From: an uncultured Staphylococcaceae bacterium
Lineage (GTDB): Bacteria > Bacillota_I > Bacilli_A > RFN20 > CAG-826
DNA length: 64,000 bases
Direction of reading: 5' to 3'
NCBI GenBank assembly: GCA_964639215.1
Contig: CAZXCV010000001.1
Coordinates: 35,168-99,167 of the forward strand
Of the stretch, positions 1 through 64,000 are shown in pieces. Under the pieces are notes generated by a model. That model made no database searches, had not been told where the DNA came from, and saw nothing but the letters and a program-made list of their open reading frames with translations. Every line of letters starts with the position of its first letter. Within the stretch, counting starts at the first letter, position 1. The position numbers and the translations under genes were made by a program.

Positions 1-1225
1 AGGCAAAGAGCGCTGCGGCTAAAAAGATATGTGGTGTCGGTACATCTTTAACTTGTCCAAATTCAAGATAAGTACGCCCTGTTGACATAATAACCCGAGC
101 GCCAATAAAGGGACCAATAAGCATCGGAATTAACACATAAAAAATCATGCGGATACCTTGAAAGTGTCCCGCTTTATCGCTTGGTGTATAATCGCGCACC
201 TTGGCGTTTAATAACGTGCCTAAAAGTAAATTTCCGCTCATCATCACAAGGCCAAAAACACCAACCAGCACTGGATTATCCACGAAAAAGAGCCCGAGTG
301 AACCACTGATGAATAGCGCAAATCCTGGAATGAAAAAATAGTTCTTGTTATGCTCACGGATAAATCTTGAAACAATCATCGTGACGATGGAAGCTCCAAG
401 GACGATTGCGCCCATTAATAGCGCATAATCAACAATTCCAAGATATTCAGTGAAATATACGATGAAGTATGGATACCAGATTTGCATTGAAATTGCCATG
501 ATGGCATAGGTAATTAATGTGATGTATAACCGCGTGTGTTTCTTGAATGAAGACATGCGATAACCATAAAAAAACGTTGGCCAGTAATCAGTTGAAGGCG
601 TGAAACTTGAATCTTTAATTGTAAAAATTCCAATGACGCCACCAACCGTGATTAAACCACCAAGAATCAGAAAAAAGAGTGGCCATTGATCACCACTAGA
701 AAAACGGTCAAAACCTCCAAAGACGAGGAGTAACGATATTAACGGGAGTGTTGCAAGGACACCTTCAATTGGACCACGATTATCTTTATTTGAAATATCG
801 GTAATCCAAGCATTAAATGCCCCGTCATTCGCGCTGGAACCGAAGAAAGTCATGATGCAGTCCATCAAGATAACGATGACGATTCCAACGGTAACAGCTG
901 TTGCTTGAGGCATAATCATCTCGAGGCGTTCAAGTGAGATAAAGGCAAATGACAATGTGACGAGTCCCCACAAAATATAACCGACGGTGATAAATATCTT
1001 CCGCTTACCAACTTTATCGCTTAAAGCCCCCATAAACATCGTCGTTAACGTCGCCATTCCTGCAGATGCGGCGACCATCAAGGCGATTGCTTGACTATTC
1101 GGAGCAATTTCATAATATAGAAACTTATTGAAATACATATTTTCAATCGTCCAGGCAATCTGGCCAATTAACCCAAAAAAGACGATTACGAACCAATGAT
1201 TAAAACCAATTCGCTGCTGTTTCAT
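1..1225 (-). CDS. MFS transporter, glycoside-pentoside-hexuronide (GPH):cation symporter-like; partial, C-terminus lies beyond the window start
   Basis: Minus-strand ORF with ATG at 1225 (RBS GAGGG upstream) translates MKQQRIGFNHWFVIVFFGLIGQIAWTIENMYFNKFLYYEIAP...GALSDKVGKRK. The GxLSDKxGKRK motif and polytopic hydrophobic character are typical of GPH/MelB-type symporters. The ORF runs off the window edge. Confidence 0.55.
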   Translation of the reverse strand, partial: MKQQRIGFNHWFVIVFFGLIGQIAWTIENMYFNKFLYYEIAPNSQAIALMVAASAGMATLTTMFMGALSDKVGKRKIFITVGYILWGLVTLSFAFISLERLEMIMPQATAVTVGIVIVILMDCIMTFFGSSANDGAFNAWITDISNKDNRGPIEGVLATLPLISLLLVFGGFDRFSSGDQWPLFFLILGGLITVGGVIGIFTIKDSSFTPSTDYWPTFFYGYRMSSFKKHTRLYITLITYAIMAISMQIWYPYFIVYFTEYLGIVDYALLMGAIVLGASIVTMIVSRFIREHNKNYFFIPGFALFISGSLGLFFVDNPVLVGVFGLVMMSGNLLLGTLLNAKVRDYTPSDKAGHFQGIRMIFYVLIPMLIGPFIGARVIMSTGRTYLEFGQVKDVPTPHIFLAAALFA

Positions 1226-1319
1226 TTCTTGACCCTCATGGAACTTTCTTTAAAAAACAGTATATGTCAATTTATTCCCCTTGTTCCAGTGCGAACAAGA
1301 AAATATTAATAAAAAACAA

Positions 1320-2612
1320 TTATATTATTGTTTGTATGGGGCTTATTTTGGTAATCCCGGCATAGATGATTGTGACGATACTTCCTCGAATCAAATCATC
1401 CTTTCGTACATAGGCTTTGAGGTAGTTAGAACTGTGGCCTTCGTAGGCTTGACGTTTCTCGTCGTATTGTTCAATCACAAGACTGAGTGGCTGCCCGATG
1501 AAGCGTAATGCGTAAGCATCTTCAAGTTCATGAGACAACGTTAAGAGTCGCTCAACCCGCGCCTTCTTGATATTTATTGCGACTTCATCGTGATATTTTG
1601 CCGCATGAGTCCCAGCACGTGGTGAATATGGAAAGACGTGAATTTTTGCGAACTTCAATTGCTTTGCCACGTTAAAAGTATCCATAAACATCGTTTCAGT
1701 TTCGCCTGGGAATCCGACGATAATGTCGGTTGTGATGGCAATATCTGGGAGTAGTGCATATATTTCATCAATCTTATCTATAAACTGTTGCCTCGAATAA
1801 TGGCGATTCATTTTTGTTAATATTTCATCGCTACCACTTTGAAGCGGAATATGAAGATGGCGCGCCATCCTTGGTTCTTGCCTTAACATCGTTAGAAAGC
1901 GTGATGTGATTTCACTTGCTTCAATGCTTGAAATTCGAAGTCGATAAAGCGTAGGAAACGATATGAAGATGTCGTTCAACAAATCATCAAATGAATAGTT
2001 AGTTAAATCACGCCCATAACCTGCGGTATGAATACCAGTCAACACAATCTCTTGATAACCACGTCCCACTAAGGTGCCAATCTCGGTTAAAACATCATCT
2101 TTTGGACGTGAACGTAGTCTTCCCCGCGCATATGGGATAATACAATAAGAACAAAAATTATCGCACCCATCTTGGATTTTGACATAAGCACGGGTGCGAT
2201 CGCTATAACTCGTGACTTTTAATTCTTCATACTCCGACTTGGCGACATTTGCCTCAATCTGAACTTGTTTGATGCCCGTCGTCAGATATTTTTCAAGTAA
2301 ATCAGGGATGAGATGCCTCATTGAGGTACCAATGAGCACGCCGACATTTGGTAAATCCAGCATTGATTGATCGATTTGTGAGTAACAACCCATGATTGCG
2401 AGAATTACATGTGGATTAGCATGCACAAAACGATGCATCATCTGCCGCGATTTCTTCGCACTCATATTCGTGACACTACACGTGTTAATGATGGCGATGT
2501 CTGGCGCCACATCTTGATATTGATAGCCTCGCTCCAACATTAAGAGCTTCAATGCTTCGGATTCATAGCTATTAACTTTACATCCAAGTGTGTAAACGGC
2601 AAATGTCTTCAT
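1320..2612 (-). CDS. mtaB: tRNA t6A37 methylthiotransferase MtaB (radical SAM, MiaB-like)
   Basis: 430 aa starting MKTFAVYTLGCKVNSYESE. It has the N-terminal UPF0004 Cys triad and a radical-SAM CxxxCxxC (CSYCIIPYARG). Its position after rsmE matches Bacillus yqeV. Confidence 0.8.
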   Translation of the reverse strand: MKTFAVYTLGCKVNSYESEALKLLMLERGYQYQDVAPDIAIINTCSVTNMSAKKSRQMMHRFVHANPHVILAIMGCYSQIDQSMLDLPNVGVLIGTSMRHLIPDLLEKYLTTGIKQVQIEANVAKSEYEELKVTSYSDRTRAYVKIQDGCDNFCSYCIIPYARGRLRSRPKDDVLTEIGTLVGRGYQEIVLTGIHTAGYGRDLTNYSFDDLLNDIFISFPTLYRLRISSIEASEITSRFLTMLRQEPRMARHLHIPLQSGSDEILTKMNRHYSRQQFIDKIDEIYALLPDIAITTDIIVGFPGETETMFMDTFNVAKQLKFAKIHVFPYSPRAGTHAAKYHDEVAINIKKARVERLLTLSHELEDAYALRFIGQPLSLVIEQYDEKRQAYEGHSSNYLKAYVRKDDLIRGSIVTIIYAGITKISPIQTII

Positions 2613-3403
2613 AGCTTATATTTTTTACGTTCGTCTTTAATGATTGCCTGTGTCCATTTATCAATGAGTGTCTGACTCACTAATTTTTTGTTTAACAATT
2701 CGGTGACGAGCAAATCACGATTATTGCTAAAGTACGCCGCAACGACAGGTAAGACCCGGTCAATGATACCTTCATAATCTGGGTTGGCTAAATGTCGGTC
2801 AAATAAAGCGATTTTAACATCAAGGCCGCCCTGGGCATTGATCAATAAGATATTGCGGAAATCAAGATGATAAAACGCCATCGAAGTTCGGTCACTCCCA
2901 AGTTTAATCAGCTTGGTGAAATATGAATCGAACAGCATGAAATTGTATGTTTCAAATGGATTAATCACTGATGCTGTGAAATCTTTTGTGAGCTTATCAT
3001 ACGGAAAATCAAATAGTTTGTCTGGTTCATTCGTATAAACAAAGTTCATCGCTCGATTAAAAATCGGGACATACATTTTTGTCTCATTATCGATTAAATA
3101 TGGTAAATCGAGGTGTTTGGCTAAGATGGCTTGACGAATGTCATGATGACGGATGCGCTGATGTTTAGCAAGTGAAGCCTGTCCAAGTTCCTGTAACTGC
3201 GCTTCAATCGCCAATTTATTTTGCAATGATTTAATTACGATGTTGGCTTTGATCAAAGAAAAGTCGTCTTCTAGACTATATAAGTCAAGAAAGCAGTTAT
3301 GGTCAATCAATAAATGTCGATTAGCAATGAAAAATGCATATTCGTCGCTATCGGACAATCGTTTATTTTTTTGCTCTTGTTTTAATAATTCAAATAGTCG
3401 CAT
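2609..3403 (-). CDS. hypothetical protein (about 265 aa) with no recognisable motif; ATGA stop/start overlap with mtaB
   Basis: The ORF at 2609..3421 uses a TTG in the track; the first ATG is at 3403 (MRLFELLKQEQ...). It sits where prmA lies in the Bacillus dnaJ-prmA-rsmE-mtaB cluster but has no SAM-binding GxGxG motif. Confidence 0.4.
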   Translation of the reverse strand: MRLFELLKQEQKNKRLSDSDEYAFFIANRHLLIDHNCFLDLYSLEDDFSLIKANIVIKSLQNKLAIEAQLQELGQASLAKHQRIRHHDIRQAILAKHLDLPYLIDNETKMYVPIFNRAMNFVYTNEPDKLFDFPYDKLTKDFTASVINPFETYNFMLFDSYFTKLIKLGSDRTSMAFYHLDFRNILLINAQGGLDVKIALFDRHLANPDYEGIIDRVLPVVAAYFSNNRDLLVTELLNKKLVSQTLIDKWTQAIIKDERKKYKL

Positions 3404-4100
3404 GTTCTTTGATATAACCAATCAATGCCATGGCGGCGATTGCTGCTGTTTCACTTCGTAAAATATGACGTCCTAGTGACACTGGTAGATATCCTGCCTT
3501 GATTGCCGTGTCGAGTTCGGTAGGCTCAAAGCCACCTTCTGGGCCAACTAAAATCGCTAGATCCTGATTTTGAGATATTGGAACATTTAATGGTGGTTTT
3601 CCTGCTTCGAGTTCCGAAGCGATGAGTTTGAGACCAAAGTCAAACGTAAACACTTCACTAAGCGATGGAGCAAATGATAACTCAGGCATGCGCGTACGAC
3701 GACTTTGTTCGGCTGCTTCTTTAATAATCGCTTCATATCGAGCCAATTTTCTCGATATGTCGGCATCTTGCCATTTAACGATTGAACGCTTTGTAATGGT
3801 TAAAATGATATGGTCAACACCAAGCTCGGTCGCTTTTTGTACGACAAAATCGAGTTTTTCACCTTTTGGCAAACTATAAATGAGCGTGAGACGATAATCA
3901 CGAGTCGCTGTTTCCAATTGTCGTTTAACCGCGATAATAAGCGGTTTCAGCATCGTGATTTCCGCTAAATATAACGAGCCGTGGTCGACGACTTCAATTT
4001 CGGTACCTTTACGCGCCCGAAGGACAACGAGTAAATGATGTTCGTCACTGCTCGATAAAAAGACATTTCCGCTACTGACGCGGGCAAAATAACGCGTCAT
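3390..4100 (-). CDS. rsmE: 16S rRNA (uracil1498-N3)-methyltransferase RsmE
   Basis: 236 aa, MTRYFA... with an N-terminal PUA-like region and a C-terminal SPOUT region (ILVGPEGGFEPTE). Synteny with dnaJ and mtaB supports the call. Confidence 0.75.
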   Translation of the reverse strand: MTRYFARVSSGNVFLSSSDEHHLLVVLRARKGTEIEVVDHGSLYLAEITMLKPLIIAVKRQLETATRDYRLTLIYSLPKGEKLDFVVQKATELGVDHIILTITKRSIVKWQDADISRKLARYEAIIKEAAEQSRRTRMPELSFAPSLSEVFTFDFGLKLIASELEAGKPPLNVPISQNQDLAILVGPEGGFEPTELDTAIKAGYLPVSLGRHILRSETAAIAAMALIGYIKEHATI

Positions 4101-4101
4101 A

Positions 4102-4518
4102 TTACTTCAGTAACTCGTTGCGCCCGTCTTTTAGATTCGTACTCAGTAGAATATATAGACCAAGACCGACTTGCAAAATGAGAAGTACACCAAATAACGA
4201 ATACATTAGAAGCGCACCTCCGATAATTGCGGTCGCGATGATGACAATCGAGGTAAATAGTGCCCAAAGGCCGATACGTTTATATGCTAAGTAAAAAAAT
4301 GGCGCGCCTGTAAATCCGATGAAAAATGCCAACAAAGCAGCAATTTTCCGGCTCTTTTGACGAATAAGTTCAAAATCTTTAGCGACAGGATCATACGTTT
4401 CGGTATAATCTTGTCCGGCCATATTTACTGGCTCACCCGCTGGATTTGGCTCATGACAAATTGGGCATTCAGATAGTTGTTTTTCAAGCGGTGTTCCGCA
4501 TTTCTTACACGTAAACAT
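4102..4518 (-). CDS. zinc-ribbon plus TM2-domain membrane protein
   Basis: The N-terminal CKKCGTPL...CPICHEP is a four-Cys zinc ribbon, followed by two hydrophobic helices typical of TM2 domains. Confidence 0.5.
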   Translation of the reverse strand: MFTCKKCGTPLEKQLSECPICHEPNPAGEPVNMAGQDYTETYDPVAKDFELIRQKSRKIAALLAFFIGFTGAPFFYLAYKRIGLWALFTSIVIIATAIIGGALLMYSLFGVLLILQVGLGLYILLSTNLKDGRNELLK

Positions 4519-4564
4519 ATCATCACCTACTTTCTTATTATTATTGATTATTTAGATAAGTAAG

Positions 4565-4589
4565 TAAATTAAAAGCGCTCAATGAGCGC
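4565..4589 (-). terminator. Rho-independent terminator after dnaJ
   Basis: GCGCTC-aat-GAGCGC hairpin (4575-4589) followed on the minus strand by a T-rich tract (plus-strand A-run 4565-4574), immediately downstream of the dnaJ stop at 4596. Confidence 0.6.
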
Positions 4590-4595
4590 ATTTAA

Positions 4596-5720
4596 CTAAG
4601 CTTTGAAAAATCGTTTGAAGCGATCAAACATCGATTCGCTCTTGCCGCTTTCTTTCTTAAATTCCTCTAAGAGTTCTTTTTGTCGTTTGGATAAATTCGA
4701 TGGTGTCGCGACTTTTAGATGAATGTATTGGTCACCAGGATTACCACCGCGGAGGTCATTGACGCCTTTACCCTTTAATTTTAAAACTTTATCAGGTTGT
4801 GTCCCGGCCGGTATTTTTACGAGTACGTCCCCATACACGGTCGGTACTTCAAGATCTATTCCAAGCGAGGCATCAACAAATGAAATTGGAACTTCAAGGT
4901 GGATATCATTACCATCACGTTGGAAGTGTTCGTGGCTCGAGATGGCGACTTCAATAAAGAGATCGCCGTTCGTACCACCATCGTGACCACGTTCACCTTT
5001 ACCACCAATGCGAATTTGTTGGCCATTATTTATGCCAGATGGGATATTAACCTCGATATCGGTGCGGACACGGTTATAACCTTTGCCACCACATGCATCA
5101 CATGTGCGGTTAATCGTTTTACCTTTACCACCACATGTGGGACATGTATTTTGCGATTCCATCGTACCAAGAATCGTTTGTTGTCGGGTCTTAATATAGC
5201 CAGATCCATGACACGTACTACATGTGCTAACGTCAGAACTCGAATGAGCTCCGGTACCCCCACAACGCGTACATTGTTCATCGTAGGTAATCGGAATGCT
5301 GACGCGTTTACCTTTAATTGCGTCCATAAAGCCAATTTTGATGCGCATGAACGAATCGGCGCCTCGACGTGGACCGGCTTGTGGACGGCTGCGCCGGGAA
5401 CCACCAAAGAACGATCCGAACAAGTCGCCGAGATCAACATCTTGGAAGGAACCACCACCGAATCCTTGGAACGGATTGCCACCGCCCATGTTTTGATCGA
5501 AGGCGGCATGGCCAAATTGATCGTAAGTCGACCGTTTTTGATCATCATATAAAACGTCATAAGCTTCTTGAACTTCTTTGAACTTCGCTTCAGCGTCGCT
5601 CGCTTTATTGACGTCAGGATGATATTTTTTGGCTAACTTACGATATGCGGCTTTAATCTCGTCTTTACTTGTGCCTTTCGAGATGCCGAGCACATCGTAA
5701 TAATCGCGTTTATTGGCCAT
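4596..5720 (-). CDS. dnaJ: chaperone DnaJ (Hsp40)
   Basis: [36 protein letters not shown] is a J domain with HPD. It also has a G/F-rich region and four CxxCxGxG zinc-finger repeats. Confidence 0.95.
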
Positions 5721-5734
5721 GTAATAATCCTATG

Positions 5735-8196
<2,462 letters not shown>

Positions 8197-8202
8197 GCAC
8201 GA

Positions 8203-9216
8203 TCACCTTTCTTTCTTACTAAAGTAGTCTTCTAACATCCCAGCGATATATTCAAGCGCGCTGACGACGCGATCATAATCCATCCGAGTCGGTCCAACCA
8301 CAGCGATCGTCCCTTCAGGTCGTCCTGGAATTGCAAGGCGACTCGAGATAATCGAGACATCGCCATATTCCTCTCCAACGTCACCAATCTTGATGGTGAT
8401 ATTTTCACCTTCTTGTTGCACATCGCGGAATACTTGCGGTGAATCGAGCAGTGAGATGAGATGACGAAGTTTTTGGGCATCGGTGCTAAATTCGGGCTGT
8501 GAAAATAGTTCATCAGTGCCATATGTTCGTAACCGATCACTTGCAAAGTGGAGGAACGCTTGGGCAAACGCCTGGTAGATTACATCATGTTCGGCAATAT
8601 AATCTTGTAAGATTGGACGAATGGCTTCCATTTTGCTAACGAGTTCAGAGATTGGTGTCCCGGCCAACCGCTCATTCAAAAGCTTAATGCTTTTTTGTAA
8701 ATCGGTAATCGACATTTCATCGGGCACCACGAACGTCTTATTTTCGACATAGCCTTGATCGGTTACGAACACGGCCGTGGCTGAGTTACCGGCAATCGGG
8801 ATGATTGTGAGGCTGACCAGCCGTTCGTCTTTGGCATTCGGTCCGAGCACGATTGAAGCAAGATTCGTCATATGGGCGAGAATTTCACAACTTTCGCGCA
8901 AGATATCTTCGATTGACTGTGTTTTCTTATCGAGAATCAGTTGTAGTTGCTGTTTAATCGTCTCATCGACACCACGGCTGCGAAGATTATCAATATAGTA
9001 GCGATATCCTTTACTCGAGGGAACGCGTCCTGATGAAGTGTGCGTCTTTTCTAAAAACGCCGCTCCTTCAAGTTCGCTCATTTCTGCACGTATGGTCGCG
9101 CTCGAATATGGTAAATCATACGCTTCGATCAACGTGTGGCTTCCAACAGGAACCGCCGTTTTAATGAAGTGTTCAACAATGAGTTTTAAGATTTGATCGC
9201 GGCGGGATAAGACCAT
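8203..9216 (-). CDS. hrcA: heat-inducible transcription repressor HrcA
   Basis: 337 aa, MVLSRRDQILKLIVEHFIKTAVPVGS... with an N-terminal wHTH. It is the first gene of the dnaK operon, immediately downstream of the CIRCE elements. Confidence 0.9.
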   Translation of the reverse strand: MVLSRRDQILKLIVEHFIKTAVPVGSHTLIEAYDLPYSSATIRAEMSELEGAAFLEKTHTSSGRVPSSKGYRYYIDNLRSRGVDETIKQQLQLILDKKTQSIEDILRESCEILAHMTNLASIVLGPNAKDERLVSLTIIPIAGNSATAVFVTDQGYVENKTFVVPDEMSITDLQKSIKLLNERLAGTPISELVSKMEAIRPILQDYIAEHDVIYQAFAQAFLHFASDRLRTYGTDELFSQPEFSTDAQKLRHLISLLDSPQVFRDVQQEGENITIKIGDVGEEYGDVSIISSRLAIPGRPEGTIAVVGPTRMDYDRVVSALEYIAGMLEDYFSKKER

Positions 9217-9228
9217 GATTGCTCCTCA

Positions 9229-9255
9229 TTAGCACACTAATTCTTTGAGTGCCAC
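9229..9255 (-). promoter_or_regulatory. CIRCE-like HrcA operator 1
   Basis: TTAGCACAC-N9-GAGTGCCAC versus the consensus TTAGCACTC-N9-GAGTGCTAA. It sits 13 nt upstream of the hrcA start, between the promoter and the RBS. Confidence 0.7.
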
Positions 9256-9259
9256 GACC

Positions 9260-9288
9260 ATTTTATACCACGAAATTAGCACTGTCAA
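9260..9288 (-). promoter_or_regulatory. sigma-A type promoter of the hrcA-grpE-dnaK-dnaJ operon
   Basis: On the minus strand there is a TTGACA at 9283-9288, then a 15-17 nt spacer, then TATAAA/TAAAAT at 9260-9267. The promoter overlaps CIRCE 2. Confidence 0.5.
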
Positions 9289-9302
9289 TAAATAAGTGCT
9301 AG
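9276..9302 (-). promoter_or_regulatory. CIRCE-like HrcA operator 2
   Basis: TTAGCACTG-N9-AAGTGCTAG. The -35 TTGACA lies in its spacer. Confidence 0.65.
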
Positions 9303-9342
9303 TGGTCTTACCAAATTATTAAATTTAATCGTTGTTAAGTGA

Positions 9343-9747
9343 CTAATAACACTTTTTATCAATCACTAATGTGTCCGAAAGTCGGTCAAAAATTGTCCGT
9401 TCGGTATGAATGATAATCATGTTCAAGGCATTAATAAGCGCCCAGGCAAAAATTGCGAGTCCAGCGACGCGGATGAGAGCAATACGGGCAGAAATTTTCT
9501 GGTCATCAAGGCGGACGACACGAATTCTTGTAATCATACTGCCAAGTGTCAATCCATTTGTGAGTGTGAGAAAACTGAATGTCAAAAGCGCATAGATGAC
9601 AGCAGCCGCAATTTGTGACAAAAGAATTTTTTCAATCAGCAAGAGATTGATCGGTAATAAAAAGAAGATGGCGAAAGCGGCAACAGCAGCAATCCCATAA
9701 TCAATGAAGTAAGCGATGATTCGTTTTTCATATCGTGCGATATGCAT
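9343..9747 (-). CDS. RDD-family membrane protein
   Basis: 134 aa with YFIDYGIAAVAAFAIFF and a second TM segment, arranged as in RDD domains. Confidence 0.5.
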   Translation of the reverse strand: MHIARYEKRIIAYFIDYGIAAVAAFAIFFLLPINLLLIEKILLSQIAAAVIYALLTFSFLTLTNGLTLGSMITRIRVVRLDDQKISARIALIRVAGLAIFAWALINALNMIIIHTERTIFDRLSDTLVIDKKCY

Positions 9748-9757
9748 ATTCGTCTCC

Positions 9758-10873
9758 TTAAGATAATAATGTCACGATTATCTTGTCTAAAAGCATTAAG
9801 CCATCATCAGTAGCATACCAAAAATGTTGGTAATTATGAAGTAAACCACCCTCGAGAAGTTTTGGAAATTTATCGAAGTAGCGAACGCTGAATTCAGCAT
9901 CAAAGAGCCTGTGATATTCACGTTCATCAAAACCAGTATCTAACCGAAGTTTTAGCATCAGATAATATTCCTCTTTTAACGTAAGATCGATCTTTTCTCG
10001 TTCACTGATAGTGATGCCTTGGCAGTATTTACTAAAGTTTTGGGTATTCTTATAGCGAATTTCGTCGTCATCTTCTTTAATATAGCCACTTGCTCCGAGG
10101 CCAACACCATAATAAAACTCATTATTCCAATAGGTTTGATTATGACGAGCTTCATAACCTGGTTTTGCAAAATTTGACACTTCATAACGACGATAGCCAG
10201 CTTTTCTCAATTGGTCCAAGATGAGATCATAATGATTGCGCGAGCGATCGTTACTTACCGTTTTTACACCTCGAATTCCAAACACGGTGTGAGGATGAAC
10301 CGTTAAGGAGTATGTACTAATATGTTCGACATCTAACTTGATGGCGGTTTCGATATCCGCGATCAAATCACGGTTCGTTTGTCCTGGAAGATCAAAGATT
10401 AAATCGATGTTGATGTTATTAAACCCAACTTCACGTGCCATAGAAATAGTCGTATTAACATCTTTCCCACGATGATTCCGGTTCATTTTTTTCAGTAATC
10501 GATCGTTAAATGATTGTACACCGATACTTAAACGGTTAACGCCATAGTGGTGGAGCAGCTTTAATTTTTCAAGCGTGAGATTTTCAATATTTCCTTCGAC
10601 CGTAAATTCATAGTTATTGTCTATTAAAGGACGCAAAGTCATCAGTAATAACTCTAACTGATCGAGTCGCAAAGCAGTTGGTGTTCCACCACCGATATAA
10701 ATACTTTGGAGCGATGTCGGTTGATAATGGTCAAGTTCTAAAAAAAGCCACCGTAAATATGTGGTGGCCCACTCGGGGTGATAGAGCATCTTCGTGTAAT
10801 CACAATAATGACAAAGATGCTCACAAAAAGGGATATGGACGTATAATGCTTTAATCTTTTGGTTTGGTGACAT
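9758..10873 (-). CDS. hemW: radical SAM heme chaperone HemW (HemN-like, coproporphyrinogen III oxidase-like)
   Basis: The likely start is ATG 10873 (MSPNQKIKALYVHIPFCEHLCHYCDY), which carries the CxxxCxxC radical-SAM motif. Bacillus synteny is lepA-hemN-hrcA. Confidence 0.8.
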   Translation of the reverse strand: MSPNQKIKALYVHIPFCEHLCHYCDYTKMLYHPEWATTYLRWLFLELDHYQPTSLQSIYIGGGTPTALRLDQLELLLMTLRPLIDNNYEFTVEGNIENLTLEKLKLLHHYGVNRLSIGVQSFNDRLLKKMNRNHRGKDVNTTISMAREVGFNNINIDLIFDLPGQTNRDLIADIETAIKLDVEHISTYSLTVHPHTVFGIRGVKTVSNDRSRNHYDLILDQLRKAGYRRYEVSNFAKPGYEARHNQTYWNNEFYYGVGLGASGYIKEDDDEIRYKNTQNFSKYCQGITISEREKIDLTLKEEYYLMLKLRLDTGFDEREYHRLFDAEFSVRYFDKFPKLLEGGLLHNYQHFWYATDDGLMLLDKIIVTLLS

Positions 10874-11102
10874 CAGGAGTGAATTTTTCCATTTCTTCCT
10901 GGGTCTTATCATCTTCGATTTTAACGATGACGCGCTCAATTTCTTCACGCGCCGCTTCTTCTTCGTCAATCTTGACATCCTTGTTTTTCAAACTTGGAAC
11001 ATGCTTTCGTAATAAGTACGCTGCCAGTGAAATAATTCCGAAAAAGGCTAAGATGACAATGACGGCAATAATTGGATTTTCTAAAATGCTATTATAACTC
11101 AC
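10851..11102 (-). CDS. small membrane protein with a charged C-terminal tail (83 aa)
   Basis: It has one N-terminal TM helix (IIAVIVILAFFGIISLAAYLL) followed by a KD/E-rich tail. It overlaps the hemW start by 23 nt and lies 13 nt downstream of the Fic-like gene. Confidence 0.4.
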   Translation of the reverse strand: MSYNSILENPIIAVIVILAFFGIISLAAYLLRKHVPSLKNKDVKIDEEEAAREEIERVIVKIEDDKTQEEMEKFTPDVTKPKD

Positions 11103-11114
11103 GATAACTCCCTA

Positions 11115-12485
11115 TTACTTTTTACCCACTGGTGTGTAGATAAACTTATTTTTGTATGATTCTTTACGATAATAACCCAAACTCGCGAGATGGTCCATCG
11201 ACGTGCGCGCTGTTTCATAGGCGCACCCGAGCGTTTTCTTAAATTGACTGATTGTGTAAAATTTGCCAAGCGTACAATGACGGGCATAAAAATAAGCCTC
11301 TCCACGTTTTAATGCGGGATTTGTTTCCATTAAATGCTCTTCGATCCGCGCGGCATCGACTTCATCAAGGGCAACAGGAACACTAGGTAGGGCCATACGT
11401 TCATCGAGATGAAGCGGTTTATTCAAAGATGATGAGGTCTCATGATCATTATTCATTGGTGGGCTTAATGGTGCGACACTTGGTGAAGCTGGACGTCGTT
11501 CTTCCTCTTTAAGTTCTTCCTTATCGAGGGTAACCGCATGATCGAGTAAGGCCACAACTGCTTGTTCTAGTAGCGGCAAGGTAAACGCTAATAAATAAGT
11601 GACATCGCCTGATTTTTGTACTTCACTCATGACGCGATTGAAGTCATCTCGCGTATCAATGAGGAGCGATTCCAAAACCAATAGTAAGGGCACCTCGTCA
11701 TAATCGGCGTGCGCCAGCATGTTTTTTAAGGTTAAGAGCGCGATTTCTTCTGAGAATGTCTCAAACGGTTTCACGAGCATCATGTAATAGAAAGTGACGA
11801 TTGCTTTGACGATTGGCGAAAATTCTGCGTGGTTAATGAAATCTTGGAGTTGTCCCATCATTTCATCGATTCTGGATGTTGGTGCGGCGACATACGTCTT
11901 TCCGATTAAAGCTTTTTGCTCGATTGAAGCAATTTCTTGGAGTCGGTAAAGTGTACTCATATCTTCTTGTCCACTCAATAGACTATAAATAGCAGCCCAA
12001 AACGCTTCGTCGATCGGATCATTTAGATGTGTCTTGGTATATTTGATGGCATTATAGTAATTCAATAAAATCATCCGGTCAGGACTAATGGTTGAAAGCG
12101 TGTCATTAACAACACTTTTTAAAAATGAATCGTTGATGTTTAAGCGGTACTTTTGGGCGACAAAGGCGAGTTGTTGCGCATGAAATTCCTGTTCATAGGC
12201 GGCATAGTTAATTGATGTTTTTGATGTTTTGTTTAAACGAAGCCACGCTTTCATCATCTGCCGTTCAATCGCGTTAATTTTATCATTTAACGAAGGGGTT
12301 ACGACGACGCTTAACGGACCATGATCGATGGAGCGTAATGCAAGATAACGTGTGAATTGCCCCCGATATTTGATGATATTCGTCCAAATGACATCGATTA
12401 AAGATGTCCCCAAAGCTTTGGCGACTTCCGAACGTGTGGCATACGTTTCGTTACTAAAGCGAATTGCTAAATCATCATTTCCCAT
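11115..12485 (-). CDS. Fic-fold protein (Fic_N + Fic core + C-terminal wHTH, COG3177-like) with a degenerate active-site motif; likely a pseudoenzyme
   Basis: YVAAPTSRIDEMMGQLQDFINHAEFSPIVKAIVTFYYMMLVKPFETFSEEIALLTL aligns with the Fic consensus YVPPxP...FxN....P.LIKAALAHYQFE.IHPFxDGNGRxGRLL. The HPFxDGNGR motif is replaced by KPFETFSEE. The C-terminal helices (VLESLLIDTRDDFNRV...GDVTYLLAFTL) and a terminal wHTH (GKFYTISQFKKTLGCAYETARTSMDHLASLGYY) are conserved. Confidence 0.6.
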   Translation of the reverse strand: MGNDDLAIRFSNETYATRSEVAKALGTSLIDVIWTNIIKYRGQFTRYLALRSIDHGPLSVVVTPSLNDKINAIERQMMKAWLRLNKTSKTSINYAAYEQEFHAQQLAFVAQKYRLNINDSFLKSVVNDTLSTISPDRMILLNYYNAIKYTKTHLNDPIDEAFWAAIYSLLSGQEDMSTLYRLQEIASIEQKALIGKTYVAAPTSRIDEMMGQLQDFINHAEFSPIVKAIVTFYYMMLVKPFETFSEEIALLTLKNMLAHADYDEVPLLLVLESLLIDTRDDFNRVMSEVQKSGDVTYLLAFTLPLLEQAVVALLDHAVTLDKEELKEEERRPASPSVAPLSPPMNNDHETSSSLNKPLHLDERMALPSVPVALDEVDAARIEEHLMETNPALKRGEAYFYARHCTLGKFYTISQFKKTLGCAYETARTSMDHLASLGYYRKESYKNKFIYTPVGKK

Positions 12486-12573
12486 AGTTATGCCTTTTAC
12501 CTTATTACAAAGATAACAAACAATCGACTAATTTTCTACTAAATTGTCTGGTCATTTTCAGCAATTTCATCGA

Positions 12574-14385
12574 TTATTCGTCATCAAGCGATAAAACAGT
12601 CATGAACGCCTCTTGGGGTACTTCAACCGACCCAATCGCTTTCATGCGTTTTTTTCCTTCTTTTTGTTTATCTAGGAGCTTGCGTTTCCGTGAGATATCG
12701 CCACCATAACATTTAGCTAAAACGTCTTTGCGAACAGCTTTTATATTGCTGCGCGCGATGATTTTTCCTCCAATTGCTGCTTGGACCGGAATTTCAAATT
12801 GTTGCCGTGGAATGATGTCCTTGAGCTTACGAACAATCACACTCCCACGATCAAAGGCATTCCCTTTAAAGACGATGGTCGAAAGTGCGTCAATTGGTTC
12901 ACCATTAAGTAAAATGTCCATTTTCGTAAGGTTACTCGCCCGATATTCGGCCAGTTGATAATCAAGGGAAGCATAACCTTTCGTCGTACTCTTCAACCGA
13001 TCAAAAAAATTGAAAATAATTTCGGCTAATGGTAGTTCATACTTAATAATCATCCTTGTATCATCGAAAAATTCGAGATCGACATGGATTCCACGCCGTG
13101 CTTGGCATAATTCCATCACGGCACCGACGTATTCCTTCGGTGTCATAATCGAAGCCAGGACATAGGGCTCTTGGATTTCTTTAATCAAGGTTGGATGTGG
13201 TAACTGGCTCGGATTATCAAGATTGATGATGTCATCGTTATTCATATGGACTTTATAAATGACGCTCGGTGCTGTCAAGATTAAATTCAGCCCGTATTCG
13301 CGTTCAAGTCGTTCTTGCACGACGTTCATGTGGAGTAAACCTAAAAAACCACAGCGAAATCCAAAGCCAAGTGCCTGGGAGTTTTCTGGTTCATATTTTA
13401 GGGCTGCATCATTGAGCGATAATTTTTCAAGCGCATCTTTGAGATCGCCATATTTTTTGGAATCAACCGGATAAAGCCCGCAGTAAACCATCGGATTAAT
13501 GTGGCGATAGCCTGGCAATGCCTCTTCAGCGGGACGTGAAGCGAGGGTCACTGTTTCTCCCGAATGGACATCTTTGATATCTTTAATTTGAGCAGCAATA
13601 TAACCAACTTCACCTGAATATAGCACATCGCGTTTTTCTTCTTTGGGAGTCCGAATTCCAACCTCGGTGACTAAATATTTCTTATTGACGGCCATCAGTA
13701 AAATCGTATCCCCGACTTTGACTGTGCCTTGTTTGATGCGGATTTGGATGATTACGCCGCGATATGAGTCATAGAATGAATCAAAAATAAGTGCTTTTAA
13801 GGGTCCGTTCACATCACCTTTAGGACAAGGGACGTACTTCACGACTGCCTCGAGCACAGCCTTAATATTCAAACCCGTTTTCGCGGAAATGGGAATCGCA
13901 TGTTCGATTGGCAAACCAATGCGATCACGAATTTCTTCTTTGGTATGTTCAACATTAGCTGAGGGTAAATCGACCTTATTAATCACCGGTATTATTTCTA
14001 AATCATTGTCGATAGCGAGATAGACGTTCGCTAATGTTTGGGCTTCGACGCCTTGTGAGGCGTCAACGACAAGTAATGCACCCTCACAAGCTGCAAGCGA
14101 TCGCGATACTTCATATGTGAAATCAACATGCCCTGGTGTATCAATTAAATTAAAGACATAATCTTGTCCATCATCAGCATGATATTTTAAGGTTACCGAG
14201 GTTAGTTTAATCGTGATACCACGTTCTCGTTCCAAATCAAGTGAATCGAGCAGTTGTTCTCGCATATCACGGCTACTAACCGTTCCAGTTAATTCTAAAA
14301 TCCGATCAGCCAAAGTTGATTTGCCATGATCAATATGAGCGATAATTGAGAAGTTACGAATCCGTGATCGGTTAAAATTATTCAT
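12574..14385 (-). CDS. lepA: elongation factor 4 (LepA)
   Basis: 603 aa with [20 protein letters not shown] (G1) and DTPGHVDF motifs and the LepA C-terminal domain. Confidence 0.95.
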
Positions 14386-14424
14386 AGGTGCTTGTATATT
14401 TTATCTTATCAAATATAAATTGCA

Positions 14425-16773
14425 TTAGTTTCGTATCTCATTCCAAAAAGTTGTTAATAGTTCCGCTAAATCATCGGGCGTAATCACTGCTTCATACTCC
14501 GACCACTCAGCTTTAAACATCGCGCGGTATCGCGTTTCTAAATATCGATCGTCAATAAGTAAGGCTATCCCACGATCAGATTCTGAACGAATTACACGAC
14601 CAACGGCTTGCATGACGCGATTCATCCCAGGATATGCATAACTAAACGCGTAACCATCCCATGACCGCGCCTCGAAATAATCGCGGATTAAATCACGTTC
14701 AAATGATAGCTGCGGTAAACCAACACCGACGACAATCGAACCAATCAATCGATCTTCGATTAAATCAATTCCCTCTGAAAAGGGACCACCCAACACCACA
14801 AAACCAGCGGTCGTTACCGTCGGAGCATGTTTAAATTCAGCGAGAAATGCTGTTTGAGCCGTTAAATCCATATCTTGTTCTTGCATGATAATGTCAATGT
14901 CCACACCTGTTTTCATATGAGCACGAACCTCATGCATATACTTATAACTTGGGAAAAAAACAAGGTAGTTTCCTAAGCGTGACGAGAGGGCAATTTCAAT
15001 ATAGAGCGCGACTTCATCAAGCGTTGCTTTACGCGCTTTATAACGTGTTGACACTTTTGGAGCGACCATTAATAGTAAATTGTTGGTAGGAAACGGTGAT
15101 GGTAATCGTAAAACTGGATCAGTTAAATCACCACCTAGCATCGGCACATAATAATCAAGAGGCGCTAACGTTGCGCTAAATAAAACTCGCCCTTTCAAAG
15201 GTTGCATCGTCTGTCTTAGAAGTGTGCTGGAATCAAGACATAACAGTTTAATCATGAAGCCAGTCTCTGGTCCATAGGCTTGGTAATATACAAAATGTTC
15301 ATCATAAAAATCACTCAACTTTAAAAAGCGGTTGGCATCGAAATAAAAATCTTTAAATTGTTCGGTCACCTTGTCTGGTAATTTTCGCATTACATCTTGT
15401 GCTTGGACGATGAAGGCGTCGAGTGCTCGTAGCCACACCGTATCTAGAACAATTACTTTTTGATATTCTTTCGTGGTAATGTCGTGTTCTTTGAACAATT
15501 TATTAAGACGTGATAGTGTCTTTTTGAATTTTGGATGCGTCACCTGGCGCATGCTTCTTTTCATTTTTTCATAGCAACCACGGGAAATGTCGCATGAATA
15601 CATCGATCGACTTCGCTCTAATAAATTATGAGCTTCATCGACTAGTAAAAAATGGCGTGAACTGTCAGTATCAAAGAACCGTCTTAGGTATACCGTTGGA
15701 TCGAATACGTAATTGTAGTCACCGATGACAACATCGGTAAAGAGTGATAAATCAAGTTGTAATTCAAACGGACAAATGTCGTATTTTGCGCCATAATCAG
15801 TGATGTTAAAGCGATTAAAGGAAATTTCATGACTTAAGGCCTCAGTCAGCACTTGGCGAATCTTATCATAGTAGCCTTTTGCATAGGGGCATTCATCGGG
15901 ATTACAACTAGCACCAGGATTAAAACATATTTTGTCTTTAGCAGTCAGGACAATATCACGAACCAGAGCACCTTGATCGCGTAAATGACTAACGGCAACA
16001 CTTGCGGCATCATGACCAGAATTTTTAGCGGTAACATAAAAGATTTTTCCATCAATACCACGGCCAAATGCCAAGACAGCTGGATAGAGTGTCGAAATCG
16101 TTTTACCAATACCTGTGGGTGCTTCTGCAAAAAGTGTGCCACCATTTTTAGTCAGTGCATACACGTATTTGGCCAGTTCCCGTTGCCCTTTACGAAATGA
16201 TTTAAAAGGAAATGGGAGCTGCTTGACTGAATCATTTCGTAAAGTAATACGCTCATCGACCGCTCGATAAAAGGCAAGATAGCCACGAATCAGATTGATG
16301 ATTTCATCCTCGAGCTCAGGTACTGACCGTTCATACGATTTTGTCAGCGTTTTCTGATCAGCCTGATTGATATAAATCAGCCGAATTCGAATGAGGTCCA
16401 GATCGTGAGTGATTGCATACATGTGACCATAGAGAAACGCTTGCATCGTGTGCCATTGTTCATGCATCGTTGCGAAAGTATCAAGGTCAGCAACGGTTGT
16501 TTTTACTTCTTCAATAAAAACTTTGCCAAGAATTTGGCGAATTCCATCCGCATAACCTTCAATCGTCACGTCATATTCTTCGACTTGATAAAGATGGCGA
16601 AGAAAATGTTCGGCTTCAAATTCCCCGGTTTGTGCTTGTTGATAAAGCTGATGCATCTTGGTCCCCATTTGCATTGAGGCTTTGTTAAAAATGCGATTAT
16701 CAATGTCACCACTTCGCAGCATGAAATCAACTAGCTCATGGACCGACAAGCGCAGCGCTCGTCTTATTTCCAT
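14425..16773 (-). CDS. RecB-family (PD-(D/E)xK) nuclease fused to an XPD/DinG-like Fe-S SF2 helicase
   Basis: 782 aa. The N-terminal 180 aa carry nuclease motifs IEGYADGIR (GxxD), VFIEEVK (ExK) and QAFLY (QxxxY). Helicase motif I is APTGIGKT, and there is an Fe-S Cys cluster (CFNPGASCNPDECP...DICPF) and a DEAH box (VDEAHNL). It overlaps the fmt stop by 10 nt. Confidence 0.7.
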   Translation of the reverse strand: MEIRRALRLSVHELVDFMLRSGDIDNRIFNKASMQMGTKMHQLYQQAQTGEFEAEHFLRHLYQVEEYDVTIEGYADGIRQILGKVFIEEVKTTVADLDTFATMHEQWHTMQAFLYGHMYAITHDLDLIRIRLIYINQADQKTLTKSYERSVPELEDEIINLIRGYLAFYRAVDERITLRNDSVKQLPFPFKSFRKGQRELAKYVYALTKNGGTLFAEAPTGIGKTISTLYPAVLAFGRGIDGKIFYVTAKNSGHDAASVAVSHLRDQGALVRDIVLTAKDKICFNPGASCNPDECPYAKGYYDKIRQVLTEALSHEISFNRFNITDYGAKYDICPFELQLDLSLFTDVVIGDYNYVFDPTVYLRRFFDTDSSRHFLLVDEAHNLLERSRSMYSCDISRGCYEKMKRSMRQVTHPKFKKTLSRLNKLFKEHDITTKEYQKVIVLDTVWLRALDAFIVQAQDVMRKLPDKVTEQFKDFYFDANRFLKLSDFYDEHFVYYQAYGPETGFMIKLLCLDSSTLLRQTMQPLKGRVLFSATLAPLDYYVPMLGGDLTDPVLRLPSPFPTNNLLLMVAPKVSTRYKARKATLDEVALYIEIALSSRLGNYLVFFPSYKYMHEVRAHMKTGVDIDIIMQEQDMDLTAQTAFLAEFKHAPTVTTAGFVVLGGPFSEGIDLIEDRLIGSIVVGVGLPQLSFERDLIRDYFEARSWDGYAFSYAYPGMNRVMQAVGRVIRSESDRGIALLIDDRYLETRYRAMFKAEWSEYEAVITPDDLAELLTTFWNEIRN

Positions 16774-17699
16774 AGATGACCGAGGTAGTGCCGATGGCCA
16801 TTGAGAAAATCATGTCCGATCGTTGGACGTTTACCCGGAATTTGTAATAAAGTTATCTCGATGTTTCCATCAATCAATTGAAGTAAAAGTTTTCCATTTT
16901 GTTCATGAACAGTTCCAATTTCGTTATCGATCGATGTGTTATATAACTTGGTTGCTAAAAGTTTGATTCGCTCATCATTACTTAAAACATAGCCACCTGG
17001 ACTAGGAGCTAATGCTCTGACATAATTTATAAAATCACGGCTTGATAAACCGATGTTTAAATGCTCTTGTTCTATTTTTATCGAGGGAGCAAAACTAACT
17101 TGTGCCACATCTTGAGGAATACCTTTTAACTCATCATTTAGATATTGTTTTAATAGTAAGGGCACAAATGTATTGATGGTCGCACTCATCCGATTTCGTA
17201 GTGTTTCATAGTTATCATCATCTAGAATTGTGACTGGAATTTGTGCATACATCGGTCCAGCGTCCATTTGCGTGACCATCTCCATCAGCGTAAATCCTGT
17301 TTCCTTGAAACCGTGCATCAAGGCATATTGTATCGGAGCCGCACCACGTAACCTTGGTAACAAACTGCCATGGACGTTTAGTGGACGATACTTCGGCCAT
17401 TTCAGTACGGCATCGGGAACGATTTGTCCATACGCCAAAGTGACGATGAGATCGGCATCGAGATGATTAATGAAATCATGATTAATACGGATTGACGTCG
17501 GCTGAAATATAGGAATATCGTATTTTTCTGCGATGATTTTTGTGGCAGCTTTCATGAGTAAATTACGGCGACCAAAAGAAGCATCAGGCTGGGCAATCAC
17601 AGCGACAATATTAAATTGACCATTAATCAATGTTTCAAGTAATGATGCGGCTATTTCCGGTGTGCCCATAAAGACAACTTTAGCGTGCTTATAATCCAT
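16764..17699 (-). CDS. fmt: methionyl-tRNA formyltransferase
   Basis: 311 aa with VVFMGTPEIAASLL and HGSLLPRLRGAAPIQ. Confidence 0.9.
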   Translation of the reverse strand: MDYKHAKVVFMGTPEIAASLLETLINGQFNIVAVIAQPDASFGRRNLLMKAATKIIAEKYDIPIFQPTSIRINHDFINHLDADLIVTLAYGQIVPDAVLKWPKYRPLNVHGSLLPRLRGAAPIQYALMHGFKETGFTLMEMVTQMDAGPMYAQIPVTILDDDNYETLRNRMSATINTFVPLLLKQYLNDELKGIPQDVAQVSFAPSIKIEQEHLNIGLSSRDFINYVRALAPSPGGYVLSNDERIKLLATKLYNTSIDNEIGTVHEQNGKLLLQLIDGNIEITLLQIPGKRPTIGHDFLNGHRHYLGHLWK

Positions 17700-17786
17700 A
17701 TTTATTCCTAATAAACATTATAATTATATCATTGGTAATCACTAATGAATTGCCATATTATAATATCGCTTTGAGTGAGGTAAATT

Positions 17787-18686
17787 ATGATTTATGAGAA
17801 ATTGACGGATTTAATTGGACACACTCCCGTTTTGCATTATCAAACGATAAATAATAGTGAACTTTATTTAAAACTCGAACAGTTTAATCCGGCTGGTTCT
17901 GTCAAAGATCGGATTGCCCTTTCGATGATTGAAGCTTTGGAGATAGAAGGAAAGTTAACAGACAAAACAACAGTGATTGAAGCCACATCGGGTAATACTG
18001 GGATTGGTTTAGCCTACGTATTAGCCGCTAAAGGGATACCATTAATTTTAACGATGCCAGCCTCGGCTTCAAAAGAACGGATTGATCTATTGAAAGCCTA
18101 TGGAGCGCACGTCATTCTGACACCCGCCGATAAATCAATGACTGGTGCAAAAGCTGTCGCTGCACAACTTAGTAAAGACCATGGTTATCTTTATCTTGAA
18201 CAATTTTCGAATCCCCATAATCCCGAAGCCCATATGAAAGGGACAGCCATCGAAATCATCGACGATTTTTCAAAACTCGACTTTGTTATTTGTGGTGTCG
18301 GAACTGGTGGTACGATTACTGGTTTAAGTCGGATTTTAAGAAATCATTATCGCACAATTAAATTTATCGCCGTCGAACCCGAGGAATCTGCCGTCCTTTC
18401 TGGTCAGGCGCCAGGATCTCATGGTATTTCTGGTATCGGTGCTGGATTTATTCCACCAATACTCGATAAGTCGCAAATCGATCAAATCATTACTATTAAG
18501 ACCGCAGCCGCTCAAGCAAAGGCGAAAGATTTAGCAATCAAGGGTCATTTTTATGGAATTTCTGCTTCTGCCGTTATTATAGCTGGCGAAGAGGTAGCAA
18601 GGGAACACCCCAATTCCATCATCTTAATCATCATTCCCGATGGAGGAATTAAATATATGTCAACCGGAGTGTACAATCATGAATAA
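17787..18686 (+). CDS. cysK: cysteine synthase A (O-acetylserine sulfhydrylase)
   Basis: 299 aa with a PLP-dependent fold ([25 protein letters not shown]). Confidence 0.9.
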
Positions 18687-19194
18687 CAAACCCGAATCTT
18701 TTTTCGCATCAATTAAACGACGCGATCCCGCTGCTCGTCATAATTTACAGATTTTGCTACTATATCCAGGTGTCGCTGCCCTCATCAATTACCGAATTTC
18801 TCACTTCTTTTGGCGTTTAAAACTCAAATTTATCGCTGAGTGGATTGCCAAAGTGTCGCGCCGACGCACAGGGATTGAAATTCATCCAGGAGCGACAATT
18901 GGAAAACGATTTTTCATCGATCATGGAATGGGTGTCGTGATCGGAGAAACAGCGGTGATCGGTGATGATGTTACGATGTACCATGGAGTAACACTAGGCA
19001 CCCGCCTTGGAGGACGTGGCAAGCGACATCCAACCATAGGAAATCGCGTGATGATAGGTGCCGAATCAATGATTTTAGGTAATATCAATGTCGGTGATGG
19101 GGCAAAAATCGGAGCCAACTCCACGGTTATTAAAGATGTCGCTCCCGGTGAAGTAATCATCACTTGTTCAAGACGTGATAATAAACCGGATTAA
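18679..19194 (+). CDS. cysE: serine O-acetyltransferase
   Basis: ATG at 18679 (MNNKPESFF), overlapping the cysK stop. It has left-handed beta-helix hexapeptide repeats ([31 protein letters not shown]). Confidence 0.85.
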
Positions 19195-19252
19195 TCTTGC
19201 ACCTAAGCTAGGGATATGGTAAAATTCATCGAGTTGAAAATGAGGTATTAAT

Positions 19253-19516
19253 ATGGCAAACATCAAATCACAAATTAAACGCAATCTCACAAATGAGAAG
19301 GCTCGCACGCACAACGCGGCGATAAAATCAACAGTGCGGACAGCTATTAAGAAAGCTGACAAAGCAATTGTCGCTAAAGATAAACAATTGGCAACAACAT
19401 TGTGCACCGATGCCCTCGCTTTGATTGACAAGGCTATTTCGAGCAAAGTTCTATCACCTGAAGCCGGCGCTCGTCAAAAAAGCAGTTTACAACGCCGTTT
19501 GAATACCTTAGCTTAA
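19253..19516 (+). CDS. rpsT: 30S ribosomal protein S20
   Basis: 87 aa, MANIKSQIKRNLTNEKARTHNAAIKST..., a basic helical protein typical of S20. Confidence 0.9.
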   Translation: MANIKSQIKRNLTNEKARTHNAAIKSTVRTAIKKADKAIVAKDKQLATTLCTDALALIDKAISSKVLSPEAGARQKSSLQRRLNTLA

Positions 19517-19531
19517 TATTTTTCACAAAAG

Positions 19532-19560
19532 ATGGTTCCCGATAAGAACCATTTTTATTT
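19532..19560 (+). terminator. Rho-independent terminator after rpsT
   Basis: ATGGTTC-ccgataa-GAACCAT hairpin followed by TTTTATTT. Confidence 0.7.
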
Positions 19561-19589
19561 GCCTAAATAAATATGATATGATTTTTAAT

Positions 19590-20708
19590 ATGAAAACACT
19601 AAAATCAAATCCACGTACTGATGGTTTTCGAATGCCCGCTGAATTCGAACCGCATCGTGGTACATTATTAACCTACCCGTATCGGACCGATGTGTGGCGC
19701 CTAGATGGAGTACCCGCTCAAGATAACTACATCGAAGTGGCAAGTGCTATCGCTAAGCATGAACCGGTGTTCATTGCCGTACCGCCACATCTGATGGTGG
19801 AAGCCGAGGCTCGTTATCAAATTCCGAATGTCACATTGATACCCTTAGAAAGTGATGACGCCTGGATGCGCGACAACGGTCCAACGTTTGTCATAAATGA
19901 CAACCAAGAATTACGTGGCATTGACTGGGTGTTCAATGCTTGGGGTGGCGATTATGACGGTCTTTATAAACCATGGGATACCGATGATGCAATGGCTGAG
20001 TCAATTCTGAAAATTTGGAATGTTGATCGCTATCGTACGCATAATTTTGTGCTTGAAGGCGGCTCGATTCACGTTGATGGGCAAGGTTTAGCCTTAGTCA
20101 CCGAAACTTGCTTGCTATCTCCTGGTCGCAATCCACATATGAGTAAACGTCAAATTAGCGAAATGCTCAAGAAATACTTGAATGTCAAAAAAGTCATTTG
20201 GTTACCATTTGGTGTTTATAACGACAATACGAACGGTCACATCGATAACATTGCATGTTTTGTGGCTCCAGGCCATGTTTTAATCGCGCTGTTCGATGAC
20301 AAAAATGATCCGCAGTATGCAATGTCACAAGCCTCACTCAAAGCATTGGAAAAAGCACGTGGTATCGATGGCAAACCATTAAAAATCTCTAAGATGATTT
20401 TCCCGACGAAACTCGTGTACTCAAGCGAAGAAGAAAGCGGTACTGTCGACGAGGATGAAAATGCCATTGCGCGACCTGCCCATAAGCGGCTTGTCGCTAG
20501 CTATATAAATTTTTACATTTGTAATGGCGCCATCATCATGCCAGCCTTCAATATGCCATCAGACCAACAAGCGCAAGCGATATTGGCAAATCTCTTTCCG
20601 GACCGTGAAATTATTCCGATATACTCGAGGGAAATTCTCTTGGGTGGTGGTAACATTCACTGTATAACGCAACAAATTCCACAAGGGAAAACGAATGATG
20701 AACGTTAA
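19590..20708 (+). CDS. aguA: agmatine deiminase
   Basis: Porphyromonas-type peptidylarginine-deiminase fold ending in GGGNIHCITQQ with the catalytic Cys. It overlaps aguB. Confidence 0.85.
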   Translation: MKTLKSNPRTDGFRMPAEFEPHRGTLLTYPYRTDVWRLDGVPAQDNYIEVASAIAKHEPVFIAVPPHLMVEAEARYQIPNVTLIPLESDDAWMRDNGPTFVINDNQELRGIDWVFNAWGGDYDGLYKPWDTDDAMAESILKIWNVDRYRTHNFVLEGGSIHVDGQGLALVTETCLLSPGRNPHMSKRQISEMLKKYLNVKKVIWLPFGVYNDNTNGHIDNIACFVAPGHVLIALFDDKNDPQYAMSQASLKALEKARGIDGKPLKISKMIFPTKLVYSSEEESGTVDEDENAIARPAHKRLVASYINFYICNGAIIMPAFNMPSDQQAQAILANLFPDREIIPIYSREILLGGGNIHCITQQIPQGKTNDER

Positions 20709-21549
20709 AGTAGCCGCAATCCAAATGGCAATGAGTTGGGATCAACAAAATAATCTAGCGACGGCTGATAAACTAGTTCGCGCCGCCGCTAAAGATGGTG
20801 CCAACATTATTTTATTACCAGAATTATTCATGACACCTTATTTCCCCCAACTGGAAAAATATGAATATTTTGAGTTAGCCACATCCATCGAGCACAATCC
20901 TGCTATCAATCATTTTAAACAAGTCGCTAAAGAGTTACACATCGTCTTACCAATTTCATATTTTGAAGTCGAAAACAATGTTTTTTATAATTCACTCGTC
21001 GTGATTGATGCCGATGGTAAGAACCTCGGGAATTATCGAAAAACTCACATTCCGACGGGTACAAGTTATGAGGAAAAGTTTTACTTCACGCCTGGTGATA
21101 CGGGCTTCAAGGTGTTTAAAACAATATTTGGAACGATCGGAATTGGCATTTGCTGGGATCAATGGTTCCCAGAAACCGCTCGCATTCTCGCGTTACAAGG
21201 CGCAGAGCTCATCTTCTATCCGACAGCGATTGGGAGTGAACCGACTTTACCAATTGATAGCCGCGACCATTGGCAAAACGCGATGAAAGGTCATGCCGCT
21301 AGTAACCTAATTCCTGTGATAGCGGCAAATCGCATTGGAGTCGAAACCGACGAGACATCGACGATGACTTTTTATGGCTCTTCCTTTATTTGTGACGAGA
21401 CAGGAGCAATTATTGCGAGTATGGACCGTACGACAACAGGTCATATTGCAGCAACCTTTGATTTAACTCGCATCAAAAAATACCGCTATAGCTGGGGCAT
21501 ATTTCGGGACCGACGTCCGAGCATGTATCATCCAATCTTAAAGAAATAA
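20695..21549 (+). CDS. aguB: N-carbamoylputrescine amidase (nitrilase superfamily)
   Basis: 284 aa with VKVAAIQMAMSWD, LPELF and GIGICWDQWFPE, giving the CN-hydrolase Glu/Lys/Cys triad. Confidence 0.85.
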   Translation: MMNVKVAAIQMAMSWDQQNNLATADKLVRAAAKDGANIILLPELFMTPYFPQLEKYEYFELATSIEHNPAINHFKQVAKELHIVLPISYFEVENNVFYNSLVVIDADGKNLGNYRKTHIPTGTSYEEKFYFTPGDTGFKVFKTIFGTIGIGICWDQWFPETARILALQGAELIFYPTAIGSEPTLPIDSRDHWQNAMKGHAASNLIPVIAANRIGVETDETSTMTFYGSSFICDETGAIIASMDRTTTGHIAATFDLTRIKKYRYSWGIFRDRRPSMYHPILKK

Positions 21550-21550
21550 C

Positions 21551-22516
21551 TTATTGTTTGAAGTTAAGGAGAAATAGCTCAAATCCAAGGAAGCGGTCAA
21601 TCAGACCGCTTTTAATTTGAAAATCAAGTTCATATAAACGATCAAGAATTATCAATAGCCGTGCGTCATTAAGTAATGATTGACTATTAATGGCTAATTT
21701 CACCCGATACTCATGAATCCCGAGTTTTTTAGCGATTTCTAGTTGGGATAGTCCTGTTTGTGTAAGATAGTAAATCTTAAGCATAAGGCGAAACTGACGC
21801 GCTAATAGTGAAATAAGCGTCACTGGCTCTTCAGCATGGATTTTTAAATCGCGATATATCGCCAGTGCTTCATCAATGCGACCTTTAGTTAAGGCATTGG
21901 CTAAAACATATGAATTTTCTTCAAGTGGGCGCGTGACTAACGTTTCCACGATGTCTTTGGTGATGTGATCGCCATATAGCATTAATTTTTGGGCTTCAGA
22001 GACGAATAATGTTGCATCATTATTCACACGACTGACAAGTTCATCAATCGCGCTACCATCAATTTTAATTTGATATTTTGCAAAATAACGTCGAACGTAT
22101 TCTGGCCATGAATTTTTATCGATATCGGTTAACTCATAAATCATCGCTTTGTCCTTGAGTATTTTGCCAATGTCACTTTTTACATTGAATGATGTTGCGT
22201 TTACGATAAAGACGAAATCTGTTGCTTCATTTGGATGTTCGAGATATTCAATTAATGCTTGGTAATTTTGATCCTTTTCAATTTTTTCCTTGCTCTTGGT
22301 TGTAGCTAAAAAATAGCAATCATCAATGACGACCATTTTTCGATCATACCCCAATGGTAATGATCGAGCATCCATCACAATGTCTTGAATCAACGTTTCT
22401 TTAGCGTTATAACGAACAAAACTAAAATCATCAACGACAGGTAGTTGCTCTTTAATTAGTTTCTGCAGTCGTGTTTTTATCATCAAGGCTTGTTTGCCAA
22501 ATAACAAATAAATCAT
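21551..22516 (-). CDS. holA: DNA polymerase III delta subunit
   Basis: 321 aa. The N-terminus (LLFGKQALMIKTRLQKLIKE) matches the YqeN/HolA family, and it sits next to comEC as in Bacillus. Confidence 0.7.
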   Translation of the reverse strand: MIYLLFGKQALMIKTRLQKLIKEQLPVVDDFSFVRYNAKETLIQDIVMDARSLPLGYDRKMVVIDDCYFLATTKSKEKIEKDQNYQALIEYLEHPNEATDFVFIVNATSFNVKSDIGKILKDKAMIYELTDIDKNSWPEYVRRYFAKYQIKIDGSAIDELVSRVNNDATLFVSEAQKLMLYGDHITKDIVETLVTRPLEENSYVLANALTKGRIDEALAIYRDLKIHAEEPVTLISLLARQFRLMLKIYYLTQTGLSQLEIAKKLGIHEYRVKLAINSQSLLNDARLLIILDRLYELDFQIKSGLIDRFLGFELFLLNFKQ

Positions 22517-22533
22517 ATTGTTATTATTTTACA

Positions 22534-24591
22534 TTAACTGAAAACTTTTCGATATGTTATTGTCCCTTCGATATCGGTACGCCGGATTGTAATTCCTTGT
22601 TCCTCAAGCCGTCTAATAATTTCAGGATGTGGATGTCCATATTGATTTTGACCAACCGATATTATCGCTTCATGTGGCTGTATATGTCTTAAAAACGAGG
22701 TCGAGGTCGAGGTTGTTGACCCATGGTGACCGACTTTAAGATAATCCGTTGGTAAAATAGGATGGTTATCAATAATTAATATTTCAACTTCGCTTGGCGC
22801 ATCACCCATTAACAGCCACTGGTAGTCCATGAATTGGAAATATAGAACGAGTGAACACATATTGGCATCAAGACATTGATTAAGGGGATTGATATTATCG
22901 AAGTGTATGCCAGCTCGAACAATCGGAAAATCGGTTGGCTCGAGAATAATTTCTGAAATTGGGAATTGTGATTGAAGAGAATTAAGCGCGCCACGATGAT
23001 CGTAGTCATCATGAGTAATAATTAATGTATCAATCTTATCGATGCCGTGTCGATGAAAAAACGGAACTAGTGAAACCGAGGCGATATCAAGATAGATTGA
23101 ACCACCAGTATCGATTAAAATTGCCGATCGCTTATTCTTGATCAAGATAGCATCTCCCTGACCAACGTTAATAAAAAATAGTGCTTGTTCATATAAATTT
23201 GATATTGGTAAGATTGAAAAAATAATCATCAGAGTCAAGCCAAAACAACCGATGTTTTTCGTTACTTTAACATGCAATTGTTTTAGAAAAAATGATAGAG
23301 AAAAAAATAGATAATAACCAAGAATAATTAGCGGTGTAAACATCGCGAAATGAAGCTGTAGCTTTACGACTTGTGAACTCGAAATAAGGAGATGGCTCAG
23401 TCGTGTCAGTGGCCGAATTATATTCACTAATGGGAGGGAATATAAGGATAGAAGACCAAGTGTTAACATCGATGAATGAACCATGACTAAAGGTCCAAGC
23501 AATAACCAGCTGATAAGATTAACTAATCCTTGGGTGTTTGCTAGAAAAGGTAGCAAAATCAATAGCGGGATATAGCGATTTTTAAGACGATTCATGATTG
23601 ACTCATGATGCTTGTTTTCCTTGACTATGTATAAGATTGAGGCGATACCAAACGACAAATAAAATCCAGGATGGTTTACTATATATCTACTAAATAACAA
23701 CATCATTATTCCTAACGACGCTTTCTTAGACCAATATGACCAATGATAGGAACCCTTGTCTTTTAAAATTAAATTAAGAATTGAACCCCCGATGATGCGC
23801 CACAAGACGACTGAAGTAATATTTAGAAAAAGCCATGGTACCAAACTTATGAACGCCAAGCGTTGTGCTTTCTTCTCACTCATAAATCTAATGAGGATTA
23901 GGTTAAGAATTTTTAGGTGACCGTGAATTAACAAGCCAGAAACACTCAGTAGATATAGGAGATTTAATGAGGCAAGATTCGAAACAATATCATGATTATA
24001 ATCACGTGTTGCAAACAAAATCGCATCAAGATATATTCGGGTGTCGCTATCAAAATTGTTCAGGAATCTGCTCTTGATATTTTGAATGCGCCACGGTAAT
24101 AAAAATACATCGGATTTATGAGTGAATATTAGTTCATGCTGAATACCTTTATTATTCAAATATTTAGCAAAATCAAATTGTCCTTCTACTCGAAAAAAAT
24201 TTATTGGTTTTACAAATCCTTCAGCCAAGATGACGTCACCAACTTGATAAGGGTGGTGTCGCATATACACATATAAACGTGTCAATTTATTTTGGACAAT
24301 CAAGTAATTTTCATGAGCGTCAATTACGAGATAAAAATGAGCTGACGCTGGTTCAAGTGAGGAAGTTAAATATCGTGAGGAGAATCCACACAAAAATGCT
24401 AAGAATAATGTCAGCATAGCGGCAGTTCCAAAACGATAATAAGTAAAAACTACAATCATAATCATGGCAATCACAACAATGATTGGAGTATCAAAGGTGG
24501 CGAGAATGCCTAAATATAACCCGATGAAACACGCAACAAAATTAAACGAGCGTAATGTAGTTTTTAATTTTTTCAAATGTCGCATTACCAA
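22534..24591 (-). CDS. comEC: DNA internalization competence protein ComEC/Rec2 (start uncertain)
   Basis: A polytopic membrane N-terminal part plus a C-terminal metallo-beta-lactamase domain (ITHDDYDHRGAL...VGHHGS). The 5' end overlaps comEA by 50 nt, so the true start is probably further downstream. Confidence 0.8.
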   Translation of the reverse strand: MVMRHLKKLKTTLRSFNFVACFIGLYLGILATFDTPIIVVIAMIMIVVFTYYRFGTAAMLTLFLAFLCGFSSRYLTSSLEPASAHFYLVIDAHENYLIVQNKLTRLYVYMRHHPYQVGDVILAEGFVKPINFFRVEGQFDFAKYLNNKGIQHELIFTHKSDVFLLPWRIQNIKSRFLNNFDSDTRIYLDAILFATRDYNHDIVSNLASLNLLYLLSVSGLLIHGHLKILNLILIRFMSEKKAQRLAFISLVPWLFLNITSVVLWRIIGGSILNLILKDKGSYHWSYWSKKASLGIMMLLFSRYIVNHPGFYLSFGIASILYIVKENKHHESIMNRLKNRYIPLLILLPFLANTQGLVNLISWLLLGPLVMVHSSMLTLGLLSLYSLPLVNIIRPLTRLSHLLISSSQVVKLQLHFAMFTPLIILGYYLFFSLSFFLKQLHVKVTKNIGCFGLTLMIIFSILPISNLYEQALFFINVGQGDAILIKNKRSAILIDTGGSIYLDIASVSLVPFFHRHGIDKIDTLIITHDDYDHRGALNSLQSQFPISEIILEPTDFPIVRAGIHFDNINPLNQCLDANMCSLVLYFQFMDYQWLLMGDAPSEVEILIIDNHPILPTDYLKVGHHGSTTSTSTSFLRHIQPHEAIISVGQNQYGHPHPEIIRRLEEQGITIRRTDIEGTITYRKVFS

Positions 24592-25069
24592 TGCCTGACA
24601 CTTGTTTTATTTGTTCGAGATACCGATATGATCCTTGCTCTTCACGATAACCAACAATCGCTGCTGAGATTGTTGGACCGATGTTACTAATCGTAAGTAG
24701 TTCTTCTTTTGTGCCAGTATTTATGCCCACCTTGACATAGGGATAATCACCGCAAATATCATCCTCAGCGAAAATTGGAGCAATGTAATAACTCATGGCA
24801 TTGATTAGTTCTACATCAATATCATAGGCAAGATCATCAGCGTTTTCAGTGACACCACCAGCTTTTTCAATCAGTTCACCGAGCGTATCTTCTTCATCCA
24901 TCACATAGGTTCCAGGCTTGATAATTTGTCCAGTGATCGACACAGTAAAATATGTGTCGCTACTTCTTGATGCTGTCAAACTATTTGCTTTAACATTCGG
25001 ATCGATGGCTAACAAGACAACTAATGTCACAATCATGAAAATTACAACGGCAATCATAATCTTATACAT
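24542..25069 (-). CDS. comEA: competence protein ComEA (membrane-anchored DNA receptor with a helix-hairpin-helix)
   Basis: 175 aa with an N-terminal TM helix, a SLBB-like middle and a C-terminal HhH (LEQIKQVSGIGNATFEKIKNYI). Confidence 0.8.
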   Translation of the reverse strand: MYKIMIAVVIFMIVTLVVLLAIDPNVKANSLTASRSSDTYFTVSITGQIIKPGTYVMDEEDTLGELIEKAGGVTENADDLAYDIDVELINAMSYYIAPIFAEDDICGDYPYVKVGINTGTKEELLTISNIGPTISAAIVGYREEQGSYRYLEQIKQVSGIGNATFEKIKNYITLV

Positions 25070-25125
25070 AAAAAAATCACCTCACTGTTTAATAGCGAGG
25101 TGATTAGTTATTTGACAATTGATCG

Positions 25126-25596
25126 TTATTCGATTTTTAAGATTTCAACTGAATATGATGTTGGAGCTTTAACGACTATTTTATCGCCGACATGTCCGCC
25201 AATAATGGCTTGCCCAAGTGGGCTCACATTAGAAATCGTGTTCGCCGATGGATTTGTTTCATGGGTGCCGACGATTTTGAAGACCATTTCTTTATCAGTT
25301 CCTAAATGCTTAATCGTGACCGTTCTTCCAAACGAAACAACTTTAGTGCTCGTAGCAGAATTTTCAATAATCGTTGCTCCCGACAAGATATCTTCAAGTT
25401 GACGAATTCGTAATTCGACATCGGATTGGCGTGCTTTAGCAGCGTCATAATCAGCGTTTTCTGATAAATCACCGAGCGAGCGAGCGAATGATAATTGTTC
25501 AATGACTTCGGGGCGGACGACATCGATGAGATGACGTAATTCCGCATTTAGCTTTTCAGCGCCTTCACGCGTCAAGATAACTTTTTCTAATTCCAT
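25126..25596 (-). CDS. greA: transcription elongation factor GreA
   Basis: 156 aa with an N-terminal coiled coil carrying conserved acidic residues and a C-terminal FKBP-like domain. Confidence 0.9.
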   Translation of the reverse strand: MELEKVILTREGAEKLNAELRHLIDVVRPEVIEQLSFARSLGDLSENADYDAAKARQSDVELRIRQLEDILSGATIIENSATSTKVVSFGRTVTIKHLGTDKEMVFKIVGTHETNPSANTISNVSPLGQAIIGGHVGDKIVVKAPTSYSVEILKIE

Positions 25597-25680
25597 AATC
25601 GGGTCCTCTTTAAGTTCGTTAGTATTTTAACAACTATCATGGGCAAATACCACATTTTTATCTTGATTCGGCGTTGAATT

Positions 25681-25710
25681 TTGTCATCTTCGTGGCAATT
25701 GTGTTATATT
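25681..25710 (+). promoter_or_regulatory. candidate sigma-A promoter for chrA
   Basis: TTGTCA, a 17 nt spacer, then TATATT with a TG two bases upstream. Confidence 0.35.
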
Positions 25711-25722
25711 CTATTACGACTT

Positions 25723-26316
25723 ATGAAACAACAAGCATCGCTCTTTAAATTAATGTGGTCATTTCTAAAAATTGGATTGTTCACCTTTGGCGGTGGCTAT
25801 GCAATGATTCCATTGATGCAGCGTATTGTCGTTGAAGAACAAAGATGGTTGACCTATGACGAAATGCTTGAAATCATCGTGATTGCCGAATCAACCCCGG
25901 GTCCCATATCTTTAAACATTGCGACATTTGTCGGTTATCGTCAACGGAAGTTGCTGGGTGCGATTGTAAGTTCGATTGGGCTTGCGATTCCTTCGTTATT
26001 AATTATCACGACCATTGCATTCTTTTTTGATGATTTTAAGAACAATCACATCATTAGTGGCGCTTTATCTGGCATTAAGACGGCCATCGTGATTTTGGTG
26101 TTTGGAGCGTTAATAAAGCTTATTAAAATGCTCCCACACGACAAGAAAACGCTGATAATCATTGGATTATTAACTGCACTGATGTTTACGCTTGATTTAT
26201 TACAAATTCCAGTATCTGGCATTTTCTTCATATTAGGAGCCGGCATTATTGGTTTATTGCTCCATGGTCTAACTAACTATCACAAGAAACGAGAAAATAA
26301 CGATGATTTACCTTGA
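25723..26316 (+). CDS. chrA: chromate transporter ChrA, N-terminal-type half (short-chain CHR pair)
   Basis: FGGGYAMIPLMQ signature. ATG at 25723. Confidence 0.75.
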   Translation: MKQQASLFKLMWSFLKIGLFTFGGGYAMIPLMQRIVVEEQRWLTYDEMLEIIVIAESTPGPISLNIATFVGYRQRKLLGAIVSSIGLAIPSLLIITTIAFFFDDFKNNHIISGALSGIKTAIVILVFGALIKLIKMLPHDKKTLIIIGLLTALMFTLDLLQIPVSGIFFILGAGIIGLLLHGLTNYHKKRENNDDLP

Positions 26317-26875
26317 ATTGTTTCTCGTGTTTTTCTCGATTGGTCTCTTCACTTTTGGTGGTGGTTACGCGATGGTGCCAATTCTCAAAGTCGAAGTGCT
26401 CGAGCGCGGATGGATGAATCAACAACTATTTATCGATTTCATCAGCATCTCTGAGTCAACTCCCGGTCCACTCGCATTAAACATGGCAACGTTTATTGGA
26501 ACAGAGACTGGTGGTATTGCCGGAGCGCTTGTCGCATCATTTGCGATGATGCTCCCTTCAATCATCATCATTACACTCATTGCCGCACTTTTTCACAAAA
26601 CATTGAAACACCCGTTATTTCAAGCGGCTTTAGCAATGATTAAACCTGTAATTATCGCCTTGATTGGGACGACAATTTTGTTTCTACTTAAAAATTTATT
26701 ATTTCCGCTTGATGTAACTAATAATCATGCGACGTTTGATGTTCGGCACTTCAGTTTATTAATAAATTTAGCAACGCTATATTTTGGATCTCAAGCGATA
26801 AGAAAAAGGCCACTTCATCCAATGTTATTAATTGGCGTCGCAGCCTGCTTTGGGATTTTGATTTTTAGCTTTTAA
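26303..26875 (+). CDS. chrA: chromate transporter ChrA, C-terminal-type half
   Basis: FGGGYAMVPIL signature. It overlaps the first half by 14 nt. Confidence 0.75.
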   Translation: MIYLELFLVFFSIGLFTFGGGYAMVPILKVEVLERGWMNQQLFIDFISISESTPGPLALNMATFIGTETGGIAGALVASFAMMLPSIIIITLIAALFHKTLKHPLFQAALAMIKPVIIALIGTTILFLLKNLLFPLDVTNNHATFDVRHFSLLINLATLYFGSQAIRKRPLHPMLLIGVAACFGILIFSF

Positions 26876-27141
26876 TCTTCTTCGTCGTTTTCTTCATCGT
26901 TTTCTTCAATGAAATGATCGAGAATCGCGCTGATTTTTTCATATTCTTCAGCTTCAAGATCAAAAAGTTCACCCGCATCGTTATAGCGAGAGGCAAGCAC
27001 GTCATCGGGTGTTTTTTCATCAAAATATAAGACGTAGGTTTTATTTGTATCAGGGTCTTCATATGTAAAAAGTATTTCCATCATCACTTCACTTCCGTCA
27101 TCTTTAGTAATGAGTATTTGATTATCTTTCGTGAATTTCAT
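26872..27141 (-). CDS. DUF1292 protein (YrzB-like)
   Basis: 89 aa with an acidic C-terminal tail. Its position after ruvX matches Bacillus alaS-yrrK-yrzB. Confidence 0.6.
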   Translation of the reverse strand: MKFTKDNQILITKDDGSEVMMEILFTYEDPDTNKTYVLYFDEKTPDDVLASRYNDAGELFDLEAEEYEKISAILDHFIEENDEENDEED

Positions 27142-27142
27142 G

Positions 27143-27568
27143 TTATTTGCTCCTTTTTAAATATGATTCAAGAATCAGGACCGCGGCTGCGCTATCAATG
27201 ACTTGATGGCGATGGCTCGCCTTAATGTTCGCATCGATCATCAATTTCGATGCCATGACGGTCGTTAAACGTTCATCGATTAATTCGATCTTGATATCTT
27301 GATGTTCCTGTTCAAATTCGTCTTTGAAACGAAGCACTGAAGTTGCCCGTTCAGACATCGCCCCCGACATGTGAAGTGGATAACCAAGCGCGACTGTCTT
27401 GACTTGCTCTTTAATGCATAACTCATAAAGATATTGTTTCGCGCTTTTATAATCACCACGGCTATAACGAAATGTCACTAATGGATGAGCGGCGAGACCG
27501 AGGCGATCACTTATCGCGAGTCCGAGTGTTTTCGTGCCTAAATCAACACCAATCACACGCTCTTTCAT
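27143..27568 (-). CDS. ruvX: putative pre-16S rRNA nuclease / Holliday-junction-resolvase-like YqgF
   Basis: 141 aa, VIGVDLGTKTLGLAISD, an RNase-H-like fold. ATGA overlap with alaS. Confidence 0.85.
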   Translation of the reverse strand: MKERVIGVDLGTKTLGLAISDRLGLAAHPLVTFRYSRGDYKSAKQYLYELCIKEQVKTVALGYPLHMSGAMSERATSVLRFKDEFEQEHQDIKIELIDERLTTVMASKLMIDANIKASHRHQVIDSAAAVLILESYLKRSK

Positions 27569-30174
27569 GCGACAAGATCCTTAAATAACTTGGTCGCATC
27601 TTCCCATTTACTCACGTCTTTTCCAGCCCCGAATGCTAAATCGGGACGGCCACCGCCTGATCCTTCAAGCATAGCGGCTACTTGTTTCATCACACCGCCT
27701 GCTTTGAGACCAGCCTTAAGAAAACTTGGTCCTAAATATATCACGAGCGCAATTTCTTGCATATGTTTCGCTCCGAGTAAAAAACTCGAATCTGGTTGTC
27801 GACCTTTTAGATCATCAGCAATTTTTAATAACATATCGCGATCGAGATCATTTAGAAGATGTGTCATCAACGTTCCATGACGATTAGTAATCAATGATTG
27901 TGTCAGCGTAACCGCAATCATCGATGCTTGCTTTTGTAACAAGTTACCGACACGGATATCAAGACTTGTTTTTTCATGTTTAAGTGCTTTGACGCGATCA
28001 GGTACTTCATAAATCGAGGAGGCTCCTAATTCGTCACGTACCTTCATAAACAGTTGCTCGCGCTTCTTTAATAACTGGTAAGCGCGGTGCCCGGTCGTTG
28101 TGACCATTCGTCGGATACCAGCGGCAATGCTCTCTTCACTTTCAATCGCAAAAACACCGATATCACCAGTGCTTAAGACGTGCGTGCCCCCACAGAACTC
28201 TTTGCTGATTGTTCCAAATGTCACAATTCGTACAAAATCACCATATTTCTCATCAAATGGTGATATAGCGCCAGATTGTTTCGCCTGATTGATTGGTAGT
28301 ATTTCAATATTGCGCGTTGCATTTTCTTCAATATAACGGTTAACAAGCGCTTCGATCTGTAGTACTTGTTCTTCACTCACTTTGGTTGGATTGGTGAAAT
28401 CAAACCGTCCATATTCATCACAAACAAATGAGCCCTGTTGACTAATGTGCGGGCCTAACACTTCAAGCAATGCTCTTTGCAATAAATGCAGTGACGAATG
28501 GTTACGCATCGTCAAATAGCGTCGTGTCCGATCGATTTTGAGCGTCAATTTATCGCCAATCTTCAACGATCCATACAAACATGTCACGAAATGCATATGT
28601 TGCCCATTTGGTGCTTTTTGAACATCGTGAACTTCAAAGCGCGTACCCTCGTTTTCGAGGTAACCCTGATCAGCAACTTGACCACCGCTTTCAGCATAAA
28701 AAACGGTTTTATCAATAATAATCATCCCATCTTCACTTAATTCATCGACCGCCACACCATTGATGAACAAGCCAATCACTGTGGCTTCGACTTCATCGTG
28801 ATCATAATCAAATGTCGAAGGTGTGATAAATTCAAGCAAATCTTTCGATTGCATCCGCATGCTGTTAGCTGCTACCCGAGCATCACGAGCTCGTTGACGT
28901 TGTTCGTCCATCAATGTGCCAAATGAAGTCATATCGACGTGATAACCCGCTTCATTAACAATTTCTTGTGTTAATTCGATTGGAAAACCATACGTATCGT
29001 AAAGTTTGAACGCATCGGCACCACTTAGACCTTGAGCCGAGTCGAGATAACGACGAAGCATTGCTTCCCCATTTGCTAACGTGCGGATAAATTTTTGTTC
29101 TTCAGCCATAATCATTTTGCTAATCCGCGAAGTATGTTCATGTACGTAAGGATAGAAATCGCCCATCATCGTGGAGACAACCTCGACAAGGCGGTATAAA
29201 AACGGTTCGTTTATCCCAATACTGCGCCCATATCGTAATGCCCGTCGCAAAAGTCTTCGTAAGACATAGCCACGTCCTTCATTTGAAAATGTTGCCATGT
29301 CCGCCAGTGCAAATGTCAAAGTCCGGATGTGATCGGCAATAACACGGTATGGTCGATAGCCACTCGTTTCATAAGTGATCGTCGCTAATTGCTCAGTAGC
29401 TCTAATAATTGGGAAAAATAAATCAGTCTCAAAATTGGTTGGTGTTTCTTGTAAAATACAAGCAATCCGTTCAAGGCCGGCACCTGTATCAATATTCTTA
29501 CTCGGTAATTCCTTATATAAGTCACGTGGCTGCCCTTCGATGCCATTATACTGTGAGAAGACGATCCCCCAGATTTCGATGTAGCGATCATTTTCAATTT
29601 CTTCAACGAGCAGCTGCCGTCCTAATCCCTTCGGATCATAAGAAGGACCTCGATCAAAAAACACTTCGGTGTTGGGACCGCATGGACCATTGCCAATTTG
29701 CCAATAATTACCTTCGAGTGGGATTAACTGTTCGGGCAATAAACCTTCCTTTAACCATAAATCGTGGGTATCGGTGTCACTTGGATTATACGTGACATAA
29801 AGTTTTTCTTTCGGCATCGCAAAATATTGTGGACTCGTCAAGATTTCATAAGCCCAACTTACGATTTCTTTTCGAAAGTAGTCGCCGATTGAAAAATTCC
29901 CAAGCATCTCAAAGAACGTATGGTGACGGGCGGTATACCCAACGTTTTCAATGTCGTTCGTCCGGATGCTCTTTTGAACATTGGTCAGGCGTTTATGCAC
30001 GGGAATTTCACTACCATCAAAATAGCTTTTTATCGCCGCAACGCCAGAGTTGATCCAAAGTAATGTTTCATCATGGTGTGGGATTAGACTCGCGCCAGAC
30101 ACGACGATATGCCCTTTTGTTTTAAAGAAATCGAGCCACATCATTCGAATTTGTTGACCAGTTAAGCGCTTCAT
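27565..30174 (-). CDS. alaS: alanine--tRNA ligase
   Basis: 869 aa with class II aaRS motifs, the editing domain and a C-terminal DHHA1 domain. Confidence 0.95.
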   Translation of the reverse strand: MKRLTGQQIRMMWLDFFKTKGHIVVSGASLIPHHDETLLWINSGVAAIKSYFDGSEIPVHKRLTNVQKSIRTNDIENVGYTARHHTFFEMLGNFSIGDYFRKEIVSWAYEILTSPQYFAMPKEKLYVTYNPSDTDTHDLWLKEGLLPEQLIPLEGNYWQIGNGPCGPNTEVFFDRGPSYDPKGLGRQLLVEEIENDRYIEIWGIVFSQYNGIEGQPRDLYKELPSKNIDTGAGLERIACILQETPTNFETDLFFPIIRATEQLATITYETSGYRPYRVIADHIRTLTFALADMATFSNEGRGYVLRRLLRRALRYGRSIGINEPFLYRLVEVVSTMMGDFYPYVHEHTSRISKMIMAEEQKFIRTLANGEAMLRRYLDSAQGLSGADAFKLYDTYGFPIELTQEIVNEAGYHVDMTSFGTLMDEQRQRARDARVAANSMRMQSKDLLEFITPSTFDYDHDEVEATVIGLFINGVAVDELSEDGMIIIDKTVFYAESGGQVADQGYLENEGTRFEVHDVQKAPNGQHMHFVTCLYGSLKIGDKLTLKIDRTRRYLTMRNHSSLHLLQRALLEVLGPHISQQGSFVCDEYGRFDFTNPTKVSEEQVLQIEALVNRYIEENATRNIEILPINQAKQSGAISPFDEKYGDFVRIVTFGTISKEFCGGTHVLSTGDIGVFAIESEESIAAGIRRMVTTTGHRAYQLLKKREQLFMKVRDELGASSIYEVPDRVKALKHEKTSLDIRVGNLLQKQASMIAVTLTQSLITNRHGTLMTHLLNDLDRDMLLKIADDLKGRQPDSSFLLGAKHMQEIALVIYLGPSFLKAGLKAGGVMKQVAAMLEGSGGGRPDLAFGAGKDVSKWEDATKLFKDLVA

Positions 30175-30180
30175 GTGTTT

Positions 30181-30425
30181 GCCTCCATTAAATGAAAAAA
30201 AGTGCCACTAAGGAACGAACAGGGTCGCGGTACCATCCTTATTCATTATCGCTAATGCACTCACTTGATCCTTAACGCAGACTTACGGCAACGATTAATT
30301 GCATCTCAGAAGTGGCCCCTTCTCACGTTTGCAACTATTTCCACCAGCAAGTTGTCGCTATTCAAACGCTAAGAACTTCTCTTCGTCTTTGACTAAATTA
30401 TTATAACATAATGTATTTAAATGCT
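30181..30425 (-). promoter_or_regulatory. T-box riboswitch leader of alaS
   Basis: The minus strand contains AATAAGGATGGTACCGCG, close to the T-box core AAUUAGGGUGGNACCGCG, about 50 nt upstream of the GGAGG RBS. A GCU (Ala) triplet lies in a candidate specifier region (CTTGCTGGTGG). The leader is about 250 nt. Confidence 0.65.
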
Positions 30426-30427
30426 TA

Positions 30428-31570
30428 TTATTTATTGATTAATCGACCTTGATAATACACGGCTTTGATTAGTCCGCCACCTAAACATTGCCCGTCTTGG
30501 TAAATGACAGCCCCTTGTCCCGGTGTGATTGCTTTGAGAGGCGCAGGTAGTTTTACTGCTAATTCATCGTCATTAATCATATCAATCACAATCGGATGTT
30601 TCATTTGTCGATAACGAAATTTTGCGGTATATTCTGTATCGACGATTGGAGGTTTGTTGATCCAATTGAGGTGATCAATCACAACATAATCTCCATATAA
30701 ATAGTCATCTTCTGATTCCGAAGTCACGTAGAGAATATTTTGTTTGACATCTTTCGAGACCACAAACCAACTCCCGGCTGGTTTTGTGGCAATACCGCCG
30801 ATACCCAAACCGCGGCGCTGACCAATCGTATAATAAAAAACACCGTCATGCGTTCCAATTTGATCTGAAGTTTTAATATCGATAATCGGTCCCGGTTTCG
30901 CTGGTAGATAATTTTTTAAAAATTGGCGGAAATGGCGCTCACCAATAAAACAAACTCCGGTTGAATCTTTCTTATTCGCTACATCAAGGCCAAGCTTCTT
31001 TGCGATTGAACGTACTTCGGTTTTTTTAAGCGCGCCAAGTGGAAATAAAGTCGCAGCAAGTTGCGCTTGGTTAATTTGTGAGAGAAAATATGTTTGATCC
31101 TTATCAGCGTCTTCGCTTTCAAGCATGACATAATTGCCATCTTTCGAGACTTTTTTCGCATAATGTCCCATTGCGATATAATCACATCCATGTTGCTTGG
31201 CAAATTGTAGAAAAGCGGCGAACTTGATGTATTTGTTACAAAAAATATCAGGATTTGGGGTGCGACCGTGTTCGTATTCTGTTAAGAAATACGTGAAGAC
31301 ATCGTTCCAGTACTCCTTAACAAAATCGATGCGGTATAGCGGAATATCTAGCGCTTGAGCAATCGCTTTAGCGTCATTATAATCAACTTCCTGCGGGCAC
31401 AAATCTTGGGCTAAGGTTGGATTACCTAAAACGTCATTGTTCGCGAGGGCATCCCAATTGCGCATAAATCCAGCAATGACTTCGTAACCTTGTTGCTTTA
31501 ATAAATAAGCCGCGACGGCTGAGTCGACACCACCACTAAGTCCAACCATCACCTTCGTGTTAGTGTTCAT
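30428..31570 (-). CDS. mnmA: tRNA-specific 2-thiouridylase MnmA
   Basis: ATG 31570 with an AAGGAA RBS. MNTNTKVMVGLSGGVDSAVAAYLL carries the PP-loop SGGxDS. Confidence 0.9.
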   Translation of the reverse strand: MNTNTKVMVGLSGGVDSAVAAYLLKQQGYEVIAGFMRNWDALANNDVLGNPTLAQDLCPQEVDYNDAKAIAQALDIPLYRIDFVKEYWNDVFTYFLTEYEHGRTPNPDIFCNKYIKFAAFLQFAKQHGCDYIAMGHYAKKVSKDGNYVMLESEDADKDQTYFLSQINQAQLAATLFPLGALKKTEVRSIAKKLGLDVANKKDSTGVCFIGERHFRQFLKNYLPAKPGPIIDIKTSDQIGTHDGVFYYTIGQRRGLGIGGIATKPAGSWFVVSKDVKQNILYVTSESEDDYLYGDYVVIDHLNWINKPPIVDTEYTAKFRYRQMKHPIVIDMINDDELAVKLPAPLKAITPGQGAVIYQDGQCLGGGLIKAVYYQGRLINK

Positions 31571-32015
31571 AAAGTTCCTTAGAATCAAGGATGATTGTGA
31601 AAGGACCAGCATTTTTTAGGGTCACCGTCATACTCGCGCCAAAAATACCACATGATATGCGTGAATAATGTTGATTCAATTTCAAAATGAACCGTTCAAA
31701 TAATGTGTTAGCAATTTGCGGTGGTGCGGCCATTGTAAACGATGGACGGCGACCACCATTTAATGAGCCGTAAAGTGTAAAATTTGGGATGATTAAAATA
31801 TCAGCAAATAAATCAGGTACCGATAGATTAGTCTTCCCATTAATGTCTGGTAATAATCGCATCACTAAAATTTTGGCAACCATTTTATCGATGATGTCAT
31901 CATTATCGTCATGCGTGAATCCGACAAATAAGGCAAGTCCAAATCCCGATTTAGCAATAATTTCGCCGTTAACCGTAATCGTTCCTTCATGAATTGTTTG
32001 ACTGATAATTCTCAT
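31560..32015 (-). CDS. dtd: D-aminoacyl-tRNA deacylase
   Basis: 151 aa, MRIISQ...PNFTLYG..., Dtd-like fold. Its stop overlaps the mnmA start by 11 nt. Confidence 0.8.
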   Translation of the reverse strand: MRIISQTIHEGTITVNGEIIAKSGFGLALFVGFTHDDNDDIIDKMVAKILVMRLLPDINGKTNLSVPDLFADILIIPNFTLYGSLNGGRRPSFTMAAPPQIANTLFERFILKLNQHYSRISCGIFGASMTVTLKNAGPFTIILDSKELYEH

Positions 32016-32075
32016 AAAAAGTTACCGGTATCATTATAGAGAATTGCACACCTAAATGGTATATTAATCATTATT

Positions 32076-33344
32076 ATGAAGTCACCACTTGCCTTTCGGA
32101 TGCGTCCCCAAACTTTAACTGCCATTCTTGGACAATCACACATCGTTGGTCCTCGTGGTTTTTTAACGAATGCATTAAAGAAGAAAACACTCTTATCAGT
32201 CATTCTTTTTGGACCACCTGGTACTGGAAAGACGACAATCGCTGAAGCTTTCGCAAAAAGTTTTGATGTTCATGCGATTAAGATAAACGCGGTGACCGCA
32301 TCCAAAAAAGAACTTGAACAAGCGATGGATGAAGCTAAGTTATTTCACCCTTCGATCATGATTGTCGACGAAGTTCATCGCCTTCCAAAGGATAAACAAG
32401 ATTTGCTATTAGCCGCGATTGAGGATGGAAGTATGTACTTATTCGGGGCAACGACTGAAAATCCGTACATGGCCATCAATCCTGCCATGCGTTCACGCTG
32501 CCATTTATTAGAAGTCAAACCACTAGCTATCGAAGATATTATGAAAGGTTTAGCACTGGCACTACATGACAAAGCAACTAATATAAATAACGTCACCATC
32601 AATGAAGACGCACTGCTATCGTTAGCAAAATTATCTGGTGGCGACTTACGTTACGCCTACAATGCACTTGAAATAATTCTCATCGCGACTGATGATTCAC
32701 CAATCACCCTTGATCATGTCACGAGGACACTTAAAGTTCCTCCATCGATCATCGATCAAACTGGTGGTGGCCATTATGATGCGATTTCTGCGTTACAAAA
32801 AAGTATTCGTGGCAGTGATGTTGATGCGGCGTTATATTACTTAGCAAGGCTGATTATCGCTGGTGATTTAGAAAGTATCCGCCGTCGTGTGCTTGTCACC
32901 GCTTATGAAGATATTGGTTTAGCAAATCCGAATGCGGTTATGCGCGCTGTTCAAGCGTTAGAAACGGCAAAAATCATCGGTTTTCCTGAAGCCGTCATCC
33001 CGCTTGGATTCACAGTCGCTGAACTAGCGTTATCACCAAAGGCGAAAGTTGCCGCCAACTCAATTCACCATGCACTTGAAGTCGCTGAGAAACAACCGCT
33101 TGAAGTACTCGATTATTTAAAGCTAACTCCTGTTGGTGTTGCTGAAAAAGATAAATATCCATATGATCGCCCCGATCTATGGGAAAAAATTCAATATCTA
33201 CCCGACGCCATAAAACAAATGCAGTTTTTTGAACTTAATGATTCGGGTAGTTACCTAAAACAGTTAAATGAAAATTATCGTCGACTTCAACGTGTAATTC
33301 GTCGTCGTGATTTAGCTAACCTGAAAAAAGAATCAAATATTTAA
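32076..33344 (+). CDS. rarA: replication-associated recombination protein A (AAA+ ATPase MgsA/RarA)
   Basis: 422 aa with Walker A GPPGTGKTT and Walker B IMIVDEVHR, and the MgsA C-terminal domain. Confidence 0.9.
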   Translation: MKSPLAFRMRPQTLTAILGQSHIVGPRGFLTNALKKKTLLSVILFGPPGTGKTTIAEAFAKSFDVHAIKINAVTASKKELEQAMDEAKLFHPSIMIVDEVHRLPKDKQDLLLAAIEDGSMYLFGATTENPYMAINPAMRSRCHLLEVKPLAIEDIMKGLALALHDKATNINNVTINEDALLSLAKLSGGDLRYAYNALEIILIATDDSPITLDHVTRTLKVPPSIIDQTGGGHYDAISALQKSIRGSDVDAALYYLARLIIAGDLESIRRRVLVTAYEDIGLANPNAVMRAVQALETAKIIGFPEAVIPLGFTVAELALSPKAKVAANSIHHALEVAEKQPLEVLDYLKLTPVGVAEKDKYPYDRPDLWEKIQYLPDAIKQMQFFELNDSGSYLKQLNENYRRLQRVIRRRDLANLKKESNI

Positions 33345-34645
33345 CTAATAGTATCGTAGACAATTGGTCCCGCTTGAACAGGATTTAATTGCAATTTGAA
33401 AGCATGCTTAATGTCTTTTAAGACGTCGGTGATATCTTGTTGATTATTAACATGGGCATAGGCGAGGATATCACCTTTATTGACATGTTGTGCGACCTTT
33501 TTATTTAAAACAATCCCAACAGAAAAATCAATGATATCGTCCTTCTTTGAACGACCAGCACCGAGCTTCGTTGCAGCTTCGCCAATTGAAAGGGCATTAA
33601 TCGAGTCAATATAACCACTTTCGTCAGCGACGATTGGAATAATATGCTTGGCTACGGTAAACTTTTCAGGATGTTCAAGATATGTTACATCGCCACCTTG
33701 CGCGTGAATCATTGCACATAGTTTTCTAAACGCTGAACCATCCTCGATGGTCTTCAGAAGTTTAAATCGAGCTTCAGATAAAGTCGTGGCCGCTTGTGCT
33801 TGCAGTAACATAATCGATCCAGCCGCTAGACATAACTCAACAAAATCGGCAGGTCCTTGGCCATGGAGCGTCGCAATCGCTTCTTTAACTTCCAAGATAT
33901 TACCAACTGCTAGTCCGAGTGGTTGTTGCATGTCAGTAATAATTGCGCGCGTATCACGGCCGAGTGCTTTACCAATGGCAACCATTGTTTTTGCTAATTC
34001 TCGAGCATCAGGTAACGTCTTCATAAATGCCCCTTGGCCAAATTTAACATCGAGCAAAATCGTATCCGCGCCTGATGCTAATTTCTTGCTCATAATCGAA
34101 CCAGCAATTAGCGGTAATGATTCAACCGTACCGGTAACATCCCGTAAGGCATACAATTTTTTATCAGCAGGTACAAGACTACCTGTTTGTCCTAAAATAG
34201 CGAGGCCAATATCATTAACTTGGGCAATAAATTGTTCACGTGACATCGATACTGAGACACCAGGAATCGCTTCGAGTTTATCAAGCGTTCCACCAGTATG
34301 TCCAAGACCGCGACCACTCATTTTCGCGACTTTCACGCCACAAGCAGCGACCATCGGGCCTAGCGCGAGGCTTGTTTTATCACCAACGCCACCAGTTGAA
34401 TGTTTGTCAACGGTGACACCATTAATCGCGCTAAGATCAATCGTATCGCCACTATGCATCATTAAATGTGTGAGCGTTGAGGTTTCATGTTCACTCATGG
34501 AAACGAATTTAACAGCCATGAGCCACGAAGCGATTTGATAATCGGGAATAGAACCGTCACTAATCCCTTTGATGATATAAGCCAATTCTTCATCAGTGTG
34601 TTGCCCACCATCGCGTTTTTTTATAATTAAGTCAATCATTCTCAT
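33341..34645 (-). CDS. pdp: pyrimidine-nucleoside phosphorylase
   Basis: 434 aa, MRMIDLIIKKRDG...HSTGGVGDK. Confidence 0.9.
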   Translation of the reverse strand: MRMIDLIIKKRDGGQHTDEELAYIIKGISDGSIPDYQIASWLMAVKFVSMSEHETSTLTHLMMHSGDTIDLSAINGVTVDKHSTGGVGDKTSLALGPMVAACGVKVAKMSGRGLGHTGGTLDKLEAIPGVSVSMSREQFIAQVNDIGLAILGQTGSLVPADKKLYALRDVTGTVESLPLIAGSIMSKKLASGADTILLDVKFGQGAFMKTLPDARELAKTMVAIGKALGRDTRAIITDMQQPLGLAVGNILEVKEAIATLHGQGPADFVELCLAAGSIMLLQAQAATTLSEARFKLLKTIEDGSAFRKLCAMIHAQGGDVTYLEHPEKFTVAKHIIPIVADESGYIDSINALSIGEAATKLGAGRSKKDDIIDFSVGIVLNKKVAQHVNKGDILAYAHVNNQQDITDVLKDIKHAFKLQLNPVQAGPIVYDTIS

Positions 34646-35424
34646 TGTGGGAGCCTCTTTTCTTGTGACAATATTTTATGGCTGACGAGTGTCGTATCTT
34701 TCACTCGTAAATCATCGACTTCTTTTTGAAGGATTCCCCGTACTTGATCTGATAAAGCAACGGACGTCATCCCTTGATATTGAGCGGGAGTGATTGGTTC
34801 GAGAAATTTAATTTGAATCGGAAAACGCTTCATTTTATATTTAGTGTTTAGTGGTCTAAACGTCCCATATGATGCCATCGGGACAATTGGTGTATTCGTG
34901 TCAATCGCTAGTTTAAAGGTACCCGCTTTAAATGGTAATAACGAGCCACGAATGTCTTTATTTCTTGTTCCTTCAGGAAAGATAATCCAACTCGCGAGAT
35001 GATTGCTCAGCGAATATTTGACCTTTTTCAGTACTTGAACTTCTTTTTTAAGGTTATCGCGCTCGATGAAAACACAATCAAGTCCTTTCATGATGCGACC
35101 AAAAAATGGAAATTTGATAATTTCATGTTTTCCGACAAATATGATTGGCTTTTCGGATAAGCAGACAGTAAGCAAGGCATCATACATTGAATAATGATTA
35201 CCAACATAAAGGAAGGTGCCTGGCTGTTTGAGAATATCCCCGTTAATAACGGTATAATCAACGTGCAAATGCTTGACGATTTTTAGCACGAGTTTTCGGA
35301 CCTTGCTATAACGATACTCTAATGGATAACGATCGGGATGGCGTGAAAAAGGAATCATCCAACCAAAATAACTGAAGATGATATCGAAGAAGCAAATGGT
35401 GACCGCGCGAATATATCGAAACAT
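34642..35424 (-). CDS. plsC: 1-acyl-sn-glycerol-3-phosphate acyltransferase family
   Basis: HxxxxD as NHYSMYD, and FPEGTR. Confidence 0.75.
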   Translation of the reverse strand: MFRYIRAVTICFFDIIFSYFGWMIPFSRHPDRYPLEYRYSKVRKLVLKIVKHLHVDYTVINGDILKQPGTFLYVGNHYSMYDALLTVCLSEKPIIFVGKHEIIKFPFFGRIMKGLDCVFIERDNLKKEVQVLKKVKYSLSNHLASWIIFPEGTRNKDIRGSLLPFKAGTFKLAIDTNTPIVPMASYGTFRPLNTKYKMKRFPIQIKFLEPITPAQYQGMTSVALSDQVRGILQKEVDDLRVKDTTLVSHKILSQEKRLPQ

Positions 35425-35481
35425 TATTACACCTGTAATTAGTTATTATAACAAACCAGGCACGCGTGCTCCAGCGTCAGA

Positions 35482-35760
35482 CTACTTCTTTGTGGCTGGA
35501 ATGATCGTTTCTAAGTAGTCTGTCATGATGTGGATGCCGATGTCGCAATCGACTTCAAGGCGTCCTTTGATGAGCACGAGTGTGCCAGGAGCCATCGTCA
35601 TGAAGTAATTATTGGTGGCTCGAGACCAATAACTAATTGGAAACCGATCGATAATAAATTTACCGTTATCATCGCGGTGTGGGCGTTCGACTTCAATGAA
35701 TCGAACATTGGGGCGAATCTCTTCTTTAAGAGTACCTAAGACAACAATGGGTGATAACAT
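35482..35760 (-). CDS. short SSB-like OB-fold protein (92 aa) with no acidic C-terminal tail
   Basis: MLSPIVVLGTLKEE..FIIDRFPISYWSRATNNYFMTMAPGTLVLIKGRLE aligns to the Bacillus SsbA region [48 protein letters not shown]. It has a strong AAGGAGGG RBS. Confidence 0.45.
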   Translation of the reverse strand: MLSPIVVLGTLKEEIRPNVRFIEVERPHRDDNGKFIIDRFPISYWSRATNNYFMTMAPGTLVLIKGRLEVDCDIGIHIMTDYLETIIPATKK

Positions 35761-35824
35761 TTTGTTAACCCTCCTTTACATTAATTGTAAGCGAGGAATA
35801 TTGAGTAAAAATCTCAAGTTTGTC

Positions 35825-37966
35825 TCAAATACACCCAAAAACGAGTAATGATAGCCCCTCAATCATCACTTGTTTCATTGTAACTTCGCGATCTTCGACA
35901 TAACCCTTGTCACTAAAGATGAGTGTCATGTATTCATCTAGTTCATAAAAGTGATCCTCAGTACTTGGATTGATGATGATCAAAAACTGTTTATAAGGCT
36001 TAATCGCGTCTTTATTAATGTAGTGAATGATTATCCCCGTTTCATCGAGATCTTCAAAAGCAATCATTGTTTCAATCTCAGTGGCTGTCTCGGCTCGTAA
36101 GAACGGCAGTCTTTTTCGCAGCTTAACCAAATCGACAAAATATGTGAATAAATCATATCGTTCATCGAGTTGTCGATAATCATAACGATTGACTTTATCA
36201 CCTGATTTATAGGAGTTAAGATCGCCATTTTTTGAGAGCCCAATTTCTTGCCCCATGTGAAAGAATGGAATTCCAAACGCCAACATCGTGGTCGCATTAA
36301 TTAATTTCAGCCGTTTCAGTCGTGTTTGGAGCGATTCATTGCCATTGCTAGCGATCATTTTATCAAACAAGGTGCCGTTATCGTGACATTCAACATAGTT
36401 GATTGATTGTTTGGCATTTGCAAATTTCGAAGGGAAAATCAAATCAAGGCAACTACCGACGTAAGCGAATTTAAAGCCAAGTCGATAGCTCGAGGCACCA
36501 AGCAAATAGCCCCGGTCTTTGAGTTTATCATCCATCGTAGGACCCTTAATAATATCGCGAAATGAATCATTGAAAAAAGCAAATTCTGGTAGTCGATCAC
36601 TATGATGCATTGAGCTTCGTTCATCTTCCTTGAGCTCAGTCGGCATATTCCATCCTTCACCATAAAGCATGAAATCTGGTTTTAGTGCGCGTACAGCTTT
36701 TTGTAGCAATTTAGCCGTGGTTTGATCGATGTTACTCATTAAATCAAAGCGAAAGCCATCAATTCCATAAGTTTTCACCCAATGTAGTGCTGAATCGATA
36801 ATGAGTTTTCGAACCATCGGTTTTTCCGTTGCGACGTCATTACCACAAAATGAACCGTTGGAGAGTCGCCCGTCTTTTCTTCGTCTAAAGTAATAACTTG
36901 GAACGATTTTTTCAAAAACTGATAGATGGGCATGATAGACGTGATTATAAACAACGTCCATCACAATTTTGATACCAGAACGATGATAGGCGCTGACTAG
37001 TCGTTTTAAATCGATAATCCGCGAATATGGATCAGTTAAATCGCTGGCGAATGAACCTTCAGGAACGAAATATTGTTGTGGATCATAACCCCAATTATAA
37101 AAACGACTCGGTTCTTTCTCATCAACTGTTTGAAAGTCATAAATCGGCAATAATTGCAGATGGGTAATACCACTTTGCCGAATGTAATCAAACCCGATTG
37201 GATGTCCTTGTTCGGTGGTGATGCCTTCTTCAATCAATCCAAGAAATCGTCCTTTATTGACGACATTAGTGAGTGGATCACTCGTCAAATCACGAACGCT
37301 TGCCTCATAAATAATCGCATCGGTATAACGGGTTAATCTTGGGAGTGTCTCCTCGTGCAAGTCGATTGCAATTTTTTTAAAATTAATGACGACAGAACTG
37401 ATCCCATTTAATGTCGACCCAAACGCATAGGGGTCAGTGACCGTGACTGTTAAGCCATTATTGGTGATTAAATAAACATACTCAGCGCCATCCAAATCAC
37501 CATTGACAACTAGTTCATATGTGCCGTTGATACTCCGGTTTAATGGTAGAAAATCGGTGTGCTTGTTATGTGTTAGTTTTAAGATAACCGTACTTGCAAG
37601 TGGCGCCCAAACTTTAAATGATGTCGCCTCACTTCCATAAATCGCCCCCAAATCGGTGTCATTATACGTATATTTTTTTTCAAAATCGCTAAAATAAATC
37701 GCGTTAGTAACATCGAGCGGTACACGGGTAAATCCCTCGAGGACAATGTCAAATTGATGACCAAGCGCTAACTCATTATATGATTTTAAGTCATAAACCC
37801 AGCCACCGCTGATAGGGGTGACTTTCTCGATACGTAATGTTTCGATTTTATCAGTATCGGTGATTAGCAAGAAGGGTATTTTTTCTTCCTTGTTGAGTGG
37901 ACCTAAAAGGATGGCTTTGATTTGATTAGAAGCCACGAGTTTACATGTCAAAAAACTGTCTTTCAT
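35825..37966 (-). CDS. pulA: type I pullulanase (GH13, with N-terminal CBM41/48-like domains)
   Basis: 713 aa with GH13 regions VMDVVYNHV, GFRFDLM, YGEGWN and YVECHDN. Confidence 0.85.
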   Translation of the reverse strand: MKDSFLTCKLVASNQIKAILLGPLNKEEKIPFLLITDTDKIETLRIEKVTPISGGWVYDLKSYNELALGHQFDIVLEGFTRVPLDVTNAIYFSDFEKKYTYNDTDLGAIYGSEATSFKVWAPLASTVILKLTHNKHTDFLPLNRSINGTYELVVNGDLDGAEYVYLITNNGLTVTVTDPYAFGSTLNGISSVVINFKKIAIDLHEETLPRLTRYTDAIIYEASVRDLTSDPLTNVVNKGRFLGLIEEGITTEQGHPIGFDYIRQSGITHLQLLPIYDFQTVDEKEPSRFYNWGYDPQQYFVPEGSFASDLTDPYSRIIDLKRLVSAYHRSGIKIVMDVVYNHVYHAHLSVFEKIVPSYYFRRRKDGRLSNGSFCGNDVATEKPMVRKLIIDSALHWVKTYGIDGFRFDLMSNIDQTTAKLLQKAVRALKPDFMLYGEGWNMPTELKEDERSSMHHSDRLPEFAFFNDSFRDIIKGPTMDDKLKDRGYLLGASSYRLGFKFAYVGSCLDLIFPSKFANAKQSINYVECHDNGTLFDKMIASNGNESLQTRLKRLKLINATTMLAFGIPFFHMGQEIGLSKNGDLNSYKSGDKVNRYDYRQLDERYDLFTYFVDLVKLRKRLPFLRAETATEIETMIAFEDLDETGIIIHYINKDAIKPYKQFLIIINPSTEDHFYELDEYMTLIFSDKGYVEDREVTMKQVMIEGLSLLVFGCI

Positions 37967-37971
37967 GATTA

Positions 37972-38319
37972 TTAGTCCGCTTGTTCCATGACTTCACGGC
38001 TGGCAGAGACGTAGACAACCGCAACAGCGTACTCACCATCATGAGAAATTGACACGTCATATTTTTGGTCGTTATAAAGCAAATATGGTACGCCTAATTC
38101 ATCATAAAGGACTGAAATATGACTAAAAGCGATTTGACCAAAACCACCTCTTACTGCTTTTAAAAACGCTTCTTTTGCCGCAAAACGACCAGCAATGAAT
38201 TTAACTTTATCAGCGCGTTTTTCATAAATCGGATATTCAAGCGGTGATAAAATTCGACGGGCTAACAATTCTTTGTTTTCAAATCTCGGCATGTGGACGA
38301 TATCGATACCTATAGCCAT
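37972..38319 (-). CDS. acpS: holo-[acyl-carrier-protein] synthase
   Basis: 115 aa, MAIGIDIV...FAAKEAFLKA. Confidence 0.9.
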   Translation of the reverse strand: MAIGIDIVHMPRFENKELLARRILSPLEYPIYEKRADKVKFIAGRFAAKEAFLKAVRGGFGQIAFSHISVLYDELGVPYLLYNDQKYDVSISHDGEYAVAVVYVSASREVMEQAD

Positions 38320-38321
38320 AT

Positions 38322-40868
38322 TTATTCCTCACTCACGTGGATTTCATTTCCTATTTCATCATAACGAACTAAAACTTTTATGCCTTTGTTCGATTGTGGA
38401 TTATCAGGACCAGGTGCCAAAATTCCTTCAGACTGCAATCGTTTAATCAAACGTGCAACCCGTGAAAATCCCATCTTAAAATCGCGAATGATGCGACTAC
38501 CAGACATATATTCGTTTTGCATGACATAGCGTTTGATTTCATCATACATGTCATCAGGCTGATCATCATAAGATCCAGGAAAAGCTGGACCCATCGCCGT
38601 AACATCAACAAGATTTTCGAAATCAGGATCATAATTTGGTTGACTATGACTCTTAACAAAGCGAACAATTCTTCCCGTATCATCTTCACTGACAAATGCC
38701 CCTTGGAGGCGCAATTCACCGTAGCGTGATAATTTTGGACAGCTGACGATCATGTCACCATTACCAAGTAATTTTTCAGCACCGGCGTGACCAAGAACAG
38801 TCACCGAATCGACTTGTGCATTCATTTGTAAAGCAACTTTGGTAATAATATTGTTCTTGATATTTCCGGATACTACGCGGGTAATCGGACGTTGGGTGGC
38901 GATAATTAAATGAATACCAGCGGCGCGTGACATTGCGGCTAACCGTTCAACGCTCTCACTAATCGATGGAATGCTTTCAACGAGATCAGCATATTCATCG
39001 ACAATTAGGATAATTAGCGGCAGTGGTGCTTGACCATTATCGCGGGCATAGCGATTGTATGAATCGATATTCAATAAACCAACGCTTTTCATAATGTCAT
39101 AGCGTCGATGCATTTCATTCAATAAGCGCGACAAGGCGACTTTGGCTTGTGCATAATCATTAATAATTGGTGCTAATAAGTGTGGGATGTCGCTATAACG
39201 AGCCATTTCGACATGTTTGGGATCAATGATTAAGAGTCGGACATCATCGGGATGAACGCGCATGAGAATTGTCATAATCAGCGTATGCATAAACACGGAT
39301 TTGCCACTTCCAGTTGTACCAGCGACAAGCATGTGAATGATGTCTTTGATCGGTAACACTTCGATTTTGCCCAAGATGTTTTTGCCAAATGGTATCACTA
39401 CGCGTTGATGATATTCGGGATTAGCATCGATATTGCGAATGATTTCCTTAAAACTGACAATGCCAATCTTCTCATTTGGAACCTCAAGTGAAGATGTTGT
39501 TTTTCCAGGGACAACTTCAGTGAATAAAGATGGCATGCCGCCTAATCTTATCGATATTTCATTAATAACGGTGGCCACGGTTTTAACGAGGGTTGAACGG
39601 TCAAGTTGGATATCAAACGAGGTAAATGATGGTCCGACTTGAAAGGAGACAGCCTCAGCTTTGACACCTAAATCAAGAAAAGCTTCATTGATAATGGCTA
39701 AACGCTTGATGGCAATTTCTTCATTATATTCAAAATCTGCTTCTTCAGGCACGTCATCAAGTAAATCGATGCTTGGATATTCATATAATGATGATGGTTG
39801 GGGTATCGATTCATGAGTGCTTAGCTCAGATCGTGGTAACGATGGCGAAATATCCGGCCTTACCGTTTCTAAGGTTACTGTCGCTCGTTTTAATACACTA
39901 GTTGCTTGGTGGCCTGGTCGCGTTAAACTAAGAGAAGTTGTTGGTGTTGGTTCATATGATTGTTTGGGTGCTTCTGGCACTGGTTGTTGCAGTTGACGTT
40001 GATACGTTAATGGTGGTTGTTCATCAACTTGAGTTTGGCGGCGATAAATCGGCTTTCGTAAAGTCGAAGCTTGTGTTTCACGAGCTAATGGTCGCGAATA
40101 AGCGGTTGTCACTTGTTGCGGACGCGGAACAAAACTGACTGTCGGTCGTGGTTTTTCAACCATCGCAGGTGGTTTGGATTCCACCGGTACTGGAACAAAA
40201 TCATCTGCCGGTGTTTCGATGGCTTTAGCAGCTGCCAAGTGTTGTTGTTCAATCCGGCGCTCTTGTTGTGCTTTTCTGATGACTTTAAAAAGAAATCGCC
40301 ATAGCAATCCGAGTGACATGATGACACCGATTGCTAAAACGACATATAGCAAATTAAAACCATTGGCACCACCTATGGATGTCATCAACCCCAACATCAT
40401 AAATCCGACGATGCCACCTGATATTTCCTGGCCATATATCGCTGGGATGTCTTTTAATAGTGGAATGAATCCTTTGTAAGTATTAAAAAAGTTTTGGAGC
40501 GTTACTGGTGTCAAATATCCAGCATTTATAAGGGTGTAGTGACTGAATAACCCAAGTGTCGCTATCAGTGTTAATGTCAAACCAAGCGACATCAAATTGA
40601 AATGGATTTCCAGTGCTTGGCGCCGAATGATACGATAAAAACCAAGGAATATAATGAATAGAAATCCGATGAAATTGAAATTTCCAAAAAACACGGTAAT
40701 CGTGTAATTAAACACTCCACTGACAATCGTCATATTTGTAAACCCCAAAACGCCAATGAGCACCCACATAATGCCAATGAGCACAGCTTCAAAGTCGTGA
40801 TTTACCAGGGGATTAAATGAACTGATTCTGTTTAATTGGTTTTGCTTTTTACGCGCCATAACTAGCAT
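38322..40868 (-). CDS. ftsK: DNA translocase FtsK/SpoIIIE
   Basis: N-terminal TM helices, a P/Q-rich linker, a motor with AGTTGSGKS (Walker A) and a C-terminal gamma wHTH. The alternative start is at 40859. Confidence 0.9.
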   Translation of the reverse strand: MLVMARKKQNQLNRISSFNPLVNHDFEAVLIGIMWVLIGVLGFTNMTIVSGVFNYTITVFFGNFNFIGFLFIIFLGFYRIIRRQALEIHFNLMSLGLTLTLIATLGLFSHYTLINAGYLTPVTLQNFFNTYKGFIPLLKDIPAIYGQEISGGIVGFMMLGLMTSIGGANGFNLLYVVLAIGVIMSLGLLWRFLFKVIRKAQQERRIEQQHLAAAKAIETPADDFVPVPVESKPPAMVEKPRPTVSFVPRPQQVTTAYSRPLARETQASTLRKPIYRRQTQVDEQPPLTYQRQLQQPVPEAPKQSYEPTPTTSLSLTRPGHQATSVLKRATVTLETVRPDISPSLPRSELSTHESIPQPSSLYEYPSIDLLDDVPEEADFEYNEEIAIKRLAIINEAFLDLGVKAEAVSFQVGPSFTSFDIQLDRSTLVKTVATVINEISIRLGGMPSLFTEVVPGKTTSSLEVPNEKIGIVSFKEIIRNIDANPEYHQRVVIPFGKNILGKIEVLPIKDIIHMLVAGTTGSGKSVFMHTLIMTILMRVHPDDVRLLIIDPKHVEMARYSDIPHLLAPIINDYAQAKVALSRLLNEMHRRYDIMKSVGLLNIDSYNRYARDNGQAPLPLIILIVDEYADLVESIPSISESVERLAAMSRAAGIHLIIATQRPITRVVSGNIKNNIITKVALQMNAQVDSVTVLGHAGAEKLLGNGDMIVSCPKLSRYGELRLQGAFVSEDDTGRIVRFVKSHSQPNYDPDFENLVDVTAMGPAFPGSYDDQPDDMYDEIKRYVMQNEYMSGSRIIRDFKMGFSRVARLIKRLQSEGILAPGPDNPQSNKGIKVLVRYDEIGNEIHVSEE

Positions 40869-40982
40869 TTATTATAGCAAACATCTCATTATTTTAATGA
40901 GAACAATTTAAAATTATTCAGAGCACTTCCTTGTTCTAAAACCCATGATATAATTATGTAATCTCTTATTGGAGGGTTTGTT

Positions 40983-41942
40983 GTGCGACGTTTGTCACTT
41001 TGGCTTGTGCCGTTATTTGCGATCACGCTAACTGCATGTGCATCTGATCAGGACATTGTCTTCACTGAAGACACACCATTCGTTATAGAATTAGCGTCTG
41101 ATCACATGCGCATCATGCAAGTTACTGATTTGCATTTGACATATGGCTTTGACCGTAATGACCAAAATACTTATCGGTTAATCGAAGCGTTAGCCGAACA
41201 TACTAATCCTGACATTATTGTGGTCACTGGCGACCTCACCATGACACCACTGGCACCTTCGATTTATCGGCAATTTACGCGCCGGATGGACAAGATTGGT
41301 ATTCCATGGACGTTTGTGTTTGGCAATCATGATTCCGACTTCAATTCTTATAAACGTATTCTCTCTAGCGTAGCTAGTGTTACAACTGAACACATGCTTT
41401 TTAAAATCGGACCCGAATTGACAGATGGCGGTTATGGTAACTTTATGATTGAAGCACGCTATCAAGATTCTCCATTTCATAAAATGTATTTACTTGATAC
41501 CAAAAATGAATTTAATGGTCTCAACGACTATGATTGGCTCAGTGAAGATCAAGTCGCTTGGTATTCCACCCATGCAGCTGATGATGCAATCAACTCACTT
41601 GAATCTACCGTATATATGCATATCCCACTTCTACAGTACAACGAATTTGCCACCCATACGCTTATCGATGGGCAGATGGGGGAAGATCGCGTTTATGCGC
41701 AAGGGCAAGAAACTGGGTTTTTCGATGCGATGGTCGCTCACGGTGTTTCTAAAGGCGTCTATGTTGGTCATGATCACTTATCAAACTTCAGCTTCATCAA
41801 AGACGGCATCATGCTAGCATATGGCCAAACAAGCGGTTATAACGGCTACGGTCAAATTGAGCGAGGAGCTCGCATTATCGAAATTGATAATCTCGGTCAA
41901 CTCAGTTCTTATCTTGTGACTGATGCGGTGGTGACATTATGA
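40983..41942 (+). CDS. lipoprotein metallophosphoesterase (calcineurin-like)
   Basis: GTG start with a GGAGGG RBS. It has a signal peptide plus lipobox LTAC, and the motifs DLHL, GDLT and GNHD. Confidence 0.7.
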   Translation: MRRLSLWLVPLFAITLTACASDQDIVFTEDTPFVIELASDHMRIMQVTDLHLTYGFDRNDQNTYRLIEALAEHTNPDIIVVTGDLTMTPLAPSIYRQFTRRMDKIGIPWTFVFGNHDSDFNSYKRILSSVASVTTEHMLFKIGPELTDGGYGNFMIEARYQDSPFHKMYLLDTKNEFNGLNDYDWLSEDQVAWYSTHAADDAINSLESTVYMHIPLLQYNEFATHTLIDGQMGEDRVYAQGQETGFFDAMVAHGVSKGVYVGHDHLSNFSFIKDGIMLAYGQTSGYNGYGQIERGARIIEIDNLGQLSSYLVTDAVVTL

Positions 41943-42085
41943 AGCTATTTGATCGTCTGATTGTGTTGTTCCTTGCCATCTTTTGGTTTGTCGCTGCCGT
42001 CTTTTTCTTTCGCTTTTACTACATGGCAATTCTACCAGGACTCGCACTGATTTTTGTATTTGTCGGAGGACGCAAACGTGTTTGA
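41939..42085 (+). CDS. small hydrophobic protein (48 aa)
   Basis: ATGA overlap with the preceding stop. MKLFDRLIVLFLAIFWFVAAVFFFRFYYMAILPGLALIFVFVGGRKRV. It is absent from the ORF track because it is shorter than 60 aa. Confidence 0.35.
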   Translation: MKLFDRLIVLFLAIFWFVAAVFFFRFYYMAILPGLALIFVFVGGRKRV

Positions 42086-42353
42086 ACTCATGATTGGCGT
42101 CGCCGTAATCAGTTATATCATCACATTGTTTGGGATGCCCCTTATCCTCTTGCTGTTACGAATCCTTGAGGTCGTCACGAGACGAATGAAGTTAAAGGAT
42201 GCGTTAATTGTCATTTTGACACCGCTATCGCTTGGATATTTTTATCTCATACCTTCACATGGCGTCATTAAAAAGTTTTATCGTGGCCTCGCAATTTTCT
42301 TTACAGTACTACTACTGATAGGAAGCTTCTTTATCTTCTATATGAGCAAATGA
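42078..42353 (+). CDS. small membrane protein (about 91 aa)
   Basis: GTG at 42078 with GGAGGA 7 nt upstream. It has two to three TM helices. Confidence 0.4.
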   Translation: MFELMIGVAVISYIITLFGMPLILLLLRILEVVTRRMKLKDALIVILTPLSLGYFYLIPSHGVIKKFYRGLAIFFTVLLLIGSFFIFYMSK

Positions 42354-42381
42354 AAAATGCGCCAGAAGGCGCATTTATTTT
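42353..42381. terminator. bidirectional Rho-independent terminator
   Basis: ATGCGCC-agaa-GGCGCAT hairpin flanked by AAAAA on one side and TTATTTT on the other. It lies between the convergent small-ORF operon and rnj. Confidence 0.75.
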
Positions 42382-44065
42382 AGTTATCGATATCAATGAT
42401 AATCGGTATCACAAGCGGTCGCTTGCCTGTTTCTCGACGGATAAAACGCAGCGATTTATCAATGATTTGCTGGCGTGTATCATCAAGTAAAACAAACGAT
42501 TTGCTTAAGTAATCTTGAATTCCTTCTTTATAAATCGCGATTAATTCTTTTAGTACATTTTCTGAGTCTTTAATGAAGACAAAACCCCGCATTTGGATAT
42601 CGGGTCCGGCAATAATCTGTTTTAGTTTTTTCGAGATCGTGATGCCCATCACAATCACGCCATCATCTGCTAATTGTTGCCGTTCGGTAATCACATTGGT
42701 GCGCACATCACCAACACCAAGTCCATCAATCAAAACATCGCCAGTGTTGATGAGATCAAGCTCGTGATTTAAGACACGCGCTTTGCCATCGTTTATCTCA
42801 AGGACCATCCCATTATCCATTAAAAACGTATTTAAATGGTTAAGACCAATTCCCATCGAGACAGCGAGTTTCGCGTTAGCGACGAGTTCGACATATTCAC
42901 CTTTGACCGGCATGTAATATTTTGGTTTTAGTAACGATATCAACGTCTTCAGATCTTCTTCCTGGGCATGCATGCTCGAGATTTTTTTGCGGGTGATATT
43001 GACGACGTTCGCGCCACTACGATAAAGTTCATCAATCGCGTCAGTTGCCAAAATCTCGATACCTGGAGCGCTAGGTGCCGCAGCAATAAACGTGTCTCCG
43101 ACTCTAATTTTTAGGGTCTTGTCTTCATTCTCACCAATAGCAAGAACTCCAATCTTTTTATATATTTCTTCACCCGACCCCATCATTAATATCACGAGAT
43201 CTTGTGGAGGCATCCGCAGATGGTTTTCTCGTAAAATAATTTTATCCTTCGGTAATGTCAAAGAGCCAAATTCCTGGAACGTACGAATGTAATCTTCGGT
43301 TTCCTTATCATAGAAAATAATTTTTTTACCTTGGGAAAATGCATAGTTGATGGCTTCTTCGAGATTATAAACCGACTGGTTATACAGTGCGATAAAAATA
43401 CGCCCCGTCGCCTCTTGGAAAGGAAGTGATAGATGCGGTAGTAGGCGATGATTTGGTGAGGTGTACCCTGGTTTATCGGCGCCACCACTCTCGGTTAACA
43501 GTAAAAGCGTGTCACGTTCGGCAATTTTAGCTAAAGCATTGAAGTCATGCTTATAATTTTTATTGGCATTATGTTCAATAATGAAATCACCAGAATAAAC
43601 GATATTGCCGTAAGGAGTACTTATTGAAAAACCAGAGGTATCCATGATCGAATGAACTGTTTGGAAAAAATCGAACTGATAGCCCGAAATATTGACATGG
43701 TCAGTTGGTTTAATGGGGCGGAATTCGTAGTTAAGGTTTGATTTAAACTTTTCAGAAAACTGTTTAATAAGTGCGATTGTGGCGTTAGAACCATAAATCG
43801 GCGCTGGCACTTTCCGATAGAGGTAGGGAAGTGCCCCCATTTGATCATCGTGACCGTGAGTAATAATATATGCGCGAACGCGGTCTTTGTTCGTGACGAG
43901 ATAGTCAAAGTTAGGAATAATCGCATCGATGCCTGGATGCGTCGCATCGGGATATTTAAGACCGGCTTCAATCACAAATAAATCGTGATTTAAATCGATG
44001 ACAAAGAGACATTTGCCATTTTCGTCGAGGCCGCCTAAAGCGAACACGCGAATGGGTGTAGACAT
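42380..44065 (-). CDS. rnj: ribonuclease J
   Basis: ATG 44065 with a GGAGGA RBS. MSTPIRVFALGGLDENGK...ITHGHDDQMGALPYL, a beta-lactamase/beta-CASP fold. Confidence 0.9.
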   Translation of the reverse strand: MSTPIRVFALGGLDENGKCLFVIDLNHDLFVIEAGLKYPDATHPGIDAIIPNFDYLVTNKDRVRAYIITHGHDDQMGALPYLYRKVPAPIYGSNATIALIKQFSEKFKSNLNYEFRPIKPTDHVNISGYQFDFFQTVHSIMDTSGFSISTPYGNIVYSGDFIIEHNANKNYKHDFNALAKIAERDTLLLLTESGGADKPGYTSPNHRLLPHLSLPFQEATGRIFIALYNQSVYNLEEAINYAFSQGKKIIFYDKETEDYIRTFQEFGSLTLPKDKIILRENHLRMPPQDLVILMMGSGEEIYKKIGVLAIGENEDKTLKIRVGDTFIAAAPSAPGIEILATDAIDELYRSGANVVNITRKKISSMHAQEEDLKTLISLLKPKYYMPVKGEYVELVANAKLAVSMGIGLNHLNTFLMDNGMVLEINDGKARVLNHELDLINTGDVLIDGLGVGDVRTNVITERQQLADDGVIVMGITISKKLKQIIAGPDIQMRGFVFIKDSENVLKELIAIYKEGIQDYLSKSFVLLDDTRQQIIDKSLRFIRRETGKRPLVIPIIIDIDN

Positions 44066-44191
44066 AAGAAATCCTCCAAAACAATATAAATAATCGTGCC
44101 TTATGTTAATAAAGTTAGCATTATTATACAAAACATTCGGATAATTTCAATCAATTAGCAAATAGTTATCACTATTTTCGAACTTGAGACA

Positions 44192-44818
44192 TCATTGCAT
44201 ATTCCCAAGATCAAATGAGTTATCGTCATGAGTTTGATAATTTACGGGTTCATAATAACGCATGCTCATACCATCATCATTGACGAGCACGCGTCGATTC
44301 ATTTTCGTCAAGATGATTGAGACATAATAGTCACCAATCGACCCGGCGATATTTTGTGCTTGAATCACTAGTATCGGCCAATACCAATTGTTAACAGGAC
44401 CACTGACCGATGTGATACATATTAGCAGCAGTGTCAAAATTAAACCCAAAATAGTGACGGGAGCTAGAGCAATCACCATGTACTCGGGACGTGAAAAATA
44501 ACCCCGTTTCATACCGGCATAAGCCGCCCAGACGTGAAAACCGAAATTTATGGGCTCTTTTGCAAAGATTCGCATAAATAATGCATGAACTGCCTCATGA
44601 AGAAAAATGTAAAGGAAGAGTCCGCCAATTATACTTACAAAATGATATGGTTCTAAATCCATCCCATAAGGAATTGGTTTCAATAAAAATCCAAGTCCTA
44701 GAATAATGATAAAAATAACAGCGCTCAAAATATTGAGGAATACAGCGAGACGATGATTGGCTTTGAGATCGATTTCACGCGCGAGTTGGTACTCGGGGGG
44801 CAACAAGTTTTTGCTCAT
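44192..44818 (-). CDS. DUF3267-like membrane zincin (HExxH)
   Basis: 208 aa, polytopic, with an HEAVH motif. Confidence 0.5.
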   Translation of the reverse strand: MSKNLLPPEYQLAREIDLKANHRLAVFLNILSAVIFIIILGLGFLLKPIPYGMDLEPYHFVSIIGGLFLYIFLHEAVHALFMRIFAKEPINFGFHVWAAYAGMKRGYFSRPEYMVIALAPVTILGLILTLLLICITSVSGPVNNWYWPILVIQAQNIAGSIGDYYVSIILTKMNRRVLVNDDGMSMRYYEPVNYQTHDDNSFDLGNMQ

Positions 44819-45168
44819 TTAATGACGCTGCGTGTGGCGATTAAATCAACTTGAAGTCCGAGGATGTTTGAGATGATCACTTGCCGCAACTTTACCGGTG
44901 CACTGACAGTGATTTTATTAAGCTCGGCCATCACCGCAAATATTTGATCTTTCGGGATTTCACCACTTGTTACAACTGGTAAACGCGTGAGTTGCGAACT
45001 GCAAATTTTAACAGTTGAGGCTAGGAGGCGCTTCGGAGCCAATAACTCGGTTTTTCCATAGATAACGCCACGCGGACATCCTTGACCAGTAACATTTAAT
45101 TGCTCATCGACTTGGAGTCGGCAACCTTTCGGACAAACGATGCATATCAATTCTTTGACGTGATTCAT
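44815..45168 (-). CDS. DUF1667 Cys-rich small subunit
   Basis: 117 aa with CIVCPKGC...GQGCPRG. It is the usual third gene in GlpA-like three-gene oxidoreductase clusters. Confidence 0.55.
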   Translation of the reverse strand: MNHVKELICIVCPKGCRLQVDEQLNVTGQGCPRGVIYGKTELLAPKRLLASTVKICSSQLTRLPVVTSGEIPKDQIFAVMAELNKITVSAPVKLRQVIISNILGLQVDLIATRSVIK

Positions 45169-46421
45169 ACGCGCTCCTGAATCGATACCGTTAATGGTAA
45201 ATCGTGAATAAATTCGATTGTTGCTGGTAGCGTGATATTAATCATCTCTGACGGTATGGCGACTTGATGGAATGCTCTTTTAATTATTTTTTCTCCTTGG
45301 GAAATAATCATAAAGACGTTTTTCATTGGCCTAGTTACCCGAAACTTAAGTTCGATCGGTTCATAAATATGCGCTAAGTCAATTCGTTGTGGCACAACAT
45401 AACCGATACCTTTCAGCGGCTGGACATTGATAAATTTCGCATCGATGGTTTTATCTTCAAACACGAATTTAGCCGCCATTTTGCCAGCGATTTTACCTTC
45501 AGATGATACAAAATCAACTAGGTCGTGAACATGGAGCACATTACCGCAACTATACACACCTGGGATATCTGTCTGCAAGTTTTGATCGACTTTTGCCCCA
45601 CGGGTTTTATCGGTAGTCACTGCAAGCTTATCTAATAATTCATTTGATGGAATAAGACCGATTGATAAGAGCAATGTGTCGACTTCAAATTCCATTTCTG
45701 TGCCTAATATTGGTTTAAAAGTCTCATCAACTTGGCTGATGACAATTTTTTCTAGTTTATGTTTACCAATTATTTTGGTGACAGTGTGTGATAAATAAAG
45801 GGGGATATCATAATCAATGAGGCACTGGACAATGTTGCGATTAAGGCCATTACTATATGGCATAATTTCAGCAACACCAAGGACTTTTGCACCTTCAAGT
45901 GTCATCCGTCGCGCCATAATTAGACCAATATCACCACTGCCAAGAATGAAAATTTTCTTACCGACGAGATAACCATCGATGTTTAAATATCGTTGAGCTA
46001 ATCCGGCGGTAATGACACCGCTGGGGCGATCACCAGGTAGGGCAATCGAACCGGCGTTACGTTCATAACACCCAGTGGCTAAAATTACTGTTTTCGCTAT
46101 AATTTCAACGATGCCTTCGCTAGCATTTGAATAAGTAATAACCTTATCTTCCGTCATGTTCATGACCATAGTCTCAAGCCGATATGCAATGCCTCGATTC
46201 GTTAAAGCATCGATAAACCGTTCGGCATATTCTGGACCTGTCAATTGTTCTTTGAACTCTTGGAGGCCGAAGCCAGGGTGAATGCACTGATTCAAAATAC
46301 CACCAAGAAAACTATCTTTTTCCAATACCAAAATATCACGTAATCCCGCATCATAGGCGCTTGTAGCAGCGGCCAAACCAGCAGAACCACCACCGATTAT
46401 GACTAAATCAATCGTTTTCAT
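45165..46421 (-). CDS. NAD(P)/FAD-dependent pyridine-nucleotide-disulfide-type oxidoreductase
   Basis: 418 aa with an N-terminal VIIGGGSAGLAAA Rossmann fold and a second GSGDIGL dinucleotide motif. Confidence 0.65.
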   Translation of the reverse strand: MKTIDLVIIGGGSAGLAAATSAYDAGLRDILVLEKDSFLGGILNQCIHPGFGLQEFKEQLTGPEYAERFIDALTNRGIAYRLETMVMNMTEDKVITYSNASEGIVEIIAKTVILATGCYERNAGSIALPGDRPSGVITAGLAQRYLNIDGYLVGKKIFILGSGDIGLIMARRMTLEGAKVLGVAEIMPYSNGLNRNIVQCLIDYDIPLYLSHTVTKIIGKHKLEKIVISQVDETFKPILGTEMEFEVDTLLLSIGLIPSNELLDKLAVTTDKTRGAKVDQNLQTDIPGVYSCGNVLHVHDLVDFVSSEGKIAGKMAAKFVFEDKTIDAKFINVQPLKGIGYVVPQRIDLAHIYEPIELKFRVTRPMKNVFMIISQGEKIIKRAFHQVAIPSEMINITLPATIEFIHDLPLTVSIQERV

Positions 46422-47880
46422 TATGGTGACTTCCTTTGGTCGCTTCTTTTAAAATAAACGTGCTTTCGGCATCATAGAGAATTGCTTGCTCGCTGACACC
46501 ATAGTGATCGGCAAGGATTTTAACGACCAATGGTTGGCAAAAACCTCCTTGGCATCGGCCAAAACCAGCACGTGTCCGTTTCTTGACAGCTTTGATTGAA
46601 TGCGGAGGGCAGCTTCGTGATAGGGCATCGCGAATATGTCCTTCAGATACCATTTCACAGCGGCACACCAAATGACCAAAGCTTGGATCTACTTGAATGA
46701 GTGCGGTTATTTCTTCTTTACTCATGCGATTAAAGCGATATTGAGGTCTAATATATGGATTAAAATTTGGGTTAAAAACTAAATTAATCCGTTTCGATAC
46801 ATATTCGTTGATAACATATTCAGCAATTGCCGGAGCTGAAGCTAATCCGGGTGACTCAATCCCCGCCACATTAATGAAATTGGGATGCCCAGGTGCGGGT
46901 TCGATAATAAAATCACCCGTTGTCGGTGTCGCTCGTAACCCAGAAAATGTGCGAATGACTTTATCAAATGGTAGCTTGGGTACGAGTTTCAGTGCTTGTT
47001 CTTTGATGAAATCCATCGTTTCCTTGTCGGTTCCTAAATCATCGCGATCATCAATATAATTGCTATTGGGACCAACGAGGTAGTTATAAGAATATGATGA
47101 TGTGACGACGATTCCTTTGCCGCGTTCGTCAGGAACTGGAAAAATAATGTGCTTAATGAAATCGTTGTCAAAATGATCAAAGACAAAATACGAACCTTTA
47201 CGAGGTTTAATAGCAAAATCATTCGGTCCAAGCATTTCTGAAACAAGGTCGGCATTTACTCCGGTGGCGTTGATGATAATCTGGCCATCATGGACTGCCT
47301 TATTCGTCTTGATTCGGTAACCAGTGGCAAGTGGTGTGATTCCAAGAACTGTTTCATTGAGAAACAATTGAACCCCATGGTCAATCGCGTTTTCCATTAA
47401 ATTGACGACAAGTTCAAACGGGTCGATAATGCCAGCAGTCGGAGCATATAAAGCGTAGGCGACATCTGCAGCTAACTGTGGTTCGATTCGATGTATCTCT
47501 TCAGCGTTTAAAATATGCGTGGTGACACCGTTTTGACGTCCGCGTGCTTGAAGTTCTTCAAGTACGCATCGCTCGTGCGGATTTCGCGTTACCGTCAAAC
47601 TCCCAATCCGACGAAAAGTAACATCAAGCTCTTGACAGACGAGATCATAAAGTTCATTACCACGGACATTCAAACGAGCTTTTAAAGAACCGGGTTCGGG
47701 GTCATAGCCGCTATGGATGAGGGCGGAATTAGCCATCGAGGTAAAATTTCCGACATCATTTTCTTTATCGATCACAATGATATCGAGGTGATAACGCGCC
47801 AGTTCGCGGGCAATGAATGCACCACTAACGCCGGCTCCAAGAATAACAATATCATGCATAAGAAAATACCTCTTAATCAT
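46408..47880 (-). CDS. FAD-dependent oxidoreductase, GlpA/GlpO-like, with a C-terminal BFD-like [2Fe-2S] domain
   Basis: 490 aa with IVILGAGVSGAFIA and a C-terminal CRCEMVSEG...CQGGFC. Confidence 0.65.
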   Translation of the reverse strand: MIKRYFLMHDIVILGAGVSGAFIARELARYHLDIIVIDKENDVGNFTSMANSALIHSGYDPEPGSLKARLNVRGNELYDLVCQELDVTFRRIGSLTVTRNPHERCVLEELQARGRQNGVTTHILNAEEIHRIEPQLAADVAYALYAPTAGIIDPFELVVNLMENAIDHGVQLFLNETVLGITPLATGYRIKTNKAVHDGQIIINATGVNADLVSEMLGPNDFAIKPRKGSYFVFDHFDNDFIKHIIFPVPDERGKGIVVTSSYSYNYLVGPNSNYIDDRDDLGTDKETMDFIKEQALKLVPKLPFDKVIRTFSGLRATPTTGDFIIEPAPGHPNFINVAGIESPGLASAPAIAEYVINEYVSKRINLVFNPNFNPYIRPQYRFNRMSKEEITALIQVDPSFGHLVCRCEMVSEGHIRDALSRSCPPHSIKAVKKRTRAGFGRCQGGFCQPLVVKILADHYGVSEQAILYDAESTFILKEATKGSHHNEND

Positions 47881-47910
47881 GATATTACCATTATTGAATT
47901 TGAGATTAAA

Positions 47911-47934
47911 TAAAAAAGGTTAGCATTGCTAACC
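47911..47934 (-). terminator. Rho-independent terminator after pnp
   Basis: GGTTAGC-att-GCTAACC hairpin followed on the minus strand by TTTTTTA. Confidence 0.7.
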
Positions 47935-47944
47935 TTAATCTAAG

Positions 47945-50065
47945 TTATTTTTTCTCAGTAAATTCTTTATGAGATAAGGCAACTCGGCCTTTTTCATCAA
48001 TTTCGACAACACGAACTTTTAGTGTTTGGCCAAGTTTGACGACATCTTTCGGATGTTCAACACGGTTATGAGCGAGGCGTGATACGTGAACCATACCGTC
48101 AACATCGCCGAACAAATTAACAAAGCAACCATAAGCTTCGATTCTGACGACGCGACCTTCATAAATCTCACCGATTTTCGCTTCTTTTGTCAAAGCTTCA
48201 ATCATTTTCGCGGCTTTATTAATCGGTTCGCGATCTTGGTGATAAATCATCACACGGCCATCTTGCTCAATGTCAATTTTTACTTGATCACATTTTTCGA
48301 TAATGTCGTTAATGACTTTGCCACCAGGACCAATCACATCGCGAATCTTATCAATTGAAATACGCATTTGATACAGTTTCGGGGCGTATTTGCCAACTTC
48401 TTCGCGTGGGCTATTAATTGTGGCGTTCATTGTTTCAAGAATTTTCGTGCGCGCTTGATGAGCTTGGGCGAGTGCCTCTTGGAGCACATCACGGGTAATA
48501 CCGCGGATTTTAATGTCCATCTGTAAGGCGGTAATACCACTCTTAGTGCCAGCAACCTTAAAGTCCATATCACCAAAGTGATCTTCAAGCCCTTGAATGT
48601 CGGTGAGAATCGTGTAAGGATGTTTGCCATCAAGTGGACCACTCGTGATTAAACCCATGGCAATGCCACTGACAGCGTCTTTGATTGGGACGCCAGCCGC
48701 CATTAATGCCATTGATGAAGCACAAATACTTGCTTGTGATGAAGAGCCATTGCTCTCGACAACTTCGGACACTAAACGAATCGTATATGGAAATTTTTCT
48801 TCACTTGGAATCACGTAGCTTAAGGCGCGTTCTCCTAAGGCACCATGGCCAATTTCACGACGACCGGGTGAACCGGTACGACCAACTTCACCGACCGAGA
48901 ATGGTGGGAAATTATAATGATGCATAAAGCGTTTGCTGTCTTCAAGCGAAAGATTGTCAATAATTTGGACATCGTTGAGTGAGGCGAGTGTTGCCACAGA
49001 GATGACTTGGGTTTGACCGCGTGTAAACATCGCTGATCCATGAACGCGGGGTAACAAGTCGACTTGAGCATGCAATGGGCGAATTTCATCGATTTTACGA
49101 CCATCAGGGCGAGTTTTTTCTTCGGTAATTAATCGTCGTACTTCGTCTGAAACGATGAGTTCTAATATTTCTTTGACTTGCTTAACGGTTAGATCTCTTG
49201 TTTTTTCATCTTTATAAGTCTGATTTTCGTATCCAGCAATAACTTCTGCTTGAATATCTTCGATTGCATTTTGTCGTTCAAGTTTATCGAAAATCGAAAT
49301 CGCTTTAACTAAGCGAGCTTGCGCGGATGTCCGTACAGCAGCTTCGAGTGAAGCATCAATTTTATATAATTCGATTTCCCGTTTTGGAACTCCGATTTTT
49401 TCGATGATTTCAAGTTGGAACGCACACAGTTTCTTAATCGCGGCATGACCGACCATCATCGCTTCAAGCATCGCTTCTTCAGAAACTTCTTTTGCACCCG
49501 CTTCGACCATGTTGATGGCGTCCATCGTTCCAGCGATTGCCAGATGGATATCGCTTAACTCATTTTGTTCTAAGGTTGGATTAATCACAAATTGTCCGTC
49601 AATTCTCCCAACATAAACACCAGCGACTGGACCATCAAATGGAATGTTTGAAATACCGAGTGCAAGCGATGAGCCAAATAGGGCGCTCATCTCTGGCGTG
49701 CAGTTTAAATCGACGCTCAGTACAGTATTAATCAGTTGTACTTCGTTGCGGAAACCTTCGCTGAATAATGGACGAATAGGGCGATCAATCATTCGCGCTG
49801 ATAGCGTCGCGTGTTCACCGGGGCGCCCTTCACGTCGGAGAAATGATCCTGGAATTTTTCCTAACGCATATTGTTTTTCTTCATAGACAACCGTCAATGG
49901 GAAGAAATCCCCATCTTTCGGTAATTTACTAGCAACCGCTGTTGCCAGAATCACGGTATCTTCATAGCGCACCATGACCGCGCCATCGGCCTGCTTCGCG
50001 ATTTCACCCGTCTCGATGACAATGCGCCGGCCTTCGAACTCCAGTTCGAATGTTTGTTTAGACAT
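47945..50065 (-). CDS. pnp: polyribonucleotide nucleotidyltransferase (PNPase)
   Basis: 706 aa with two RNase PH domains, a KH domain and an S1 domain. Confidence 0.95.
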
Positions 50066-50137
50066 ACTTTACCTCTTTCAATGTTTTTAACTTTGTTATT
50101 ATACCAAATTGCTAGACATATATATGAAATATATGTG

Positions 50138-51355
50138 TTATTTTTCAACACTCACCAATTTCGTCAGAATCGTAACCATCGCTTCCATTTGTTCAACGAC
50201 GACTAGTTCAAATTTACTATGGGCATGATAGCCACCTGTTCCTAAATTCGGACATGGAATGCCAAGATATGTCAAGGTCGCTCCATCAGTACCGCCACGA
50301 ATTGGAGCTGATTGGACGGCAATATCACACGCCTCAAACGCTGCGTAAGCCCGCTTCAATACCTCAGGATGCTGCTCAATTAAAGGGCGCATGTTACGAT
50401 ACCCTGGTTTGATTGAAACTCGGCAAACTTCTTTATCATATTTTTTATTTAAAACATGTGCGGCTCTTAAGAAATTGTGCTGCTGCTGTAATAAGATTTT
50501 TTCATCGTGATTGCGCAGAATATATTGAGCGTGCGCTTGTTCAACCGTACCGCCAGAACTAACGAGATGATGAAAGCCTTCATACTCTTCAGTCATACTT
50601 GGTATCATTCGTTCAGGTAATAGGGCATTAAATTCCATTGCTACTAACTGGGCATTAATTAAACGGCCTTTTCCATATCCTGGATGAATCGCCGCGCCTT
50701 GAAATGACACCTCAGCGCTCGAAGCATTGAAGTTTTCATAGTTAAGCTGCCGAATATCGCCACCATCAATGGTATAAGCATAGTCAGCTCCAAACTTTGT
50801 AACGTCAAAATGAGCAACGCCACGGCCAATTTCTTCATCAGGTGTAAAAGCAATCCGTAGTGGCCCGTGCATGATTGATGGATGAGATTTTAGATAACTG
50901 AGCATTTCGATGATGATGGCTATCCCAGCTTTATCATCGGCTCCTAGTAGCGTCGTGCCATCGGTCACGACGAGTGTTTGTCCATATAACTGGGGCATGT
51001 GTGGCAAGTCCTTAATATCCAAGATAATGTTTAGTACTTCATTTAAAACAATCGATTGTCCATCGTAATTGTTAATGACACGCGGTTTAACTGGCGCTCC
51101 GGGCATTTCTAAAGCGGTATCCACATGGGCGAGTAATCCGATAATTGGATGTGCTGGACCACCATTAGATGGTAATTCACCATAGAGAGTACCGAAATGA
51201 TCGAGCTGGACCTTAATGAGTCCCAGTTGTTTTAATTCGCTTTCGAGTAACCGTAATAAATTAAGCTGCTTGGCGGTACTCGGTGTTGTTTTGCTCATGT
51301 CGTCAGCTTGCGTATCGATTTGGACATATGTTAAAAATCGTTCGAGGATTGTCAT
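50138..51355 (-). CDS. pepT: peptidase T (tripeptide aminopeptidase, M20B)
   Basis: ATG 51355 with an AGGAGA RBS. MTILERFLTYVQIDTQADD...LLAHVDT. Confidence 0.8.
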   Translation of the reverse strand: MTILERFLTYVQIDTQADDMSKTTPSTAKQLNLLRLLESELKQLGLIKVQLDHFGTLYGELPSNGGPAHPIIGLLAHVDTALEMPGAPVKPRVINNYDGQSIVLNEVLNIILDIKDLPHMPQLYGQTLVVTDGTTLLGADDKAGIAIIIEMLSYLKSHPSIMHGPLRIAFTPDEEIGRGVAHFDVTKFGADYAYTIDGGDIRQLNYENFNASSAEVSFQGAAIHPGYGKGRLINAQLVAMEFNALLPERMIPSMTEEYEGFHHLVSSGGTVEQAHAQYILRNHDEKILLQQQHNFLRAAHVLNKKYDKEVCRVSIKPGYRNMRPLIEQHPEVLKRAYAAFEACDIAVQSAPIRGGTDGATLTYLGIPCPNLGTGGYHAHSKFELVVVEQMEAMVTILTKLVSVEK

Positions 51356-51392
51356 CGTATTTCTCCTAGCAATATTGTAACGGAAACGCGGA

Positions 51393-51415
51393 ATATAAAT
51401 ACAAAAAAAGACCAT
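51393..51415 (-). terminator. Rho-independent terminator after rpsO
   Basis: AAGACCA-tttc-TGGTCTT hairpin followed on the minus strand by a T-run. Confidence 0.7.
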
Positions 51416-51430
51416 TTCTGGTCTTCATTG

Positions 51431-51700
51431 TTACTTACGTAAATTGAGTTTTTCGAGTACGGTTAAGTACTTGGCGCGATCGGTTCGGGCTAAGTAGTCT
51501 AATAAGCCCCGACGTTTTCCAACGAGCACCAATAAGCCGCGGCGGCCATGGTGATCTTTCTGATGGATGCGTAAGTGTCCTGTCAGCTCGTTGATTTGTT
51601 CAGTCATCAAGGCGATTTGGACAGCGGGTGAACCGGTATCCTTTTCATCGATGCCAAACTGTTTGACGAGTTCAGCGACTTTTTCTTTCGTTAAAGCCAT
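51431..51700 (-). CDS. rpsO: 30S ribosomal protein S15
   Basis: 89 aa, [15 protein letters not shown]... Confidence 0.95.
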
Positions 51701-51781
51701 CGTTTTTCCTCCTATCTATATCTTGACGCGCCCCATGGATAGCATTGAGGAAGCGCTATTCATAGAAACGGTTGCTCGTAT

Positions 51782-51809
51782 ATTGTAACGAATAATATAA
51801 AAAATTCAA
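51782..51809 (-). promoter_or_regulatory. candidate sigma-A promoter of rpsO
   Basis: Minus strand: TTGAAT, a 16 nt spacer, then TACAAT. Confidence 0.45.
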
Positions 51810-51815
51810 GTAAAA

Positions 51816-52724
51816 CTAACGGAATAGCTGTGGTTTTAATTGAAGCACGTCACGTTCATCGATTTTCATTTGTTCAATTAAGTGTGATACTGAATCAAAT
51901 GTCACTTCGGGACGCATGAACTGCAGTAATTCAACCGTAACATGGCGACGGTAAATTTTCTTATTAAAATTAAAAATATGAACTTCTAGTAATGGTTTTT
52001 GTAACGGACTGATGGTCGGATGATACCCGACACTACTCATCGAGTAATAACGGTGATCTCCGATCGTAATTGCTGTGGCATATACGCCATTAAGTGGTAA
52101 AACATAATTAGCAGATAATGCAATATTTGCCGTGGGAAACCCAAATTTTTTGCCATTACCATGACCTTTTACGACCGTCCCCGTCAAGGCGTAAGGGCGT
52201 CCGAGCATGCGATTCGTGACGTTAATATTGCCGTATTGGAGATGTTTGATTATTCGAGAACTTGAAATTTTACTGCCATCTTCATGAACCTCGGGTACAA
52301 TCGTAGCCACGAAATCACGTCCAAGTCCATATTTGAGCATGTTCGTGTCGCCGCTAGCTTGATAACCAAAGCGGAAATCAGGACCGCAAAAAACTTTTTT
52401 AACTCGCAATCGATTGAGTGCCTCGATGAATGCCTCAGCGCTCATAGACTTTACCGTTTGATCGAAGACAACGAGTAATGTCGTCTTCACTCCATATGAT
52501 TCAAAAATCTTCAGTCGATCTTCGACAGTTGTTAATAACGGCGTTCCTAACTTCGCTTTGGGTGACCGATCGAATGTTAAGATTGCCAACTCGAGCTTTG
52601 AAGCTTTTGCAGCTTCAATCAAGGCGAGATGACCACGATGGACACCATCAAAAAAACCGAGGCATAATGCGGTATCTTTTTCAAATGGCGTAATGTTCGT
52701 TAAGTTAGTAATAACGACGTTCAA
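51816..52724 (-). CDS. ribF: bifunctional riboflavin kinase / FMN adenylyltransferase
   Basis: 302 aa with GFFDGVHRGHLALI. Confidence 0.9.
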   Translation of the reverse strand: MNVVITNLTNITPFEKDTALCLGFFDGVHRGHLALIEAAKASKLELAILTFDRSPKAKLGTPLLTTVEDRLKIFESYGVKTTLLVVFDQTVKSMSAEAFIEALNRLRVKKVFCGPDFRFGYQASGDTNMLKYGLGRDFVATIVPEVHEDGSKISSSRIIKHLQYGNINVTNRMLGRPYALTGTVVKGHGNGKKFGFPTANIALSANYVLPLNGVYATAITIGDHRYYSMSSVGYHPTISPLQKPLLEVHIFNFNKKIYRRHVTVELLQFMRPEVTFDSVSHLIEQMKIDERDVLQLKPQLFR

Positions 52725-52726
52725 AT

Positions 52727-53578
52727 TTAAAATAGTCCTCTTTCGCTATAATAAAGCCCCGATTGTTGCCGCTTGTAAACCGCTAACACTTCATGTGCTG
52801 GACTGATGACAAGCACCGTTTCTTCGGGATGGCTGAATAGTTGTGGTTTCCCATCTTTGATGTCTTTGACAATATCTTCCTTGACAACGATTTGGGGCAT
52901 AAACGCTAACCCTTCGTAGACTGAGCGCACGGCCTGTGGTGCCAAGTTGTCTAAGGTGACGGCATCCTCAACCACAAATGGTCCGACTTTCAACCGTCGT
53001 AATTCACTGAGGTGGCCGACCATCCCAAGTTTTTTGGCGATGTCTTCACCAAGCGTACGCATGTATGTTCCTTTAGATACGGTCGCCTTAAACGTAATCT
53101 CATCGCTTGTTAAGGTGATAAGAGCGATGTCATAAACGTGAATATGTCGTGGTTCTCGTTCAAGCGTCTCCCCTTTATGAGCGTATTTATATAAAGGAAC
53201 ACCAGCAACTTTTAAGGCCGAATGCATCGGAGGAGTTTGTAAGCTATCACCAAGAAACATCGATAACGTTTCGCTAACATAATAGTCAAACAGGGGATAT
53301 ATTTCTGAAGTAGTCGTGATCTTACCCGTCAAATCGCCACTATCTGTTTGTGATCCTAACTTAATTGTCGCCACGTAAGTTTTTTCTAACGCCTCTAAAT
53401 ATGGTCCAGCTTTGGTACCTTTGCCGAGCGTTACGACAAGGAGACCAGTGGCAAACGGGTCAAGACTACCAGTATGGCCAATCTTTTTCATATCAAAGCG
53501 TTTTGTTAAGGTATCGACGACGTCGCGCGAGGTAATTCCACGCGGTTTATCAATTAATATAAAACCATCCATTATCAT
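52727..53578 (-). CDS. truB: tRNA pseudouridine(55) synthase
   Basis: ILIDKPRGITSRDVV...GHTGSLDPFATGLL. The start is at 53578 or 53572. Confidence 0.9.
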   Translation of the reverse strand: MIMDGFILIDKPRGITSRDVVDTLTKRFDMKKIGHTGSLDPFATGLLVVTLGKGTKAGPYLEALEKTYVATIKLGSQTDSGDLTGKITTTSEIYPLFDYYVSETLSMFLGDSLQTPPMHSALKVAGVPLYKYAHKGETLEREPRHIHVYDIALITLTSDEITFKATVSKGTYMRTLGEDIAKKLGMVGHLSELRRLKVGPFVVEDAVTLDNLAPQAVRSVYEGLAFMPQIVVKEDIVKDIKDGKPQLFSHPEETVLVISPAHEVLAVYKRQQSGLYYSERGLF

Positions 53579-53632
53579 TGTTCCCCGTTTCGTGTATATT
53601 ATAATAGTTTTAACTATAAATAACATTTAATT

Positions 53633-54823
53633 ATGAAAGCAATTCGCACAATCCTCGCCACATTAAGAAATGGCGACCAACAATACAATCTGATGACCGC
53701 TCACGATAAAATCGTCATCGGTGTTTCTGGTGGTAAAGATTCGTTATTACTCGTTTATGCCCTAAACCTCTACCGTAAATTTGCCCATAAGCTATTCACA
53801 ATCCAGCCGGTGATGCTTGACCTCGGTTTTCCAAACTTTGATGCATCGATGACAAAAGCGTATATCGAAAGTCTTGGCTTGACTTTACTCGTTGTTCCAA
53901 GTCGCGATGTCTATCCGATTTTGAAAGCGCAACAAAAAGATTTAGCCCATCTACCATGTTCAATTTGCTCACGTATGAAGAAAGCCGCCATCAATAAAGT
54001 CGCGCAGACACTAGGCTACAATAAAGTGGCCTTCGCCCATCATGCTGATGATGCGATTGAAACATTATTAATGAACCAAATATTTGGGGGAAGATTAGCG
54101 ACGTTCGCTCCAAAAATGCACCTCGAACGTGCTGATATTACATTCATACGGCCGTTTATTCACGTGCGCGAATCAGATATCATTCGAGCGGTTAAGGAGC
54201 TTCAAATACCCGTCTTACCAAGTCCGTGTCCCTCCGATGGAGAAACAACACGCGAAGACATTAAGACATTGCTGCAAGATATTTACCAGCGCTATCCAAC
54301 CGCGAAAACAAATTTTTTAACAATGCTCGCTAATTATGAACAGGCTGACTTGTGGTTTGATGAAATTAACTATCAGATTGAGGGAACGTCACTCGTGATG
54401 CGTCCCGTCCATCGTGCGATTGATGGGATGACAGCTGCTTACATTCGTCAAGTTGTTTTTGTCATGGGTCAAAATGTTCCCGTTGACCTAGAATTCGACG
54501 GTACTGATGATAAGGCACATGGTTTTTTGCTTTTAAAAGATAATGTTCCAATCGGAACAATTCGCTATTTGATTGATGGTCCGCATGACTTTCATATTGG
54601 TCGCGTAGCTATTTTGGAAGCATATCGTAACCATGGTTATGGTTCCGTTATGATGAAGTTTCTCCATCAATATCTTTACGACCGATATAATCCTTTAACG
54701 ATTACGATTCATGCACAAGCGCATCTTAAAGCTTTCTATGAACGCTTCGGTTATCAGGTCAAAGGTGAACAATTTATGGAAGCTGGAATTGCTCATTACA
54801 AAATGGTGGCTACGTTAAAATAA
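53633..54823 (+). CDS. TtcA-like PP-loop ATPase (tRNA 2-thiocytidine synthase family) fused to a C-terminal GNAT acetyltransferase domain
   Basis: N-terminal SGGKDS PP-loop, CSICSR Fe-S Cys pair, and further Cys at PCP. The C-terminal 140 aa carry GNAT motif A (RVAILEAYRNHGYGSVMM). Confidence 0.6.
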   Translation: MKAIRTILATLRNGDQQYNLMTAHDKIVIGVSGGKDSLLLVYALNLYRKFAHKLFTIQPVMLDLGFPNFDASMTKAYIESLGLTLLVVPSRDVYPILKAQQKDLAHLPCSICSRMKKAAINKVAQTLGYNKVAFAHHADDAIETLLMNQIFGGRLATFAPKMHLERADITFIRPFIHVRESDIIRAVKELQIPVLPSPCPSDGETTREDIKTLLQDIYQRYPTAKTNFLTMLANYEQADLWFDEINYQIEGTSLVMRPVHRAIDGMTAAYIRQVVFVMGQNVPVDLEFDGTDDKAHGFLLLKDNVPIGTIRYLIDGPHDFHIGRVAILEAYRNHGYGSVMMKFLHQYLYDRYNPLTITIHAQAHLKAFYERFGYQVKGEQFMEAGIAHYKMVATLK

Positions 54824-54850
54824 AAATAGTAGCGAGTGCTACTATTTCTT
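54824..54850. terminator. hairpin between the convergent TtcA-GNAT gene and rbfA
   Basis: AATAGTAGC-gagt-GCTACTATT, a 9-bp stem. Confidence 0.5.
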
Positions 54851-55192
54851 GTTCAACCAATCTTTTTCACGAGCAAGCGCTGCTTCAACACGAGCCGCTT
54901 TTTCATGTGAGTCATCATAGACAAAGACGATGTCTGGTACTTTATAAATATCAAGGCGTTTTGCTAATTCACTGCGAATAAACCCTTTGCTTCTTGCGAG
55001 CTCTTCCATTCTGGTTTCTTTATTCGTGGCATCAATGAAGCTGACATAAATGCGGGCAAAAGCATGGTCTTGACTGACTTTACCACTCGTGATCGTGACG
55101 AAGCCAAGTTTCGGATTCTTAAGTTCGAATTGAATGATTTCGGTGATGTAGCGCACGATTAAGGCGCTAACGCGATTTTTTCGATGATTCAT
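54842..55192 (-). CDS. rbfA: ribosome-binding factor A
   Basis: 116 aa, KH-like. Confidence 0.9.
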   Translation of the reverse strand: MNHRKNRVSALIVRYITEIIQFELKNPKLGFVTITSGKVSQDHAFARIYVSFIDATNKETRMEELARSKGFIRSELAKRLDIYKVPDIVFVYDDSHEKAARVEAALAREKDWLNKK

Positions 55193-55195
55193 ATA

Positions 55196-57049
55196 TTATT
55201 TCTTTGGGACATCAACTAGTTCATAACCTTCAATGATGTCTTGTTCTTTTTGATCGTTATAATTTTCAAGCATGATGCCACATTCATAACCCATTGCTGC
55301 TTCTTTAACGTCAGCTTGGTAACGTTTCATTGACGAAATCTTGCCTTCATGGATCACGACACCATCACGAATTAACCGAATTGGATTCGTCGCTTTCAAA
55401 TAACCTGAGGTGATCATTGAACCAGCAATCGTTCCAACTTTCGAGACTTTAAAGATTTGCCGTACTTCGGCTTGTCCGGTCACCTTTTCAACTTGTTCGG
55501 GTTTCAGCATACCTTTGCAGGCAGCTTCGATTTCTTCAATTAAGGCATAGATAATCCGGTGTAACCGAATATCGATATGTTCTTCGTCTGCTTTTGTACG
55601 CACCATTGCGCTTGGACGAACGTTGAAGCCATAAATAATAGCGTTACTCGCACTAGCTAAAAGCACATCGCTTTCGGTAATCGCGCCGGTTGAACAGCGG
55701 ATGATATTAAGATTAATACCTTTGACAGTGATTTTTTCTAATGATGATTTAACTGCCTCGGCTGAACCAGTATTATCAGCTTTAATAATCAAATTGAGGT
55801 CTTGAACCTCACCTTTAGAAAAACGAGCATTGAGGTCATCGAGGCTAATCGCCGCGCTTCCTTGACGTGAGGCTTCTTCTTTTTTGATCCGTCGTTTGGT
55901 CGCGATGTCTTTGGCTTGCTTTTCATTATCAAATGCCATGAAGTGATCACCAGCACTCGGAACTTCGCTTAGCCCGATAATCGCGACTGGAGTTGAAGGC
56001 GGTGCGACTTTAACAATTTTTTGATATTCATTCGTCATCCTTCTCACTTTGCCATAGGTACTACCAACAACGACAAAATCCGAATTTTTCAATGTACCGT
56101 TTTGAACGAGAAGCGTTGCTTTCGGACCCTCACCCTTATCGAGTACGGCTTCAAGCACTGTCCCAAGCGCGTAACGGTCTGGATTGGCTTTGAGTTCTAA
56201 TACTTCAGATAGTGTCAAAATGTTTTCAAGTAATTCATCGATCCCACGATTGAATTTTGCGGATGTTTCAAGAAAGATGGTATCGCCTCCGAATTGTTCT
56301 GGAATGACACCAAGTTGCGTTAATTCATCTTTAACGCGTTTAGGATTGGCGCTAGGTTTATCCATTTTATTAATGGCCACGATGATCGGTACTTTTGCCG
56401 CTTTGGCGTGATCGATTGCTTCGCGTGTTTGTGGCATCACCCCATCATCGGCCGCCACGACAAGAATGATAATATCGGTGACTGATGCACCTCGTGAGCG
56501 CATCGCGGTAAACGCCTCGTGACCTGGAGTGTCAATAAATGTAATTTTCTTGCCTTTAAAATCGCGTTGATACGCTCCGATCGCCTGTGAAATACCACCG
56601 AATTCACCAGCAACTAAATTACTGGAGCGAATGGCATCAATTAGTGTCGTTTTGCCATGATCAACGTGACCCATAATCGTCACGACCGGTGGGCGTTCTT
56701 TCAAACTCTTCGGATCATCGACAATATCATATTCTTCGATATTTTCTTCTTCGATGGCTTTTTCCTTTTTGAAATCAAGTCCAAATTGTAAACACACCAT
56801 CCCGACGCACTCATCATCGAGTTTCGAATTAATCGTAATCATCTTGCCATTAAGGAAGAGATATTTCATGATTTCATTGACGGGAATGTTAATTTTTTCT
56901 GATAATTCGCTTAAACCAATCTCACCGTTATAAACGAAAACCCCAGCGCTGACTTTGGCTTTTTCTTGACGGGTAAGCGTGCTACCGACGTTTGTTTGTC
57001 GCGACCGATTCCCCTGATTCTTGTGATTATAGTTTGGTCTATTGGCCAT
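55196..57049 (-). CDS. infB: translation initiation factor IF-2
   Basis: 617 aa with the G domain [10 protein letters not shown] and DTPGH. Confidence 0.95.
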
Positions 57050-57356
57050 GCTGTGTTTCCTCCAATTCTTGTTTAATTTTAGCGGCTAGATGTTGATCAC
57101 TAATACCAATTACGGCAATTTGTCCTTTGTTGAAGATGGCGGCTAACGAATCTTTATTTCCATAAGTTATCAATGGTATTTGCTTGCTTGATGCACATGT
57201 TTGTACGTTTGCTCGTGTCTTTTCACTGGCATCACTAGCAATGATCAAGAGCTTAACCTTACCAGCATAACCTTTGCTTATGGCCGTTTCTCCAAAGACA
57301 AGACGACCACCTCGACGAGCAAGTCCTAACAGCCCATTAATCCGCGTGTCATTCAT
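57039..57356 (-). CDS. L7Ae-family RNA-binding protein YlxQ
   Basis: 105 aa. nusA-operon synteny. Confidence 0.75.
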   Translation of the reverse strand: MNDTRINGLLGLARRGGRLVFGETAISKGYAGKVKLLIIASDASEKTRANVQTCASSKQIPLITYGNKDSLAAIFNKGQIAVIGISDQHLAAKIKQELEETQHGQ

Positions 57357-57604
57357 AAATAACGGCGTATTTCATCATAGAAAGTCAAGGCAATAACCAT
57401 TTCAAACGCTTTCTCAAACGTCTTCTTTTTGATGGCCAAGTCTAATAACGCCATGTCTTTTTTCATATACGCCCCATGGCCATTAAGTTTCCCAGTCGGA
57501 TCCACTTTCAAAATTCCTTCTGGTGTTTTCACGATGCGCAATAACTCTTTTTTGGGGTAGGACTCACCGCTGACGAGACAGCGGCGCATCGGAATTTTCT
57601 TCAT
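57353..57604 (-). CDS. YlxR/DUF448 RNA-binding protein
   Basis: 83 aa, MRRCLVSGESYPKKELLRIV. Confidence 0.75.
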   Translation of the reverse strand: MKKIPMRRCLVSGESYPKKELLRIVKTPEGILKVDPTGKLNGHGAYMKKDMALLDLAIKKKTFEKAFEMVIALTFYDEIRRYL

Positions 57605-57606
57605 TG

Positions 57607-59202
57607 CTATTCCTCACTATCGTAGTAATCTTCAAATTCCTCAAGATCGATGTCTTCTTCTTCTAATTCGACATCGTCTTTTTCAAATTCTTGCATTTCC
57701 TCTTCGCTATAAATGTCCATGTATGTTGTTGGCATTAAGCTAGGAGCGGCTGGTTTTTCAGCGACATAATCATCTTTCTTTTCGATTCGTTTGAAAGGTT
57801 TACGCTTTGGAGCGACGGCTTTTGTTTGTTCGCGGGCTTTTTCACGTTCGAGTTCTCGTTCGAGATCTTCAAGCGTCTTCGTGGTTCGAATAACAGTTTT
57901 CTTCTCGGGTTGAATTTTGATTTCCGGTTTTGGAGCTTCAATGACTTCTTTGACAACTGGTGTCACGACTTCTTTAACGCTCGACGCACTTATCGTCACA
58001 TCAATGATTTCATCTTTTGGCGTTGGTGGAATGTCATCAATCGCTTTTTGACGTTCGGCTTCGCGACGGGTGATTTCTGCTTCATAGCGACGGATTTCAT
58101 CCTCGCGGCGCATTTCATCAGCAGTCATATATTTCAGTCCTAATGACAACGCTTCATCTTGTTCTTTGATATCGATGTCCCAGCCTGTCAATTTAACGGC
58201 TAGCCGGGCATTAACGCCACGTTTACCAATCGCCAATGACGATTGACCGTTCGCGACAACAGTCACCGCTGCGTGTTTATCATGATTGAGAATTACTCCT
58301 AATACCTGTGCAGGTTTCAGTGCTTCCATCACAAAAATACCGGGAATATCGTTATAGGTGATAATGTCGATTTTTTCTTTTTCTTTCGAGGAACCTAATT
58401 GACTGACAATTTTTTGAATTCGGGTACCATTCGGACCAATACAGGCGCCGGCGGGATCAACGTTGGGGTCGAGTGAATAGACGGCGACTTTGCTACGCTC
58501 ACCAGCTTCTCGTGCGATATTTTTAATGACGACTGTACCATCGTATATTTCATGAATTTCTTCTTCGAATAATCGTCGTAAAAATCCGGCATCAGTGCGA
58601 CTCACGGCAATTTGAGCACCTTTGTTCGTCGAGACAACGTCGACGACATATAGTTTGATACGTTCGCCGACTTTGAACTGTTCCCCAGGAATGCGATGAG
58701 AAGCGGGTAAATATACCGAGGTACGGCCAATATTGACAATCGCTGATCGTTCATCGACTTTTTCGACGATACCCATGATCATTTCACCGATTTTGTCTTT
58801 ATAAACTTCATATAGCGCGGCTTTTTCAGCTTCGGCTAGTTTTTGTCGTAAGATGTTTTTAACATTAATCGCGGCCAGCTTCGTTAAGTCATCAGGTGAA
58901 GCGGCAATTTGATAAACATCGCCAACCTTGAGTTCTAAACCCAGACGTTTGACATCTTCGATGCTGATTTCTAAAAAATCATCGACGACTTCTTCGACGA
59001 CGTTTTTGAGTTGATACATCGAAATTTTGCCTTTATCGGGATCAATATCGACACGAACGAGGGCGTCATCGTTAGCCCCAAGTTGTTTGCGATAAGCTTT
59101 CTCCATCGCTTCCTTGAGTGCGGATACGATTGAAAGTTTGCTAATCCCTTTTGATTGTTCGAGTTCTTCTAACGCGAGAACGAATTCTTTTTCGTTAATC
59201 AT
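57607..59202 (-). CDS. nusA: transcription termination/antitermination factor NusA (with an acidic C-terminal extension)
   Basis: 531 aa with S1 and KH domains and an acidic tail. Confidence 0.95.
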   Translation of the reverse strand: MINEKEFVLALEELEQSKGISKLSIVSALKEAMEKAYRKQLGANDDALVRVDIDPDKGKISMYQLKNVVEEVVDDFLEISIEDVKRLGLELKVGDVYQIAASPDDLTKLAAINVKNILRQKLAEAEKAALYEVYKDKIGEMIMGIVEKVDERSAIVNIGRTSVYLPASHRIPGEQFKVGERIKLYVVDVVSTNKGAQIAVSRTDAGFLRRLFEEEIHEIYDGTVVIKNIAREAGERSKVAVYSLDPNVDPAGACIGPNGTRIQKIVSQLGSSKEKEKIDIITYNDIPGIFVMEALKPAQVLGVILNHDKHAAVTVVANGQSSLAIGKRGVNARLAVKLTGWDIDIKEQDEALSLGLKYMTADEMRREDEIRRYEAEITRREAERQKAIDDIPPTPKDEIIDVTISASSVKEVVTPVVKEVIEAPKPEIKIQPEKKTVIRTTKTLEDLERELEREKAREQTKAVAPKRKPFKRIEKKDDYVAEKPAAPSLMPTTYMDIYSEEEMQEFEKDDVELEEEDIDLEEFEDYYDSEE

Positions 59203-59211
59203 GACAGGCTC

Positions 59212-59676
59212 CTAAAATTTTATGGCTTCGCGGATGTTATCGATGTCCGCAATCGAGATTTCGGTTGTATATTTTTTTCCTTTGATGAGACCACTCAGCG
59301 TGATGGTTGTGGGGCTGAATGCTAGAAGATTGGCTTGCAAGACATTTTCAGTGCGCCATGGCTTTCGTAAGTGGACGGCAATGTAGCTACCAATGTATTC
59401 ATTAAGTTGCTCAATGCTAATGTCTTTCTCAATCCCCGCACTACTGACATCGAGCACATAATGATGTTTGATGATGTCGTTCATATCGAGTAATGGGGAT
59501 ATTAATTCGGTCGCCTTGACAATAAAGTCAAGATCAACCGGTCCATCGCTTCGCGAGAGTGCAACATGGAGGACGTGTGTGCCATGTTCGAGCTTTAGAG
59601 TCACCGCGCTAATCGTTGCATTAATCGTAGCAAGCGGTGGTTTCAGCAATGTTTCAATTTCAGTTAATAGCTGCAT
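59212..59676 (-). CDS. rimP: ribosome maturation factor RimP
   Basis: ATG 59676 with a GGGAGA RBS. It is the first gene of the nusA operon. Confidence 0.8.
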   Translation of the reverse strand: MQLLTEIETLLKPPLATINATISAVTLKLEHGTHVLHVALSRSDGPVDLDFIVKATELISPLLDMNDIIKHHYVLDVSSAGIEKDISIEQLNEYIGSYIAVHLRKPWRTENVLQANLLAFSPTTITLSGLIKGKKYTTEISIADIDNIREAIKF

Positions 59677-59698
59677 TGGTTCTCCCTTCAAAAGACAA

Positions 59699-59720
59699 AG
59701 AGTGGATCACGACCCACTCT
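59699..59720 (-). terminator. hairpin downstream of the DUF2130 gene (possible terminator)
   Basis: AGAGTGG-atcacgac-CCACTCT, a 7-bp stem followed on the minus strand by a T-rich tract. Confidence 0.4.
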
Positions 59721-59810
59721 TGCAAGAGCTAAATACTTGGTTTCAATACAAGTGATATTTAAACCTTCAATACAATACTATGTACATAAGTAAAAATCAA
59801 GTAATTATCA

Positions 59811-61091
59811 TTACTTTGCTGTTTCGTGTCGCTCAATCCGTTTCGTAATTATTTGAATCGAAAAATTGTTGATTTTATTAATCACGGTTTCGAGGTGTGT
59901 CGTTGTAATTATGTTAGTTGCTTGTAAAATCGCGTTAGCGTCACTAGCAATCTTCATCGCCTTATCCTTTATCATTTCCAGTTGCTTGGCAATGTTTTTT
60001 AACGAGTTTTCAAGTAGATTGTCTTTAAACTCCCTAAAATCATCAAGAATCATCTGCGCATCTTTAAATGAGATTTTTTCTAATTCTCGTTTGGTAACCA
60101 GTTCTGAATATTTAAGACCAATAGATTCAATAATGCCGAGTAATGTTATGAAGTAAGCCGGGCGGACAACAAGCATATTATCATAGTCAGGGACGATGAA
60201 AATCGGAGCATCAGCTTCGGTGTTATATTCCAACTCACTAATGAGAATGGCGTACTCAAGTCCCTTGCGCCGCCGATCTTCGTCGAGTTTTTTATAATGG
60301 TCTTGATTGCGTTTTTTATGCTCGGATTCGAGTGCTTCGCTTTTCATTTCGATCATCGCACTCGTCAATAATGTTTTGGGTTCCTTAATAGAATATACTT
60401 TAAAAATATAATCGCCTTTTGTACCCTTTGTTTCGCCTTGGAGACGCATCACTTCATTGTCTTTTTCAAAGGTACTTGTTTTAAAACCGAAAATACTTAC
60501 GGTTTTGAATTGTTCATAGCACCAACCTTCGAGATCTTCACCGATTTTCTTGACATTACGCATCGCCCGTTCACGTCTTAACACTTCAAGTTCAGCGACA
60601 AGATTATCCGTTTTTAGTAGTTGTTCTTTTTCTAGTTTCACCAAGTCTAGCTCATGGGTTTTAACATGATATTCGAGTTGGAGGCGATGTTCGCCTTCAT
60701 TCTGATCAAGCTGATGTTTGAGCTCAGCTATCTGATGTTCTTTAACATCAATTTCATGGCGCATCGCTAATTCCGCCTCTTGCTTAGCAATGGTGATCGC
60801 TGCTTCTTTATTCGCTTGTAGTGCTGCTAACTGCTCTTTAAGTGTTTGGGTTTCTAGTGTTAACGCATTCTTCACCCGAGTTATTTCGAGTTCATGTTCC
60901 ATTTCGAGATGTTTCGCTTGCATCTCAAAATATGTAGTATAAGCGGTATCAGTCCCACGCTTAATCGCCTCGAGAATCGGGTTTTGATCGATTGTCATCA
61001 GGTTTGTTAAATCGATGATATCCCCTATTTGGCCAGATTCTTCAAGCATTAATGTGGTTTTGTCTTTGACGATGACTTTGAGTTTTTTCAT
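59811..61091 (-). CDS. DUF2130-like coiled-coil protein with a possible C-terminal PD-(D/E)xK nuclease motif (RmuC-like architecture)
   Basis: 426 aa with a long heptad-like central region (KEQLAALQANKEAAITIAKQEAELAMRHEIDVKEHQIAELKHQL...). Near the C-terminus, GDYIFKV...AMIEMKSE gives a D...E.K pattern. Confidence 0.45.
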   Translation of the reverse strand: MKKLKVIVKDKTTLMLEESGQIGDIIDLTNLMTIDQNPILEAIKRGTDTAYTTYFEMQAKHLEMEHELEITRVKNALTLETQTLKEQLAALQANKEAAITIAKQEAELAMRHEIDVKEHQIAELKHQLDQNEGEHRLQLEYHVKTHELDLVKLEKEQLLKTDNLVAELEVLRRERAMRNVKKIGEDLEGWCYEQFKTVSIFGFKTSTFEKDNEVMRLQGETKGTKGDYIFKVYSIKEPKTLLTSAMIEMKSEALESEHKKRNQDHYKKLDEDRRRKGLEYAILISELEYNTEADAPIFIVPDYDNMLVVRPAYFITLLGIIESIGLKYSELVTKRELEKISFKDAQMILDDFREFKDNLLENSLKNIAKQLEMIKDKAMKIASDANAILQATNIITTTHLETVINKINNFSIQIITKRIERHETAK

Positions 61092-61212
61092 ATTATGACC
61101 ACTACCTTACTGCTTAAGTTTATCATCCTTAACGTTTCATTGATGAATCAAATCATGTTTGTGGCTATAAAAACAAAATAACACCGTTAGAGGCGCTGTT
61201 CAATATAGCTTG

Positions 61213-61223
61213 GTGCCTCCTTA
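61213..61223 (-). repeat. 11-bp direct repeat of the tRNA-Thr 3' end (att-like)
   Basis: TGGTGCCTCCT at 61213-61223 is identical to 62473-62483. The second copy is the CCA, discriminator and 3' acceptor strand of the tRNA, and both are in the same orientation. Confidence 0.45.
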
Positions 61224-61373
61224 TGGAATTATCTGTAGTAATGATAGAAAGTGGTAGAAAATATTAAATGCTGATAAAAACAGATAAATAAAGAAGTCAA
61301 AAACATTTGAGAAATATATTCTGATATATGGTGTTTAATACCATTGAAACTTATTAAATTTAATCGACCAATT

Positions 61374-61706
61374 TTAAACACCTAATAAAACTTTAATCTC
61401 AAATCCCACCACTCCATATTTGATAATATCTTCTTTGCTATAGTAGACAAGCATATCATCTGGATTAGCTTCTTCGTTTTCTAAATAGCCGATAGACATC
61501 TTGTTGTGATGTTGATAAAGTCCTTCAAAATCTTGATATTCATATTTTGCCAAAACGGAACAAGCAATCTTTTCGCCTGTTTTGTTGTTGGTAAATTCAA
61601 TAGTGTCACCAATTTTTATGAGCTTTTTGCTTTCTTTGTTAAGTCTCATCTCAATTGTTTTTGATCCACTTACAATCATAGCGAATGGTTCAGGGCACAA
61701 ATTCAT
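61374..61706 (-). CDS. ASCH-domain (PUA-like) protein
   Basis: ATG 61706. MNLCPEPFAMIVSGSKTIEMRL matches the ASCH GxKxxExR signature, and the size (about 111 aa) matches the YqfB-like class. Confidence 0.65.
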   Translation of the reverse strand: MNLCPEPFAMIVSGSKTIEMRLNKESKKLIKIGDTIEFTNNKTGEKIACSVLAKYEYQDFEGLYQHHNKMSIGYLENEEANPDDMLVYYSKEDIIKYGVVGFEIKVLLGV

Positions 61707-61719
61707 TTGATGTTTCAAA

Positions 61720-62409
61720 CTATTCCTCTTCTTCGTAATAATAAGAATAGTCAATTCCTTTTAGGAATAATTCCCTATTATCAATCTCATCAGTTAGTGC
61801 GAATTTTAATAAATCATGAATTTTTAAGGAACTAACAGGACTTTCTCTCATCGCGTTTAAATAATCGTTTTTATCAATATTTGACCAATCAACGCATTTG
61901 CCTATCCTATTAATGAATAATAAATCTAACCATATTCTAGTTGCTCTGCCACTCCCTTCCATAAAAGGATGCGAAATATTCATTTCGACATATTTATTCA
62001 CTATTTTGTCAAATGTTGAATCAGGCATCTTATCTATATCTTTCAAAATTTGTGGTAGGAAATCACCATTAGCAAAAACGACTCCGCCTTTTGAAATAGT
62101 TTTGGTGCGGATTCTCCCCGCGAAAGGGTATAAACCTTCAAATAGATAACCATGAATTTTTAGCAAAGCAATTGTTTTACTAATTTCATTATTTTCAATC
62201 AAAGAAGTTTGATAAAAATCATAAGCTTTCTTTTTGCTTTGTTCATCAATAGAATCAAGCATTCCTTGAATCCAATATCGAATTTGCTTTTTATACTTTG
62301 AAGGAATAATCGTTAATAGTAATCTGACACCATTCTCATTAATAACATCTGAAAGATATTTTTTTCCATCATTGGAATATAGTTTCTGTTGTCCACAAAA
62401 TTGGGACAA
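61720..62409 (-). CDS. fic: Fic-family protein (Fido, COG2184-like); intact active-site motif
   Basis: ISHPFMEGSGRATRIWLDLLF matches HPFx(D/E)GNGRxxR, and the core aligns with E. coli Fic (HPFRVGSGLAQRIFFEQL). The N-terminal TSLIEN resembles the class-II inhibitory helix motif (S/T)xxxE(G/N). The gene is AT-rich. Confidence 0.8.
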   Translation of the reverse strand: MSQFCGQQKLYSNDGKKYLSDVINENGVRLLLTIIPSKYKKQIRYWIQGMLDSIDEQSKKKAYDFYQTSLIENNEISKTIALLKIHGYLFEGLYPFAGRIRTKTISKGGVVFANGDFLPQILKDIDKMPDSTFDKIVNKYVEMNISHPFMEGSGRATRIWLDLLFINRIGKCVDWSNIDKNDYLNAMRESPVSSLKIHDLLKFALTDEIDNRELFLKGIDYSYYYEEEE

Positions 62410-62472
62410 CTAAAAAACCCCTTTAATTGTAACCACTATTTGGTCCAATATTTGGGGGTAACTTCAAAGAGC

Positions 62473-62546
62473 TGGTGCCTCCTGCCAGAATCGAACTAGC
62501 AACTAATCCTTACCATGGATTTGTTATACCACTTAACTAAGGAGGC
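62473..62546 (-). tRNA. tRNA-Thr (anticodon GGU), CCA encoded
   Basis: A manual cloverleaf fold works. The acceptor stem is GCCTCCT/AGGAGGC, the D arm GTTA-AGTGGTA-TAAC, and the anticodon arm AATCC-AT GGT AA-GGATT. The T arm is GCTAG-TTCGATT-CTGGC, with an A discriminator and CCA. Confidence 0.85.
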
Positions 62547-62558
62547 TGACGCTTATAA

Positions 62559-62588
62559 ATATTATTATATGGTCACGTTCTTTGTCAA
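62559..62588 (-). promoter_or_regulatory. candidate sigma-A promoter of tRNA-Thr
   Basis: Minus strand: TTGACA at 62583-62588, an 18 nt spacer, then TAATAT, with the predicted start a few nt upstream of the tRNA 5' end. Confidence 0.4.
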
Positions 62589-62642
62589 ACGATAAATTGT
62601 GATTAATGTTCTTAATCACTTTGTAACTCGATGTATCTACTT

Positions 62643-64000
62643 CTAATTAAATGTTTTATCGGCCGTGATATTAAAAGCGCCACTAGTATAATCAACGACG
62701 TATTGACGCGTCGTATCGATTTCTCCCGCTATAATCGCACGAGCTAATAACGTTTCGATTTCTCGCTGGATGAATCGCTTAATTGGGCGTGCCCCATATT
62801 CAAATGAATAAGCGGTATCAATGATATACTGCTTAACGTTACTTGTAAAAACAACGCTGATATATTGCTCTTCAAGCCGTCTCATTAATTCGCCAAGCAT
62901 CTTATCGACAATTCGGAGTTGCACATCACGTCTCAAAGGTTCGAAGTAAACTATTTCATCAATCCGATTTAAGAATTCTGGTCTGAATGTATGATGGAGC
63001 ATGTCGTCAACTTTGTCCCGCTCATTGTTAAGGAGAAATTCACTACCAAGATTGCTAGTCATAATGATGATGGTATTACGAAAATCAACAATCCGTCCTT
63101 GCGAATCAGTCAATCGCCCATCATCAATTACTTGAAGCAATAAATTAAATACTTCTGGATGTGCCTTTTCGATTTCGTCAAATAAAACAATGCTATAAGG
63201 GGCACGTCGGACTTTTTCCGTTAATTGACCACCTTCCTCATAACCAACATAACCAGGGGGCGCTCCGATTAATCTCGACACAGAAAACTTTTCCATATAT
63301 TCACTCATATCAATCCTGATAATATTGGCTTCATTATCAAATAACGCTTCTGCCAATGATCGGGCGACTTCGGTTTTTCCTACTCCAGTTGGGCCTAAAA
63401 ACATGAATGATCCGATTGGACGTCTCTCATCTTTAATGCCCGCTCTTTGGCGAATAATCGCATCAGCGACAAGACTAATAGCTGTGTCTTGCCCAATAAC
63501 TCGTTTCATCAATGTGTCTTTTAATGCGAGAACTTTTTCTTTATCGCCTTTCATAATCTTTGAAATGGGAATGTGTGTGTTTTTAGAAATAATCACAGCA
63601 ATTTCTTTTTCAGTGACAATTTCTGAAAGTAACTTTGCATGTGGGACTTTTTCTTCAAGTTGTTTCAACTTTTTCTCAAGTAAAGGAATATCTTGATATT
63701 GAAGTTTACTCGCAATTTGGTATTGGCCCCGATTAAACGCGGCATCAAGTTCAAACCGCGCTCGGTCTAAATCTTTTTTCAGTGACTTGATATCATTAAT
63801 AACTTGTTTCTCATCTTGCCAACGTGTTTTTAATTTTGTCTGAGCTTGAATAAGATGACGTAATTCATCATTAACTTTTTCAAGTCGTGTTTGACTACTA
63901 GCATCTTTTTCTTTAGTTAAAGCAACTTTCTCGATTTCAAGTTGCCGAATTTTTCGATCAAGCTCATCAAGTTCTGAGGGTAATGATTCGATTTGGACAC
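62643..64000 (-). CDS. clpB: Clp ATPase ClpB-like chaperone; partial (N-terminal half lies beyond the window end)
   Basis: NBD2 with GPTGVGKTE Walker A and the sensor region. The upstream frame continues through a coiled-coil middle domain to position 64000 without a stop. Confidence 0.8.
   Translation of the reverse strand, partial: VQIESLPSELDELDRKIRQLEIEKVALTKEKDASSQTRLEKVNDELRHLIQAQTKLKTRWQDEKQVINDIKSLKKDLDRARFELDAAFNRGQYQIASKLQYQDIPLLEKKLKQLEEKVPHAKLLSEIVTEKEIAVIISKNTHIPISKIMKGDKEKVLALKDTLMKRVIGQDTAISLVADAIIRQRAGIKDERRPIGSFMFLGPTGVGKTEVARSLAEALFDNEANIIRIDMSEYMEKFSVSRLIGAPPGYVGYEEGGQLTEKVRRAPYSIVLFDEIEKAHPEVFNLLLQVIDDGRLTDSQGRIVDFRNTIIIMTSNLGSEFLLNNERDKVDDMLHHTFRPEFLNRIDEIVYFEPLRRDVQLRIVDKMLGELMRRLEEQYISVVFTSNVKQYIIDTAYSFEYGARPIKRFIQREIETLLARAIIAGEIDTTRQYVVDYTSGAFNITADKTFN

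Follow-up and report, generated by a model that had tools for sequence, protein, structure and literature searches.

We describe here a protein, X, which is encoded between lepA and hemW and has lost the Fic active site. It appears to be a Fic pseudoenzyme retained as a DNA-binding (auto)regulator of the X-small-hemW operon, in which small is the gene for an 83-aa membrane protein. We place the probability of this reading, which was reached from sequence comparison and predicted structures, at roughly 0.55. The enzymatic site of X has been lost, and its winged helices, a promoter repeat and the small protein have been kept; X is therefore most likely a DNA-binding regulator. New here are the N-terminal winged helix of X, the C-terminal winged helix-turn-helix (wHTH) as its most conserved part, and phased TAGTA repeats. 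The features are listed in Table 1; the window denotes the whole 64-kb stretch of DNA that was analysed.

Table 1. Features of the lepA-hemW region, in window coordinates
Feature	Coordinates	Strand	Basis
X, catalytically degenerate Fic-fold protein, 456 aa	11115..12485	(-)	ORF, profile and structure matches
N-terminal winged-helix-like domain (residues 1-62)	12300..12485	(-)	Secondary structure, invariant columns
Fic_N-like helices, flap region and Fic core (residues 63-330)	11496..12299	(-)	Fold, charge, invariant residues
Degenerate inhibitory-helix position VAQKYR (residues 109-114)	12144..12161	(-)	Profile alignment, column counts
Degenerate Fic motif KPFETFSEEIAL (residues 239-250), replacing HPFx(D/E)GNGRxxR	11736..11771	(-)	Alignments, family counts
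Linker, low-confidence and poorly conserved (residues 331-372)	11370..11495	(-)	pLDDT, identity
C-terminal winged helix-turn-helix (residues 373-456)	11118..11369	(-)	Predicted structure, conservation
lepA-X spacer: repeats, weak sigma-A-like promoter, RBS of X	12486..12573	(-)	Sequence, cross-locus comparison, promoter scoring
Candidate operator: two phased direct repeats TTAGTAGAAAATTAGT, TAGTA units, 11-bp period	12527..12542	(-)	Sole exact match in the window, presence across loci, phase with the -35
small, 83-aa membrane protein	10851..11102	(-)	ORF and SD, homologue alignment, AF2
Acidic linear motif REEIERVIVKIEDD of the small tail (residues 52-65)	10908..10949	(-)	Conservation profile
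hemW, radical-SAM heme chaperone family	9758..10873	(-)	TIGR00539 match, probable start 10873
Two CIRCE-like inverted repeats and TTGACA-17-TAAAAT promoter before hrcA	9229..9302	(-)	Sequence; unit boundary

The X-small pair between lepA and hemW

A preliminary description of this DNA had placed two ORFs between lepA (12574-14385) and hemW, overlapping the hemW start. Both are as claimed: X begins with ATG, small with GTG and an SD sequence GGGAG 6 nt upstream, and all the peptide stretches quoted there were recovered in the translations of the window ORFs. The longest hemW ORF spans 9758-10978. The match to the HemW model TIGR00539 (E=1.2e-86) begins only at residue 44 of this long ORF, and the hemW start is therefore likely to be the ATG at 10873. 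This start still overlaps the end of small by 23 nt, so the two genes are probably co-transcribed and translationally coupled; in the window and its relatives, the overlap between the small stop and the hemW start ranges from 14 to 23 nt. The short spacers and overlaps along X-small-hemW-RDD are consistent with an operon, and no terminator was found between X and RDD in the window sequence. In several relatives, terminators are located after lepA, ahead of the X promoter. An Rfam scan of the region returned nothing above threshold, only noise.

The order lepA-hemW-hrcA-grpE-dnaK is ancestral in Firmicutes, and the pair had been described as inserted in this junction. As a local event, this does not hold: X is present in about 476 species genomes, all from uncultured Bacilli of a gut and environmental lineage, and the pair is kept between lepA and hemW across the whole of it, in the constant order lepA-X-small-hemW. 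The small gene was found in 83 of 86 related loci (83/83 of those that extend far enough), directly after X in every locus examined, and a search started from small returned the same gene context in 3/3 cases. There are 340 database homologues of small, and all those recovered are short proteins of the same family. Since small follows X in every locus examined and the recovered homologues belong to this one family, the two appear to have arrived, and stayed, together. Searches gave no matches in phages and a single weak match in plasmids.

The placement of X next to the heat-shock operon had also been considered meaningful. However, hrcA-grpE-dnaK has a strong promoter and two CIRCE-like operators of its own, and is therefore under separate control; moreover, there is no TAGTA site at the hrcA promoter in the window. 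Heat-shock co-regulation was thus rejected for the window, and the proposed link is weak and not supported, given also the terminators found after lepA in several relatives.

A Fic fold with a lost active site

X comprises, in this order, an N-terminal winged helix, Fic_N-like helices, a Fic core, a disordered linker and a C-terminal wHTH. Its homology to Fic proteins is real, but the sequence signal is weak. X matched neither Fic nor any other family of Pfam and NCBIfam at E<=1, although three homologues (P0022, P0033 and P0070) reach 25.8-26.9 bits against the Pfam Fic gathering cutoff of 24. A phmmer search of X against the PDB retrieved the Fic protein 4rgl (E=2.7e-5), with HPFADGNGRMGR of 4rgl aligned to KPFETFSEEIAL of X. 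The profile of the X family matched the same structure at E=1.3e-9, from residue 78 onward, and also matched FICD and FIC-1. The best HMM match of X was the PADLOC SoFic model (E=1.2e-13). The predicted structure contains an all-alpha Fic core with a helix pair bearing the motif loop, and Foldseek returned a Fic-fold match with E about 1e-8. The Fic_N/Fic fold that had been proposed is thus supported by PDB searches, PADLOC and structure prediction, but the Pfam models do not recognise the window's own X.

As previously proposed for the window, the catalytic His and GNGR are lost, and this extends to the whole family. The canonical motif H.F.[DEN][GA]N[GK]R is present in 0/120 close and 0/142 representative members (0/262 together), and the family consensus at this position is [KR]PFxx[YF][SN][DE]E. 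Among 93 aligned sequences, the position of the catalytic His is occupied by K in 59, R in 30, Q in 2 and G in 1. The GNGR anion nest for the nucleotide phosphates is replaced by Ser-Asp/Glu-Glu across the family, and the second Arg is missing as well. Since the motif loss is family-wide, pseudoenzyme is a fair description. Fic motif variants with altered chemistry do exist, among them the kinase Doc and the phosphocholinating AnkX.

The inhibitory Glu has also disappeared, as expected if nothing is left to inhibit. The helix ahead of the core that carries [ST]xxxE[GN] in class II Fic proteins is present, but the motif is not: VAQKYR of X aligns with SLAIEN of 4rgl and TVAIEG of C. elegans FIC-1, with both the Ser/Thr and the Glu lost. 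Across the family this stretch reads [VLI]A[K]x[YH]x; at position 113, 67/93 sequences have Y and 13/93 have H, and E is never among the top residues. The flap anchors Y180, R181, Y198 and P202 vary little or not at all, and the flap tip (residues 191-194) was modelled with a pLDDT <50 and without clear strands. The Fic core carries a net charge of -14, and R181, P240, F241, K254, E272, D294, T296 and Y297 are invariant.

Conserved winged helices at both ends of X

The terminal wHTH noted in the preliminary description is supported by the predicted structure. Its recognition helix CAYETARTSMDHL is nearly invariant, and H403, C404 and C421 are invariant or nearly so. The predicted structure has a further winged helix at the N-terminus, consisting of three helices and a beta-hairpin, which is absent from 4rgl; its third helix contains the invariant W34, Y40 and R41. 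Among distant members, identity amounts to 69% in the C-terminal wHTH, 50% in the N-terminal winged helix, 28-37% in the Fic parts and 15% in the linker (pLDDT <50 at residues 343-372). Purifying selection is strongest on the two winged-helix domains; of the structured regions of X, the Fic part is conserved least.

Phased TAGTA repeats upstream of X

Within the 64-kb window, the repeat TTAGTAGAAAATTAGT occurs exactly once, upstream of X. TAGT[AT]N6TAGT lies no more than 250 bp upstream of X in 74 of 81 non-redundant loci; the same search in shuffled sequence gave a mean of 1.2 loci and a maximum of 5. Site density is 4.6 per kb upstream of X vs 0.04 per kb elsewhere in the loci, and the repeats are nearly always on the coding strand. 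An array consists of 2-4 TAGTA units, 11 bp apart, located 1 or 2 periods upstream of the X -35 element and in phase with it, the offsets clustering at 10-13 and 21-23 bp. The spacers between the units are T/A tracts, but conservation of the TAGTA core itself goes beyond mere A/T richness, and the element accompanies X even among loci with no more than 35-40% protein identity. The sigma-A promoter score below the repeats is 5-6/12 in the subclade of the window and 9-10/12 in most others; a possible -10, TAATAA, is located at 12502-12507. Direct repeats with 11-bp phasing that abut the -35 are the classic site layout of the OmpR/PhoB family.

Matches to TAGTA in the hemW 3' end of five loci were set aside as probably coincidental, since the genomes concerned are AT-rich and closely related and the coding sequence is conserved at this place. 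Of at least 120 matches listed in a scan of metagenomes for triple TAGTA, one lies upstream of X and most are unrelated. The listed matches include 11-bp tandem arrays in unrelated contigs and do not bear on the existence of a wider regulon.

The small membrane protein

The small protein consists of a short N-terminus, a TM helix (residues 10-34), a basic juxtamembrane segment and an acidic tail in the cytoplasm; AF2 pLDDT values are about 95 in the TM segment and 50-65 in the tail. Pfam and NCBIfam scans assigned it to no family. An alignment of 78 homologues revealed a conserved tail motif, EE(L/I)(D/E)R(V/I)(L/I)xP/K(I/V)EDE, in which E53, R57 and D64 are invariant or nearly so; [ST]xxxE[GN] is not conserved across these homologues. 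It had been proposed that the small protein works with X. Strict co-occurrence agrees with this, but the co-evolution signal does not exceed that of control pairs: the mirror-tree residual correlation for X and small is 0.48, within the 0.31-0.73 of the control gene pairs. With its acidic cytoplasmic tail, we consider small a likely partner of X.

Discussion

How might a dead Fic protein regulate its own operon? X would have descended from Fic enzymes with a DUF4172/Fic_N-Fic-wHTH architecture, such as SoFic, CbFic2, CccR and Dde_2494, and would have lost the AMP-transfer chemistry. It is probably dimeric via the long N-terminal Fic_N helix, like SoFic and CbFic2. Its nearly invariant C-terminal recognition helix would bind the TAGTA repeats, with the N-terminal winged helix possibly on an adjacent unit, and binding would control transcription of the X-small-hemW(-RDD) unit. 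The geometry of the site resembles that of an OmpR/PhoB-type activator, and X could just as well repress its own expression, as CccR does. The dead but constrained Fic core would most likely mediate dimerisation and the sensing of a ligand or peptide, and the co-inherited small protein, via its conserved cytoplasmic tail, would most likely be the input or the tether.

There are precedents for such a role. CccR represses its own expression through its C-terminal HTH, does not need catalysis for this, and recognises palindromic sites (PMC9755527); dimeric SoFic binds the promoter of its own gene (bioRxiv 10.64898/2026.07.09.737422), and CbFic2 binds DNA through its HTH (PMC10628234). The earlier suggestion that X is a DNA-binding regulator is strengthened by the CccR and SoFic precedent, the winged-helix conservation and the promoter repeats, with binding itself being predicted. 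Several observations count against the regulator model: an OmpR-family response regulator recognising TAGTA would leave the same conservation pattern, CccR sites are palindromes and the candidate sites of X are direct repeats (PMC9755527), the promoter score below the repeats is poor in the window's own subclade (5-6/12), and the conserved acidic Fic core hints at a function beyond it.

Who, then, reads the repeats, and whom does the small protein serve? X may bind DNA elsewhere, with TAGTA belonging to another regulator, e.g. of the OmpR/PhoB type, or to an A/T-rich UP-like or curved element. The site layout, the T/A tracts between the units and the palindromes bound by the relative CccR (PMC9755527) would fit this view. 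We nevertheless find it rather unlikely, since TAGTA follows X even between highly diverged proteins, the recognition helix of X is equally invariant, there is no further exact site in 64 kb, and it is a specific core that is conserved, more than A/T richness. The small protein, being translationally coupled to hemW as the 14-23 nt overlap implies, could equally be the partner of HemW, for instance as a membrane anchor or a heme hand-over site, with X only regulating both or being co-transcribed with them. The co-evolution signal between X and small is not specific, and we give this option appreciable weight while doubting it, as HemW is widespread in Firmicutes and the recovered small homologues are confined to their own family, behind X in every locus examined.

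Alternatively, X may be mainly a non-catalytic protein-binding adaptor acting via the Fic flap and groove, the winged helices being accessory. Candidate targets would be the switch region of a translational GTPase (SoFic acts on EF-Tu, and LepA is encoded next door) or Hsp70 (as in FICD-BiP; DnaK is encoded four genes downstream, five in the window counting RDD). The invariance of the flap anchors and several core residues and the profile matches to FICD and FIC-1 are compatible with this, the FIC domain of BepC works non-catalytically (PMC7842960), and the inactive SoFic H198A still forms a complex with AMPylated EF-Tu through beta-augmentation beneath the flap (bioRxiv 10.64898/2026.07.09.737422). 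That complex, however, needed the AMP moiety, which the pocket of X cannot hold. No structured region of X is less conserved than the Fic part, terminators part lepA from X in several relatives, and the gene order is ancestral, so the adjacency of X to lepA and dnaK may be incidental; we judge an adaptor role distinctly unlikely. Still less probable is an enzyme with a remodelled site ([KR]PF...S[DE]E plus K254, E272 and D294) and different chemistry. A set of invariant polar residues does persist in the core, and motif variants can switch chemistry, as for Doc kinase and AnkX phosphocholination (PMC4454073), but the residue at the catalytic His position is not strictly kept, the acidic residues replacing Gly-Asn-Gly-Arg would repel nucleotide phosphates, and the autoinhibitory Glu is lost too. 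A FicT/FicA-like toxin-antitoxin or SoFic-type phage-defence module is scarcely credible. The best HMM match is a defence model and a small gene adjoins a Fic-fold gene, superficially as in class I FicTA; yet the whole family lacks the catalytic motif, the small protein is anchored in the membrane, encoded downstream and without [ST]xxxE[GN], the position in a housekeeping operon is fixed in about 476 species, there are no phage matches and one weak plasmid match, and the GC content is unremarkable. This reading, including that of a mobile element, was rejected on motif loss, context and the lack of phage and plasmid relatives.

As a DNA-binding pseudoenzyme, X would have its closest counterparts among the class II Fic enzymes SoFic (Shewanella oneidensis), CbFic2 (Coxiella burnetii CBU_0822), CccR (Yersinia pseudotuberculosis) and Dde_2494 (PDB 4rgl). 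It shares the SoFic-like domain order DUF4172/Fic_N-Fic-C-terminal wHTH, but unlike these enzymes it lacks the catalytic His, GNGR, the second Arg and the inhibitory Glu. It also has a further winged helix, at the N-terminus, and a disordered linker of about 40 residues. Its candidate operator consists of direct repeats without a palindrome, and the gene is fixed in a chromosomal housekeeping context with an obligate small membrane-protein neighbour. The HMM of the SoFic phage-defence system in PADLOC matches X, but X has a dead motif in a fixed operon instead of an active enzyme in a variable or mobile defence context. Among non-catalytic relatives, Bartonella BepC keeps most of the motif in the non-canonical form HxFxKGNGRxxR and acts by binding GEF-H1, and Pseudomonas AvrB is a Fido-fold protein in which the catalytic residues are missing. 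Both are secreted virulence effectors which act on host proteins and have no HTH, whereas X is cytoplasmic, lineage-wide and equipped with two winged helices. Class I FicT/FicA (VbhT/VbhA) likewise combines a Fic-fold protein with a small neighbour; here, however, the neighbour is a single-pass membrane protein without [ST]xxxE[GN], X has no active site to inhibit, and the gene order and the conserved housekeeping context differ. With OmpR/PhoB-type activators X shares, as a functional analogy only, winged helices and candidate direct repeats 11 bp apart that abut or replace the -35. A direct-repeat layout one helical turn apart is known from pho boxes and from B. subtilis PhoP boxes. X has no receiver domain, its homology to these activators is limited to the generic wHTH fold, and its binding is predicted.

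Fic proteins have been studied almost entirely as enzymes, and the DNA-binding role of CccR, CbFic2 and SoFic was shown only recently. The X family resembles a natural separation-of-function variant. All its members have lost both catalysis and autoinhibition; the DNA-binding ends, the promoter element and specific core residues have been kept across hundreds of small-genome species. It thus offers a clean system for examining what the Fic scaffold contributes to regulation, be it dimerisation, sensing or partner binding. It also offers a testable operator-regulator pair for a large group of uncultured gut Bacilli in which hardly any regulation has been described, and annotation for two genes mostly labelled 'hypothetical' or wrongly implied to encode Fic enzymes.

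It is tempting to speculate, unlikely as we consider it, that X and small form a novel signalling pair in which the tail of small occupies the acidic Fic groove and flap, or acts as a DNA mimic on the winged helices, and X is kept at the membrane until a cue arrives. The basic juxtamembrane segment and the EELDRVLxPIEDE motif of small would dock on X, and a membrane, heme or proteostasis cue would free X onto the phased TAGTA operators. If true, the substrate-clamping site of an enzyme would have become the sensor of a transcription factor controlling hemW, and chaperone genes too in the lineages with additional arrays. In some lineages, TAGTA arrays are also present after dnaK and hemW.

Fold and loss of the active site

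The 456-aa protein encoded between lepA and a small ORF (X) had been assigned to the Fic fold in the preliminary description, with a Pfam search as a check. This search was negative: no Fic or Fic_N match to X was obtained even at E≤1, and an NCBIfam scan of X found nothing. Other comparisons bear the fold out. When X was compared with PDB sequences using phmmer, the Fic protein 4rgl was matched over residues 168-311 (E=2.7e-5), and a profile of 93 family members matched 4rgl at E=1.3e-9 (profile positions 78-314), along with CbFic2, C. elegans FIC-1, FICD and SoFic. The PADLOC 'SoFic' model matches X with E=1.2e-13, the Pfam Fic gathering score is narrowly exceeded by three X homologues, and AlphaFold2, run on the family alignment, yields a confident model with a mean pLDDT of 88.5. 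On this evidence, X is structurally a member of the DUF4172/Fic_N-Fic-wHTH class.

The HMM alignments place KPFETFSEEIAL of X opposite HPFADGNGRMGR of 4rgl. Among the 93 aligned members the motif has the consensus [KR]PFxx[YF][SN][DE]E, and the catalytic-His position, which is not strictly conserved, holds K (59), R (30), Q (2) or G (1). The pattern H.F.[DEN][GA]N[GK]R is absent from all of the 120 closest homologues and likewise from all 142 cluster representatives. The Gly-Asn-Gly-Arg of Fic proteins forms an anion nest that binds nucleotide phosphates; the X family has Ser-Asp/Glu-Glu in its place, which should repel them. The class II inhibitory motif [ST]xxxE[GN] (SLAIEN in 4rgl, TVAIEG in FIC-1) stands opposite VAQKYR in X, the position of the inhibitory glutamate being Tyr or His in the family. 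Judged from these alignments, the active site is gone throughout the family, and the loss of the catalytic His and GNGR proposed for X alone thus proves to be general. Combined loss of the catalytic apparatus and its inhibitor is as would be expected for a pseudoenzyme.

The AlphaFold2 model resolves X into four parts (see table). Members about 40% identical to the query overall retain 69% identity in the C-terminal wHTH and 50% in the N-terminal winged helix, with 28-37% in the Fic_N-like, flap and core parts and 15% in the linker. Hardly any variation is seen in the recognition helix of the C-terminal wHTH (CAYETARTSMDHL). The core has a net charge of -14 and invariant R181, P240, F241, K254, E272, D294, T296 and Y297; by this conservation it is not in free decay. 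The same domain has invariant H403 and C404, a C421 shared by 91 of 93 members, and a position 432 that is mostly His. These residues could form a metal, heme or redox-sensing site, of interest beside the heme chaperone gene hemW.

Genomic context and distribution

All peptide stretches quoted in the preliminary description were found in the window. The small ORF starts with GTG, with a GGGAG Shine-Dalgarno sequence 6 nt and the X stop codon 12 nt upstream. Since the HemW model TIGR00539 matches the long hemW ORF only from residue 44, hemW probably starts at the ATG at 10873, from which it still overlaps the small ORF by 23 nt. Downstream of X, spacers are short, genes overlap and terminator-like sites are lacking, which suggests a single X-small-hemW(-RDD) unit. 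In several relatives a clear terminator separates lepA from the repeats described below, so that X heads its own transcription unit. The GC content of the X-small pair is unremarkable.

Features of the X locus and of related loci
Feature	Position	Strand	Remark
fmt	16764-17699	minus	
DinG-like helicase	14425-16773	minus	
lepA	12574-14385	minus	
TAGTA repeats, window copy	12527-12542	minus	TTAGTAGAAAATTAGT; from aligned lepA-X spacers
X, 456-aa ORF	11115-12485	minus	
X, winged-helix-like	residues 1-62		three helices and hairpin; AlphaFold2 model; absent from 4rgl (alignment starts at residue 78)
X, Fic_N-like helices, flap region, core	residues 63-330		AlphaFold2 model
X, linker	residues about 331-372		disordered, unconserved; AlphaFold2 model
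X, C-terminal winged HTH	residues 373-456 (11118-11369)	minus	AlphaFold2 model
Small ORF, 83 aa	10851-11102	minus	
hemW, longest ORF	9758-10978	minus	
RDD-family membrane protein	9343-9747	minus	between hemW and hrcA
CIRCE-like inverted repeats	9229-9255, 9276-9302		each 3 mismatches to TTAGCACTC-N9-GAGTGCTAA; flank/overlap hrcA promoter
hrcA	8203-9216	minus	
grpE	7582-8196	minus	
dnaK	5735-7558	minus	
TAGTA arrays, dnaK-dnaJ spacer	L030:12443, L042:12481, L047:12478, L058:12486, L059:12299		related loci
TAGTA arrays after hemW stop	L051:8776-8812, L074:8766	opposite	reverse orientation; two genomes

X has >860 homologues in the databases; at 50% identity and E<1e-30, 233 clusters were obtained. 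When one genome per species was scanned, 476 stretches with relatives emerged. Among the best 80 of these 476, nearly all bear labels of uncultured Bacilli, 'Mollicutes' or Erysipelotrichaceae-type MAGs (Coprobacillus sp. CAG:826 and Candidatus Onthovivens are among them); a few carry unrelated taxon names that look like binning labels. One X-carrying contig measures 1.33 Mb. The order lepA-X-small-hemW is invariant in 86 fetched loci wherever the contig reaches far enough, the small ORF being found in 83 while the other three end at X. Three divergent small-protein homologues used as starting points lie in the same context, with small/hemW overlaps of 14-23 nt. No relatives were found in phage records, and only one weak match in plasmids. 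Given this spread, the invariant synteny and the phage and plasmid results, the comparison marks X and the small ORF as a fixed, lineage-defining gene pair, neither the local insertion initially described nor a mobile element.

The RDD gene occurs in only 17 of the 86 related loci, and is therefore a variable passenger in an otherwise fixed gene order. Upstream of lepA, fmt and the DinG/XPD-like helicase gene (DEAD_2 + Helicase_C_2) overlap by 10 nt, and the fmt-helicase-lepA block accompanies X in the majority of related loci. X and the small ORF share a reading frame, separated by TAA TAG and three codons (11103-11117); this layout recurs in the related loci L001 and L003 but not in L005 and L007, and is thus probably incidental rather than a read-through design.

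Upstream of hrcA we found a TTGACA-17-TAAAAT promoter (hexamers 9288..9260, minus strand) and two CIRCE-like operators. By these signals the hrcA-grpE-dnaK operon is under standard HrcA/CIRCE control, separate from X, and the window offers no support for the heat-shock connection suggested earlier.

An alignment of 78 homologues defines four parts in the small protein: a short N-terminus, one TM helix, a basic juxtamembrane stretch, (R/H)(K/R)xxxPxLK, which by the positive-inside rule predicts a cytoplasmic C-terminus, and an acidic tail. The tail carries a linear motif, EELDRVLxP(I/V)EDE, in which E53, R57 and D64 are nearly invariant. AlphaFold2 models the TM helix confidently (residues 10-34, pLDDT about 95) and the tail with low confidence (short helices 47-58 and 65-72); the tail motif would fit folding upon partner binding. 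Pfam and NCBIfam scans assigned the small protein to no family. Precomputed annotations of some homologues (L207:4001-4252, P0273) list a weak match to PF27867 'Membra_charge'; our own Pfam scan gave no such match for P0273, P0366 or the small protein of the window.

A candidate operator upstream of X

When the lepA-X spacers of divergent loci were aligned, TTAGTA units recurring every 11 bp became apparent (TAGTA repeats). In 74 of 81 non-redundant loci the 250 bp preceding X contain TAGT[AT]N6TAGT; shuffles that preserve composition yield 1.2 on average and 5 at most. The orientation is nearly always the same, and the density in this region is 4.6 per kb, compared with 0.04 per kb elsewhere in these loci. 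Each locus has 2 to 4 exact TAGTA units. The last unit starts 10-13 bp (35 loci) or 21-23 bp (16 loci) upstream of the -35 hexamer of a good sigma-A-type promoter (9-10 of 12 in most loci), distances corresponding to one or two repeat periods; the X start codon lies about 20 nt downstream of this promoter. In the window's own subclade the repeat-promoter arrangement is compressed and the promoter consensus weak. The repeat pair has a single exact match in the 64-kb window. A one-mismatch copy (TTAGTAGATATATAGT, 23678-23693, minus strand) within a 685-aa ORF (22534-24591) is probably due to chance, as 0.9 such matches are expected.

Interpretation

The most economical reading is autoregulatory binding of the TAGTA repeats by X, since an invariant recognition helix accompanies an invariant TAGTA half-site in proteins otherwise about 40% identical. 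X would thus bind the repeats in its own promoter. In OmpR/PhoB-type activator sites, direct repeats abut the -35 and are spaced by one helical turn; the TAGTA repeats share this geometry, and X might either activate or repress. The preliminary observation is confirmed and its interpretation supported in part: the fold and the active-site loss stand and a DNA-binding regulator has become more likely, unlike the heat-shock connection and the local insertion. Among characterised proteins, those nearest to X are DNA-binding enzymes: CccR autorepresses via its C-terminal HTH without needing the catalytic His (PMC9755527), the HTH of CbFic2 mediates DNA binding, with dimerisation on the DNA (PMC10628234), and SoFic, as a dimer, binds the 100-bp stretch preceding its gene (bioRxiv 10.64898/2026.07.09.737422). 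By analogy, X looks like this class minus the enzymology, with the DNA-binding capacity doubled. We infer that a sensing or tethering input may reach X via the acidic Fic core and the small protein, because the core is constrained and acidic and the membrane protein is strictly co-inherited; a mirror-tree analysis of the two proteins gave no discrimination.

The TAGTA repeats may instead serve a different regulator or act as a structural element of the promoter. X may also be mainly a protein-binding adaptor, as SoFic targets EF-Tu switch I, FICD targets Hsp70, and the nearby lepA and dnaK encode homologues of these two targets; however, Firmicutes have this gene order as an ancestral trait, and conservation in X is lowest in the Fic part. 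The small protein, probably coupled to hemW in translation, may be a partner of HemW. It is unlikely that X is a remodelled enzyme, with a variable 'His' position and acidic residues replacing the anion nest, and a toxin-antitoxin or defence module is contradicted by the motif loss and the genomic context.

HTH-bearing Fic enzymes acting as transcription factors are recent discoveries. Non-catalytic Fic domains are already known in BepC and AvrB (PMC7842960), and in silico work has pointed out degenerate Fic clades (PMC4454073). In our literature searches we found no match for a family-wide dead Fic scaffold with two flanking winged helices that is fixed throughout a bacterial lineage within a housekeeping operon and has both a conserved phased candidate operator of its own and an obligate small membrane-protein neighbour.

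Further repeat arrays

A low-GC subclade carries extra phased TAGTA arrays directly after the dnaK stop, ahead of a hairpin and dnaJ. Like the arrays that follow the hemW stop in two genomes, they are absent from the window; such sites hint that a TAGTA-binding factor might reach chaperone genes, or bracket the X operon, in some lineages. Tandem arrays of at least 4 TTAGTAnnnnn units with an 11-bp period also occur in unrelated metagenome contigs (L093, L096, L107, L124, L130, L153, L204 and others), many of 45-55% GC; none of the arrays adjoins an X homologue. L204 has >20 matches, on both strands. Another element may be their source, with the arrays as its iteron-like or satellite repeats.

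What the first reader, a model, noticed from the sequence alone, without database searches (positions are those of the whole stretch)
53633..54823. Unusual fusion of a TtcA-type PP-loop ATPase with a GNAT acetyltransferase
The N-terminal 250 aa carry the SGGKDS PP-loop and the CSICSR Cys pair characteristic of the Fe-S tRNA 2-thiocytidine synthase TtcA. The C-terminal 140 aa carry a clear GNAT motif A (RVAILEAYRNHGYGSVMM). Stand-alone TtcA proteins are about 300 aa without an acetyltransferase. Combining an adenylating tRNA-base-modifying module with an acyl-CoA transferase in one chain suggests a possibly uncharacterised RNA modification activity. It is encoded beside truB, ribF and rbfA.
Basis: partly seen in the sequence, partly recalled or inferred. 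Interest (0 to 1): 0.5.

Follow-up and report, generated by a model that had tools for sequence, protein, structure and literature searches.

The report
TtcA-like tRNA thiolase fused to GNAT
This is a real single gene that joins an iron-sulfur tRNA-thiolating enzyme module to an orphan ElaA-type acetyltransferase domain; it is conserved at one fixed spot in a clade of uncultured gut and rumen Bacilli, but the acetyltransferase half looks like an optional accessory rather than part of a new RNA chemistry.

Summary
Window 53633-54823 (+) is one uninterrupted 396-aa ORF. Residues ~1-240 are a TtcA-family PP-loop module with SGGKDS and the three Fe-S cysteines C109, C112 and C199. Residues ~255-396 are an ElaA/YjcF/SACOL1063-type GNAT with a canonical R-x-x-G-x-G loop.

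The fusion is not a one-off. The orthologue lies on the opposite strand between truB and rbfA in all 80 related species-level genomes retrieved, all uncultured Bacilli. All 80 keep the thiolase motifs, but only 57 keep a recognisable GNAT. The other 23 carry a shrunken, more basic relic that has lost every GNAT signature yet is still under purifying selection. Sister lineages have the thiolase alone, one contig has the GNAT alone, and one lineage carries a different GNAT.

My best reading is a tRNA 2-thiolase, probably making s2C32, with a lineage-specific accessory GNAT domain. That domain's lasting role is probably auxiliary (docking, stabilising or regulatory), and its acyl-transfer target is unknown. 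A coupled new RNA modification is not excluded but is unlikely. I found no paper describing this architecture. Interest is moderate.

The parts
53633..54823 (+). Whole fusion ORF, 396 aa plus stop codon
   Evidence: Single uninterrupted frame. An identical protein P0001 is in public assemblies.
53633..54352 (+). TtcA-family PP-loop ATP-pyrophosphatase / [4Fe-4S] thiolase module (aa 1-240)
   Evidence: PF01171 E 2.9e-14. NCBIfam TtcA NF007972 E 2.1e-51 over aa 11-241, but 174.9 bits is below the 272 cut-off. 30% identity to E. coli TtcA over 218 aa, E 2e-35. Foldseek matches TtuA and NcsA at TMt ~0.66.
53726..53743 (+). PP-loop SGGKDS (aa 32-37), the ATP alpha/beta-phosphate binding loop
   Evidence: Invariant in all 80 orthologues.
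53957..53968 (+). C109-S-I-C112, the first two predicted [4Fe-4S] ligands
   Evidence: Invariant in 80 of 80. They align with E. coli TtcA Cys122 and Cys125, which are essential per PMC4081106.
54227..54229 (+). C199, the third predicted [4Fe-4S] ligand
   Evidence: Invariant in 80 of 80. It aligns with the second Cys of the E. coli C-N-L-C motif and with the TtuA and NcsA ligand Cys.
54338..54394 (+). Inter-domain linker (aa ~236-254)
   Evidence: pLDDT is below 50 at aa 236-243 in the AlphaFold2 model. The sequence is variable in alignment A1.
54395..54820 (+). ElaA/YjcF/SACOL1063-type GNAT domain (aa 255-396)
   Evidence: PF13673, PF00583 and PF13508 hits. phmmer against PDB: YjcF 1q2y 4.5e-15, SACOL1063 1e-13, 3efa, ElaA and PA0115. 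Foldseek to 5jph: TMt 0.91, rmsd 1.5 A. dN/dS is 0.04-0.17 in close pairs.
54626..54643 (+). GNAT motif A loop R332-N-H-G335-Y-G337, the acyl-CoA pyrophosphate-binding loop
   Evidence: Read directly from the sequence. R332 is kept in 96% and G335 in 89% of the intact-GNAT orthologues, and the loop is deleted in the relics.
54467..54469 (+). G279, where the ElaA-type signature 'VFxxEQ' normally has Glu
   Evidence: All solved homologues have Glu here. The position toggles between E (29) and G (18) in alignment A3, and the window and its nearest relatives have G.
53573..53632 (.). 60-bp divergent intergenic region shared with truB. It holds a promoter-like TTATCA-17-TATATT (53572-53600, +) and no obvious Shine-Dalgarno sequence before the ATG.
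   Evidence: The truB gene call ends at 53572 (mapped from L001). The promoter scan found no more sites than chance. The sequence was read.
54819..54853 (.). Stable hairpin at the convergent 3' ends of the fusion gene and rbfA, likely a bidirectional terminator
   Evidence: RNA fold of -12.7 kcal/mol, z = -4.68, with 0 of 200 shuffles folding as well. It is followed by UUUCUUGUU.
52727..53572 (-). truB (tRNA pseudouridine-55 synthase), divergently transcribed neighbour
   Evidence: TruB_N and TruB_C_2. The divergent pairing with the thiolase gene is present in nearly all 80 loci (ribF is adjacent instead in a few) and also in Erysipelotrichaceae with the stand-alone gene.
54842..55192 (-). rbfA, convergent downstream neighbour
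   Evidence: PF02033 E 2e-28. Conserved synteny.

Best explanation
The gene encodes a two-module protein. The N-terminal module (aa ~1-240) is a TtcA-family enzyme. It binds ATP at the SGGKDS PP-loop, holds a [4Fe-4S] cluster on C109, C112 and C199 with one free iron site that carries a hydrosulfide, adenylates the C2 carbonyl of a tRNA pyrimidine, and replaces it with sulfur. The most likely reaction is cytidine-32 to 2-thiocytidine. This module is the constant, selected function of the locus. The C-terminal module (aa ~255-396) is an ElaA/YjcF/SACOL1063-type GNAT, tethered by a flexible linker and acquired once at the base of this clade of uncultured Bacilli. In this window it most likely still binds an acyl-CoA. 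Its lasting contribution is probably auxiliary to the thiolase, for example docking the tRNA or a partner, stabilising the enzyme, or reporting acyl-CoA status. It is probably not a second chemical step needed for thiolation. The target of any acyl transfer is unknown.

Shown here: the architecture, the motifs, the folds, the conservation, the synteny, and the pattern of gain, decay and loss. Inferred: Fe-S binding, tRNA as substrate, position C32, acyl-CoA binding, and the auxiliary role.
For: Thiolase module:
- NCBIfam TtcA E 2.1e-51, against TilS_N 1.3e-18, TtuA 1.1e-16 and NcsA 2.1e-09.
- 30% identity to E. coli TtcA, E 2e-35, with all three cysteines aligned to the residues shown to be essential.
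- TtuA/NcsA fold.
- SGGKDS, CSICS.MKKA, HH..DA.ET, FIRP and C199 are invariant in 80 of 80 orthologues, and dN/dS is 0.02-0.09.
- NCBI names the nearest stand-alone relatives TtcA or TtcA family.
- A canonical MnmA in the same window already covers s2U34.

GNAT is real:
- Pfam, PDB and fold matches.
- A coherent conserved residue set in the 57 intact orthologues: R272, E287, R311, Y312, R324, R332, G335, Y369 and H388.
- dN/dS 0.04-0.17.

GNAT is an accessory, not obligatory:
- 23 of 80 syntenic orthologues have lost every GNAT signature while the thiolase stays intact.
- Stand-alone thiolase genes occupy the same slot in sister lineages.
- The linker has pLDDT below 50.

The C-domain still matters to the protein:
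- The relics are under purifying selection, dN/dS 0.07-0.23.
- The relics are more basic, net +6 against +0.9.
- A relic orthologue models confidently with no disordered linker, pLDDT 90, pTM 0.76.
- A different GNAT is fused to a stand-alone-clade thiolase, P0155.

Precedent: in E. coli MadA/YiiD a SACOL1063-like GNAT is fused to an enzyme whose activity does not need it (PMC8666670).
Against: - No biochemical data exist for any member.
- The TtcA equivalog score (174.9) is below the curated cut-off (272), and the protein lacks the N- and C-terminal extensions of E. coli TtcA, so C32 specificity is an extrapolation.
- I could not examine the organism's Arg and Ser tRNAs.
- The auxiliary-role argument rests on evolutionary pattern only.
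- The one contig with the GNAT alone in the same slot (L087) shows the GNAT can be kept without the thiolase. That fits an independent enzymatic role at least as well as an auxiliary one.
- No PAE or interface data were available to show that the domains touch.
- The NJ tree used to count events has no support values.
- The dN/dS values are simple Nei-Gojobori estimates on AT-rich genes.
Confidence: 0.5

Rival explanations
1. Two independent enzymes that happen to be fused. The thiolase modifies tRNA, and the GNAT acetylates an unrelated small molecule such as a free amino acid, or a protein. The fusion gives only co-expression.
For: The linker is low-confidence and the whole-chain pTM is 0.63. 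The domains separate in evolution in both directions: thiolase alone and GNAT alone in the same slot. The nearest structural relative, SACOL1063, and its homologue Hpa2Ab acetylate free Thr and other amino acids in vitro (PMC10267138). MadA is a precedent.
Against: If the GNAT were an unrelated enzyme, losing its activity should lead to deletion of the domain in these compact genomes. Instead a 80-125-aa relic persists under purifying selection in at least two lineages. A second, different GNAT is fused to the same thiolase family in P0155. The fusion has been stable across at least 57 species, down to ~43% identity.
Confidence: 0.3
2. Coupled chemistry producing a new modified nucleoside. The PP-loop module activates or thiolates a cytidine, and the GNAT acylates the same or a neighbouring base, giving for example an N4-acetyl-2-thiocytidine.
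For: Both modules have intact catalytic-looking motifs in 49-57 of 80 species. GNAT domains do acetylate tRNA cytidine in TmcA/NAT10-type enzymes (established knowledge). The gene lies in a tRNA and ribosome-biogenesis neighbourhood. E. coli elaA is divergently paired with the tRNA-processing gene rbn, a weak lead.
Against: The GNAT is lost or decayed in 23 of 80 orthologues with no change in the thiolase motifs. The GNAT subtype is ElaA-like, not TmcA/NAT10-like, and there is no helicase or tRNA-binding DUF. The signature Glu is replaced by Gly in this window. No known ElaA-type GNAT acts on RNA. The literature search found nothing on such a nucleoside or enzyme.
Confidence: 0.07
3. The N-module is not a C32 thiolase. 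It targets another tRNA position or base, or a non-tRNA substrate such as a free nucleotide or a cofactor precursor.
For: It scores below the TtcA equivalog cut-off. The short ~245-aa form lacks the E. coli TtcA termini. More distant relatives of this module are fused to TudS 2-thiouracil desulfidase and to a PLP-enzyme domain, which hints at wider thio-nucleobase metabolism.
Against: TtcA is by far the best-scoring characterised family. The conserved divergent pairing with truB and the placement in the nusA-infB-rbfA cluster fit a tRNA role. MnmA is present for U34.
Confidence: 0.15
4. Artefact or mis-call: two adjacent genes merged by a sequencing frameshift, or the N-half is really TilS (as JGI labels some homologues).
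For: JGI annotates some members 'TilS/MesJ / predicted GNAT'.
Against: The same continuous ORF is found in more than 120 independent 90%-identity clusters and in 57 species genomes. Both halves are under purifying selection. The TilS_N model scores 67.6, below its 93.6 cut-off and far below TtcA. There are no TilS C-terminal domains. The Fe-S Cys triad is a thiolase feature.
Confidence: 0.02

Closest known systems
E. coli TtcA (tRNA cytosine(32) 2-sulfurtransferase, b1344)
   Same: PP-loop SGGKDS; the C-x-x-C pair plus a third Cys that align with the essential [4Fe-4S] ligands; 30% identity over 218 aa. It is the best-scoring curated family.
   Different: The score is below the equivalog cut-off. 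The protein lacks the ~30-aa N-terminal and ~55-aa C-terminal extensions of E. coli TtcA. It has a single Cys where E. coli has C-N-L-C. It carries a 140-aa GNAT instead.
TtuA / NcsA ([4Fe-4S] tRNA U54 and U34 2-thiolases; PDB 5ztb, 3vrh, 5mkp, 6scy)
   Same: Closest solved folds for the N-module (TMt ~0.66, E ~1e-14). Same three-Cys cluster site and PP-loop.
   Different: No N- or C-terminal zinc-finger CxxC motifs. Only ~22% identity. Much weaker NCBIfam scores than TtcA.
ElaA / YjcF / SACOL1063 / PA0115 small GNATs (PDB 5z6n, 1q2y, 5jph, 1xeb, 3efa)
   Same: The C-module aligns end to end (E 1e-8 to 5e-15). TM 0.91 and rmsd 1.5 A to CoA-bound SACOL1063. Shared signatures R..VF, AQ.HL..FY..(F/L)G(F/Y) and E.GI.H..M.
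   Different: Those are stand-alone ~140-150-aa proteins of unknown physiological function. The window has Gly where they all have the 'EQ' Glu. The NCBIfam ElaA-type model PRK10314 scores 39 against a cut-off of 171.
E. coli MadA/YiiD (SACOL1063-like GNAT fused to a malonyl-ACP decarboxylase)
   Same: An orphan GNAT of the same structural subtype is fused to an enzyme. The domains fold independently. The GNAT is dispensable for the partner's activity and absent from most orthologues (PMC8666670).
   Different: The partner domain, the domain order (GNAT at the N-terminus) and the phylum are all different. This is an analogy of organisation, not homology of the whole protein.
TmcA / NAT10-type tRNA cytidine N4-acetyltransferases
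   Same: They are a conceptual precedent for a GNAT domain acting on tRNA cytidine when joined to an ATP-using module (established knowledge).
   Different: Their GNAT subfamily is unrelated, and they have helicase and tRNA-binding domains that were not detected here. There is no evidence that this protein acetylates RNA.

Membership tests
TtcA family ([4Fe-4S] tRNA 2-thiocytidine synthase) | PP-loop motif SGGxDS | tested here: met
   SGGKDS at aa 32-37, invariant in 80 of 80 orthologues.
TtcA family ([4Fe-4S] tRNA 2-thiocytidine synthase) | Three essential Cys ligands of the cluster (Cys122, Cys125 and Cys222 in the numbering of PMC4081106) | tested here: met
   C109, C112 and C199 align with the E. 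coli C-S-L-C pair and with the second Cys of C-N-L-C. By my count of NP_415860.1 that residue is number 213. The paper's numbers for the last cysteines appear offset, so this correspondence is by position in the motif.
TtcA family ([4Fe-4S] tRNA 2-thiocytidine synthase) | Curated equivalog score (NCBIfam NF007972, cut-off 272 bits) | tested here: not met
   174.9 bits, E 2.1e-51, covering model positions 28-257 of 295. It is a family-level relative, not a certified equivalog.
TtcA family ([4Fe-4S] tRNA 2-thiocytidine synthase) | Forms s2C at position 32 of tRNA in an ATP- and Fe-S-dependent reaction | not testable with these tools
   This needs complementation or in vitro assay. A C32 check on Arg and Ser tRNAs was attempted, but only tRNA-Thr(GGU) genes lie in the DNA held.
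GNAT superfamily | Profile match above curated thresholds, and the GNAT fold | tested here: met
   PF13673 54.9 bits (cut-off 23.6), PF00583 45.0 (20.7) and PF13508 42.5 (27). Foldseek to 5jph gives TMt 0.91.
GNAT superfamily | Motif A Q/R-x-x-G-x-G/A, the acyl-CoA pyrophosphate-binding loop | tested here: met
   R332-N-H-G335-Y-G337. The motif is present in 49-57 of 80 orthologues and deleted in 23.
GNAT superfamily | Binds acyl-CoA and transfers the acyl group to an acceptor | not testable with these tools
ElaA/YjcF (COG2153-type) GNAT subfamily | Conserved N-terminal signature R-x-x-V-F-x-x-E-Q | tested here: not met
   The window has R272..V275 F276..G279 Q280. All five solved homologues aligned residue by residue have Glu at that position. 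The position toggles between E and G within the fused family.
ElaA/YjcF (COG2153-type) GNAT subfamily | Curated NCBIfam model PRK10314 (NF007644, cut-off 171 bits) | tested here: not met
   39.2 bits, E 6e-10. It resembles the subfamily but is not a certified member.
TilS (tRNA-Ile lysidine synthetase) | TilS N-domain model cut-off, plus the TilS C-terminal substrate-binding domains | tested here: not met
   TIGR02432 scores 67.6, below its 93.6 cut-off, and PRK10660 scores 14.8 against 606. No TilS C-domains were detected by Pfam.
TmcA / NAT10 tRNA ac4C synthases | RNA-helicase-type ATPase module plus a TmcA-type GNAT and a tRNA-binding domain | tested here: not met
   No such Pfam or NCBIfam hits were found.
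GNAT toxins of toxin-antitoxin pairs (TacT/AtaT type) | A small GNAT with an adjacent antitoxin gene in a mobile or variable context | tested here: not met
   The gene has a fixed housekeeping position between truB and rbfA in 80 species with no small partner ORF. The best matches are ElaA-type GNATs, not toxin GNATs. Fmt is present in the window.

The most novel reading that the evidence does not exclude
The fused ElaA-type GNAT acts on the same tRNA as the thiolase. It would acylate the thiolated cytidine, a neighbouring base or the aminoacyl moiety, or gate thiolation by acyl-CoA level. That would give the large orphan ElaA/YjcF GNAT family, which includes E. coli ElaA sitting divergently beside the tRNA-processing gene rbn, its first physiological link to tRNA, and possibly reveal a new modified nucleoside.
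Probability: 0.1. Interest if true: 0.75.

Novelty: new variant of a known kind. Interest (0 to 1): 0.4.

Why it matters
TtcA-type thiolases and ElaA-type GNATs are both known families. No ElaA-type GNAT has an established physiological substrate, and the short TtcA-like proteins of Bacillota are untested. A fusion stable across dozens of species is a natural clue that could tie the orphan GNAT family to tRNA biology.

The natural series found here also provides ready-made comparison constructs for an experiment. The series comprises the intact GNAT, a constrained non-catalytic relic, the thiolase alone, the GNAT alone, and an independent second GNAT fusion.

If the GNAT proves irrelevant to thiolation, the case is still a clean example of how an accessory enzyme domain is recruited and then repurposed or stripped down in reduced genomes.

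Tried and rejected
- **C32 test.** I tried to check whether the organism's Arg and Ser tRNAs carry C32. Only tRNA-Thr(GGU) genes lie in the window and in the 50 related loci scanned, so the test could not be done.
- **afdb50 fold search.** I wanted to see how UniProt/AFDB describes the architecture, but the library was unavailable.
- **Literature.** Searches for TtcA + GNAT + PP-loop, for TtcA-like or acetyltransferase-domain fusions, and for ElaA/YjcF/SACOL1063/PA0115 found no description of this architecture or of a physiological ElaA function. An Aravind-group paper that mentions both GNAT and PP-loop concerns unrelated systems.
- **Conserved partner gene.** I looked for one in the 1-4.5-kb insertions between the fusion gene and rbfA in some loci. 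Their content is heterogeneous (ABC transporters, lipoproteins, HTH proteins and others) and was rejected as a functional context.
- **Relic fold.** Foldseek on the relic model was meant to show a residual GNAT fold, but no GNAT appears in the top 50 hits. The 'stripped-down GNAT' description therefore rests only on descent (synteny and tree) and on the order of secondary-structure elements.
- **Internal start at M256.** I considered separate GNAT expression from M256, which has GAGGGA 12 nt upstream. That Met is not conserved (Lys in most orthologues), so I dropped the idea.
- **N-acetylation replacing formylation of initiator tRNA.** Fmt is encoded in the window, so I dropped this.
- **Promoter scan.** It gave no more sites than chance.
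Full report
**Observation.** Window 53633-54823 (+) is one uninterrupted 396-aa ORF. Pfam places a PP-loop ATP-pyrophosphatase domain at aa 26-194 (PF01171, E 2.9e-14). It places three overlapping GNAT models at aa 291-394 (PF13673 E 1.2e-14, PF00583 E 1.6e-11, PF13508 E 8.6e-11), all above their curated cut-offs. A third cysteine, C199, completes a three-Cys set. On the minus strand the order is rimP-nusA-ylxR-(L7Ae-like)-infB-rbfA, then this gene on the plus strand, then truB-ribF-rpsO-(M20 peptidase)-pnp on the minus strand. So the gene is an opposite-strand insert inside a classic translation-factor cluster. It diverges from truB across about 60 bp and converges on rbfA. A stable hairpin sits at the shared 3' ends (-12.7 kcal/mol, z = -4.7).

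**What the two halves are.**
- The N-half scores best against the curated TtcA model: NF007972, E 2.1e-51, 174.9 bits over aa 11-241. It scores far weaker against TilS_N (67.6 bits), TtuA (60.9) and NcsA (36.9). The TtcA score is below the equivalog cut-off of 272 bits, so it is a family relative and not a certified TtcA.
- Against E. coli K-12 TtcA it shows 30% identity over 218 aa (E 2e-35). C109 and C112 align with Cys122 and Cys125. C199 aligns with the second Cys of the C-N-L-C motif. Bouvier et al. showed that three cysteines, named Cys122, Cys125 and Cys222 in their numbering, are essential for s2C32 formation and ligate a [4Fe-4S] cluster with one free coordination site for the transferred sulfide (PMC4081106).
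- An AlphaFold2 model has mean pLDDT 84.3 and pTM 0.63. Its N-half superposes on the [4Fe-4S] thiolases TtuA and NcsA (TMt ~0.66, E ~1e-14).
- Its C-half superposes on S. aureus SACOL1063 with CoA bound (5jph, TMt 0.91, rmsd 1.5 A). It also matches B. subtilis YjcF, L. plantarum 3efa, E. coli ElaA and P. aeruginosa PA0115.
- The GNAT is therefore of the ElaA/YjcF type, a widespread family with no established physiological substrate. SACOL1063 and its homologue Hpa2Ab only weakly acetylate free Thr and a few other amino acids in vitro (PMC10267138).
- The linker (aa 236-243) has pLDDT below 50, so the model does not fix the relative orientation of the halves.

**How common the fusion is.**
- The word-indexed search found 3207 relatives, and the 120 best hits all have the PP-loop + GNAT architecture. 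Nearly all are 394-401 aa and share 55-77% identity. NCBI names some 'GNAT family N-acetyltransferase [Bacilli bacterium]', and JGI names some 'TilS/MesJ / predicted GNAT' or 'TtcA'.
- A scan of one genome per GTDB species returned 80 loci. Nearly all come from uncultured Bacilli MAGs from rumen, gut and digesters. Their labels include Bacilli, Bacillales, Erysipelotrichaceae, 'Coprobacillus sp. CAG:826', 'Candidatus Onthovivens' and uncultured Mollicutes or Staphylococcaceae. A few bins carry other names, probably through mis-binning.
- Wherever the flanks are present in those 80 loci, the orthologue lies on the strand opposite to its neighbours, next to truB (or ribF), with rbfA downstream.
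- The fusion is therefore a stable, lineage-wide gene and not an oddity of this window.

**A natural series of states at one locus.** I extracted and aligned the 80 syntenic orthologues (alignment A2).
- *Thiolase constant.* All 80 keep SGGKDS, L-P-C-S-I-C-S-[RK]-M-K-K-A, H-H-x-x-D-A-x-E-T, F-I-R-P and C199.
- *GNAT intact in most.* 57 of 80 still match GNAT profiles, and 49 of 80 match a strict R/Q-x-x-G-x-G/A/S pattern.
- *GNAT decayed in the rest.* The other 23 carry an 80-125-aa C-terminal extension. The alpha1-alpha2 'EQ...E' segment and the CoA loop are deleted, and R311, Y312, R324, R332, G335, Y369 and H388 are all lost.
- *Thiolase alone.* The exhaustive representative search shows ~245-253-aa stand-alone relatives at up to 54% identity. 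One of them (P0130) lies beside rbfA. Those from Erysipelotrichaceae (Anaerorhabdus; OH741_COT-311) are named TtcA or TtcA family by NCBI. They sit divergently from truB-ribF and are followed by a radical-SAM/SPASM gene. The truB | ttcA-like pairing therefore predates the GNAT.
- *GNAT alone.* One metagenomic contig (L087) has only a 163-aa GNAT between truB and rbfA. It is 48% identical to aa 247-395, its R-S-K-G-Y-G loop is intact, and there is no PP-loop module. This is a single observation.
- *A second, different GNAT.* P0155 groups with the stand-alone Erysipelotrichaceae clade. Its GNAT shares only the generic motif A/B region with the window's (E 0.006).
- *Order of events.* A rough NJ tree of the N-module, without support values, places intact-GNAT forms basally and paraphyletically in the fused clade. 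Relics are nested at two or more places, and the complete-loss form is nested among them. The simplest history is one gain, repeated decay or loss, and one independent gain elsewhere.

**Selection.** I computed Nei-Gojobori dN/dS on pairs whose dS is not saturated.

| Clade | Example loci | N-half dN/dS | C-half dN/dS |
|---|---|---|---|
| Intact GNAT | L006/7/10/12/13, L018/20, L008/16/23, L031/32 | 0.02-0.07 | 0.04-0.17 |
| Relic | L055/58/60/62/63, L057/66, L052/67 | 0.02-0.09 | 0.07-0.23 |

The GNAT is under clear constraint, though looser than the thiolase. The relics are also constrained, so they are not decaying junk. They are more basic (mean net charge +6.0 against +0.9). A relic-bearing orthologue (P0124) gives a confident model with no disordered linker: pLDDT 90.3, pTM 0.76. 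Its C-domain keeps a beta-alpha-beta3-alpha-beta-alpha-beta order, although Foldseek no longer lists GNATs among its top 50 matches. In the window and its nearest relatives, the signature Glu of the ElaA-type 'VFxxEQ' motif is Gly (G279). All solved homologues have Glu there, and within the fused family the position toggles between E and G only.

**Interpretation.**
- The constant element is the TtcA-like thiolase. It is most likely a [4Fe-4S]- and ATP-dependent tRNA 2-thiolase, and by closest family it makes s2C32. A canonical MnmA elsewhere in the window (30428-31612) already covers s2U34. A MiaB/MtaB-type methylthiotransferase (1320-2612) shows that the organism runs other Fe-S-dependent tRNA sulfur chemistry.
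- The GNAT is an accessory acquired in this clade. Thiolase motifs are untouched where the GNAT decays, so acyl transfer cannot be an obligatory step of the thiolation reaction.
- A non-catalytic remnant is nevertheless retained under selection, and a second kind of GNAT was fused independently. That suggests the C-domain does something for the thiolase that does not need acyl-CoA chemistry, such as docking, stabilisation or oligomerisation. Any acyl-CoA binding or transfer in the intact forms would be an added, lineage-specific layer.
- The main rival is that the GNAT is simply an independent enzyme fused for co-expression. The flexible linker, the lone-GNAT contig and the MadA/YiiD precedent favour that reading. 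In MadA/YiiD a SACOL1063-like GNAT is fused to a decarboxylase that works without it (PMC8666670).
- Artefact and TilS readings are effectively refuted.

**Novelty and value.** Both domains belong to known families, and the protein is already in public databases under generic names. I found no paper describing a TtcA-GNAT architecture or a physiological role for ElaA-type GNATs. The case is best filed as a new domain-architecture variant of a TtcA-family thiolase. Its main value is as a lead for the orphan ElaA/YjcF GNAT family, and for the natural series of intact, relic and absent domains, which is ready-made for experiment. E. coli elaA is itself divergently paired with the tRNA-processing gene rbn, which is a weak, single-genome hint. 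Interest is moderate.

Noticed in passing
P0184 (391 aa) and P0197 (415 aa); Clostridia MAGs: More distant relatives of the TtcA-like PP-loop module (33-35% identity) are fused at the C-terminus to a TudS/DUF523 2-thiouracil desulfidase domain (PF04463, E 1e-35 to 1e-43). That puts a thiolase and a desulfidase in one chain. NCBI labels one simply 'DUF523 domain-containing protein'. The TudS paper I checked does not mention this fusion.
   Followed up: partly
P0167 (653 aa): A TtcA-like PP-loop module is fused to a fold-type-I PLP enzyme domain (Orn/Lys/Arg decarboxylase family, with weak Aminotran_5 similarity). This could be a built-in sulfur donor or an unrelated fusion.
   Followed up: no
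L087:938-1429 (JGI metagenome 3300077148, 1.9-kb contig): A stand-alone 163-aa ElaA-type GNAT with intact motif A occupies the truB | rbfA slot with no PP-loop module. It is the reciprocal of the GNAT-loss lineages. It is a single contig and was not verified independently.
   Followed up: partly
L083:5796-6638 and L085:5749-6582 (Erysipelotrichaceae genomes): Where the TtcA-like gene is stand-alone, it is immediately followed on the same strand by a ~280-aa radical-SAM/SPASM protein gene. This may be a functional partner, and it is absent from the fused-gene loci.
   Followed up: no
L089:3847-5028 (P0155): A second kind of GNAT (Acetyltransf_1-like, not alignable to the ElaA-type one beyond motif A/B) is fused to a TtcA-like module that groups with the stand-alone Erysipelotrichaceae clade. 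This looks like an independent TtcA-GNAT fusion.
   Followed up: partly
window 53573-53632: The fusion gene's ATG has no recognisable Shine-Dalgarno sequence (upstream ...ctataaataacatttaatt). The long truB ORF listed to 53626 almost certainly starts further in, at 53578 or 53572, where a GGGGA precedes ATGATAATGG. That leaves only about 54-60 bp for two divergent promoters.
   Followed up: partly
window 1320-2612 (-), 30428-31612 (-), 31560-32015 (-), 16764-17699 (-), 3390-4100 (-): Other tRNA, rRNA and translation genes lie in the window. They are a MiaB/MtaB/RimO-type radical-SAM methylthiotransferase, MnmA (U34 2-thiolase), Dtd (D-aminoacyl-tRNA deacylase; its ORF overlaps the listed mnmA ORF start), Fmt and RsmE.
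   Followed up: no
window 17787-19194 (+) and 19578-21549 (+): cysK-like (PALP) and cysE-like (hexapeptide) ORFs overlap by ~45 nt and form a cysteine-synthesis pair. Next to them is an agmatine deiminase + N-carbamoylputrescine amidase pair (the putrescine pathway).
   Followed up: no
window 61720-62409 (-), 62473-62546 (-), 62643-63668 (-): A Fic/DOC-family protein gene lies next to tRNA-Thr(GGU). Beyond it, a 341-aa ORF matches only the C-terminal AAA_2 / D2-small part of ClpB/ClpC-type ATPases. It is either a truncated gene or a mis-set start.
   Followed up: no
window 25681-26875 (+): Two adjacent, slightly overlapping half-size chromate-transporter (ChrA-type) ORFs of 211 and 190 aa, the split two-gene form of the transporter.
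   Followed up: no
L091 (E. coli K-12 2381082-2382525): E. coli elaA, the founding member of the GNAT subtype, is divergently transcribed from rbn (RNase BN, tRNA 3' processing) across a 64-bp gap. This is a weak hint that ElaA-type GNATs have some link to tRNA.
   Followed up: partly

Follow-up and report, generated by a model that had tools for sequence, protein, structure and literature searches.

A small integrase-less islet with a truncated Fic gene at the 3' end of a tRNA-Thr gene

Introduction

In a 64-kb stretch of DNA (the window, 64,000 nt, to which all coordinates refer) from an uncultured Acholeplasma-like member of the Bacilli, a Fic gene and an ASCH gene lie 3' of a tRNA-Thr gene, and a short piece of the tRNA 3' end recurs on their far side. 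The original prediction read this arrangement as a foreign, decayed or minimal islet with attL/attR geometry. This raised two questions: whether the islet was indeed brought to the tRNA gene from elsewhere, and whether its two genes still form a working system.

Results

The tRNA-Thr gene and the direct repeat

The window contained two exact copies, and no more, of the 11-mer TGGTGCCTCCT from the 3' end of tRNA-Thr(GGT), one at 62473-62483 and one at 61211-61221, both in the same orientation (Table 1). The predicted direct repeat was real, and its second copy lay, as proposed, downstream of the tRNA 3' end. The left copy had been placed 2 nt off, at 61213-61223.

The expected count of an exact 11-mer was 1.8e-4 in 1.3 kb. 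A broad null was also used, in which any sub-segment of the last 45 nt of the tRNA plus 10 nt of flank could recur anywhere in the 9 kb downstream. Under this null the window scored 22, against a median of 19 and a maximum of 27. Shuffled sequences gave at least two hits at one mismatch or less to the 11-mer in 4 of 100 cases. The 11-mer by itself argued only weakly for integration.

At the orthologous position in a related contig, L001, the repeat was 20 nt long with one mismatch, and its score of 35 exceeded the highest null score, 21. Two further contigs, L100 and L101, also contained a 20-nt repeat with one mismatch. In the window, exact repetition of the proximal core ATTCTGGCAGGAGGCACCAG was limited to 62473-62483, and the distal core ATTCCATAAGGAGGCACCAA was identical to the tRNA end at 15 of 19 positions. 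With these comparative data the repeat appeared convincing. The first base of the islet was the base directly after the CCA of the tRNA.

Past the distal core, the terminator region folded at -14.4 kcal/mol (z -2.7). A potential hairpin followed by a T-run was read by eye at the same place in L001, where the fold (z -1.1) was no better than that of shuffled sequence. On the other side of the tRNA gene, the stretch homologous to the promoter-like site was conserved in L001 by alignment.

Table 1. Features of the tRNA-Thr locus in the window
Feature	Coordinates	Strand	Basis and remarks
Putative displaced native tRNA-Thr terminator	61168..61210	-	Terminator scan; hairpin 61180-61197, then ATTTTGTTTT
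Distal recombination core (attR-type), ATTCCATAAGGAGGCACCAA	61210..61229	-	Alignment; 61211-61221 is the exact 11-mer
Right-arm remnant adjoining the distal core	61222..61334	-	Alignment with both L100 arms; rich in TATCA-type repeats
ASCH-domain gene, 110 aa, GSKTIEMR	61374..61706	-	Pfam ASCH, E 1.1e-7
5'-truncated Bro-N/NmFic-type Fic ORF	61720..62409	-	229 codons from TTG; Pfam Fic, E 8.5e-10
Hybrid operator-like palindrome TTGTCCCAATTTTGTGGACAA, junction of the 214-bp deletion	62389..62409	-	Alignment to L001
Islet left end	62410..62472	-	Conserved in L001, L007, L099 and L100
Proximal recombination core (attL-type), ATTCTGGCAGGAGGCACCAG	62472..62491	-	L001 repeat; L001/L100 homology breakpoint
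tRNA-Thr(GGT) gene, 3' end as integration target	62473..62546	-	ARAGORN; Rfam RF00005, 63.2 bits
tRNA-Thr promoter-like site, TTGACA-16-AATAAT	62561..62588	-	Consensus scan, 11/12 matches

Composition and ends of the islet

The islet measured 1.26 kb in the window and 1.63 kb in L001. Its GC content (61222-62472) was 0.304 versus a window mean of 0.41, and the 1-kb bin 61001-62000 was the lowest in GC among the 64 bins (z = -4.8). Both genes were low in GC3, with 0.239 for Fic (z = -4.65) and 0.306 for ASCH (z = -2.3). This agreed with the original observation that the islet is more AT-rich than its surroundings.

The left end contained a 24-mer, TGAAGTTACCCCCAAATATTGGAC (62443-62466), that resembled the terminal inverted repeat of the IS3 family and was similar to the terminal repeats of an IS3-family element in the contig L091. 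It was followed by a hairpin and then by AAAGGGGTTTTTT, which was SD-like or terminator-like. The fold of the left end was -17.8 kcal/mol (z -1.9). The left-end sequence was ruled out as a dispersed repeat within the window, where it was present in a single copy. Transposition may be part of the history of the islet, in view of this inverted repeat.

The right-arm remnant was also present in a single copy in the window, and about 150 bp upstream of it were deleted relative to L001. A 169-bp form of the arm was common to two different cassettes, with 88.8% identity. An example of the arm-plus-core sequence is GGGTATGAAAATACACCACCAATACACC...GAATTCTGGCAGGRGGCACCA.

Comparison with related contigs

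At least three diverged hosts carried the same islet 3' of tRNA-Thr. The order in L001 was ClpB, endonuclease, tRNA-Thr, Bro-N-Fic, ASCH, the 20-nt repeat and uracil permease. In L007 and L099 it was core, left end, Fic, ASCH and permease, with RimP-NusA-IF2 further on.

Islet DNA was 92-94% identical between hosts, versus 70-74% for the flanking ClpB, NusA and IF2 genes, whose third positions were saturated. Between the window and L001, ClpB was 73% identical in DNA (third positions 45%, pS 0.83), whereas Fic and ASCH were 94% identical (third positions 90-92%, dS 0.16). Against L099, third positions were 40-44% identical in NusA, RimP and IF2, and 85-89% in Fic and ASCH. The identity to L001 dropped from about 0.8 to about 0.4 immediately beyond the distal repeat.

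L100 and L101, which represent a sister population, matched L001 at 99.4% identity rightwards of and including the first core base. Upstream of the core they carried a different cassette, with an IS30-like gene and DUF3800, whose end likewise consisted of the 169-bp arm plus the core. These contigs contained two cassettes in tandem, and the breakpoint between L001 and L100 fell exactly at the core. The 5' end of L007 consisted of arm, core and left end. Both L007 and L099 lacked the right arm as well as the distal core, which shows that the Fic-ASCH module is not always accompanied by an attR.

The contrast in identity, the end of homology at the distal repeat and the break of the tandem at the core together bore out the predicted attL/attR geometry, foreign origin and decayed, minimal state of the islet.

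Among tRNA-adjacent Fic homologues, tRNA-end repeats were significant only for L001, for L009/L010 (25 nt, 4 mismatches, 7 kb away) and for L034 (54 nt). They were absent at the Fic loci L011, L030, L033, L047, L051, L093 and L098.

The Fic gene: family, truncation and decay

Pfam confirmed both domains predicted for the ORFs between the repeats. The homologues of the Fic protein were 284 aa long and consisted of Bro-N plus Fic. A full-length homologue matched NmFic in PDB with an E-value of about 1e-58. The window ORF covered positions 3-177 of the 177 of the NmFic profile, with a score above the curated cutoff. Against NCBIfam NF046029 (cutoff 230) it scored 241.9 bits, and the full-length homologue P0001 scored 253.4 bits.

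The Fic domain of the family aligned end to end with NmFic, the class III Fic AMP-transferase of Neisseria meningitidis (PDB 2g03, 3s6a and 5ckl; PMC3667792). Both have the HPFxEGNGRxxR motif and the C-terminal S-Y-Y-Y-E inhibitory motif. The C-terminal SYYYEE of the window copy (61729-61746) aligned with SYYYEG of NmFic, with the Ser and the inhibitory Glu kept, and SYYYE was conserved in all 180 sequences that extended to the C-terminus. The family differs from NmFic in its additional N-terminal Bro-N domain and in the last residue of the inhibitory motif, which is E and not the G or N of (S/T)xxxE(G/N). Judged from these alignments, the family joins a Bro-N domain to a class III Fic of the NmFic type, which would be self-inhibited by SYYYEE as its probable C-terminal inhibitory helix.

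An inhibitory helix had instead been predicted at the N-terminal TSLIEN. At that position [ST]xxxE[GN] fitted only 11 of the 206 homologues. The column held 73 variants among them, and it aligned with 'ESGDIDR' of NmFic. A class II assignment was not supported. The protein is of the NmFic-type class III, with the C-terminal SYYYEE as its probable inhibitory helix.

The gene had also been described as intact. Alignment to L001 revealed a 214-bp deletion that took the promoter and codons 1-55, and with them most of Bro-N. In L001 the deleted segment was bracketed by direct repeats at 1870-1897 and 2084-2111, and across the Fic family operator-like palindromes were found at -49 and +165. We propose that the full-length gene may be autoregulated through these palindromes, and that recombination between the two removed the 214 bp with the promoter and the first 55 Bro-N codons.

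The remaining ORF carried four unique substitutions in invariant columns: G77S, F110V, A146S and N153S (numbered on the 229-aa product). The last replaced the catalytic Asn of the Fic motif (HPFMEGSGRATR, 61936-61971), so that the window copy had GSG where all 206 homologues had GNG; the signature HxFx(D/E)GNGRxxR was present in the family and not in the window copy. This Asn contacts the alpha-phosphate of ATP (PMC3667792). Compared with the 4 departures of the window copy at columns at least 98% invariant, 99 of 120 close homologues had none, 20 had one and a single one had two.

The window branch was assigned some 10 non-synonymous and 10 synonymous changes, and its dN/dS was not clearly higher than that of L001. 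These were too few substitutions for a pseudogene test by dN/dS, and the invariant-column test was more informative. The loss of the 5' end and the change of the motif Asn to Ser ran against an intact gene, and we interpreted the window copy as most likely inactive or decaying, with residual function possible.

Two other short Fic proteins were considered and set aside. P0176, from the same 90% cluster, was listed as a "truncated" Fic of 180 aa, but its gene had all 284 codons intact and had merely been called too short. P0019 (229 aa) was rejected as a case of the same deletion, as it had a frameshift instead.

The truncation might alternatively be adaptive. Loss of Bro-N would then have left a stand-alone NmFic-like enzyme, of 229 aa from the TTG or of 180 aa from the internal ATG at 62262, expressed by read-through from the tRNA-Thr promoter with the IS-derived, SD-like AAAGGGG, 8 nt before the TTG, for translation. 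The ORF was still open and spanned the full NmFic profile, the internal MLDSIDEQS aligned with the beginning of NmFic, and a 229-aa protein is annotated in the public record. The branch dN/dS is likewise compatible with this reading. Against it stand the four substitutions at invariant positions, including the alpha-phosphate-binding Asn, the deletion of the native promoter, and the presence of a hairpin with a trailing U-run in the interval that separates the tRNA from the Fic ORF. We consider an adaptive truncation unlikely.

Entry of the islet

No ORF for an integrase was found between the repeats, as had been predicted. None was found in the islet or the related cassettes, nor, by a rough tblastn with approximate queries, in the 64-kb window. 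No ICE or IME sharing the islet core was retrieved.

The search for an empty site gave none, as the contigs with the DUF2130 neighbour were only 45%-identical, non-syntenic relatives. The DUF2130 protein of the window found itself at 100% and a next match at 61% (L091), indicating a host without a close relative in the collections. L091 had a tRNA-Leu and an IS3-family element instead. As reconstructed, the empty site would be the tRNA-Thr 3' end followed directly by AGCTATATTGAACAGCGCCTCTAACGGTGTTATTTTG.

A parent element was also sought in viral contigs, in which the arm-plus-core pattern and one arm pattern had no match. Another arm pattern matched L102, but on inspection only by chance, within an AT-rich ORF. 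A phage origin of Fic was rejected, with no confirmed match to the Fic protein in viral contigs. L092, retrieved with a pattern of the tRNA 3' half, was a different methyltransferase/helicase island at a tRNA-Thr, with no distal repeat within 12.5 kb.

Spread by natural transformation and homologous recombination, with no site-specific integrase and with the tRNA-end repeats as relics of one ancient event, would fit the failure to find an integrase and the presence of the module in L007 and L099 without the distal core. Competence functions encoded by the hosts also favored it: a ComEC-like ORF in the window (22534-24591) and TfoX in L099. On the other hand, the flanks, at 70-74% identity with saturated synonymous sites, are poor substrates for homologous recombination. 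The high identity began and ended at the core, and two unrelated cassettes stood in tandem with the same 169-bp arm and core. This route is improbable.

Site-specific entry is the preferred reading. The segment 61211-62472 probably represents a horizontally acquired cassette, small and without an integrase, that has since decayed; it resembles the cis-mobilizable elements (CIMEs) of streptococci, and its Fic copy is most likely inactive or decaying. Site-specific recombination within the core ATTCTGGCAGGRGGCACCA would have brought the cassette in. Integration would have rebuilt the tRNA and pushed its original 3' end and terminator to the distal side. The integrase may have acted in trans, and the conserved arm next to the distal core, about 170 bp long, may be what it recognizes.

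The ASCH gene and the question of a two-gene system

The ASCH protein scored 32.9 bits against Pfam PF04266 (gathering cutoff 21.2). It resembled ASCH/PUA-like proteins, such as Pyrococcus PH0355 and PF0455, in its size of about 110 aa and in a GxKxxExR-type motif, present as GSKTIEMR; the match to PH0355/PF0455 in PDB was weak. It matched PHROG 19935, an 'RNA-binding protein', with an E-value of 6e-17, and had no NCBIfam or PADLOC match. The gene was open and apparently intact, with 92% identity to the L001 copy, and the same 110-aa product is in the public record.

The original prediction suggested a possible two-gene cassette, which can be read as an intact class II Fic toxin with the TSLIEN helix, paired with ASCH as its immunity protein or partner. 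The two ORFs were adjacent on the same strand, 13 nt apart, the pair recurred in L001, L007, L099, L100 and L101, and TSLIEN literally fits (S/T)xxxE(G/N). However, among the 95 Fic loci compared, ASCH followed Fic only in copies of this same islet, and no neighbor was conserved beyond replicate contigs of one locus. ASCH is not a conserved partner of Fic, since it accompanies Fic only in these islet copies, and in this comparison it appears as a passenger and not as an immunity protein. The Fic gene had lost 55 codons and its promoter, the Fic domain was of the NmFic-type class III, and the TSLIEN position did not hold in the family. An antitoxin is not required by class III Fic proteins, which inhibit themselves (PMC3667792). 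The two-gene reading was thus largely refuted and is very improbable.

Of the prediction of a defence-type cassette, no more than an annotation held up. The full-length P0001 matched PADLOC PDLC04841, the candidate single-gene system PDC-S04, over residues 2-284 with an E-value of 4e-118. This is a match by annotation to a system that is a prediction only, and the window copy is truncated. The sole functional test of PDC-S04 that was found detected no defence (bioRxiv 10.1101/2024.12.20.629700). At one locus, L098, a Fic homologue stood beside MazG-like, SLFN-type helicase and Cas9 genes.

Finally, a chance 11-mer beside vertically inherited, AT-rich Fic and ASCH genes would suit the unexceptional score of the window repeat and the shuffles, but this reading is refuted, on the comparative sequence data, by the orthologous 20-nt repeat in L001 and L100, the higher identity of the islet than of the flanking genes, the end of homology at the repeat and the GC deviation.

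Discussion

In classical tRNA-integrated islands and prophages, tyrosine integrases target the segment from the T-loop to the CCA. The islet resembles these elements in that its core extends from the T-arm (3' side) through the CCA, its repeat is found 3' of the tRNA, its composition is that of foreign DNA, and the native terminator appears displaced past the distal repeat. It differs from them in that no integrase gene lay beside either att site in the islet copies examined.

CIMEs and tandem accretion at the 3' ends of tRNA or other genes are known from streptococcal ICE/IME systems (PMC5704250). The islet is like a CIME in being flanked by attL/attR-type repeats of the 3' end of the target gene, without integration and transfer genes. 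It is also found in tandem with another element of the same att site, in L100/L101 and at the 5' end of L007 and not in the window. Unlike CIMEs, the islet is very small, has an IS3-like left end, and resides in uncultured Acholeplasma-like Bacilli. The likeness is one of structure.

A more speculative and rather doubtful extension is that the tRNA-Thr(GGT) locus may be a cassette-capture site. Unrelated, integrase-less mini-cassettes of 1-3 kb, each with an arm of about 170 bp and a 20-bp core, would be stacked there in tandem by a remote recombinase, in an integron-like manner, with enrichment in Fic-type and other defence-candidate cargo.

The islet is best read as an ordinary decaying genomic islet and not as a working toxin system, and current understanding is not overturned. 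The annotation is corrected: the 229-aa 'Fic' product comes from what is left of a Bro-N/class III Fic gene after loss of its 5' end, and is probably inactive. The conserved arm plus core offers a lead to a candidate recombination site. A second lead is the pair of palindromes on either side of the segment that codes for Bro-N in Fic genes of the PDC-S04 type; the pair may serve as an autoregulatory operator and is also a built-in deletion hotspot. As a sequence-level case of a cassette that lacks an integrase and has passed between diverged hosts at a single tRNA gene, the locus is a clean one, and it comes from an Acholeplasma-like lineage that has been sampled poorly.

The Probable tRNA-Thr Target and Composition of the Islet

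ARAGORN and Rfam found one tRNA in the window, tRNA-Thr(GGT). The sequence TGGTGCCTCCT, the complement of its acceptor 3' strand, discriminator and CCA, occurred in exactly two copies in the window, both on the plus strand. The repeat of the tRNA 3' end named in the original prediction exists, and, as claimed, the tRNA has the second copy on its 3' side; the coordinates of that left copy had been placed 2 nt too high. The chance expectation for an exact 11-mer in 1.3 kb is 1.8e-4. In local alignments of any part of the tRNA 3' half anywhere in 9 kb, the score of the window repeat was attained by chance. Taken alone, the window repeat is weak evidence.

On the related contig L001, the repeat of the tRNA end was 20 nt long with one mismatch (ATTCTGGCAGGNGGCACCAT). 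The distal copy of this core was degenerate in the window (15/19 positions matched). Just past it the window contained a hairpin and a T-run, which we read as the original terminator of the tRNA, pushed away by the insertion. A similar-looking sequence was present at the same place in L001, with a fold no better than that of shuffled sequence.

The GC content of 61222-62472 was 30.4%, compared with 41% for the window, and the 1-kb bin 61001-62000 was the lowest of 64 bins (z = -4.8). The Fic and ASCH genes predicted between the repeats were both confirmed by Pfam, flanked by ClpB and tRNA-Thr on one side and by DUF2130, RimP and NusA on the other. Their GC3 was 0.239 (Fic) and 0.306 (ASCH), against 0.373 +/- 0.029 in 41 other ORFs.

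The second-lowest GC stretch, 22001-25000 (0.35-0.37), contained a ComEC-like ORF adjoining holA, and its low GC probably reflects membrane-protein composition, not foreign DNA. This ORF indicates that the host has competence machinery.

Positions of features in the window
Feature	Position	Strand	Basis
tRNA-Thr(GGT)	62473-62546	minus	ARAGORN, Rfam
TGGTGCCTCCT, copy at the tRNA	62473-62483	plus	
TGGTGCCTCCT, distal copy	61211-61221	plus	
Retained right arm	61222-61334		
ASCH ORF	61374-61706		Pfam
Fic ORF	61720-62409		Pfam
Hybrid palindrome	62389-62409		
Left end	62443-62466		
ComEC-like ORF	22534-24591		DUF4131, Lactamase_B

The Same Islet in Other Hosts

The closest Fic homologue (92% identical) was on L001, in the order ClpB, an endonuclease gene, tRNA-Thr(GGT), Bro-N-Fic, ASCH, tRNA-end repeat and uracil permease. 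The ClpB proteins of L001 and the window shared 84% amino acid identity. Alignment of the two islets gave 88-98% identity over both genes and about 82% over the non-coding right part, and dropped to about 40% directly past the distal repeat. A third host, represented by contigs L099 and L007, had the core, the left end (the DNA directly after the core), Fic and ASCH, then the permease, with RimP-NusA-IF2 further downstream as in the window.

Between the window and L001, ClpB was 73% identical in DNA and 45% at third positions (pS 0.83, saturated), whereas Fic and ASCH were 94% identical, with 90-92% at third positions and a dS of 0.16. Between the window and L099, third-position identity was 0.40-0.44 for NusA, RimP and IF2 and 0.85-0.89 for Fic and ASCH. 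That Fic and ASCH are far more alike between the hosts than these other genes shows that the islet in these genomes is much younger than the split between the hosts.

The neighboring DUF2130 gene matched only itself at 100%, with the next match at 61%. More distant matches came from MAGs labelled Acholeplasma sp. or Bacilli bacterium, and a genome scan with DUF2130 gave Acholeplasma laidlawii at 45%. The host is an Acholeplasma-like, uncultured bacterium within the Bacilli without a close sequenced relative, and for this reason no empty site was found among the relatives reached through DUF2130.

Class and Probable Decay of the Fic Gene

The best 120 homologues were all about 284 aa long, many with Pfam Bro-N and Fic domains, and the window ORF (229 codons) matched their residues 56-284. 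The NCBIfam equivalog NF046029 was above cutoff for the window ORF and for the homologue P0001, which aligned end to end with the Neisseria meningitidis NmFic structures (E about 1e-58). By these matches, the Fic part is of the NmFic type. NmFic is the class III prototype, with a C-terminal inhibitory helix (PMC3667792). SYYYEE of the window Fic aligned with SYYYEG of NmFic, and SYYYE was present in all homologues extending to the C-terminus; SYYYEE is probably the inhibitory helix. The TSLIEN motif, proposed as an N-terminal inhibitory helix, failed on two counts: (S/T)xxxE(G/N) fitted only 11 of 206 homologues, and TSLIEN aligned with a non-inhibitory part of NmFic.

Full-length Bro-N-Fic matched the PADLOC model PDLC04841 (candidate system PDC-S04) over its entire length. 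PDC-S04 is an unverified candidate, and showed no defence activity in one study (bioRxiv 10.1101/2024.12.20.629700). No gene was conserved beside this Fic family across 95 loci, and ASCH followed Fic only in copies of this one islet. The functional proposal, in which ASCH was the partner of an intact class II Fic toxin, was wrong; the gene is a truncated class III Fic without a conserved neighbor.

The ASCH product (110 aa, with a GSKTIEMR motif and a Pfam ASCH match) matched a PHROG family annotated as RNA-binding protein; its match to the Pyrococcus PH0355 and PF0455 structures was weak. It had 273 homologues in the protein collection searched and no match in PADLOC or NCBIfam. We treat ASCH as passenger cargo.

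Compared with L001, the window copy had two deletions. The first spanned 214 bp, from one TTGTC-N11-GACAA-type palindrome to its directly repeated copy; the promoter region holds one of them (-49) and codons 56-62 the other (+165). This deletion took out the promoter, the start codon and 55 Bro-N codons, and left a hybrid palindrome. The second shortened the right part by about 150 bp.

The window ORF also carried G77S, F110V, A146S and N153S at columns at least 98% invariant among 206 homologues. At those columns, 99 of the 120 close homologues had no departure, 20 had one and one had two. N153S turns GNG into GSG, and the motif Asn contacts the ATP alpha-phosphate (PMC3667792). With these losses, the gene is not intact as had been supposed. 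The dN/dS of Fic on the window branch was not decisive, and the ORF is still open. Because an SD-like AAAGGGG precedes the ORF, which spans the whole NmFic-like domain, some residual stand-alone function is conceivable, if unlikely.

Another 229-aa Fic call, P0019 (L008:1-330), is explained by a frameshift that interrupts a gene of otherwise full length; the deletion seen in the window is not its cause. That gene lies directly after the 3' end of an apparent tRNA-Glu gene.

Operator-like Palindromes and the Left End

At -49, and again within the coding region at +165, Bro-N-Fic genes carried an operator-like site, TTGTCNNNNNWTTGTNGACAA, made of two 10-bp half-palindromes (L001: 1870-1897 and 2084-2111). 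With up to 2 mismatches, 81 Fic loci yielded 20 sites upstream and 23 inside the gene, 16 loci having both; the rest of the 81 x 981 nt gave only 2 matches. The internal site was kept even at loci that encode different residues there. The window deletion joins the two sites.

The left end of the islet (TGAAGTTACCCCCAAATATTGGAC...AAAGGGGTTTTTT) resembles an IS3-family terminal inverted repeat plus orfA leader. In L091 (1290-2800), the nearest DUF2130 relative, an intact IS3-family element lies between tRNA-Leu and DUF2130, adjoined by a solo copy very like the window left end. L001 contained a second partial copy at about 3199-3217.

Other Fic Loci Beside tRNA Genes

Among the 95 Fic loci (L001-L101), Bro-N-Fic homologues often followed closely on a tRNA gene of the same strand (Thr, Glu, Ser, Met, Arg, Leu or Lys), within about 650 nt in at least 11. 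The island of L009/L010 is 7 kb long and has a repeat of 25 nt of the tRNA-Thr end. In L049, downstream of tRNA-Lys, a perfect 62-nt direct repeat (5926-5987, 6904-6965) surrounded a Bro-N-Fic homologue. Degenerate copies of the tRNA-Lys 3' end were present twice (5858-5875, 7066-7083). The arrangement resembles a further small Fic cassette whose tRNA target differs. In L034, a 54-nt partial copy (83%) of the tRNA-Arg(CCT) 3' part (485-538/2128-2181), 1.6 kb downstream of the tRNA and with compensatory T-stem differences, brackets a Fic homologue without an integrase. This is a second integrase-less Fic mini-islet.

The Fic homologue of L098:10001-20852, downstream of tRNA-Asn and tRNA-Glu, lies beside MazG-like, SLFN-type helicase, Cas9, Cas1 and Cas2 genes, a context resembling a defence island. 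L014 (388-403 and 512-1483) had a tRNA-Thr-type core without a tRNA (CTGGCAGGGGGCACCA) and a terminator-like hairpin, then a different Fic-domain gene (HVFEEGNTR, with a C-terminal HTH-like region by eye) and a Bro-N-Fic gene. On the IMG/VR contig L092 (1-12594), a tRNA-Thr(GGT) whose 3' half equals that of the window tRNA was followed by a gene for an HTH-adenine methyltransferase fusion (read from the translation), a 1059-aa ORF and a large helicase-like ORF. This suggested that tRNA-Thr(GGT) is an insertion hotspot for other islands too.

Tandem Cassettes Joined at the Core

Starting at the first base of the 20-nt core and continuing to the contig end, contigs L100 and L101 matched L001 with 99.4% identity. 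To the left of the core they had no tRNA and instead another cassette (an IS30-like gene and DUF3800), whose final 169 bp, just before the core, shared 88.8% identity with the right arm of the Fic islet. Thus, two unrelated cassettes with a common arm and core stand in tandem, and the core is precisely where near-identical genomes diverge. L007 likewise opens with 30 nt made up of arm, core and left end. Of the arm, about 113 bp remain in the window.

Tandem cassettes with a common arm and core that break at the core are the signature of att-site accretion, which has been described for CIME/IME/ICE tandems (PMC5704250).

An integrase was found neither in the islet nor in its relatives, and a rough tblastn of the 64-kb window with three recombinase queries of approximate sequence gave none either. 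The proposal of a decayed integrative islet was borne out, now on comparative evidence (L001, L099/L007 and L100/L101). The object is a CIME-like tRNA islet carrying a PDC-S04/class III Fic gene, both of known kinds. The point worth following is the arm and core system common to the cassettes, for which no integrase is visible.
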